From Octopus sinensis (lineage: Eukaryota), in the NCBI RefSeq assembly GCF_006345805.1, contig NW_021831682.1, positions 1 through 36,905 of the forward strand: DNA of 36,905 nucleotides. Direction: 5' to 3'. The notes beneath the pieces are model-generated. The model was not told the DNA's origin, did not search any database, and saw nothing but the letters and a program-made list of their open reading frames with translations. Shown one piece after another: positions 1 through 36,905 of the stretch. A program made the translations under genes and the position numbers. Position 1 is the first letter of the stretch. The number at the start of each line of letters is the position of its first letter.

Positions 1-170
1 ATATTTTGTTCTATATCCTCTTCAAACAGAATTAATTTTTTCAAATAATATCACTTCCTCGTACATGAAAAATGCAATATTTCCACTCCTTTGCAATTTT
101 GAATTAAGTTTGTTTAATTCTGATGTTATGTCAACCATAAAATAGAATTTCTGCAGCCATTGGTCATTAC
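1..170 (-). mobile_element. Fragment of SPIN/GTF2IRD2-type hAT transposase, cut at 170 by a second hAT
   Basis: Minus-strand reading NDQWLQKFYFMVDITSELNKLNSKLQRSGNIAFFMYEEVILFEK resembles the W-L-x-D-L-A-F-L-V-D-I-T-x-H-L-N-x-L-N-x-K-L-Q block of SPIN/GTF2IRD2 transposases (recognised by eye). Confidence 0.65.
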
Positions 171-330
171 TAGAGCAACATTTTTATTGACTTGAAAAAA
201 AATAAAAATTTCCCTTAAAAAGTCAATGTAATTGACCTTAAAATTTTAAAAATTGACCAAATAATTGACCGTAAAAATACTACTTTATTTTCATATATAA
301 ACTACGTTTATGAAAATTTAAAGTAATTTT

Positions 331-521
331 TTTAATGAAATGTTTTTATTTCTTAAAAGAAAACAGAGAGAAAAGAGAGTTAACAAGAGGACTTCCCCGC
401 CTCGTAGATGGAGAAACAGTTTCCACGTACAATGGCAAGGGAAATCCTCTGAAGGAGCCATCCACACTCACGCGTGTCGTTTCTCTTGCGAGAAATCAGA
501 CGACCCAGCTTTTTGAGGAAA
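331..521 (-). mobile_element. 5'-truncated CRE-like non-LTR retrotransposon 3' end with ~13-bp TSD
   Basis: Minus strand reads FLKKLGRLISRKRNDTRECGWLLQRISLAIVRGNCFSI*, homologous to the end of ORF 34772-35212. Flanked by direct repeat ttaaagtaatttt (318-330 and 522-534). Confidence 0.75.
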
Positions 522-671
522 TTAAAGTAATTTTATTCATCGTTTATCGAGTTATTTACAATTAAGTAATATTTTACACTAGCTCGGCAGCTCGCTTCGC
601 TCACCGCGACCTAGCTCCTGCGGAGGGCCTGTTTCATCAAACAACTATAAGTTTATGTAGATGGTATAAAA

Positions 672-880
672 CTACCTGGTTAAATGTAACCCTATTCTAT
701 CGCCTGTGATAAACGATGTTTGTCGTCCGTCCTTCCTTGGCATATATGAATAAATTTCTCTTCTGCCTACCCTCGAGCATCCCACATACAGCTGTCCATG
801 TGAAAAGCACTCACTCTCTAAAAATAACCCAACTACCTTTAATGACTGTCCCTGGGCCTTGTTTATTGTCATTGCACACT
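672..880 (-). pseudogene. Pif1-type helicase C-terminal remnant of Helitron RepHel
   Basis: AMTINKAQGQSLKVVGLFLESECFSHGQLYVGCSRV matches Pif1 helicase motifs V/VI (MTINKSQGQ...FSHGQLYVAxSRV). Confidence 0.85.
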
Positions 881-1254
881 TTTTTTTTCATTTTTTGTGG
901 TTTATTTTTTTTTATATTAATTTTTTCATTTTTCCTTTGTAATTTCCTTTTTTTTTTTTTTTGTTTTTACTGGCGGAAATGGGGCAGGGGGAGATGCGGC
1001 AGGCGGAAATGCGGCAGGCAAGAAAGCGACACACAAAAAAGCGACCACACAAAAAAGATTTAATTAATTACCTTATTAAGCTGACCGTTTTTTCTTCAGC
1101 TTCGTTTTTCCTCCTTCGGTTATCTATTTAAAAAATTATTTTTGAATAATAAAAAAGTTAGGAGGAAAAGAGGCATACCGAAAATAAATTCTATCTTTAC
1201 GAAAAACTCAAGTAAATAGTTAATATTTTTACGCAAATTCTTCTGATTGCGCTG

Positions 1255-1458
1255 TCAATTGGTGGTAAATTGTGTTAATGGTTGTGCTAATGTGGTTTCA
1301 ACTATCAAAGTGTTTTTCAAAATCTGTTAATTGCACACTCTATTCAAGGTCGTGCGTCAATTGGTGGTAAATTGTGTTAATGATTGTGCTAATGTGGTTT
1401 CAACTATCAAAGTGGTTTTTCAAAATCTGTTAATTGCACACTCTATTCAAAGTCGTGC
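1255..1458. repeat. Tandem duplication, 102-bp unit x2, inside the Helitron
   Basis: tcaattggtggtaaattgtgttaatg... starts at 1255 and 1357; the copies are near-identical. Confidence 0.9.
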
Positions 1459-1664
1459 AATCTGTGATTGCACATTCTGTCAAAGTCAAATATGATAATA
1501 GCTTTAATTTTGATTCATGGTCGATAATGATATATGCATTTAATTTTAAGAGAGAAAAACATAGGATGAATTGAATTTCTTTATCGCGAATAATTGGGAG
1601 TTCATCATTGTTAATATTCTCGCTGTCGTTTTCATCAAGGATATTCTTAATACGTGAGATTTTT

Positions 1665-2460
1665 GCCTTGAAGGTTTTAATGGACCTCATCATGAATGTC
1701 GAGGACATTCGCGTTGTTCATTTTAATCAAAACAGAAAATAAATTTTTTGATTTTTGGGGGAAGGTTTTAAGGACTTCATCATGTAAGTCGAGGACATTG
1801 TAGTTGTTCATTTTAAACCAAAAGCAGAAAATTTTTTTTTAATTTTTTTTGGGGGGAAGGTTTTAAGGACTTCATCATGTAAGTAGGACATTGTAGTTGT
1901 TCATTTTACCAAAATGCAGAAAATTTTTTTTTAATTTTTAATTTTTTTGGGGGAAGGTTTTAAGGACTTCATCATGTAAGTCGAGGACATTGTAGTTGTT
2001 CATTTTAACCAAAATGCAGAAAATTTTTTTTTAATTTTTTTTGGGGGAAGGTTTTAAGGACTTCATCATGTAAGTCGAGGACATTGTATTGTTCATTTTA
2101 ACCAAAATGCAGAAAATTTTTTTTTATTTTTTTTTGGGGGAATTTTAAGACTTCATCATGTAAGTCGAGGACATTGTAGTTTTCATTTACCAAAATTGCA
2201 GAAAATTTTTTTTTAATTTTTTTGGGGGAAGGTTTTAAGGACTTCATCATGTAAGTCGAGGACATGTAGTTGTTCATTTTAACCAAAATGCAGAAAATTT
2301 TTTTTTTAATTTGTTTTTGGGGGAAGGTTTTAAGGACTTCATCATGTAAGTCGAGGACATTGTAGTTGTTCATTTTAACCAAAATGCAGAAAATTTTTTT
2401 TTAATTTTTTTGGGGGGAAGGTTTTAAGGATACCTCATCATGTATCGAGGACATCGTATT
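1665..2460. repeat. Minisatellite, ~90-95-bp unit x ~9, inside the Helitron
   Basis: Unit gggggaaggttttaaggacttcatcatgtaagtcgaggacattgtagttgttcattttaaccaaaatgcagaaaatttttttt...; units differ mainly in homopolymer lengths. Confidence 0.93.
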
Positions 2461-2485
2461 GCCAATTTGAAGTTGGTGTGCACAC

Positions 2486-2486
<1 letters not shown>

Positions 2487-2514
<28 letters not shown>
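2487..2514. repeat. (CAGA)7 microsatellite near the Helitron 5' end
   Basis: Direct read of the sequence. Confidence 0.95.
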
Positions 2515-2516
<2 letters not shown>

Positions 2517-3120
2517 CACACCATACCATTTTATTATTAAGATTATCCACTTTAAAATTCCTATCCTTGGTGAAGATTTTGTTAAAAATCGAAAATGATC
2601 GTTCTACTGCGCACGATGTTGCCTGACATCCAATCAACAAAGAATAATCTAAAGGTGAAATGGAATGATCATCGAAATTCATAATTTTTGTGATATCATT
2701 GGAATTCATCCTTTTGATAATATAATTTTTTATTCCACACACGTCTTCTTTAAAATCCAATGTTTTCAAATAATTAAATGCTTTTTTTATAGTAAAATTG
2801 GTCGATTCTAAATCATCAAGCAAATGTAATAAAGGTGAATATTGTGATATTATCGTCGTTAGATCTTTATGAAGTTGTTCATTAAATAAACATTCTTTCG
2901 CTCTTTTAATAAGCATTCCATTTGCATTACATAATTTACAAAAAAGCATTCCATTTGGTGTAATTGTAAACTCTTTAGAATATTTTCACAAATATTTTAG
3001 CTTTTTTAAAATCCGAAGGTTATTTTTAGGCATAAGTACACTATAATTTAGTTTAAAATTTGTTACAATAAGAGACAAATGTCACTGCGACTACTTTAAA
3101 TTTATTTTGATGCTTTAAAT

Positions 3121-4063
3121 CAGCGGTTCTCAACCGTGGTCCCCAGAAAATTTTTAGTGGTCCCCAGGAATTTTCGAAAAATAAAAATATATTAAGTTAA
3201 AACTAATTGTACAATTAAATATAAATCAAAAACATTGAAATTAATCAAGCGGTTCTCAACCGTGGTCCCCAGAAAATTTTTAGTGATCCCCAGGAATTTT
3301 CGAAAAATAACAATATATTAAATTTAAAACTAATTGTACAATTAAGTATAAATCAAAAACATTGAAATTAATCTGATTTGATTAGCGTGGTTTATCATTC
3401 TATTTATGGTTAACAAGAATCGTCGTCTTTGGTCGGATTCTTACGTACAATTTGGATTCACTAAATTCATTGCCCCAAATAATGAAATAAAGGCAAAATG
3501 CATGATTTGCCATAAAATTTTGGGAAACAATTCACTGAAACCTTCTCAACTTAGGCGCCACAAAGAGTCTGTACACCCAGAAAATTCTTCCTCACATGAA
3601 TATTTTAAAGTCAAAAGAACGAAGTTTGATTCACAGCCAAAGATTGAGTGGTTTAATAAATCTCAAGATAAACCGAGATTAGAACCATCATATGCTGTAA
3701 TTTTAATTTTCTAAAAACAAAATATAGAAATGTCGTGTCTGACTTTTCTAAAAACAAAATATAGAAATAGACTACGGGTACAAGATGATATGCGAGTAGC
3801 TTTGTCGAACATAGAGCCTGATATAAGTAAAATTATTCTGAGCAAACAAGATCAGAAATCTCACTAAATTACTATTAAATTTTCTGTTATTTTCATAATG
3901 TTCATGTTATTTTTATAATAAATATTCGAACATGTCTAAACCTGGCGAGGAGGCCAAAAATTGTGCGTTAATACCAAAAAATGTTTATTTTTATTAAGGT
4001 GGTCCCCACAAAATTTTATAGTGCAAAAGTGGTCCCCAGTCTAAAAAAGGTTGAGAACCGCTG
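3121..4063 (+). mobile_element. Internally deleted Buster-type (ZBED5-like) hAT element
   Basis: TIRs cagcggttctcaacc (3121) and ggttgagaaccgctg (to 4063). BED zinc finger CMICHKILGNNSLKPSQLRRHKESVH (ORF 3406-3714) is joined to the Buster C-terminus RNRLRVQDDMRVALSNIEPDISKIILSKQDQKSH* (~3763-3867). The left ~126 bp is tandemly duplicated (3121 and ~3247). Confidence 0.9.
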
Positions 4064-4350
4064 GACTAGATTATATTAAAAAAATAACAGCATGGGTCGC
4101 CAAAATAAATATAAAAAATAATTCAGAAAGTTTTAAGTAATATATATTTTATGTTGCAATATACAGTGCCTGAAAAAAATTGGATTTGAAATAAATCGAC
4201 TTTTTTTAAAGTAAAGTTGTTTCTTAACTTCCTCACGAATGCTTATTAGAAATCAAACTTTCAGAAATTTGGAATGTGCTGACAAAAAATTCCAGGAAAA
4301 AAGAACGTCTAAAAATCAATATAAAAAACTAGATTTTTGTCTGTTCGGAA

Positions 4351-4960
4351 ATGTTAACGACGTTTTATTTATTTATTATATTTCACATGGTCTTAGCTGG
4401 AGGAATTAGAGAGAATCCATTATGTAAATTTGTATTAGTAAAATATAGTTACATCGCGAGGGGATACCGGATTACATATTAATGAGAGAGGTTTAATCTA
4501 AAAGTAATTTTAAATAGAATTTACGAAACAAGTTGAAGAAATTTTGCGAACTAATTATGGAATTGCTCAATTTCGACCGAATTTAGAGATCACAGTATTC
4601 TTTTATTTATTTTTTGCAAAGAAACAAAACAATTTAGAACAGGAATTCGCTGATCTTATGAAAAGTGACACTATATTAGATATTATGAACACATATTATA
4701 ATTCACCTGGACATCAAGCTCTAGTCTCGCTTATTTTCGAGATATTCGGCATAACACTGACAACTACAACAGAGGCAACTACAACAACCACAACAGAAGC
4801 ATCGACAACTACAACAGAGGCAGCGAAATTGCCTACGATAAAGGCAGCGAAATCGCATACAACAGAGAAAGTGAAATGTACTACAGCGAGACAATCGCCT
4901 AAAACAGATAAGTACCTATTCATACTAACTAATATTATTTACTTTTTGGAATTTTACTAA
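4351..4960 (+). CDS. Secreted Thr-rich (mucin-like) orphan protein, copy 1, 4 exons, ~175 aa
   Basis: ATG at 4351 gives signal-peptide-like MLTTFYLFIIFHMVLA. GT-AG introns 4424-4448, 4491-4517 and 4595-4621 give one open frame through TTTTEA repeats to a hydrophobic C-terminus KYLFILTNIIYFLEFY*. An extra intron at the very 3' end cannot be excluded. Confidence 0.7.
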
Positions 4961-5424
4961 TTTAATTTAACGCGATGTTTTGTGATAAAACTATTTATCA
5001 GTTTATTTTATTTAAGAAACATATAAGAGATTAATTTTTGATGCTGTTGATTTCTTATTTTTTTGATCTATTATTATTAATAAGCGCACCTTCAAAACAA
5101 CCTAAATAAAGTTTTTTCGCCATTCTGAATGTGTTTTGTTAATCTCTTCCATTTCACTTTGTTCCTCGACAGTTTTCTCAGAACTCGATGTCGTCTGCCT
5201 ATGTCAGCCCTTTTCCAATCAAGGTTAAGTCTTGATGTAGAAAGGTTAGTAGAGTAAGTAAAGTAAGATCGGTTTTACGAAAATTAGAGGCAGTCTTCCT
5301 CGAGTATTTTTATCCATCAGCATTTAAAAACATAATTTTATCAACAATAATTCGTATTATTCAAAAAAATTTTGTTAAATTATTTATTAACATTTTTTTC
5401 TTGTGGGCACATTTTTGTTATTAA

Positions 5425-6216
5425 ATGGCTATCGAAGATCTATTTAGCAATGCTCAGCTATTATCAGTAATTGGAGAACATGATCTATATGACCAGAATA
5501 TAAAAACAAAAATAAACGAATGGACACATTTGGGGGATACTACAGTCCCTACAAATATACAAAATAGTTGATTACGTAACCTAATGACTAGTAATATCCT
5601 TTAGCAGGCGTTATTCATTGATATTTTGCTGTGGAATACTTATAACCGAACTAAATACTTTATTTTTAGCCTCTCTTCACGAATTACTACACGCTGGAGG
5701 AGTCCTTTTATTCATTTTCGAGAAATCAAATGATTTATTGGACTCAAAACTAATCAGATTACTCAAGATTGCTGGTTTTTTCTCACCAATAGACGTACAA
5801 TAATATTTATAAACATACAGCAATCAAATGAACTCGACTCCTCATTCATCACTGTCCAGAAGGCGAGTTTTGCCAATGGGACATCAATATCGAATATTTG
5901 GAGTGACATTGACTACGAGGAAGAGGGAGAGACGATCAACAGTGATGAGATATTGGAAGAGCAAGACAAACTGCCTCCTGTGAGGATCAGTTACACAGCA
6001 AAACAGAAGAGGAGAGCATGTGCGAATTGTACGTGTGGATTGGATGTTTCGGAGGGTGTGATGAGGTCTTCTTGTGGGAATGTATTTGTGTGGTTATAGT
6101 AGTAGTGCTATCTCGGAGATGCATTTCGATGTGATGGTTGTCCTTACAGTGGTCTGCCCCCCTTCAACCCTGGAGATGTGGTTGAGATTCCCGATACTGA
6201 TTTGTTTGATCTATAA
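5425..6216 (+). CDS. CIAPIN1: Anamorsin / Dre2 (cytosolic Fe-S assembly), copy 1, 4 exons
   Basis: Three GT-AG introns of 24-26 nt (first 5567-5591) give an open frame ending ...[12 protein letters not shown]...SSCGN|[24 protein letters not shown]..., the family signature. Confidence 0.93.
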
Positions 6217-6481
6217 TCCAGTTAAAATTATTTTGTGTCAAAAAACGTGTTTCTGGCCTGATTTTTTATTGACCCCTCTAATATTTAATCGACCCTCTTA
6301 AAAAATTTTATATACAACAGACAATATTAAATAATATTTATATATACCAGACAAAACTAAGTAAAATTAGTTACTTTCCAGTATTTAATCAAACGAATAT
6401 TTATAGCCATAGTCAGAGGCAATACTCTGGCAATCTGCCAATGACCATTTTTCTGTAGTCCTTTTATTAATACATGATAAT

Positions 6482-7953
6482 TAGGGCAACTAAAAAGTTG
6501 ACCTAAAAATTTAAAAATTGACCTCTAAAAGTCAACTAAATTGACCCAAAAAAACGAAAGTTGACCTAAAAAGAGCCAAGAATTTTTTTTAATCAGGAGT
6601 TATAAAGAATCATATAAAATTTAAGGTTCTCCGGTTTAAAATTCCGATCTTTTGCCAAAATTTTATGGAGAATTGAAAATGAACGCTCCACAGAACATGT
6701 AGTTGCCTGACATTGAAGTAGTCGCAACTTTTCCATAGGCGAAAAATTTTCTTCGTTAACAATTTTCATAATTTCATTCTTATTCATTCTTTTATCAATA
6801 TATTCTTTTATTTTGCAGGTATCTTCTTTCAGATCGAGTATTTTCAAAAAATTGATAGCCTTCTCGATTGAAAAGTTTGTGGACTCAATTTCAGGAAGAA
6901 CATCTGCAAGTGGAGAATACTGATTCCATATTTCTTTTAAATCATTAACAAGTCCTTCATGGTTTATTGATTCTTTTGCCCTCCGAATCAATAGGGATTC
7001 TCCTTTTAACGAATTGCATATTTCCAACACTCTGGAAAAATGTTCCACGTAGTACTTGGTTGCTCGAAGCCAACTTCCCCATCTAGTAACAATAGGTTCT
7101 GGAGGTAGTCCTATTTCAGAAAATAGTTGCCTTCGACTACTGTTTTTGAGAACAAGTTCTTTAATGGAGGCAATTAAGTTATCCACTGTAGGGTAACTTA
7201 GTTTTATCCTTAAAGCACAATTTTGTATCAAATGTGCAATGCATGTTACGTGGAATAGGTAAGGGTACAAATTTTCAGAGTGTTTCCTGCTGAAATCATT
7301 TACTTTGCCGCGTCGGTTAACAACAAGTAAAAATTTTTCCTTTCAATATTTGCATGTCGGATCGTATCGTCCACAATCTGGCATACAATTGATGCGTTCG
7401 GCGAAGAATTTAATACAATACAATCAATAAGATAACTGTTTTGGGGATCAGTTATTTTCCCAATAAGAATATTGACAAATTTATCTTTACCGGCATCAGA
7501 CTCATCAACAATTAAGAAAATCCTTTCATTAATTAACAATTGGATAATCTCACTAACACGTCTTTCTGCCAAAATTTTGACATTGTTTGACATTTTGATT
7601 CTGAAGGTAACACAAATCCAATAGTATTAAAAAAATTTATTAAGGCAGGATTCCGTAATTTATATAATGGAATATTTGCTGAAACAAATGCTTTAGTTAG
7701 ATTGAGCGAAAAATCATTAGTAACAACAGTAGTGGGAAAAAACCTTTGAATGGTCTTTTTAGGCTCGTTCATATGCGATTTATGTTTTTGCGTCAATCTG
7801 TGTTTTTCTACAAACCATTTTTTATGGAATGTAAAAAATTAATATTTATATATTTTAAATAAATATTTTAAGCAGAAAATTACAAATTGACAAAAAATAC
7901 AAAAATTGACAAAGTTGACCAAAAGTTGACATTATTGACTTTTGGTTGCCCTA
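6482..7953 (-). mobile_element. hAT DNA transposon (defective), copy 1
   Basis: TIRs tagggcaac / gttgcccta, exact 8-bp TSD atgataat (6474-6481 and 7954-7961), subterminal A[A/G]TTGAC repeats. The transposase is split into ORFs 7533-7796, 7300-7593 and 6593-7270 by two frameshifts and a TAA; VDESD and CSVERSFS motifs present. Confidence 0.93.
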
Positions 7954-8025
7954 ATGATAATCATTTTTACCAACTATCTAAATTCATTATTAATAATCAA
8001 ACAAAACTCAATGAAAAAACTCGAT

Positions 8026-8953
8026 AGTCAAAATTTTTAAAACATCTAGGCATTTTTGGTTTTCCAATCATCACAGGTTTCAATTTATGACTTCCGGTCA
8101 TGTTTGAACAAAGCATAATAGACACACGGTCTTTAAAATTTTTGTATCCTTGGAATCGGTTTCTGCATACGCTTTTCGATGGAATAAGCTTGTAGTATAA
8201 TGCAGTTTCATCCAAATTATAAATTAGATCAGGCTTATACGATTTAGAAATTTCTTTAAATTCTTCACGAAAAGAATTAATGTCAACTACTTTATCTGTT
8301 CGCATCTCTCCATGTAATTTTAGCATTCTAAAACCGTGTCTCTTTTTGAATTTTGCCAGAAATCCATTAGAATTTTTAAAGTTACTAAGTTGTAGCTCTT
8401 CGGCAAAATGCGCAGCCTTACACGATATTAAGGAATCATTCAAAAAACCACCTAAAAATTGGTTTTCAATTAATACCTTTAGACTCTATTGTATCCATCC
8501 ATTCGATCAATTTTTCTTCAAGCGTAGGAAATTTTGGTTTGTGAGCAGCTTTATACGAATTTTGATAGATTTTCGAATCCCGTAAAATAGAGTCTTTATT
8601 AAGCAGTAGATTATTGATCGTCTTTCTCGAGATCGTCTTGTGGAATAAATGTGAGAATCTGTCAGCCAGAAGCTGACACGAAACACTGTCATTTTCTTCC
8701 TTGTAGTTTATAATTTGTGTTTTTTCAAGAAAAGTGAGCCGAGTATAACGTCCACGAGAAATTTTATAAGACATGTGATTAAAAAAATAGTTTATTTTCT
8801 AATTAAAAAAAATAATAATTCAAAAATTGTGGCCAATTTGAGAATTGGCCAATTTACTAAGAAAATTAATTTTTTTCTTAGTAAATTGTGCAAAAATTGG
8901 CCAATTTAAAAATTGGCCAATTTGCGAGGTGGCCAATTTGCGAGGATTCACTG
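8026..8953 (-). mobile_element. 5' half of a pogo/Tigger (Tc1/mariner) element with a 25-nt intron
   Basis: TIR cagtgaatcctcgcaaattggcc next to TA (8954-8955), with repeated palindromic ttggccaa subterminal motifs. HTH_psq and CENP-B HTH, then DDE_1 start (NLDETALY...KDRVSIMLCSN...KPVMIGK). ORFs 8466-8774 and 7997-8443 join in frame through GT-AG intron 8452-8476. Confidence 0.88.
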
Positions 8954-9215
8954 TATAAAAAATAATTCAGAAAGTTTTAAGTAATATATATTTTATGTTG
9001 CAATATACAGTGCCTGAAAAAAATTGGATTTGAAATAAATCGACTTTTTTTAAAGTCAACTTGTTTCTTAACTTCCTCACAAATGCTTATTAGAAATTAT
9101 ACTTTCAGAAATTTGGGATGTACTGACAAAAAATTCCAGGAAAAAAGAACGTCGAAACAATTGAATATAAAAAACTAGACTAATTTAATTCAACGCGATA
9201 TTTTGTCTGTTCGAA

Positions 9216-9780
9216 ATGTTAACGACGTGTTATTTATTTATTATATTTCACATGGTCTTAGCTGGAGGAATTAGAGATAATCCATTTTGTAAATTTGTAT
9301 TAGTAAAATATAGTTACATCGCGAGGGGATACCGGATTACATATTAATGAGAGAGGTTTAATCTAAAAGTAATTTTAAATAGAATTTACGAAACAAGTTG
9401 AAGAAATTTTGCGAACTAATTATGGAATTGCTCAATTTCGACAGAATTTAGAGACCATAGTATTCTTTTATTTATTTTTTGCAAAGAAACAATACAAGTT
9501 AGAACAGGAATTCGCTGATCTTATGAAAAGTGACGCTATATTAAATATTACGGACAAATATTATAATTCACCTGGACATCAAACTCTAGTCTTGCTTATT
9601 TTCGAGATATTCGGCATAACAGTGACAACTACAACAGAGGCAACTACAACAACTACAACAGAGGCAGCGAAATCGCCTACAAAAGAGAAAGTGAAATGTC
9701 CTACAGCGAGACAATCGCCTAAAACAGATAAGTACCTATTCATATTAACTAATATTATTTACTTTTTGGAATTTTACTAA
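9216..9780 (+). CDS. Secreted Thr-rich orphan protein, copy 2 (stalk 15 aa shorter)
   Basis: Same exon structure as copy 1 with identical intron sequences; open frame MLTTCYLFIIFHMVLAGGIRDNPF...KYLFILTNIIYFLEFY*. Confidence 0.7.
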
Positions 9781-10267
9781 TTTAATTCAACGCGATGTTT
9801 TGTGATAAAACTATTTATCAGTTTATTTTATTTAAGAAACATATACTCGGTGATCTAATTTTTAATGCTGTTGATTTCTTATTTTTTTGATCTATTATTA
9901 TTAATAAGCGCACCTTCAAAACAACCTAAATAAAGTTTTTTCGCCATTCTGAATGCGTTTTGTTAATCTCTTCCATTTCACTTTGTTCCTCGACAGTTTT
10001 CTCAGAACTCGATGTCGTCTGCCTATGTCAGCCCTTTTCCAATCAAGGTTAAGTCTTGATGTAGAAGGGTTGGTAGAGTAAGTAAAGTAAGATCGGTTTT
10101 ACGAAAATTAGAGGCAGTCTTCCTCGAGTATTTTTATCCATCAGCATTTAAAAACATAATTTTATCAACAATAATTTGTATTATTCAAAAAAATTATTAA
10201 AAAATATTTTGTATTTTGTTAAATTATTTATTAACATTTTTTTCTTGTGGGCACATTTTGTTATTAA

Positions 10268-11059
10268 ATGGCTATCGAAGATCTATTCAACAATGCTCAG
10301 CTATTATCAGTAATTGGAGAACATGATCTATATGACCACAATATAAAGACAAAAATAAACGAATGGACACATTTGGGGGATACTACTGTCCCTACAAATA
10401 TACAAAATAGTTGATTACATAACCTAATGACTAGTAATATCTTCTAGCAGGCGTTATTCATTGATATTTTGCTGTGGAATACTTATAACCGAACTAAATA
10501 CTTTATTTTTAGCCTCTCTTCACGAATTACTACACGCTGGAGGAGTCCTTTTATTCATTTTCGAGAAATCAAATGATTTATTGGACACAAAACTAATCAG
10601 ATTACTCAAGATTGCTGGTTTTTTCTCACCAATAGACGTACAATAATATTTATAAACATACAGCAATCAAATGAACTCGACTCCTCATTCATCACTGTCC
10701 AGAAGGCGAGTTTTGCCAATGGAACATCAATATCGAATATTTGGAGTGACATTGACTACGAGGAAGAGGGAGAGACGATCAACAGTGATGAGATATTGGA
10801 AGAGCAAGACAAACTGCCTCCTGTGAGGATCAGTTACACAGCAAAACAGAAGAGGAGAGCATGTGCGAATTGTACGTGTGGATTGGATGTTTCGGAGGGT
10901 GTGATGAGGTCTTCTTGTGGGAATGTATTTGTGTGGTTATAGTAGTAGTGCTATCTCGGAGATGCATTTCGATGTGATGGTTGTCCTTACAGTGGTCTGC
11001 CCCCCTTCAACCCGGGGGATGTGGTTGAGATTCCCGATACTGATTTGTTTGATCTATAA
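10268..11059 (+). CDS. CIAPIN1: Anamorsin / Dre2, copy 2, intact
   Basis: Same model as copy 1 with an open frame; 4 amino-acid differences counted. Confidence 0.92.
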
Positions 11060-11339
11060 TCCAGTTAAAATCATTTTGTGTCAAAAAACGTGTTTCTGGC
11101 CTGATTTTTTATTCGTTGATTTTTTATTGACCCCTCTAATATTTAATCGACCCTCTTAAAAAATTTTATATACAACAGACAATATTAAATAATATTTCTA
11201 TATACCAGACAAAACTAAGTAAAATTAGTTACTTTCCAGTATTTAATCAAACGAATATTTATAGCCATAGTCAGAGGCAATACTCTGGCAATCTGCCAAT
11301 GACCATTTTTCTGTAGTCCTTTTATTAATACATGATAAT

Positions 11340-12824
11340 TAGGGCAATTAAAAAGTTGACCTAAAAATTTAAAAATTGACCTCTAAAAGTCAACTAAATT
11401 GACCCAAAAAAACGAAAATTGACCAAAAAGTTGACCTAAAAAGAGCCAAGAATTTTTTTTAAATCAGGAGTTATAAAGAATCATATAAAATTTAAGGTTC
11501 TCCGGTTTAAAATTCCGATCTTTTGCCAAAATTTTATGGAGAATTGAAAATGAACGCTCCACAGAACATGTAGTTGCCTGACATTGAAGTAGTCGCAACT
11601 TTTCCATAGGCGAAAAATTTTCTTCGTTAACAATTTTCATAATTTCATTCTTATTCATTCTTTTATCAATATATTCTTTTATTTTGCAGGTATCTTCTTT
11701 CAGATCGAGTATTTTCAAAAAATTGATAGCCTTCTCGATTGAAAAGTTTGTGGACTCAATTTCAGGAAGAACATCTGCAAGTGGAGAATACTGATTCCAT
11801 ATTTCTTTTAAATCATTAACAAGTCCTTCATGGTTTATTGATTCTTTTGCCCTCCGAATCAATAGGGATTCTCCTTTTAACGAATTGCATATTTCCAACA
11901 CTCTGGGAAAATGTTCCACGTAGTACTTGGTTGCTCGAAGCCAACTTCCCCATCTAGTAACAATAGGTTCTGGAGGTAGTCCTATTTCAGAAAATAGTTG
12001 CCTTCGACTACTGTTTTTGAGAACAAGTTCTTTAATGGAGGCAATTAAGTTATCCACTGTAGGGTAACTTAGTTTTATCCTTAAAGCACAATTTTGTATC
12101 AAATGTGCAATGCATGTTACGTGGAATAGGTAAGGGTACAAATTTTCAGAGTGTTTACTGCTGAAATCATGTACTTTGCCGCGTCGGTTAACAACAAGTA
12201 AAAATTTTTCCTTTCAATATTTGCATGTCGGATCGTATCGTCCACAATCTGGCATACAATTGATGCGTTCGGCGAAGAATTTAATACAATACAATCAATA
12301 AGATAACTGTTTTGGGGATCAGTTATTTTCCCAATAAGAATATTGACAAATTTATCTTTACCGGCATCAGACTCATCAACAATTAAAAAAATCCTTTCAT
12401 TAATTAACAATTGGATAATCTCACTAACACGTCTTTCTGCCAAAATTTTGACATTGTTTGACATTTTGATTCTGAAGATAACACAAATCCAATAGTATTA
12501 AAAAAATTTATTAAGGCAGGATTCCGTAATTTATATAATGGAATATTTGCTGAAACAAATGCTTTAGTTAGATTGAGCGAAAAATCATTAGTAACAACAG
12601 TAGTGGGAAAAAACCTTTGAGGGGTCTTTTTAGGCTCGTTCATATGCGATTTATGTTTTTGCGTCAATCTGTGTTTTTCTACAAACCATTTTTTATGGAA
12701 TGTAAAAAATTAATATTTATATATTTTAAATAAATATTTTAAGCAGAAAATTACAAATTGACAAAAAATACAAAAATTGACAAAGTTGACCAAAAGTTGA
12801 CATTATTGACTTTTGGTTGCCCTA
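11340..12824 (-). mobile_element. hAT DNA transposon (defective), copy 2
   Basis: Same TIRs and TSD atgataat (11332-11339 and 12825-12832). It shares both frameshifts with copy 1 but has TAC where copy 1 has TAA. Confidence 0.93.
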
Positions 12825-13143
12825 ATGATAATCATTTTTACCAACTATCTAAATTCATTATTAATAATCAAACAAAACTCAATGAAAAAACTCGATGTTA
12901 AGTTAGTCGATAGTCAAAAAAACTCGATAATCAAAATTTTTGACAATCATTTTCTGTATCGAATTTGATTTTCCGTTTGGTTGTCTCACGTGGTTGGGGT
13001 TAGAGGGTCTGATTAAAGGCAATGGACGCGGAGGGTTGGTCTAAGGTGGCTGACTTGGAGGGTTAAAAGATGTGTGGTTAAAGTGAGAGGTGCTGACCAC
13101 AACATTCCAACAGTATTAAATACAAAGATAGCGTTTTAGTGAA

Positions 13144-15593
13144 ATGTTTAATGTATTTCCACACATAAAACTCACTTGATTTAGATTTTTAAAAAGAAAT
13201 CAAAAAATAAACCACTGAAAACGAATTTGGAATTAAATGAACAAAATTTTGACAAAATAAAAGAATTGTGCCTACAAAACAACGCCCTGTTCCAAGACCC
13301 GGACTTTCCTGCAGACGATTCATCTCTATTTTATAACAAAACAATCCAAGGACAAGTCAGGTGGGTCCGTCCGACAGTAAGTCTCACTCAATTATGACAG
13401 GAAATTGTCCCGAATCCCAATTTCATAGTCGACGGAGCCTCGAGATTTGACATTGTTCAGGGCTCTCTGGGTGAATTGGCATAAAATAAATTGCCAGGTG
13501 ATTGCTGGATGTTGGCAGCAGTGGCAGTCCTCACTACTGACCCACGCCTGTTTGCCAAAGTGGTCCCAATGGAGCAGACCTTCGAAGAAAGTGAGTACTT
13601 TGGAGCATTTCGATTCATGTTCTGGCACTTTGGAGAATTTAAACAAGTGGTGGTGGACGACAGACTTCCTACCCTCAACGGTGAACTCATATTTATGCAA
13701 TCCGCACAAAAAGACGAATTCTGGTCTGCCCTTTTAGAGAAAGCCTACGCCAAGTCAGTCCCTCTGACCATCCCAGAATGTGTGGCTGCTACCAAGCCCT
13801 CGAGGGAGGCTCAGCCTTGGAAGCCCTCATTGACTTTACAGGCGGAGTCGGAGAGAGATTTGACCTATCAAGAACCTCCTCTAAACTATTTTCCCAACTC
13901 AACTCAGCCCTTCTAAGACAATCCTTAATGTCCTGTGCCATAATAGTATTCTCACATATACAAATCAGGGCAACACTTTGGAGGGCAAACTAGCCAATGG
14001 CCTAATCATGTTACACGCCTATTCATTGACAGGACTTGTAGAGGTTATTCCACTCATATAAAATAGGTGACCCTCACTAGACTGGGACAACAAGTCCAGT
14101 TGGTCAGATTGCGGAATCCGTGGGGACAGGTTGAGTGGAATGGTCCGTGGAGTGATGGGTCACCCGAATGGGGACTCGTCTCTCCCACGGAAAAAAACCA
14201 ACTTGATCTTGTCTGTCAAAATGACGGAGAATTCTGGTCGGGTTTTCCGTGATTTGTAGGATGGATTGGAAAGATTTTACTTCCAACTACTCCATTGTCG
14301 AGGTATGCAACCTCCAGCCAGATTCCGTCACGGATTCCGTGATCGACCAGTGGAAGGTGACACAATTCGAAGGGTCCTGGGTCAAATTTGTCACCGCGGC
14401 GGGAAATATTAAGTCAAGTAATTTTTTTTGGTTATTTTTGAATCTTATTTGTCAAATCCCACGTTTTTGTTTCAAGTTGGAGAGACTCAGCAGAGGACCA
14501 CGGAAGTTCTCATTTCGGTCTCTCAGAAAGACCGGAGGAGACTCTTTGCCCAAGGGAAGTCAATGTTGGCCATTGCTTTCCACGTTTTTGAGGTATTTTT
14601 TTAATTATATGAGAATTTTGGCGGGAAAAAACGCCTAGTTGGGAGTTCTGGTCCCTACAGTAATAAAAGGGAAATATCTCAGAGATTTGAACTCAGGGCT
14701 GGGAGTTATTCCCTTATAGTCTCCACATATGAGCCCAATATTCCCGGGGAATTTTTAGTGAGGATCTTCAGTGAGACGGAGACCACAGAAGTGTATAAAT
14801 ATAAACAATTTATTTAATTAATATTTAAAAATAATTAATTAATATTTTTAAATATATTATTTTAGTGAGGAACAAGTTGATCAAGTGGTGAGTCCTTGTC
14901 ATATTATTGCCCAAGGACCCCATCAATGATACTGAGGACGTCGATTCAATGTTCAGGGAGGCTGCCGGTGCTGACATGGAAATACAAACTAATGATCTTT
15001 ACAAATTATTGAACAAAGAAACAACTATAGGTTTAATTAATTATACAATTACTTAATAAATTATAAAATAATTAATTAAATAATAAAATAGGTAAAAATG
15101 AGTTCTCGTGGAGAAACACTGCACAATTGATTTCACTATACGACGTTGGTATTATACGTTGACTCATAGACCGATGGGACCGGTTCTCTCGGCCTGGAGG
15201 AATTTCGAGACCTTTGGATCAGAATTACTCAAGCCAGGGTATGCCTTATCCCACTAATAAAGACAATCTTCAAAGAGGCTGACTCTGACAATTCAGGCAC
15301 ACTAAGCACATTCGAACTGAGGAGAGCAATCCGCCGTACAGGCAGCAGAATAAGCAACAGGACGACAATGTCTTTGGTACTGAAACACTCTGATGAGAAT
15401 GGCCTGTTCTCGTTGGACGATTTTGTGGTGTGTGTTGTCAAAATAAACAGAGCTGCTGGTTTATTCTTTCCTGGCATTCTTTCTAGTAATTTTCAGACGA
15501 CAAGCCAAGTCCTCGCTTGTGGCCACATTTACACTAGAAAGGGTAGGTGGTTGGTTTATTTGTTAGTTTATTGACGATGTGTGTTCTCTTTAA
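13144..15593 (+). CDS. Classical calpain (CysPc, C2-like domain III, penta-EF hand), ~17 exons
   Basis: Spliced model has QGSLGDCW (Cys), HAYS (His) and LRNPWG (Asn), domain III motifs ([31 protein letters not shown]) and EF hands ([26 protein letters not shown]). Most introns are 21-32 nt; stop TAA at 15591-15593. Paralogue not assignable. Confidence 0.95.
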
Positions 15594-15691
15594 TTTATTA
15601 ATATTAATTATTTATTTCTAACATGGAATTATTTTATTAATTTAAAATAAATAATAAAATTTTAATAATTTATTTTCTGGTGGTGTCACAC

Positions 15692-18435
15692 ATGGAGACC
15701 GAATTGATATTCATGAAAGAAGACGCTCTAATGAAATTAGGCTTACTTTTTGTAAAAAAATAAGAAAATAATAAATAAAAGGACGACACAGACATTCCCT
15801 TTGAAGAAGAACTAATCCGGAATCCTTTTTCAGTAAAAATATGGCTGAGATACATCGAGCACAAAGAGGACTCCAACCCAGAGACTTTGTACATCCTCTA
15901 TGAACGGGCCCTCAAAGAGCTTCCAGGAAGGTAAACCCCGGGAAACCACCTCAGCTATAAAATATGGATCCACTACCTCAATTTCCGAACAGAACGAACC
16001 AAATTGTTGTGTGTGAACAGTCCAGAGTATCAGAAACTAAACGAATTGTACGAAAGAGCCCTCATACTTATGGGGAAAGTAATACAAGCCAGGATTACTT
16101 GATAGATGCCCAGAATATGGCTTAACTACCTCGATTTGCTTATCCACGAAGGACTGATCACTCGGACTAGGCGGACATTCGACCGATGCCTCATATCCCT
16201 GCCCATAACACAGCACAAAAGAATGTGGCATCACTTGATTGGGTTTATAAAGCAATGTAATGTTCCACTGACTACTTTTAAATTGTTTAAACGCTATTTA
16301 AAAGTATTGAGGTGTGATGTTCTATTGTTAGATCAAGTGGGACTGTGCAGAAGATGTGGTTGTTTACTATAGGAGTGTGGGGTACTACAATGATGCTGCT
16401 AAACTGCTTATGGATATCATCAATGACCAGAGATTTGTCTCAAAACATGGCAAATCAAAATATCAGGTGACACACATGAGTTTAAATTCAAATTATATAT
16501 TTAAAATTAATTAAATATATTATTAATTTAATAAATGTTAAGTTGTGGGGTGATTTATGTGAGTTGATGGTGAAGCACGTGGATATAACATCGATAGACG
16601 TGGATGGGATAATAAGACAGGGAATAGACCAGCACAGTGACCAGACAGGCGTGTTGTGGAACTCCCTGGTGGAGTACTACACTCGGAATGGGCAGTTCGA
16701 TAAGGCGAGGGATGTCTATGAGGAGGCAATGGTCAAAGTGAAGACAGTGTGTGACTTTACCCAAATATATGAGGGATATGCCCACTTTGAGGAGTCCCTC
16801 ACATCTGCAGCCATTGAACAGCTGGGAGAGGAGGCCACAGAAGAGGGTTGGTTGTCTTTAATAGGCAGAAATACTCGACGTGGAGTACTGTGCAGCCAGA
16901 TATGAGTATTTGATAGAACGGAGGGCAATCATGTTGAACAGGCAGGCCTCTTTGCTTATTCCCAGTGTCAAAATCAGACAAAACCCTCACAACGTGGAGA
17001 ACTGGCAGCAGAGGGCACTCCTGGCTGCGGAGAGGGAGGATCCTGTGGGGGTAGTGGAGGTGTACACGGAGGCACTCCACACAATTAATAACGAAATAGC
17101 AGTGGGCAAACCACATTCACTGTGGGTGGCCTTCGCATTGTTTTATGAAAAGGCGGGAAATATAATACAAGTATTTTTTCGCGCCATTTTTAAATAGGCG
17201 CGGAATGTATTTGAAAAGGCGATTGAGGTGGAGTTTAGTTGTGTGGAGGATTTGGCGAGTGTTTGGAGTGAGTGGATAGAGATGGAGATTCGACAGGAGT
17301 TGGGATATTCCCTCTACCCTTAGAAACATCCCCCAGGCATTCGACCTCCTCAAGAAAGTGACCAGTCCCCCCAAAAACAGAAGACATGTGTCATATTTCG
17401 ACAAATCCCACTCGATCCACAGCCGAGTGCACAAGTCTCTCAAACTGTGGTCACTCTATGCTGACTTGGAAGAGAGTTTCGGCTGCTTTGAGGGACAGTC
17501 GATAGTAAATTGTAGAAATGCAGAGCAGTGTATGACAGCATCCTCGACCTGAGAATAGCCACCCCTCAGTTGATAATGAACTACGCCCTGTTTATGGAGG
17601 AACACAAATATTTCGAGCAGTCATATCAGGTGGTGGGAGTGATGGACAGGCAGGTATTCGAGAGGGGGATTGGGCTGTTTGGGTGGCCAGTGGTGGTCGA
17701 CCTGTGGAATTCGTATCTGTCCAAGTTCATAGGGCGATATGTGAGGGATGGAAATGACAATTGCAGGGGGGAGACAAACTGGAGAGATGTCGGGACTTGT
17801 TTGAGCAGTGTTTGGAGGACTGTCCTCCCCAATACGCCCAACGTAGGCCAGTGTGATAAGAATAGACTTTTATACAATGTACGGGCAGATGGAGGAGGAC
17901 CACGGACTGAGGAGACATGCCATGGCAATCTACCAACGAGCCACGGAATGTGTGCCAATGGAGACCAAAATGAAGGTGTAGGTCATAGTGAGTCCCAGAT
18001 GTTCAAACATTACATATCACGTGCCTCCGAGTGGTTTGGAATGACGAGTGTGCGAGGAATATACGAGAAGGCCATCCAAGTGTTGGGTGATGGGGACAGT
18101 CGGTCAGTCTGGGGTGTCATTTGTAGAGAAATGAGTATTGCCTTTGCCAAATTGGAGGAGAAGTTGGGGGAAATGGAGAGAGCCAGAGTCATCTACAGTC
18201 ATTGCTCTCAGTTCTGTGACCCTGCGGTATTCCGAGGTGTTCAGTTTAGGTGGATGACGAGTTCTGGTCGTTGTGGTCACAGTTTGAGTTGCACTATGGC
18301 AATGAGGACACCATTCGGGAGATGTTGAGGGTCAAACGATCAGTCCAGGCCTTCTACAACACGGCAGTCATGCGCCCTATTGAGCCCACTCATCCCATGG
18401 AGATTGCCCAGGCCAATCAAAGTGGGGTTGTCTGA
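15692..18435 (+). CDS. XAB2: Pre-mRNA splicing factor SYF1 / XAB2 (HAT repeats), ~17 exons
   Basis: Spliced model follows XAB2 throughout: [87 protein letters not shown]. Confidence 0.96.
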
Positions 18436-19139
18436 TTGACCCCTTCATTTGGATACATTTGTTTATTCATTAATTTAAGGGGATAGTAGTATTATTGGGT
18501 GGACGCGTTAATTTGAGTGGCTGTAGAGACAGCATGTTATGTAGTTTGCATTATTCGTTATAAGAATTTGTTTGTTCAAGTCGTTGTAAATGTGGTGGCT
18601 ACTATTCAAAAGGTAAGAAAAATATCACTGGTTTGATATCCTCCATGCAGTAAAAATATTAAAACTTGATTGTTATGAGTTTTATCCTTTTTGGATTGAG
18701 GAAAGAACGAGAGGTTTTATAAGTAACAATTTTATCTATATTAACTATTAGTCATTAGCTGTAAGTTTGTCTTGATTTCATTTTCCAAAAATATAGTTCA
18801 ACTGCGGAAATTGATTGGTAATCAAAATTTGGACCGGAAATAAAATTATTATTTAGTTTACAATATTATATGCATTATTTTTCCACTAATTTTGGTGATT
18901 GATGTGTTTTTTGTCTTACCTATTTTTAATGTTGCAAAATGTGTCTAGAATTTACAGATCAAAGTCCAAAGAACTTAAAAACAGTGTCATCATTACTTGA
19001 GAGTTTCATCTTTGTATTTATTTTGACATATTCCTGATGTGATTACTATTCAGATGTCGCTGGATTTGAATACGAGAGTGCAACCGGATTATCCGTGAGA
19101 AACCCACGCGCAAGAAAAATAAAAAAAATAATTAAAGAC

Positions 19140-19600
19140 CATCGGCCTGTTTATACGATTAATTAACATTAACTGTTCTTCACTTAAATATAAAGTGTGT
19201 GTTTTGGCCATGCAGGGTCATAAAGTAATATGGCTTTCGCGAAAAGGCTATTATTAATGGGCAAAAAGTGTTAGCACAGTACGTCACTAATATTTTGCTG
19301 CATGATTTTTTTGAAATATCTATTTGTAATCTTTCTATTAAATAGCAGGTTTTCACTACCTATCCAATTTAGTTTATGACTTGTTCATTCTGGATTGGCG
19401 TAAGTTCTTTGATTGTAAGGAAATTGTATTTGTAGTGTTTTGTCACTTATATTTTCATTAAAAGTTTTTAGATGTAATATCCACTTCGATAAGCTTTTAA
19501 TATGTCTTCTAAATGTTTGATCTGTTTTCTTTCATTTGAATATCAGATTACTCTATCTACTTTTGGTTCAACTGAAAATAAAAACTAATTAAAAATTGCT
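19140..19600 (-). pseudogene. Decayed unidentified reading frame
   Basis: About 150 codons of protein-like sequence (...NWIGSENLLFNRKITNRYFKKIMQQ...LYDPAWPKHTLYLSEEQLML) broken by several stops and one frameshift; family not recognised. Confidence 0.3.
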
Positions 19601-20420
19601 CAAATTCTGATTATTTTCATCAATCATCAATTTTTGAAAATTTTTATGAAGACATAAACAATAAATATACTACATGTAAGAACATTAACCTATTTGACAA
19701 ATATATTATGATAATTTACTACATGTTATCCAGATAATCCAAATTTTAGCTACATGCCATTTAATAAGTATAAGAATCAAAATTTTGGTTTTTCTATTTT
19801 TTATACTTTCTTGAATTTGTTTCAAGAATCGAGTATACGAGGAGAGAATTGCTTGCCTGTTCCTGCAAAGAATGATATTCAAAATTCTTTGCCGGAGCCA
19901 TGATAATGCCCGTATTAGCTCACTTATACGAAAAGTAATGAGATTTTATTAATTATAGAATGTCAACTTAAAATAAGTTGATGAGGTATTCGTCAAAGAA
20001 CTTATCTTTTCCTAAATATAAATCGACTTGATTGACTGTAAAAAGTAATATTACTAATGATTGACAATCTTAATCTTTGTATTTTGCATTTTTCATAAAT
20101 TATTTAGAAATTTTGAGCTTTGGAACAGCTGACAACCTAATCACTCTGCTGACACTTTTCAATGAAAAAAACTGGCGATCACAATCTTCAGAGGTAGAAA
20201 GTCTTTAAAAAGACACCGATGTGATCTATTGCTTATTCCAGGTGGTTCATGCAGTCTTAAAGCTAAAAGTCCCAATTTAGGTTTGACATTAACTTTCATC
20301 AATTTCGTGAAAAAGCTAACACTATTTCTTTTCATATTCAAAAAAAGAAAGCAGAAATTTGTTTTTGAGAAAAATTAGTATTTACCAAATCAAGAAAGTT
20401 AGTATTTGTTTAGTTATATT

Positions 20421-21025
20421 TTAATTATCGCATACGTCCTCGCTTTTTTCAACTTGGTTACTTATTTCAATTTCTGGGTTGCTTGAAATGTCTATTACAG
20501 TTATTTTAAAATAAAAACCCAAAATTTCACACAAAAATGGTAATTTATCATTACAACTCTGATCATTCCAGACTCCTCTAGGAATCCATATCTCAACACA
20601 GTTTTCAATTTGATAATTATTAGGTTCATTTGTATTCCAATTAAAAAAGGCCTGAATTTAAAAAGTTTGAATTACTTGTTTATTTCCATAAGAATCCAAA
20701 AACTCGTTTTCTTTCTGGATGTCATTTACTCCAATCCAAAACCTTGATTTTGCGTTTTTTATAAAATTTTCTGAAATAAATTATTTTTGTGTTTACCGTA
20801 AATATAATTATTTGTGATTTGGCTGTCTATATTTGCGAGTGAGCCTTTTTTTTCTTTACAAACTTTTTGTGCATCTTGTCGATTTAGTCTATCCGTCACA
20901 AAAATATAACATTTTCCATTAAAACATTCTAAACTGAAATAAAATGAATTACTGTTCGATGTTGGAGCACTTTGCACAAAAATTGATAGAATTAGAAAAT
21001 AGAACATTTTAATTATTATTCTCAT
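20421..21025 (-). CDS. Secreted C-type lectin (EPN/WND type)
   Basis: Signal peptide, C-x-I-F...C, FWIGVND, WNTNEPNN, ENCVE, WNDQSC and FLCE after splicing GT-AG introns 20771-20796, 20652-20675 and 20492-20518. The 3' end is uncertain (possible further donor at GAC|GTATGC). Confidence 0.88.
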
Positions 21026-21335
21026 TTTCTTCCAGTATTTAAATCAAATTTTTAATTAATTGTCATATTGTCAAGCAATTATGTTTTTATAAATCATTTA
21101 TGTTTTTTAAAACTGTAATTACTGTTTTTATCTTCATTTCTGTTATTTCTGTTATATACTATTACTTATTTATTTTTTTAGAAATTAGTTTCAGTATTTG
21201 TAAAACAGTCCAAAATGTGAGCATATAGCAGTGATGACAACAAGAAAATCATGTATTTTATTTTAATATAATTTTTCAAATAAAAAACAAACAATTTTCT
21301 AAACGATTTATCATGATCAAGGACTTGTTTAAATA

Positions 21336-21418
21336 CAATTTGTACAAATGTTTCTTTCTGGGTAAATTGAAAGAATTTGTTCAATTTGTACAAATGTTTC
21401 TTTCTGGGTAAATTGAAA
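21336..21418. repeat. 37-bp direct repeat x2
   Basis: caatttgtacaaatgtttctttctgggtaaattgaaa at 21336 and 21382. Confidence 0.9.
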
Positions 21419-22584
21419 TTCGGAAAGTAATTTTTAATATTTTAAAAAAAGAAGAACAGAATAGGCAACTGAGCTCAATTTAACTGTTTGGCAAATCACA
21501 ATTTGGTTCTAAAATAGAAGAATAAAATTTTGAAAACCGCAAAATACTTTGCAACCCAGAGTTTTAAAATTTTGATTTTATTAAGAAATTTTTGATATTC
21601 TAACTCATAAAAATATTATTTGATTTTGCAGGGCATGTCAAAATTAATTTATTTTGTTTTAGTTTTTTATAAACATAAAATGACTTTCAGAATAACATCA
21701 AAGGGAATGGAAATATAAAATATCATTTATCTTGGCGTGTTAAAGTCTACTATAATGACATTAGTATTGTATTAATATATCCGGACTCCCTCCTGATAGT
21801 CATGGAAAGGCTTATCTATAATTAAAAAAGTTGTAAATATTCAAAAATTTATAAGATAAAGGCAATCCACCAGGCTACGCATATATCGTAAACATAATAA
21901 TGAATATTTTTGATTAAAACTAACTTTATGACTGTATAAGATAAATAGATTTAAATTGTATCTAATTGAAAGTCGGTTAATTGCATAAATCGGTTAATGC
22001 CATAAATTTATGTTAAAAACAATAATTTATATGCTTTCCATTCAAAATATTAGGTTAATTGTATATCGGTTAATTGAATACTTTCATCGGAAACATTTAC
22101 TATTTTCGCATAACTGCATAATTATAATCTGTAATTTTAAATTGAAAATTTTCAATGTTTTATTCAAGGAAGTCAAACTCAGACAGTTTTATTTGTGAGA
22201 TTCAACTGATCACAGTCTCAAATTTCACGATTTTTAAGAATAGAGAAGAAATTATGTTATTGGCTGAATTTAATTGGGTAAATTAAGTCGCCAAAGCCGA
22301 CGCGATGGCAAAATATCGGATAACTGCATAAGATTTTTAATGGATAAATGTTATCTTTACTGTATATTACTTTTTGTAGTTTGTACTGACAGAGTTTTCA
22401 AATCACAAACGTCTAGACTGGCTCAGAAATGTGCAATGTTTACAAAAGGATTGGAGATGGTTGTTTTTATCAGGTTGATCACACCATGTCATCCAGGACT
22501 TTCATAATGGGGTCAATGCGGATATGAAATATATGTCAACTTAATTAATGAGGAATATATAACCAGGTAATGCAATATTCATCG

Positions 22585-24869
22585 ATGTATCCTTTACTGT
22601 TTGCATTATTTGTATGCACTGCATTCTCTTATGACCAGAAGTTGTCATTTGCTGGCCTTGTAATGCTATTATTTCACTCCTCTTTTAGCTACCACTACAG
22701 AAACACGTGCAAAAGGTATTTGGGATAAACAACTGGTTATTTAGAGAGAAGAAATGACACTCTCCGAAGATGTATTATTCTTAATCCCACTACAATTATA
22801 GAGACTCGAGGGACTGATAAATGTGGAATGGGTAAGGAATACGTTTATATTTATATTAGAACATTGTAGTGGAGTGGACAGAACAAAGATATGTAAGCCC
22901 AGTAGTACAATAATATTCAGGACACTAAATTGAGCATATTTGATAAAGTATTAAGGATTGTGATATATTATAGGACAAAATACTTACTTCTCTCCGAGAG
23001 GTAATGCTTGTTTGATAATGAGTAGTACTCTGATGAATATGTGTCCCGACGGTATTAGTGCTTATTATTAATTTATAGCTTCAATCGCATTCCCAGCATT
23101 CCAGGTGAATTTGCTGTTATTACTATTTATAGATTCATACTATAGTTGCTCGTGCCACTGACGCATTGTAGTGCTCATTAGAAACGTTAAAACCACCACT
23201 CCGCCAACCCCGCCCACCCCGACGACACCCAGCACTCCGAGCACGATGCCAAAAGGTTATATTGAATAAAACTATTGTTAGAGAATATAGTAAAACAAGC
23301 CGAAATAAAGTTAAAGGATGAAAGGAACAAGACAAAAGTGATATATAGATCTGTGTATATTAGATTATACAAATCATGGATGATCTGACTAGAACGAACA
23401 ACGTGGAGGAACAAGATATATCCACGTACATTATTCGCGTAAACAGCAGGTTTCACAAACTATGTGAAGAACCCACCGAAAATACCGCGAACTTTGAACT
23501 TTCGAATGAAAAAATACGCATAATAGACAAAACTGTGGCAAGCACATTATCATATGAATTGGAGGAACAAGATATTCAATGCGAGCTCACGTTTGATACA
23601 GAAACAGACATCCACGGTGCATTTTAGATTTATTCCTCTCAGTGAGAACTGTTTACTGGAATGACACGATAACTTTTAAATCCAAAAAGCCCCAAATTTT
23701 GGGCTCGAAGGTTTTCTCAGTAAGTTTGCGAGCTGAAACAGAGTTAAAAGTCAAAATTACATTTCCAGTGAGTCCCACATTTATATTGCTTAGACTAATC
23801 GGACTAACTTGACTTGCGCATATTTTGACGAGAACAATTCGGAGTGGATTACGACTGGGGGGACGACGCTGTTTACTAATGCGGGGGTTGTCTGCGTATT
23901 CAATCACCTGACAAGCTTTGCCGTGATCTTTGTTGCTCCTTGATTGCTGACAACGCAGAGACCAGAACTCCTGAATGTGAAAAGTCCAGTCAAGTTGTAC
24001 ATAAACAGCATACTGCTCGCAATCTCTACATTTTTGATATTTTTTTCAATTATGATATTTATGACGAATATAAAGTATATTTGCTGGTACCACTCGCTAG
24101 AATACAAATCAAGTCGACCTTCCAACTGGCACTGCTTCATTTTGAATTCTCGATGGTAATTGTAAACATTACATTTCTTTCCATACTACAAAACTCGGAG
24201 AACGAGGGAGTGACTGCGTGCACAGCCAAAGGAGTTGTCCTCCATTTCGGACTTTTGGCACAATTTCTGTGGATGCTGGCAGAGACGTACATCCATTATA
24301 TTAAATTTGTCAAAGTCATCGGCATCACCATCAACAAAATAATCACCAAAGCAGTCGTGCTAAATTGGGGTTCTCATGCATTTGACCACTCGCAGGCATT
24401 CCATTGTGTATTGTGGGGACGATCGCTCTTGTTGACTCGCGTGTGTATTACAACGAAGGAAAGTAAGGGATTCTATTTGAGTGGGCAGATGTCTGATATC
24501 GGGTGTGGGACTGTATACAGGCCTGGTGCTTCCCTGTGCTGCAATCGCGTTGGTCAATCTCATCTTGTTTGTCATTATTGGACTTCACATAAAAAAGGCT
24601 CGAGTAGAAAATTCAAAGCAGATGTTTCAGGAGAACAGAATATTGGCATTGTTGGCATTCTCCTCTGGTTTGCCGGTTGTGCTATTCCAGGATTACCGTG
24701 GTTCGTATACTTCTTTGTCCAATTCGACACGACTGGGACATTGGACTACATTGCCAGTCCTGTTATTTGTCTCACTGGGGCCATCGTTGTTATCCTCAAT
24801 TTGATGACCCGGCCAAAGACGACAGTCCAAAATAAGACTATTCGCCAGAAAGTCTTTTCATATTTCTAA
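22585..24869 (+). CDS. Adhesion GPCR: signal peptide, micro-exon ectodomain, Pro/Thr linker, GAIN/GPS, 7TM
   Basis: One stop-free frame across ~19 GT-AG introns of 23-30 nt. Signal peptide MYPLLFALFVCTAFS, GPS CAYF...W...C.FNHL|TSFAVIF, family-2 7TM motifs (CTAKGVVLHFGLLAQFLWMLAE, LNWGIP, GLPW); stop TAA at 24867-24869. Confidence 0.88.
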
Positions 24870-24915
24870 TTGATACTAACAGTCTTTTCCTCTATCTTAC
24901 TAACAAATCGCTTTA

Positions 24916-26300
24916 TTAAAAATGACGAACTGAACTAGGACGTCTTGTTCTCTCAATATCGTTGAGTACTTCATGTAGTCTGTTTGCGTACCTCTGTTTT
25001 ACTTCCTCTGTCTGAATATAGTATATATAAATACTTATTCGACACATCAACGCATTTCCGCTCTAATTTCCATGATTTGTACAATTTCTGATAAAATCTT
25101 TTGCAACTTTTAAAATAAGCAATGCTACTAAATGTTCTCCACGTAAAGTTTGTGACAACTGTCGAGTTTGATGACATCGGAACCGGACATTTAATTAATT
25201 TCTTAATTTTAAAACTGGCAAGCAAACCTGTGCAGTTTATGTCGAGTTCAGGTCTCCATTAATATACTTGTATCCCTGTTTGCAGCAAAATTGCACCACA
25301 TATTGATATAAATAATTTTCTCCAAGCATAAACGAATTATTAGCAATGTATGAGTAACTGCATTCCAGTCCTTTCGAATTACGCATTCCAATACTTTTAC
25401 AGTCAGGTTTTTTGCCAGATCACGTTAAATTTGACTGGCACATTCTAATGAGATCCCCATCTACCAAATTATTTCCCAGGAAGCACTGATAAGTGTAATT
25501 TCCACCGATGTGTAAACTATTAAAAATTTCGAAAGTATTGGGCACTGGAAAAAAGTTGAACATTTCCCCATTATGCTTGTATTTTAATAATCAAACAATC
25601 GCAAACTAACTCTTTTCCTATCCACAGGCCTTCGGATTCACAGAGATGAGTTGTATCGCTTTTTTGAAGTCGATAGCCACTCTAAAATGTGTAATCGATG
25701 ATGTCAAATGAAACAAATCTTTCGCTTTTTGTTAAAATTATAGAATTTTTGTAGATAATTGGAGATTGACAGGTCCGCCGTGTCAAATTGAATTTTTCAA
25801 ATTTGGATTTTTGCATTTAAAATTGTCAGATCCAATCCACGTTTTATTCGCTGCACATTTGACCCAAGAAGTGGCGTAAGTGCTGTAATATCCAGCCTTG
25901 CAAACATAGAATGCTTGAAGTTTGTCTGTTTGAAGATTATTTCGGCATTATGGACTGGTGGCAGCAATCCACAGTCAATTTCTAGATAATGATTCCTCGA
26001 ATATTCAATTTTACAAATTAAAGTTTTTTGTGATCATTTTTTGTTGAAGGTGCATCCCCTAACTGCCAGACCATCGACGTATTCATAGCCTTCATCACAT
26101 TCTTGGTAGACTTTTGCTTGGAAGTAATAGTCGGTTAAAAAGACTAAATTGACGTGCATTGGTTTCGGTGGAGGACCACAATATATTTATAGTAAAAGTA
26201 AGTCAAATAGTCATACTATTGCAAGTAATGTTAAGATTGGACCATATTCTACTGGATAGGCACTTTATCATCATTTCTGAAATAGCCTTTTTTACAGCGA
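24916..26300 (-). pseudogene. Multi-Sushi/CCP (SCR) repeat gene, degraded (~6-7 modules)
   Basis: Repeated C-x-x-P...Y-x-C-x-x-G-Y...C...W...C units (IYCGPPP...ECDEGYE...GCTFNKK*S, IDCGLLPP...VCKAGYY...KCAANKTWIG, YQCFLGNN...MCQSNLT*SGKKPDC) with stops, frameshifts and mutated splice sites. Confidence 0.8.
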
Positions 26301-27015
26301 ATCAGTCAAATTGGAGACATTTTCACATACAGTTCCTTCGGTCTCGACTCCACCAGACGTCCCCCGTCTTTTAGACCCCTCCTCCATAATTTTGACTTTT
26401 AGCATTAAATATAATAAAAATTAAATTTTCCATTAATTGATTAACAGAAGCCCCGATGGCATAACTCTTTTCCCGTACTCCCAAAGAAAATCACTTGCAT
26501 AAAATGTCACGTATGTAGACACGTTCTCCCATTTCATAATTTTTGGGAATAATAATTTTCCCGGTTGGACTGTCAATGTAGCACAAAAGACGAAAATATC
26601 TAGCTATTTGGAGATTGGGAAACTTTTCCGTTTTGTCCCAATTTCTATAGAAACGTCACAAAAATGATAAATAAAACAGTTGAATCCAAAACTGCAGAAT
26701 TTCAAAGGAAATTGCTGGCTAAACTGGCTAAACGAAGGGGGAAAAGTCGCAAAGAGTATCGGCTTTGGTAACGTACCTTGGGAATCCGCCGTTTATCCAA
26801 TCGCCGGTGAACCTTGTCCGGTCCACCAAGTCCGTCATCCAGGAAGAGAGTGGTTTGAGTGAGGGATATTCCTAAAAACTAAAAAAACAGAGAATACATA
26901 TTTTCCCACATCGAAGGGAATCTTTGCCATGTCCTGGGACGACAACCAGTCCGTTGACGGCCTTGAGTAAGTCTTTCAAACACCTTCTAATGATACCAAA
27001 ACGACGATTGTAACT
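26300..27015 (-). pseudogene. Fragments of the axonemal dynein heavy chain C-terminal domain
   Basis: YNRRFGIIRRCLKDLLKAVNGLVV (~26945-27015), EYPSLKPLSSWMTDLVDRTRFTGDWINGGFP (26777-26871) and LVESRPKELYVKMSPI*L (~26303-26355) match consecutive conserved blocks of the DHC C-terminus. Confidence 0.75.
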
Positions 27016-27249
27016 GACATATAATATACTCCACTATTTTAGAAGGTTCCGATATCCGATTCTTTCATAAAGAAAATCACCTTATATACGGCTTTAAAAT
27101 TTTTTGTAATAATAGAGTTAATTTATGGACAGTTAGAAAAGTGAGAAAGATTGTTGAAGACTACGCAGTTTAGGGCGCCCTCCTTCAAAATTGATTTTAA
27201 GATTTTAATGTGTTTAAAAATTGTTTTACATATGGAAGATATAATTATG

Positions 27250-27420
27250 AAAAATTTTATACAATCAACAGAAAAACATTAATATTGCTTGATAATGCTG
27301 CATGTAATGAAAATATTTTATGCTCGAACAATGAGTTTTTATTTTTGCCAAAAAATACAAAACCTTATTTGCAACCTTTGAAAAAAGAAAAAAGATCTTT
27401 AAAAATTATTACTCCAATTA
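27250..27420 (+). mobile_element. pogo/Tigger DDE_1 fragment
   Basis: RKTLILLDNAACNENILCSNNEFLFLPKNTKPYLQPL resembles RKILLLLDNxxxH...FLPxNTTxxLQPLD. Confidence 0.65.
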
Positions 27421-27603
27421 TCTGGTTCAGTTTTCGTGCTTTCAAAATGGTGAAAATTAATTTAGAACTTTTCTAAAATTGATTTTTAATGCTCAAAAAT
27501 CTTTGTTTTATAAAACCCCTATTTATGAGCACCACAAATTACAGACTCAACAAAGAACAGAATCAACATCTTTTGACAAAAAAACTTAAATAAAATAATA
27601 ATA

Positions 27604-28155
27604 TCAAGTCCGTCCATTGAGGATTATGTTAGGAAGACCCTCAATTCGTACCCTTTGTACAGTCATGGCCACTCCTTCCGGCAACTGCAATTGAAGATAG
27701 GCCAAATACGTATCAGCAGTAGAACCAGTCAAATGATAGAGCTACGCTGAATGGCACTACTCTACTGTGATTTGACGCACGTGAGTCCGTGTCTCGTACT
27801 GCACCAGGTGCTTGGCCTTTCCTGTTGGTGCCTTTAGAACAGACCAACGACGAATTTTGGAAGGACAACCAACTCTGAAATATCAGTGGACGGGGGAGAC
27901 ATTGTGAGGGAGATGTCTAGGTAAGAAGCCGACAGTGACATGAATGTAGTATAGCTACTGAGTACTGATTTATCGTGTCCTTTTAGTATAATCTTGATTT
28001 GACTGTACAAATCGTCTGGTTCTTTGTCGGTAGGCTGAAATATGGATTATAATCATTACTTTTACACCACCAAGCAAAGGGTGTGCCAAGTCGGGCCTGA
28101 TATTGAATATTCCTATAGATCTAGTCGAGATTGCAGCAAGCACACACCTCAACAT
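27604..28155 (-). CDS. MRPS10: Mitochondrial ribosomal protein S10 (uS10m), 4 exons
   Basis: Introns 28035-28059, 27875-27900 and 27742-27765 give a presequence plus [23 protein letters not shown]...VQYETRTH...[24 protein letters not shown], matching animal MRPS10. Confidence 0.93.
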
Positions 28156-28380
28156 TTTTTTAAATATTTTATTCTCAACAATATCATAACAAAAACAAAT
28201 ATATAAACAGTAATAAAAATAGAAAATGAGAGAAATTTAGTAAATAAAACACGTGTAGTGTCATTGATTATTTATGTTTTTTAACCACTTTGAAGTGTTT
28301 CCATAAATGGAAATATATTAATTTCTATATAAAGAAATAATTAAATTTATTTATGAATAACATGACAATAAAATATTTAA

Positions 28381-28922
28381 ATGTTTGCATGGTCAACAGT
28401 GTTTGCTGTGACGACCTTTATTGGCATTTTATGTATATTTACCTAAAAGTGATGTCCTAGTCCCAATAATAAACACAATCATGACAGTATTTGTACCCCA
28501 CACCGACACTCAGGCTCTAATAGCGAAAGCACACGACAATGTGGACAAACACTACGAACCCTGCTATTACGGAGAATTGATAATCGACAAAATTCTGATT
28601 CAAATAGTCGCAATTCAAAAAACAAGCAAAAACTGGGTCAAATACAAGTCAGTTGAATCTACCCAGATATTTCTTGTGGGGTATTTCAGTCCCTACGTCG
28701 GCAGTGACGGACCTGGGACATATATTGCCATTCAGGACAAGAAGGGCAATGCAGAGGTCCACACTGTTTATGAACAAAATGTATTTAATGGAATACTCAC
28801 TGTGAGTGCTACTTTTTTATGTGCAAGCAAGCAAATTTTTATATAAATATTTATTTATTTTAATAAATTATTATAAATATTTGATTGATTTATTTAATTT
28901 TAAGACGGTATTCCTTCATTGA
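28381..28922 (+). CDS. Orphan protein with hydrophobic N-terminus, probably 3 exons
   Basis: ATG at 28381 (MFAWSTVFAVTTFIGIL) joins ORF 28421-28846 in frame via GT-AG intron 28433-28460. Likely last intron from 28803 to a short exon TVFLH*, followed by AATAAA. No family recognised. Confidence 0.55.
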
Positions 28923-31174
28923 TAATAAATATTTATTTGTTAACACAAAATACCCGCCAGTTGTAGTGGAGCATGTTTACTGTCTGCGTGTGTATAACAA
29001 ATGTGTTAAATATAATTGAAACAATCGAACAAATGACATTTTATCTAGTGAGAGTATTAGTTGTCTGTTTTCCATTGATTCGGCCAGTTGTCACCAGATA
29101 GTTCAAGACAGTAAGGAAATTGTTGTTTTTCTGGCCCAAGTCAATTCTATTTGGAACCTCTTTACTGAATATGTGGCCAAAAATGACAATATTCTTCAAC
29201 TTCTCCTACAAATCCTTTTCGTTTATGTTGTGCGAAAAACTTCTCTGTCTTATCTAACCCTGGATATATATTTCTCTGATGTTCTGGTATTATAAAGTGT
29301 AATATTACTTACTATATTGACAGGACTAGTCCGGACATTTAAAGTTGTCTCTTTTAGTTAATATAAAAAGAGCTGTCAATTGAAAAGCAAGTCTGTTGAT
29401 TGAGTTGTTGAGTTATTTGAAACAACTTGTGAACTGTTATGGTTTAATTGGTATGTTTGATCTGGATATGTCAGTCTGGTATACTATCCTTCAGAATCCC
29501 CAGAACATGGCCCAATGGAGAATGGAAGAAGAGAGAACACAGTGTAAAAGACTGTTGTCTATTGTCACTACTTGTCAAAATATGATCAGAAAATGTATTT
29601 ATATAGGAAAAGTAGTATTTTGGTGAGAGTATGGAATACTGTGACCATTTTGTGTCACCTTCCAGATATAACTGAGTTTTGATGACTGAGATTGTAGTTT
29701 AATAGTGATTTATTGTATCATGTGACAGTTATGGGAGGTCAATGGAGGAATCTGTCCTATGCCTAGTATTACTCATGCTATTTTTACTGAGGAGAATAGC
29801 ACAATTTTTTACTGAGGAGAATAGTACAGTTTCTAAAATTATAGAAAAAATGAAAATCGTAAACCCAGAAAATCTTTGTTAGTATTAGTAATTTATTATT
29901 ATTTTAGTTTTAATTTATTGAAGGCTCCTGGTGAGGTGGATTTCTTTTAATGAAATTTGAATTTAAAATTACCCCTCTAAATTATTCGATTCAAGCGATT
30001 TTCTGTTTTTTCTTACTGTAAGGACGACAACGAGTGAAAGTATCAGAAATGTAATAACAGTGGGTATGACATACATTATTTCAATATTGAATTTTGATTT
30101 ATTTTTAGCAGGAATAATACGATTTGCAAAATAATAATAAAAATATACATTCTAACATAGAAGATGGGGTGTATGATGTATTCTCTGATGTATTTATTCT
30201 ACTTTTTAATAGAAGTGATAAAGTTGCTGAAAAATTAAATTTTGATTACTGTCATTTATAAGATGGTTCATATTTCGAAGATAATTTAATTCTTTTTTCG
30301 TCAATATTCGATTGCTTAAATAGAATGACATAGAATTACCACGAAGTATTATTCATAATATGATTTGTATTGTTCGAATTAGGCAAACCAAACAAATGTA
30401 ATATACTATATAGAATTGATCCATGATTTTTCTATATAAATATATTTTTAAATACATTTTGATTGTAGTATTTTACGTATATTATTTTAATCTCATTCTT
30501 GGTTATTTTATTCATACTCTTGTTGTCTGTACTTTGAAAAATGAAATTTAATAAAACTAACTCTATTCTGATAATTAATTGATTTAATTTATATGAAATC
30601 GCATTATCTTCGGTTATTTCAATTACATCAGAGAGAACCTATTATATATCTAAAAATTATTACTTGTATTGTCGTTAAAACATCGTTTCTCTATAGTTAT
30701 TAATTATAAACAAAACAGGGATGTTTTCGAAATAAATATTCAATTTCCATGGATAGCCTATGCATAGATTTCACTTTAAATTTAAAATTACCGAGTGTTT
30801 GAAAAGCTAACGCTCCTACTAATAAATAGAGATACATCATTTCTTTTTAACGCTAAAGTCAAATATAAATGTTTCATTCAAAAAATCCGATAAAATTATG
30901 ACTATTCTCAGAAATATAAATAATTTAGATATTTTTCCAATATAACTTTATCTTTTTCATTGATTTATTTCATACTATAAATCTGGAGTTATATGTTACT
31001 CATCATTGAGGATATTCTTGATATGCTGATTTTTTTAAGTAGAAGATTTTTGGGGCTTGTTTTCCATTGTTTCAGAATTATAAGGAGAAAGTATTTTGAC
31101 AATTTATCTGTATTTTACTTATTTGAAGTAAATGCGCGCACACAGACTCACATCATTTTAAGATATAATTAATT

Positions 31175-31716
31175 ATGTTGTCAAAGTTGTTGAGAGATCA
31201 TCAAGTCATGCAGCAGAAAAATAGAGGATTAATTGGTAGTAGTATTAAGTCTTATCTAGATAAGGCGATTGAACAGTCCAGGAGATCGACAGAGGTGAAC
31301 GGGTTGATCGAGGGGTCAAACAAGTGGTCAGTGTGATCTTTAATGTCCTCAGAGGTATAAGACAAGGAGGGCAAGATTAGTTGTGATTTGAATAAGTTGT
31401 ACAAGAAGTCATCCTCACTGATTCGTCAAATTGGGTAAGGATGGACGATGAGCTTAATTTTGCTGTGATGGTGATATTAGGTCATTCATTTTGGTTGGGA
31501 GACATTCAAAACTGGGCTCAATTAATGGACAGAGAGACAGATTTTGGAGACAGTCTCCAATATTTACTCTCCATGATTGACACACCTTCATTGTGTGCCT
31601 GTCGGGGTGCCACTCAACTCTTTTTTCAGATACTATTCTTAGACATTTTACTGGGCCAATACACACTTATGACATCAAACCTGGCATCACAAAAAATGGA
31701 ATTGGTACTTGTGTGA
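31175..31716 (+). pseudogene. BLOC1S1: BLOC-1 subunit 1 (GCN5L1) homologue with apparent frameshifts
   Basis: MLSKLLRDHQ..., NKGIRQG (cf. NVGVAQA), KISCDLNKL, WVRMDDELNFAV (cf. WIGMVENFNQAL), GDIQNWAQ (cf. GDVENWAR). The middle exon needs two frame changes that canonical introns do not explain. Confidence 0.75.
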
Positions 31717-31929
31717 CATGCGATTTAGGTTATATTTTTATATTATTTTGAGCACCACAAATTTTCTTAGAGCTAATGGATTTCGGAACTTGTGGACAGA
31801 AACAAATACAGTTCATAAAATTGCGTTTCACTCATTCAAAATGTTTATTAAATATTTAATTAATATGTTAATTTGGTTTAACACCAAATGTCGACCAGGT
31901 TGTTCCCGCAATGAGTAAGAACACAATTC

Positions 31930-33430
31930 CTAATAAAATAATAAATCTAAAATATTAAATAAAATATACATTAGAATATATATTTTGATATATTTATATT
32001 CTCCAATATAATTAATCAAAATATTTTCCTCAGTGTTTTTATCTGAGGAGTCCAATCCTTCCAAAGTTTCATTGCCCTGGACGAATGGGACATTACTCAT
32101 TCGGGGAATATCTGATTCAAGTCCATTTTCTATAAAAGTGACATTTTCTTCAAGAAAGCGATGCCACAAGTCCGTCTCAATTTCATATTTATTAGCAAGA
32201 TTTTTCTGTTTTGTCGTTTTTTCAGAAAATTGATAATTTTTCTTTTTCTGTTCACTACTGTCTTGTATCACAATATCCCTGGATATTGAATTCCTGTTTT
32301 TAAATTTGTATTTTCTCTTATAATTTTGTTTACGAGAACAGAAATCAGAAACGTGCAAATTATTTTTTTGATCAGTTTCCTGGTCAAAAATCGAATCCCC
32401 GTTTTCCCTATTTAACACATGGTCGAGGGTTCGATTCCCGAGGTCATCATTTATTGTTTTCTCACATATTTTAATATCAAAACTCTCCAATGTCACATCT
32501 TGTAAATTTGTTGACTCAAAATAATTCTCATTTTCACTTTTATGACCATTTTGACTACAAAAATCACGTTCTTCAACACTTTCCGAACAACTCACCGACA
32601 CGGTGGAGTACTCCGAACTATTGGGACACCCTTTCATGTCATTCGAGGACAAATCGTCATCAGGAAACAACTCCACTGCTGCATATATCATGTCTATAGC
32701 CACAGGATGTGAACCAAGTCCATATTTTGTGATCTCTGAGTGACCCCCGGTCCCCGACTGAATGCCTTCGTCTTCCTCAATCAACACGTGACTTTCTGTG
32801 TTGTTTTTTTCTATGGAATTGCCGATGTGAGTCGATTGATGTAACTCAGGAATGTTTATAGTCAAATTCTCTTCAGAAATACGATAAAATGGCATTTTTT
32901 GCGTCTGATTGCCCACTAATGAGCAACTGCTGGTCGGAAAGTGATGTTTATCAATAAGTTTGTAGCAATTAATCTATATATATACATTTCCGACATACTG
33001 ACTGTCCATTTTCCCTCATGTTAATCCACGGAATCGCGGAATTCCACGACAAATGGAGTCCCTCCAACAGTCGAATGATTATTTTCCAACTTGTACTGTC
33101 CACAGGAAGTTCCAATTCGTCAGCTTTGGCTTTTATTTGGTCTATTTTGTTGGGATGGGGGGCTGTCAGCATTTCAATGTCCTTTACTGGTAACCGGAAG
33201 TGATAAACCGATTTGGAAAAATCTTCTTTTTTATTAATTTTTAAATCTATTTTTGTTAGTCGTTTTTTTAAGACGTCGTAGGCAATTAGAAACTGATTTA
33301 AGGCTCGTCGTCGGGTGGTGTCTGACTGGCATAATTCCGTGATCTGAATTTGATCAGGAAATTGAATTACGTTGTTTAATAGATCGGATAATTTTGGCTC
33401 ATTTCTTTGATCGCTCATGTAATCTAACAT
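31930..33430 (-). CDS. Uncharacterised protein: ordered-looking N-terminal exon plus long acidic low-complexity exon
   Basis: Two adjacent long ORFs (153 and 328 aa) in AT-rich DNA, separated by a GT...AG gap around 32933-32990. Ends uncertain; no family recognised. Confidence 0.55.
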
Positions 33431-33719
33431 AGTAAATTTTATATTTATTTGAATTATTAATATTTATTAAAATTATTTAATTATTTAAATAAATAGTATT
33501 TTAAAGTCTTCTGATACCCTTCCACGTGTGATTGATTGAATCTACTCTATTTGAAATAAATTATCTATTTTTATTACTGAAATTCTTATTTTAAGACATT
33601 TCTTTAAAAATCTTGAAATGTATTTTATGGGGTTACTGATAAGCAAAATAAACATGGAAAATGAAATTTACGTTTCAAAAAATAGAAGGAATATAAATTG
33701 GTGACATATCTAAGTACAA

Positions 33720-34281
33720 TATACGGGTGAACTATAAAATAAAGGGCCCAATAAGCGATTTATTTCAGAATCTTTTATTGATGAGGATTTATGTTTCAAT
33801 AAAGTTTTGCAAAATGATGTCAAATTTAATTTATTTTTAAATCAACTATCAAAATAATCAAATTTTAACTGATGCTAATCTATTCGTTAATAGATTCGAA
33901 AATAGTCAAATTAATAGGCAAGTATTCTAACTGTCATTAAATTATTAAAATTACAAAAATTTTTCCAACTAATACGATTTAATTAACAGACTCTTTTTTG
34001 AAGGATTCTGACCGATTTCCACTCTAATTTTGACAGTCGGAATCGCTATTTCATGAACATAATCAATGCGTGCATTTTCAAGCGAATCTGTGGCACATAA
34101 TATTTCTTCAATTATAGTTTTGATTCTACGTTAATGCTCGACACTAATACTTTTAATGGTTTTTTTTACTTCTAACTATAGAATATATCCATAATCGGCA
34201 CATTATTCACTTATTGTAACATTTTGTAGCAAACACATCCCATTTTAAAATAATTGAGACATTATTTACCGGAACAGTGTA
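33720..34281 (-). mobile_element. Possible Tc1/mariner remnant
   Basis: TA-flanked end-like sequences tacgggtg (33720) and cagtgta (34281) around stop-riddled sequence; the two ends are not inverted copies of each other. Confidence 0.25.
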
Positions 34282-34771
34282 TACGATTTTAGTAACAAAA
34301 AAAACAATTGCTGTTTGTATTTAAAATTATAAGGACTAATTGCATTCTATAAAATTGGATGATAATTAAAAAAATGAGAATTCTCACGTTTCTGGTGAAA
34401 ATCTCATCAAACCATCTATTTCATTAATCTCAGTTGCTCTCGTAAGAGGCAACGCAACGTCAATTATGTTGGCGGGGTCCACTTCGGATAGATGGCTTTG
34501 TTAACTTCTAGTAAATAACAGTTTCATTAATTCTATCAGATCTGATGGGAAATTTTAAAATCCGATTAGCAATGATTCGAATAATTTAGATTTGTCACAA
34601 ATGGCTTATATTTCAAAAAATTTTCAACTTATTAATAAACGGCCGAAAATGTAGACAACCTTTATTTTGAGAAGTATAGCACCAACCGGCATCCTATACC
34701 ATTTTCAAGTTAATTTGTCTATTTTTTTTCATCTAAATGGTGCATTAAAAAGTTAGTTATTAGATTAGTAA

Positions 34772-35255
34772 TTAATTAGCAGCAGAGGATAAGATGGAAT
34801 GGCAATTCCCACGCAAGATGGCTATTGATATGCGTTGGAAAAGCCATGTCCGTTCCCGACGATCATTTCTTCTTCTGCTTACCAAATCCCCCAGCTTAAT
34901 AAGGAATTTTTTAGTTCTGGAGCCGAGGACTCCCGATGTCTCCACTGCAATCGGGGCAAAGATATGGCGGTGAAATAGTGCACTGTATTTCTTGATTTTT
35001 AGCGTTTCGGCCAGGTTGGCTGCGGAGCCCGGCTCTAAAGCTGACGTCAAGATTTTCCCGGCGGAGAAGGTATCCGTGCAAGTAGCGTCCCAAATGAGAG
35101 ACTTGCCACTTTCAAATGGGAAGGTCGTTAGACCATCAGGACGTTTACCATCCTCCCGAGCCAGCCCGACCGGTTCCAGCTGTGAAGGGAATTTGTCTAT
35201 TATGAACTTCATTCAAAGTGATCTGATGATCAGCTTCAATCCAACTGATTAATTC
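34772..35255 (-). mobile_element. 5'-truncated CRE-clade non-LTR retrotransposon, restriction-like endonuclease domain
   Basis: EPVGLAREDGKRPDGLT...LIWDATCTDT...AETLKIKKY...PIAVETSG...QRISIAILRGN is the PD-(D/E)xK RLE C-terminus typical of CRE-like elements. Confidence 0.85.
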
Positions 35256-35269
35256 AAGGACAGTTGCGA

Positions 35270-35390
35270 GGGATACTTGTATCGCCAGCGTATTGGAATT
35301 GCGGTTCTTCGTGGCAAACAAAACACACGCGATACAGGCTGCCGGTGCGTGACAATCAATTACTACTTCCTCAGCTTAGTATTTACTATT
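35270..35390 (+). mobile_element. Second CRE-like 3' fragment in opposite orientation
   Basis: EGYLYRQRIGIAVLRGK matches the terminal QRISIAILRGN block. Confidence 0.55.
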
Positions 35391-36081
35391 TGTTAATATA
35401 ATTTTTTATTCTGAAAAAAATAATGCCATTATGAAAATTGTTTGGAAAAAAGTTTGAAAAAACCCTTACTGAAATGATTTGATTAGTGGACTTATTCGGA
35501 ACATTTTCGATTTATCCACACGAACCACTATTTCGCATTAAAACTGATTATAACAATTATTTCACAAAAGTAATTGTAGATTGAAAACACCGCATAATCA
35601 ACTTAAATTTGCAAATATTCGCTTAGAATAGATTCGAAATAGATAATAAGGCCTATATTCGTAGTACTATGATAAGGAAAATTTTGGAAAGTATGAAAAT
35701 TTAATACAAAAACTCGTGAATTAACACAAATAACTGTCAACAGTTGAAATCAGCGATTTGACTATCGTAAAAAACGTTTTTTAAAGAAGAAAAATAATGT
35801 GAAATTAATAAGTAGGCAAAAAAGACTCTTAATTTAAAAATCGATGCAAGATCTTTTGACGAGAGGACGACTATGAAGAGGATAGAGAGTAGTTCGAAAT
35901 GAAGACGTGAAAATTCTATTAGATTTATTTCATTTTGAATAAAATGATTAATTGATTTATTAAATAAGTATCAAGTTGGGTTTTATTAATTGTTTTTTAA
36001 ATTTTAGATTAGACAACTATCATAAGAATTAATATACGTTGTGAATTATTCATATAAATAAAATCATTTCATTATTTAGAC

Positions 36082-36773
36082 CAGCGGTTCTCAAATGCGG
36101 CCCCCGGGGCCGCATGTGGCCCCCAGGATTTTTTTTGCGGCCCCTCTAGAGTAACTAACTTTTTAAATTTTTTAATAATGTTAAAATTTAATTATTTATT
36201 CTTAAGGTTAAACATATCCATAATTGGTGATTTAATTAATCAATTTGAAGCACGTTTTGGGGTACATTTATATAAATTTAATTTTTAAAATTTTAAAGAA
36301 TTCTTTCCTTTAATGAAAATATTTGCAACTCCATTCAGCGTGGAAGTTAGAAATGCGCCTGCAAAGTTTCAACTAGAACTCATTAATTTACAACATGATA
36401 TAGAACTGGCGGCATTGTTCAAAAATGCGTCCGTTATTAATTTTTACGAATCAAACAATTCTACGTCAGCTTTTACGAACTTCTTCGACTTTACTTATTC
36501 TGGATTTCAAAAACTTAATAAACAAATAATATTTTCTTTTTAGTTACAACGCCTTTTGTAGATTTTTTAGCTTTTATTTCTTTATAAAGGAAATGAAACT
36601 AAAAAAAAAAGAGTCCAAAAACTCATTACGCATCAGCAGTGGTTGCATTTCGGATTGCAAGCAAGTTACCGGCTTGGAAAATATAAAATTATATAAAATA
36701 TTTTTTGTGCGGCCCGCGAAGCTAATCTTAATTATCGATTTGGCCCTTGAGCTAAAAAGGTTGAGAACCCCTG
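36082..36773 (+). mobile_element. Non-autonomous hAT (SPIN/Buster group), 692 bp
   Basis: TIRs cagcggttctcaa / ttgagaacccctg and exact 8-bp TSD atttagac (36074-36081 and 36774-36781). Internal remnant FATPFSVEVRNAPAKFQLELINLQHD resembles the SPIN/GTF2IRD2 transposase C-terminal region. Confidence 0.9.
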
Positions 36774-36905
36774 ATTTAGACAAATTAAAATTATACGATG
36801 ACAAAGACAAAAATGAATAAAACTTCTAAAATGAAAAAATTCCGAGTCATATAGCATTTGGAAAGAAGATGGGGAAACTTCCGAATGATTAAAAAAATTC
36901 AGGCC

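What the first reader, a model, noticed from the sequence alone, without database searches (positions are those of the whole stretch)
4351..9780. Duplicated secreted Thr-rich orphan gene shows near-exclusive amino-acid-changing divergence
Seen: comparing 4351-4960 with 9216-9780 outside the Thr repeat, I count 19 non-synonymous and 1 synonymous change, no differences in the 79 nt of the three introns, and a 15-aa stalk indel. Both frames are intact. Anamorsin in the same duplicated block shows 4 non-synonymous and 7 synonymous changes (hand-computed one-sided Fisher p about 0.001). Inference: diversifying selection on a secreted or GPI-anchored surface protein, plausibly at a host interface.
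Basis: partly seen in the sequence, partly recalled or inferred. Interest (0 to 1): 0.78.

Follow-up and report, generated by a model that had tools for sequence, protein, structure and literature searches.

The report
Fast-diverging duplicated Thr-rich orphan gene
Two tandem copies of a small lineage-specific gene for a probably secreted, threonine-rich protein differ almost only by amino-acid changes, but this does not differ significantly from unconstrained drift in an older stretch of a patchwork duplication.

Summary
Both copies (4351-4960, 9216-9780) keep a four-exon frame with three identical 25/27/27-nt introns. They differ by 19 non-synonymous and 2-3 synonymous changes plus a 45-nt in-frame indel. 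Anamorsin downstream shows 4 N: 7 S.

The inference of diversifying selection is not established.
- Pairwise omega is 1.8-3.5, but the test against omega = 1 gives p = 0.06-0.31.
- The Fisher test against anamorsin only shows that the orphan is less constrained than a conserved housekeeping gene.
- The duplicated block (4110-8025 vs 8954-12896) is a mosaic. Its left 1.5 kb is 3.46% diverged and its right 2.4 kb 0.58%, with a change point near 5602.
- The orphan's total divergence (3.7%) and its dN (5.0%) match the non-coding DNA around it (upstream 4.6%).
- Substitutions are clustered, so the 21 changes are about 15 events.

The gene itself looks real. The spliced ORF exceeds all 300 shuffles and no frameshifting indel is present. 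No relative was found in any database searched.

Best reading: a young tandem pair of a taxon-restricted mucin-like gene in an ultra-short-intron parasitic animal, evolving at or slightly above the neutral rate. Part of the block was later homogenised by gene conversion.

The parts
4351..4960 (+). Orphan gene copy A: 4 exons (4351-4423, 4449-4490, 4518-4594, 4622-4960), 176 aa. It has a hydrophobic N-terminus, an about 90-aa polar region, a Thr-rich stalk and a hydrophobic C-terminal tail.
   Evidence: The spliced ORF is 176 codons (185 if intron 3 is retained) against a maximum of 127 in 300 dinucleotide shuffles. The best minus-strand ORF is only 70 codons.
9216..9780 (+). Orphan gene copy B: exons 9216-9288, 9314-9355, 9383-9459, 9487-9780, 161 aa. 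It lacks 15 aa of the stalk and carries the only N-x-T sequon (N84-I-T).
4424..4621 (+). Span holding the three ultra-short introns of copy A (4424-4448, 4491-4517, 4595-4621), identical in copy B (9289-9313, 9356-9382, 9460-9486). Intron 3 is 27 nt, in frame and stop-free, so its retention would add 9 aa.
4797..4841 (+). 45-nt in-frame segment present only in copy A. It is one extra unit of the repeated stalk (STTTTEA-AKLPTIK).
4110..8025 (+). Duplicated block, copy A: upstream region, orphan gene, anamorsin and a decayed hAT-type transposon fragment.
   Evidence: Self-BLAST, global alignment and Pfam hAT dimerisation hit.
8954..12896 (+). Duplicated block, copy B, in direct orientation. It starts at the TA next to the terminal repeat of the spacer transposon.
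8026..8953 (-). Spacer between the copies: a truncated pogo/Tigger-type DNA transposon (CENP-B_N, HTH_Tnp_Tc5 and the start of DDE_1). Its end ...CAGTGAATCCTCG abuts block B.
5425..6216 (+). Anamorsin/CIAPIN1 copy A (4 exons, introns of 25, 26 and 24 nt). Copy B lies at 10268-11059. Both are intact, with omega = 0.18.
4110..5601 (.). High-divergence segment of the block: 50 substitutions in 1445 aligned nt, 3.46%.
   Evidence: change point at 5602, likelihood-ratio statistic 45.
5602..8025 (.). Low-divergence segment of the block: 14 substitutions in 2424 nt, 0.58%. Probably homogenised by gene conversion.
9179..9206 (+). 28-nt copy (92.9%) of the gene's own 3' end (4956-4983 / 9776-9803), inserted 10 nt upstream of copy B's ATG. 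It is absent from copy A and bounded by short shared motifs (ACTA, TTTTGT).

Best explanation
A roughly 3.9-kb piece of an animal genome with 24-27-nt introns was duplicated in tandem. It carries a small taxon-restricted gene, anamorsin and a dead hAT fragment, and a truncated pogo-type transposon sits at the junction.

The orphan gene encodes a 161-176-aa protein. It has a signal-peptide-like N-terminus, a polar region of about 90 aa, a Thr-rich (mucin-like, presumably O-glycosylated) repeat stalk and a hydrophobic C-terminal tail. Its most likely role is a membrane-tethered or secreted glycoprotein.

Shown: both copies are kept open and spliceable, and amino-acid sites change as fast as the neighbouring non-coding DNA (omega about 1-3). 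Inferred: selection acts against disruption, and the paralogues are drifting under weak constraint, possibly with a modest adaptive component.

The block is a mosaic. Its right 2.4 kb (most of anamorsin plus the transposon fragment) was recently homogenised, most likely by gene conversion. The left 1.5 kb with the orphan gene kept the older divergence of about 3.5%. That history, not protein-level selection, explains why the orphan looks so much more diverged than anamorsin.
For: - Block limits and the list of differences.
- Change point at 5602, 3.46% against 0.58%, LRT 45. Upstream non-coding is 4.58%, the orphan gene 3.72%, the intergenic stretch 2.16%, and the first 177 nt of anamorsin 4.52%.
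- NG86: dN 0.052, dS 0.029, omega 1.8, Fisher p = 0.26.
- ML GY94: omega 1.8-3.5, p = 0.06-0.31. Anamorsin omega is 0.18, p = 0.007.
- Codon positions of the changes are 8/9/4, with no periodicity (chi-square p = 0.37).
- Clustering: 15 of 49 neighbour distances are <= 5 nt against 7.9 expected, P = 0.004. This gives about 15 events in the gene, of which 13 change the protein.
- The gene looks real. The spliced ORF of 176/161 codons exceeds all 300 shuffles (maximum 127). The minus strand gives only 70/54 codons. Intron lengths match those of anamorsin.
- Under neutrality P(no stop, start or splice loss in 21 substitutions) is 0.19-0.25.
- The flanking non-coding 703 nt carry six indels, none a multiple of 3. 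The 565-nt gene carries one, of 45 nt and in frame.
- Hydropathy peaks lie at aa 1-17 and 162-176, and 20 of 44 stalk residues are Thr.
- No homologue was found: (only a low-complexity Thr hit).
Against: - The omega point estimate is above 1 in every version of the test.
- If the 79 intron positions are counted as neutral, the N excess becomes nominally significant (p = 0.005-0.036; Fisher 19/378 vs 2-3/184, p = 0.013-0.037). Some positive selection cannot be excluded.
- Thirteen of the 19 replacements fall in aa 59-110, with none synonymous there. Two of them together create an N-glycosylation sequon in copy B.
- Gene conversion is inferred from the divergence step only. A two-step duplication, or overwriting of the left part of one copy from a third, more diverged paralogue, would give the same picture.
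- Transcription, splicing, secretion and glycosylation are all untested.
Confidence: 0.6

Rival explanations
1. One reading: diversifying (positive) selection drives amino-acid divergence between two paralogues of a parasite surface or secreted glycoprotein at a host interface. Selection may also keep the left segment from being homogenised.
For: - Omega point estimates are 1.8-3.5.
- 19 N against 2-3 S, with zero changes in 79 intron nt. Nominal p is 0.005-0.036 with introns treated as silent.
- Replacements are concentrated in aa 59-110 (13 N, 0 S). Four changes within 14 nt turn LDIMNT into LNITDK and create a sequon.
- Intron 3 is untouched, although changes lie 2 and 7 nt from its ends.
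- Ultra-short introns point to an obligate parasite, either a myxobolid myxozoan or Dicyema (PMC13644364).
Against: - Omega is not significantly above 1 on coding sites (p = 0.06-0.31).
- dN equals the divergence of the adjacent non-coding DNA.
- Clustered multi-nucleotide changes occur in non-coding DNA too. They are known to mimic positive selection (my own knowledge).
- The finding was picked out because it looked extreme.
- With two sequences and no outgroup there is little power.
- Localisation and a host interface are untested.
Confidence: 0.25
2. The ORF is not a functional protein-coding gene. It is a chance or decaying ORF, or one copy is a young pseudogene, and the whole region evolves neutrally, so the N/S classification has no meaning.
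For: - There is no codon-position periodicity in the changes (8/9/4).
- Divergence equals the non-coding background.
- There is no homologue anywhere and no Pfam domain.
- There is no expression evidence.
Against: - A 161-176-codon ORF needing three GT-AG introns of exactly the genome's typical length is intact in both copies. It exceeds all 300 shuffles.
- The gene has no frameshifting indel, while the flanks have six in 703 nt.
- The joint chance of staying intact under neutrality is roughly 0.2 for substitutions times about 0.02-0.05 for indels. The second is my own Poisson estimate from the indel counts.
- The signal-like, stalk and tail architecture is coherent.
Confidence: 0.1
3. The two 'copies' are allelic haplotypes of a heterozygous locus wrongly assembled in tandem, so the differences are polymorphism rather than paralogue divergence.
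For: High overall identity (97% over 3.3 kb). Uneven divergence is common between haplotypes.
Against: The copies are separated by a unique 928-nt transposon fragment. Block B starts exactly at that element's TA target site. The sequence runs on into unique genes (calpain, SYF1). Both are more natural for a real tandem arrangement.
Confidence: 0.05

Closest known systems
Mucin-like, Thr-rich, membrane-tethered surface glycoproteins of parasites (for example the mucin gene families of trypanosomes or the gp40/15-type glycoproteins of Cryptosporidium; from my own knowledge)
   Same: The layout is the same: N-terminal signal-like segment, a variable region, a Thr-rich stalk made of short repeats that vary in copy number, and a short hydrophobic C-terminal tail. 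Copies sit in tandem and their protein sequence diverges fast.
   Different: There is no sequence similarity to any of them. Only two copies are seen. The GPI signal and O-glycosylation were not tested. The organism is an animal, not a protist.
Young tandem duplicates under concerted evolution, with gene-conversion mosaics
   Same: Direct repeats 4.8 kb apart show a sharp step in divergence (3.46% to 0.58%) at one point inside a gene. That is the classical signature of a conversion tract.
   Different: The direction and donor of the conversion cannot be established without an outgroup. A transposon fragment sits at the duplication junction.
Taxonomically restricted (orphan) genes with omega near 1
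   Same: Short, low-complexity-rich, with no homologue, weak sequence constraint and a preserved ORF.
   Different: 'Orphan' is a weak claim here. Even conserved genes of this window find relatives of only 33-49% identity, so the lineage is very poorly sampled in the databases.

Membership tests
Genes under positive/diversifying selection | dN/dS significantly greater than 1 on a proper codon alignment | tested here: inconclusive
   NG86 omega is 1.8, Fisher p = 0.26. ML GY94 omega is 1.8-3.5, LRT p = 0.06-0.31.
Genes under positive/diversifying selection | Replacement-site divergence exceeds the local neutral divergence | tested here: not met
   dN is 5.0%, against 4.6% upstream non-coding and 3.0% for upstream plus intergenic (Fisher p = 0.066).
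Secreted proteins with a cleavable signal peptide | N-terminal hydrophobic core of 7-15 residues followed by small residues at -3/-1 | tested here: inconclusive
   FYLFIIFHMVLA followed by A-G-G; Kyte-Doolittle score 2.2-2.4. There is no basic n-region and no dedicated predictor was available.
GPI-anchored proteins | Small omega/omega+2 residues, a polar spacer of 6-10 aa, then a C-terminal hydrophobic tail of 12-20 aa ending the protein | not testable with these tools
   By eye: C150-T-A, spacer RQSPKTDK, tail YLFILTNIIYFLEFY (15 aa, containing N and E). Copy B has Pro at the omega+1 candidate. No GPI predictor and no experiment.
Mucin-like (PTS) proteins | Thr/Ser/Pro-rich repeat region | tested here: met
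   20 of 44 stalk residues are Thr, in TTTTEA-type repeats whose copy number differs between the copies. The only database hit is a low-complexity Thr-repeat protein.
Anamorsin / CIAPIN1 (the control gene) | C-terminal CIAPIN1 domain with the Cx2C...Cx2C motifs | tested here: met
   Pfam PF05093 E = 2.7e-19, 69.9 bits against a cutoff of 22. 155 homologues carry PF05093.
Orphan / taxon-restricted gene | No detectable homologue outside the lineage | tested here: met
   No hit among 5.8 billion clusters, 1.84 billion representatives, JGI metagenome contigs or Pfam. Caveat: no close relative of this organism is in those collections.

The most novel reading that the evidence does not exclude
The orphan pair is a host-exposed glycoprotein of an ultra-short-intron parasite (myxobolid or dicyemid) that is really under diversifying selection. 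Selection for paralogue difference also protects the left 1.5 kb from the gene conversion that homogenised the rest of the block. It would be the first candidate antigenic or host-interaction gene family of such an animal.
Probability: 0.2. Interest if true: 0.6.

Novelty: new member of a known kind. Interest (0 to 1): 0.27.

Why it matters
If the gene is expressed, it is a candidate surface or secreted glycoprotein of a very poorly known parasitic animal lineage, and a small example of how tandem paralogues diverge while their neighbours are homogenised.

As it stands the value is mainly cautionary, for three reasons.
- A striking N:S count between two paralogues was tested against a housekeeping gene rather than against neutrality.
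- The duplicated block has two histories.
- Clustered substitutions inflate the counts.

Tried and rejected
- Homologue searches with the spliced protein, an exon-4 profile against 1.84 billion representatives (one low-complexity hit, rejected as homology), metagenome contigs by protein pattern and by exact DNA, and Pfam. All were negative.
- Further family members in the window, by tblastn and sensitive blastn: none.
I did not work around this. Only the exon-4 translation was searched, and no structure was predicted because a 46-aa non-repeat piece would say little.
- Naming the organism through anamorsin and SYF1 homologues: the best hits are 33-49% identical, so no close relative is present. 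The contigs of the two top anamorsin hits show different neighbours and were dropped.
- The literature narrows the source to myxobolid myxozoans or Dicyema japonicum. The window's GC of 33.6% lies between the published 29.1% and 36.7%, so this stays undecided.
- Is the 156-nt substitution-free stretch (4423-4577, covering introns 1 and 2) exceptional? It is not (P = 0.15).
- No Rfam family in the window.
Full report
**Setting**

The window is animal DNA, 33.6% G+C. It carries a calpain (Peptidase_C2, E = 7e-36), SYF1/XAB2 (E = 7e-50) and a secretin-family 7TM receptor. It also carries anamorsin (CIAPIN1, E = 2.7e-19) and several DNA-transposon remnants of hAT, zf-BED and pogo/Tigger type.

Every intron I could define is 24-27 nt long. 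According to PMC13644364, introns this short are known among animals only in myxobolid myxozoans and in Dicyema japonicum, all of them obligate parasites. I could not decide between the two. The best database relatives of anamorsin and SYF1 are only 33-49% identical, so no close relative of this organism is in the protein collections.

Self-comparison shows one direct duplication, 4110-8025 against 8954-12896.
- Copy A: exons 4351-4423, 4449-4490, 4518-4594 and 4622-4960, 176 aa.
- Copy B: exons 9216-9288, 9314-9355, 9383-9459 and 9487-9780, 161 aa.
- The three introns (25, 27 and 27 nt) are identical between the copies.
- The copies differ by 19 non-synonymous substitutions.
- They differ by two clear synonymous substitutions: ACC/ACT in the Thr repeat and CTA/TTA at codon 166.
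- A third synonymous difference, GAA/GAG, depends on where the indel is placed.
- They also differ by a 45-nt in-frame indel in the stalk.

**The gene looks real**
- A search for the longest ATG-to-stop path with up to three GT-AG introns of 23-28 nt gives 185 and 170 codons on the plus strand. That is the model plus in-frame retention of intron 3.
- The same search gives a mean of 42 and a maximum of 127 codons in 300 dinucleotide shuffles, and 70 and 54 codons on the minus strand.
- Under neutrality the chance that 21 substitutions destroy no start, stop, splice site or frame is 0.19-0.25.
- The 703 nt of non-coding flank carry six indels (2, 20, 1, 4, 20 and 1 nt). The 565-nt gene carries one, and it is a multiple of three.
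- Together this argues that both ORFs are being kept open.

**The protein**

There are hydropathy peaks at aa 1-17, 97-110 and 162-176. The stalk has 20 Thr in 44 residues, built of TTTTEA-type units. No Pfam domain reaches its threshold.

An R-G-D tripeptide (aa 28-30) is present in both copies. Copy B alone has an N-x-T sequon (N84-I-T), made by two of the substitutions.

A signal peptide and a GPI signal are plausible by eye, but no predictor was available. The middle hydrophobic stretch leaves a membrane-spanning topology open.

**Selection tests**
- Nei-Gojobori gives S = 105, N = 378, dS = 0.029, dN = 0.052 and omega = 1.8. The Fisher p against equal rates is 0.26.
- A pairwise Goldman-Yang likelihood fit gives omega = 1.8-3.5, depending on indel placement and codon frequencies. 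The likelihood-ratio p against omega = 1 is 0.06-0.31.
- The same code gives omega = 0.18 (p = 0.007) for anamorsin.
- A site-class calculation with kappa 1-3 gives P(N >= 19) = 0.04-0.21 on coding sites. Only when intron positions are added as neutral sites does it fall to 0.005-0.036.
- The changes fall 8/9/4 on codon positions 1/2/3, so there is no periodicity (p = 0.37).

It answers a different question, though: it shows that the orphan is less constrained than a conserved Fe-S assembly protein, which a pseudogene would be too.

**The block has two histories**

Copy-to-copy divergence by region:

| Region | Divergence |
|---|---|
| Upstream non-coding, 4110-4350 | 4.58% |
| Orphan gene | 3.72% |
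| Intergenic, 4961-5424 | 2.16% |
| First 177 nt of anamorsin | 4.52% |
| Rest of anamorsin | 0.65% |
| 6217-8025 | 0.55% |

- A two-rate model places the change point at 5602: 50/1445 against 14/2424, likelihood-ratio statistic 45.
- The orphan gene therefore sits in a 1.5-kb segment that is six times more diverged than the rest of the block.
- Its total divergence and its dN (5.0%) are what the surrounding non-coding DNA shows. Fisher for 19/378 against 21/703 gives p = 0.066.
- The simplest account is an older duplication whose right 2.4 kb was later homogenised by gene conversion.
- A two-step origin, or overwriting of one copy's left part from a third paralogue, cannot be excluded.

**Substitutions are clustered**

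In the left segment, 15 of 49 neighbour distances are 5 nt or less, against 7.9 expected (P = 0.004). The clusters occur in non-coding parts too (4213/4216, 4254/4256, 4310/4315/4317, 5026-5030).

In the gene, four changes lie within 14 nt (4679-4692) and there are three further close pairs. Merging these leaves about 15 events, of which 13 change the protein. On the slightly coarser grouping tested, 14 events of which 12 change the protein, P(>= 12 of 14) is 0.19-0.33. Multi-nucleotide events are a known source of false positive-selection signals (my own knowledge).

The 156-nt substitution-free stretch that covers introns 1 and 2 is not exceptional (P = 0.15).

**Orphan status**

No relative was found among 5.8 billion protein clusters. 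A full HMMER pass over 1.84 billion representatives found only a 1775-aa protein matched 11 times by the Thr repeat. JGI metagenome contigs gave nothing by protein pattern or by exact DNA, and there is no further copy elsewhere in the window. Given how poorly this lineage is sampled, this shows only that the gene is not widespread.

**Architecture of the duplication**
- The spacer 8026-8953 is a truncated pogo/Tigger-type element on the minus strand (CENP-B_N, HTH_Tnp_Tc5, start of DDE_1).
- Its terminal sequence ends at 8953, and block B begins with the TA that follows it.
- This suggests that the transposon end was involved in, or inserted at, the duplication junction.
- Block A begins about 40 nt after another transposon (about 3115-4068), which has inverted ends and a zf-BED ORF.

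**Verdict**

The counts are right and the gene is probably real and lineage-specific. Diversifying selection is a possibility, not a finding. The best-supported reading is a young tandem pair of a mucin-like, probably membrane-tethered or secreted protein, evolving at about the neutral rate in the unhomogenised part of a mosaic duplication.

Noticed in passing
window 4110-8025 vs 8954-12896, change point near 5602: The duplicated block is a mosaic: 3.46% divergence to the left of 5602 and 0.58% to the right (LRT 45). The step lies inside anamorsin and looks like the edge of a gene-conversion tract.
   Followed up: yes
window 9179-9206 (source 4956-4983 / 9776-9803): A 28-nt copy of the orphan gene's own stop-codon region sits just upstream of copy B's ATG and is absent from copy A. 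It is bounded by short shared motifs (ACTA, TTTTGT), which suggests a templated insertion during repair or a relic of an older head-to-tail array.
   Followed up: partly
window 4595-4621 and 9460-9486: Intron 3 of the orphan gene is 27 nt, in frame and without a stop. If retained it would add the hydrophobic peptide VFFYLFFAK. It is identical in both copies, although substitutions lie 2 and 7 nt from its ends.
   Followed up: partly
window 4679-4692 / 9544-9557: Four substitutions within 14 nt change LDIMNT to LNITDK and create the only N-glycosylation sequon (N84-I-T), in copy B only. An RGD tripeptide (aa 28-30) is conserved in both copies.
   Followed up: partly
window 5425-6216 and 10268-11059: Anamorsin/CIAPIN1 is present as two intact copies under purifying selection (omega 0.18). 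Eight of the 12 differences across the anamorsin span (11 exonic, 1 in intron 1) lie in the first 177 nt.
   Followed up: yes
window 8026-8953 (minus strand): A truncated pogo/Tigger-type transposon lies exactly between the two blocks. Its terminal repeat ends at the TA that starts block B, so the transposon may have mediated the duplication.
   Followed up: partly
window about 3115-4068: A DNA transposon remnant with inverted ends (GCGGTTCTCAACC / GGTTGAGAACCGC), an internal 126-nt tandem duplication of its left end, and a zf-BED ORF (3406-3714).
   Followed up: partly
window 1670-2461 and 2488-2520: A tandem array of about eight units of about 95 nt (87-90% identical), followed by a (GACA)n microsatellite. 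It overlaps the end of a hAT-like ORF on the minus strand (2401-2949).
   Followed up: no
window 1250-1340 vs 1355-1445: A direct repeat of about 90 nt (GTCAATTGGTGGTAAATTGTGTTAATG...), seen while reading the sequence.
   Followed up: no
window 13250-18440 and 23940-24869: Higher-GC genes with 24-27-nt introns: a calpain with an EF-hand tail, SYF1/XAB2 and a secretin-family 7TM receptor. They show that the source is an animal with ultra-short introns (myxobolid myxozoan or dicyemid, per PMC13644364).
   Followed up: partly
window 31930-33430 and 34772-35212 (minus strand): Long ORFs of 328, 153 and 146 aa with no Pfam match. Their function is unknown.
   Followed up: no

What the first reader, a model, noticed from the sequence alone, without database searches (positions are those of the whole stretch)
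22585..23363. Adhesion GPCR ectodomain encoded by a periodic train of symmetric micro-exons
Seen: after a signal-peptide exon (22585-22659) come exons 22689-22715, 22745-22771, 22802-22831, 22860-22892, 22921-22947 and 22974-23000 (27, 27, 30, 33, 27, 27 nt; all phase 0-0). They are followed by exons of 26, 26 and 12 nt (23026-23051, 23079-23104, 23133-23144) and an 84-nt Pro/Thr exon. Every intervening intron is GT-AG and 25-30 nt, giving a ~56-bp exon+intron period, and the chain stays in one stop-free frame into GAIN/GPS/7TM. None of this shows in the ORF track. Exon 1 also holds an in-frame 27-nt GT-AG candidate (22612-22638). Established: runs of symmetric micro-exons after a signal peptide define schistosome micro-exon genes, which are small secreted proteins diversified by exon skipping. 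Inference: this looks like a similar cassette fused to a receptor, with up to 64 in-frame variants from the six phase-0 exons. Skipping needs ~85-nt introns, near the longest seen here (73-77 nt).
Basis: partly seen in the sequence, partly recalled or inferred. Interest (0 to 1): 0.9.

Follow-up and report, generated by a model that had tools for sequence, protein, structure and literature searches.

The report
Micro-exon train in a parasite receptor gene
The start of an adhesion-type receptor gene is split into about ten exons of 12-33 bases separated by 25-30-base introns; the pattern is real and far beyond chance, but the gene belongs to a tiny-intron parasite-like animal whose DNA sits in a mollusc genome assembly, and no RNA data show whether the exons are ever skipped.

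Summary
Every coordinate, length and phase checks out. Splicing 19 GT-AG introns (25-30 nt, one of 35) gives a 587-aa protein: signal peptide, an 88-aa Cys-free region from micro-exons, a Pro/Thr stalk, GPS (Pfam 9.8e-6) and 7tm_2 (6.8e-15). A chain of 11 strict tiny introns with stop-free micro-exons is unique in the window and exceeds all 2,000 shuffles (maximum 5).

A non-syntenic second copy (C8294) supports the model. The same model gives an open 598-aa frame and all GT/AG sites are kept. The 1-, 1- and 3-nt indels lie in introns and a 33-nt indel lies in the Pro/Thr exon. Micro-exons diverge more than their introns (8.9% against 3.7%).

The contig is not host DNA. The assembly has a second, mollusc-like SYF1 gene with kb-sized introns on chromosome C1. 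The window's genes have 23-27-nt introns, as reported for dicyemids.

Nine paralogous receptor loci and about 0.19 Mb of related contigs show no other train, so it is gene-specific.

The micro-exon part evolves fast (19.5 nonsynonymous to 1.5 synonymous changes; the 7TM part has omega 0.19), and seven consecutive introns are phase 0. Both resemble schistosome micro-exon genes, but exon skipping is untested, the introns are minimal and the product is a receptor. No transcript evidence was obtainable.

The parts
22585..22659 (+). Exon 1 (75 nt, phase 0-0): MYPLLFALFVCTAFS|YDQKLSFAGL, signal peptide
   Evidence: Hydrophobic core and an A-x-S site read directly from the sequence. One substitution in copy C8294.
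22612..22638 (+). In-frame 27-nt GT-AG candidate inside exon 1; probably cryptic, as it would remove the signal-peptide cleavage region
   Evidence: Splice-matrix score is only at the 65th percentile of decoys.
22660..22688 (+). Intron 1, 29 nt, GTAATG...TTTAG
   Evidence: GT/AG kept in C8294.
22689..22715 (+). Exon 2, 27 nt, LPLQKHVQK
22716..22744 (+). Intron 2, 29 nt
22745..22771 (+). Exon 3, 27 nt, REEMTLSED
22772..22801 (+). Intron 3, 30 nt (3n) with an in-frame TAG
   Evidence: A +1-nt indel in C8294 falls here.
22802..22831 (+). Exon 4, 30 nt, RLEGLINVEW
   Evidence: 3 of 30 nt substituted in C8294.
22832..22859 (+). Intron 4, 28 nt
   Evidence: A -1-nt indel in C8294 falls here.
22860..22892 (+). 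Exon 5, 33 nt, NIVVEWTEQRY
22893..22920 (+). Intron 5, 28 nt
   Evidence: Splice-matrix score at the 98th percentile of decoys.
22921..22947 (+). Exon 6, 27 nt, DTKLSIFDK; the most diverged exon (7 of 27 nt)
22948..22973 (+). Intron 6, 26 nt
22974..23000 (+). Exon 7, 27 nt, DKILTSLRE (5 of 27 nt diverged)
23001..23025 (+). Intron 7, 25 nt
23026..23051 (+). Exon 8, 26 nt (phase 0 to 2)
23052..23078 (+). Intron 8, 27 nt (3n) with an in-frame stop
   Evidence: A -3-nt indel in C8294 falls here.
23079..23104 (+). Exon 9, 26 nt (phase 2 to 1)
23105..23132 (+). Intron 9, 28 nt
23133..23144 (+). Exon 10, 12 nt; the least certain exon, because a 67-nt intron 23105-23171 would also keep the frame
23145..23171 (+). 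Intron 10, 27 nt (3n) with an in-frame stop; its GTTGCTC start and CTGAC motif match those of intron 15
23172..23255 (+). Exon 11, 84 nt: Pro/Thr-rich, mucin-like stalk with a 9-nt repeat at 23196-23221
   Evidence: An in-frame 33-nt insertion in C8294.
23256..23281 (+). Intron 11, 26 nt
23282..23337 (+). Exon 12, 56 nt, ENIVKQAEIKLKDERNKTK
   Evidence: Identical in C8294.
23338..23363 (+). Intron 12, 26 nt
23364..23931 (+). Exons 13-15 (253, 125, 138 nt) with introns 13-14 (26 nt each): juxtamembrane ectodomain ending in the GPS motif ...VCVFNHL|TSFAVIF
   Evidence: Pfam GPS 26.4 bits, E 9.8e-6. omega 0.11 against C8294.
23932..24869 (+). Intron 15 (27 nt), then exons 16-20 (116, 269, 67, 115, 231 nt) with introns 16-19 (26, 26, 26, 35 nt): 7TM domain and stop codon
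   Evidence: Pfam 7tm_2 E 6.8e-15. Frames worked out. omega 0.30.

Best explanation
This is a real, functional adhesion-type GPCR gene. It belongs to a small-genome, tiny-intron animal, most likely a dicyemid parasite, whose contigs sit unplaced in a 2.72-Gb mollusc (octopus-like) assembly. In that genome introns are recognised as units of about 26 nt (intron definition), so there is no lower limit on exon size from exon definition. At the 5' end of this one gene the intron density is about five times the published dicyemid average. Twelve introns of 25-30 nt cut the first 450 coding bases into exons of 12-84 nt, ten of them 33 nt or less. The micro-exons encode the membrane-distal tip of the receptor: 88 residues with no Cys, charged and with no known domain. 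The tip sits on a Pro/Thr stalk of variable length above the GPS and 7TM part. The tip evolves at or above the neutral rate while the 7TM part is under purifying selection. The introns and their splice sites are more conserved than the exons they separate. Shown here: the sequence anatomy, the domains, the statistics and the comparison of copies. Inferred: that the introns are actually spliced, that inclusion is mostly constitutive, and that the tip is the ligand-contact or host-contact part.
For: Gene model and domains. Tiny introns are verified by homology in neighbouring genes: calpain 24, 27 and 23 nt and SYF1 including a 76-nt intron. The chain of 11 is unique in the window and exceeds all 2,000 shuffles. 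Any path valid in both copies that uses 22-36-nt introns needs at least 10 introns. In copy C8294 the same model gives an open 598-aa frame with all 38 GT/AG dinucleotides kept. Indels of +1, -1 and -3 nt fall only in introns, and a +33-nt indel falls in the Pro/Thr exon. Substitutions: micro-exons 21/235 against introns 12/325 (p=0.011); 3' exons 3.9% against 3' introns 1.0%. Base composition alternates: T is 23% in micro-exons and 41% in introns (p=2e-5). All four introns whose length is a multiple of 3 carry in-frame stops, and retaining any of I1-I12 gives a stop within 99 nt. Scores of I1-I12 on a splice matrix trained on 17 other introns have a median at about the 85th percentile of decoys, equal to the held-out true introns. 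Selection: omega is 0.19 for exons 13-20; in micro-exons the counts are 19.5 nonsynonymous to 1.5 synonymous (contrast p=1.4e-5). Foreign origin: the window's SYF1 is only 46-48% identical to mollusc SYF1. A second SYF1 at 62-88% identity lies on chromosome C1, spread over 32 kb. All relatives of the window lie on unplaced contigs. Published dicyemid figures are a median intron of 27 bp, 4.9-6.2 introns per gene and a mean exon of 198 bp (PMC6543705, PMC6736024).
Against: There is no transcript evidence. Two protein searches with the spliced product found no matching model or transcript-derived protein, and two exact look-ups found nothing. Splice motifs in this genome are weak, so single introns are not individually certain: I1, I3 and I8 score near the decoy median. 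Many alternative stop-free paths exist. The micro-exon part shows no purifying selection on its amino acids, which is also what non-coding DNA would show. A TATA-like element lies only 23 nt upstream of the ATG, so the true 5' end is unsure. The dicyemid assignment rests on intron size, divergence and host size, not on a match to a dicyemid sequence.
Confidence: 0.6

Rival explanations
1. One reading: a micro-exon-gene-like diversification cassette. The six to seven symmetric exons (E2-E7, and the 12-nt E10) would be skipped in combinations, giving a family of receptor tips from one gene. This would be a convergent counterpart of schistosome micro-exon genes, fused to a receptor.
For: Seven consecutive phase-0 introns and six consecutive 3n exons, against mixed phases in the rest of the gene. 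By simple probability this is roughly (1/3)^6 for the lengths. The tip evolves fast, with 19.5 nonsynonymous to 1.5 synonymous changes, as reported for micro-exon genes (PMC4350168). A signal-peptide exon comes first. Skipping one exon would need introns of 78-89 nt, and a 76-nt intron is spliced in the neighbouring gene.
Against: No isoform data exist. Both diverged copies keep all exons and all splice sites. Where splicing works by intron definition and about two thirds of introns are under 30 nt (PMC6543705), the nearest-site pairing is strongly favoured. Nine paralogous receptor loci lack any such cassette. The micro-exons show no detectable similarity to one another that would point to a duplicated module.
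Confidence: 0.22
2. The micro-exon model is an artefact of choosing among abundant GT...AG pairs in AT-rich DNA. The region would be 5' UTR, promoter or one long intron, with the protein starting at the Met in exon 13 (23376) or with exon 1 spliced straight to exon 13 (both are phase 0).
For: A naive search builds open chains through junk. There are tens of thousands of alternative paths. Splice motifs are weak. The micro-exon codons show no purifying selection. There is no transcript or annotated model.
Against: A chain of 11 against at most 5 in 2,000 shuffles, and none of 4 or more elsewhere in the window. The exon/intron partition predicts the substitution rates, the indel placement and the base composition in an independent copy. 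A start at 23376 leaves an ectodomain of about 190 aa without a signal peptide. A 704-nt intron would be extreme for this genome.
Confidence: 0.12
3. The gene is a decaying pseudogene, and the odd 5' structure has no function.
For: Two near-identical syntenic contigs (C11947, C9567) carry a 372-bp frameshifting deletion in this gene. A 310-nt fragment of it lies on C9082.
Against: The window copy and the C8294 copy are both fully open over 587 and 598 aa, with omega 0.19 in exons 13-20.
Confidence: 0.04

Closest known systems
Schistosome micro-exon genes (MEGs)
   Same: A signal-peptide exon is followed by a run of very short, mostly symmetric (3n, phase 0) exons. The encoded part is lineage-specific, has no known domain and evolves fast. 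The organism is a parasite.
   Different: MEG introns are 0.1-5 kb, whereas these are 25-30 nt. MEG micro-exons make up most of a small secreted protein. Here they make up 13% (E2-E10) to 21% (E2-E12) of the coding sequence of a 7TM receptor. E8 and E9 (26 nt each) are not symmetric. Skipping is documented for MEGs and untested here. There is no sequence similarity (bioRxiv 10.1101/2023.06.21.545858; PMC4350168).
Ultra-short spliceosomal introns of dicyemids (and myxobolid myxozoans)
   Same: The introns are GT-AG with a mode of 26-27 nt and weak splice motifs. The window's calpain, SYF1 and receptor genes all fit (PMC6736024, PMC6543705, PMC13644364).
   Different: Published averages are 4.9-6.2 introns per gene and a mean exon of 198 bp. 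Here there are 19 introns in 1.76 kb of coding sequence, 12 of them in the first 450 nt. I found no paper that mentions both Dicyema and micro-exons.
Adhesion GPCRs (class B2) with spliced ectodomains
   Same: The order is signal peptide, variable ectodomain, mucin-like stalk, GPS with an HL|T site, then a 7tm_2 domain. From general knowledge, ectodomains of this family are often varied by alternative splicing.
   Different: There is no recognisable adhesion domain in the tip. The region upstream of the GPS is very short. The closest database relative is only 28% identical.
Tiny-intron rule of ciliates (from my own knowledge: Jaillon et al. 2008, Paramecium)
   Same: Introns whose length is a multiple of 3 carry in-frame stops, so retention is caught by mRNA surveillance. 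This holds for 4 of 4 here.
   Different: The sample is far too small to show selection, and stop codons are frequent in AT-rich DNA anyway.

Membership tests
Adhesion GPCR (class B2) | Secretin-family 7TM domain | tested here: met
   Pfam 7tm_2: 55.4 bits against a cut-off of 20.6, E 6.8e-15, profile positions 7-179 of 250. TM6-7 were read by eye in frame after the 35-nt intron.
Adhesion GPCR (class B2) | GPS motif just before TM1, with an HL|T/S cleavage consensus | tested here: met
   Pfam GPS: 26.4 bits against a cut-off of 22.5. The sequence reads VCVFNHL|TSFAVIF, 17 residues before TM1.
Adhesion GPCR (class B2) | GAIN domain fold around the GPS | not testable with these tools
No Pfam GAIN hit.
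Adhesion GPCR (class B2) | N-terminal signal peptide | tested here: inconclusive
   MYPLLFALFVCTAFS|YD looks typical by eye. No predictor was available.
Schistosome-type micro-exon gene | Run of symmetric micro-exons (6-81 nt, 3n) after a signal-peptide exon | tested here: met
   E2-E7 are 27, 27, 30, 33, 27 and 27 nt, all phase 0-0, and E10 is 12 nt. E8 and E9 (26 nt each) are exceptions.
Schistosome-type micro-exon gene | Long introns (0.1-5 kb) between the micro-exons | tested here: not met
   The introns are 25-30 nt.
Schistosome-type micro-exon gene | Micro-exons make up most of the coding sequence of a small secreted protein | tested here: not met
   E2-E10 make up 235 and E2-E12 375 of 1,764 coding nt. 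The product has seven transmembrane helices.
Schistosome-type micro-exon gene | Protein variants produced by exon skipping | not testable with these tools
   No RNA data. No transcript-derived protein in the databases.
Schistosome-type micro-exon gene | Accelerated, positive-selection-like evolution | tested here: inconclusive
   omega 3.65 from 21 changes. It differs from the 7TM part (p=1.4e-5) but only marginally from neutrality (p=0.05-0.15).
Dicyemid-type gene structure | GT-AG introns with a mode of about 26-27 nt | tested here: met
   18 of 19 introns are 25-30 nt. Calpain and SYF1 introns are 23-27 nt.
Dicyemid-type gene structure | Sequence match to a known dicyemid genome or transcriptome | not testable with these tools
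   No dicyemid sequences are in the searchable collections. The assignment rests on intron size, on SYF1 being 46-48% identical to spiralians, on a separate host SYF1 on C1, and on the 2.72-Gb size matching the Octopus sinensis assembly (PMC12564688), the host used for D. japonicum (PMC6736024).

The most novel reading that the evidence does not exclude
A dicyemid, a second parasitic spiralian lineage, has independently built a micro-exon cassette. Here it is compacted to a 56-bp exon-plus-intron period and attached to a signalling receptor rather than a secreted peptide. The parasite would use in-frame skipping of the symmetric exons, together with rapid substitution and Pro/Thr-stalk length changes, to vary the receptor's outer tip. 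Even without skipping, this would be the densest run of spliced units described in an animal: exons down to 12 nt between introns of 25-30 nt. Neighbouring spliceosomes would then have to act within about 55 nt of each other or strictly one after another.
Probability: 0.2. Interest if true: 0.8.

Novelty: new variant of a known kind. Interest (0 to 1): 0.55.

Why it matters
If RNA data confirm the junctions, this gene shows that exons and introns can both sit far below the sizes usually thought workable, ten times in a row. That makes it a natural test case for how closely spliceosomes can be packed and for splicing by intron definition in animals. It would also be the first micro-exon-gene-like architecture outside flatworms, and the first on a receptor. 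That bears on how parasites vary surface molecules. On the practical side, standard gene finders and ORF tracks miss such genes entirely. The contig is also foreign DNA inside a host genome assembly, so gene counts and family expansions read from that assembly need cleaning.

Tried and rejected
- Naive maximum-ORF dynamic programming as a gene finder: it runs open frames through junk and mis-splices calpain and SYF1. I rejected it as evidence.
- Origin by tandem duplication of the 56-bp unit: Tandem Repeats Finder reports only the 9-nt Pro/Thr repeat. Pairwise similarity among micro-exons and among introns is no higher than in shuffles.
- Known domain in the micro-exon part: no Pfam hit at E up to 1.
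- Homologues or transcript-derived proteins: the full protein found one 28% hit, from a brittle star. The N-terminal 219 aa found nothing. Two exact-product look-ups found nothing.
The prevalence estimate therefore rests on about 0.19 Mb.
- C9082 as a close paralogue: it is only a 310-nt gene fragment.
- A splice-site matrix from 17 trusted introns: too weak to rank single introns, in line with the reduced motifs reported in PMC13644364.
- A chain of 4 on C8294 (about 42910-43095, minus strand): it looks like chance.
Full report
CHECKING THE OBSERVATION. The ten exons are 75, 27, 27, 30, 33, 27, 27, 26, 26 and 12 nt. The intervening segments are 29, 29, 30, 28, 28, 26, 25, 27 and 28 nt, and all are GT...AG. 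The frame from the ATG at 22585 is open and starts with MYPLLFALFVCTAFS|YDQ, a typical signal peptide. A three-frame print-out let me extend the model: a 27-nt intron, the 84-nt Pro/Thr exon, a 26-nt intron, a 56-nt exon, a 26-nt intron, and then eight larger exons separated by introns of 26, 26, 27, 26, 26, 26 and 35 nt, ending at a stop at 24869. The 587-aa product hits Pfam 7tm_2 (E 6.8e-15) and GPS (E 9.8e-6), both above their curated cut-offs. The GPS reads VCVFNHL|TSFAVIF. The 88 residues encoded by exons 2-10 hit nothing. Plain ORF lists show none of this.

IS IT MORE THAN CHANCE? A stop-free chain alone is weak evidence. A naive longest-ORF search with free GT-AG introns threads an open frame well past the real stop and into junk. 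There are also 33,360 alternative paths with 22-36-nt introns from the ATG to exon 13. Three tests are more discriminating.
- I looked for chains of GTR...YAG introns of 24-31 nt separated by stop-free exons of 9-40 nt in a carried frame. The region gives a chain of 11. Nothing else in the 36.9-kb window, on either strand, gives 4 or more. 2,000 dinucleotide-preserving shuffles of the region give at most 5.
- Every path that is valid in both gene copies and uses only tiny introns needs 10-14 introns. The train does not depend on any single splice-site choice.
- Base composition alternates with the model. T is 23% in micro-exons and 41% in introns (p=2e-5).

A SECOND COPY AS AN INDEPENDENT TEST. 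A DNA search of the assembly found a 91%-identical copy on C8294 and two near-identical copies on C11947 and C9567. C8294 lacks the neighbouring calpain gene and the 4 kb upstream of the receptor. It is therefore a duplicated gene of about 2.6 kb, not just an allele. Applying the window's model to it gives an open 598-aa frame. All 19 introns keep GT and AG. The small indels (+1, -1 and -3 nt) fall in introns 3, 4 and 8, and the only exonic indel is 33 nt, in the Pro/Thr exon. Substitutions follow the partition as well. Micro-exons E2-E10 have 21/235 against 12/325 in introns 1-12 (p=0.011). The 3' half shows the same sign: exons 3.9%, introns 1.0%. So the inferred introns behave as constrained units in both halves of the gene. 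No single test is strong, but they are independent of one another and point the same way. I put the probability that these introns are truly spliced at about 0.85.

WHAT ORGANISM THIS IS. The window is a whole unplaced contig (C8153) of a 2.72-Gb assembly of 13,516 contigs. Its calpain and SYF1 genes have homology-verified introns of 23-27 nt, plus one of 76 nt. Its SYF1 is only 46-48% identical to the best database hits, which are mostly molluscs and other spiralians. The same assembly holds a second SYF1 on chromosome C1. That copy is 62-88% identical to a bivalve SYF1 and is spread over 32 kb, with kb-sized introns. Two animals are therefore present in one assembly. Every relative of the window's genes and repeats lies on unplaced contigs. 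Among animals, introns of about 26 nt are reported only for dicyemids and myxobolid myxozoans (PMC13644364). Dicyemids live in cephalopod kidneys, and D. japonicum was isolated from Octopus sinensis (PMC6736024), whose assembly is 2.72 Gb (PMC12564688). A dicyemid is the most likely source. This is an inference, because no dicyemid sequence was available to match.

HOW UNUSUAL THE TRAIN IS WITHIN THAT ORGANISM. Tiny introns are the norm there. What stands out is exon size and intron density. Published dicyemid figures are 4.9-6.2 introns per gene and a mean exon of 198 bp (PMC6543705, PMC6736024). This gene has 19 introns in 1,764 coding nt, and 12 of them lie in the first 450 nt. The smallest homology-supported exons elsewhere in the window are 63-70 nt. 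Nine paralogous receptor loci on other foreign contigs are 26-48% identical from the GPS to TM7. None has a train upstream. About 0.19 Mb of non-redundant foreign sequence yielded only copies of this gene. A wider scan was blocked. The units are not recent tandem duplicates.

HOW IT EVOLVES. Between the two copies, exons 13-20 have dN 0.021 and dS 0.109, giving omega 0.19, so the receptor is functional. Exons 2-10 have 19.5 nonsynonymous and 1.5 synonymous changes, giving omega 3.65. That differs sharply from the 7TM part (p=1.4e-5) but only marginally from neutrality (p=0.05-0.15). Exons 6 and 7 together are 22% diverged, against a synonymous rate of about 11% (p=0.012). The Pro/Thr stalk differs by 11 residues. 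Seven consecutive introns are phase 0 and six consecutive exons are multiples of 3, while phases in the rest of the gene are mixed. Each of the four introns of 3n length carries an in-frame stop, and retaining any of introns 1-12 gives a stop within 99 nt.

MOST LIKELY MECHANISM. The introns are recognised one by one by intron definition, as elsewhere in this genome. Exons of 12-33 nt are therefore tolerated. The micro-exons encode a fast-evolving, Cys-free tip held on a mucin-like stalk above the GPS and 7TM core. The variation I can actually show is substitution and stalk length. Exon skipping is possible on paper: the exons are symmetric, the composite introns would be 78-89 nt, and a 76-nt intron is spliced nearby. 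It remains untested, and both copies keep every exon and every splice site. I therefore rate the micro-exon-gene-like skipping idea at about 0.2 and an artefactual model at about 0.1.

COMPARISON WITH KNOWN SYSTEMS. The gene meets the tested criteria for an adhesion GPCR. It shares with schistosome micro-exon genes the signal-peptide exon, the symmetric micro-exons and the fast evolution. It fails three of their defining features: long introns, a small secreted product, and micro-exons forming most of the coding sequence (bioRxiv 10.1101/2023.06.21.545858). No paper in the library mentions both Dicyema and micro-exons. I file it as a new variant of a known kind. Interest is moderate until RNA data exist.

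Noticed in passing
whole window (C8153); G000:C1:162123196-162155495: The contig is foreign DNA in the host assembly. The assembly has two SYF1 genes: a compact, tiny-intron one in the window (46-59% identical to bivalve SYF1) and a mollusc-like one spread over 32 kb on chromosome C1 (62-88% identical). Many unplaced contigs share the window's repeats.
   Followed up: yes
window 23187-23559, compared with C11947:~49978-50053 and C9567: Two otherwise 100%-identical syntenic contigs carry a 372-bp deletion running from the Pro/Thr exon into exon 13. The breakpoints show microhomology next to a repeated GGAGGAACAAGATAT motif. Under the gene model it shifts the frame and gives an early stop. It could be a null haplotype or an assembly collapse. 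Around 23580-23740 these contigs share variants with C8294, which suggests recombination or gene conversion between copies.
   Followed up: partly
window 22585-24869 compared with C8294:37014-39545: Tiny introns are more conserved than synonymous sites. Introns 13-19 have 2/192 changes (1.0%), against dS of about 0.11 in the flanking exons. This implies strong constraint on nearly every intron base.
   Followed up: partly
G000:C9082:~235249-235565: A 310-nt fragment of this receptor gene (TM3-TM5 region, about 90% identical at the DNA level) with a 14-nt deletion, sitting alone in unrelated sequence. It is a relic of a gene fragment.
   Followed up: partly
window 4110-8025 and 8954-12896: A 3.9-kb tandem segmental duplication at 95.4% identity. 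It carries an anamorsin/CIAPIN1-like exon (5734-6099 and 10577-10942, plus strand) and a hAT-like transposase ORF (6593-7838 and 11464-12709, minus strand). A pogo/Tc5-type DDE transposase fragment lies between the copies (7997-8798, minus strand).
   Followed up: partly
window 1670-2460: A tandem array with a period of about 95 nt (87-90% identity between copies). It lies inside repetitive ORFs on the minus strand.
   Followed up: no
window 13185-14817 (+), 15779-18430 (+), 20421-21043 (-): Neighbouring genes of the same tiny-intron organism: a calpain, the splicing factor SYF1/XAB2, and a C-type lectin in two exons.
   Followed up: partly
window 22817-22877: The peptide motif NVEW at the end of exon 4 recurs as IVVEW at the start of exon 5, across intron 4. 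This may be a trace of a small internal duplication.
   Followed up: no
window 23145-23171 and 23932-23958: Introns 10 and 15 are both 27 nt. They share the unusual start GTTGCTC and a CTGAC branch-point-like motif. This may be chance or a copied intron.
   Followed up: no
window 22556-22562 and 22570-22572: A TATATAA element lies only 23 nt upstream of the start codon. An upstream in-frame ATG at 22570 is followed by a stop in copy C8294, so 22585 is the conserved start. The true transcription start is unclear.
   Followed up: no
G000:C10:79.8-80.6 Mb: The host genome has a cluster of more than 40 intronless 7tm_2 genes with open frames of about 650-700 aa on chromosome C10. They are unrelated to the window's gene at E<=0.001.
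   Followed up: no
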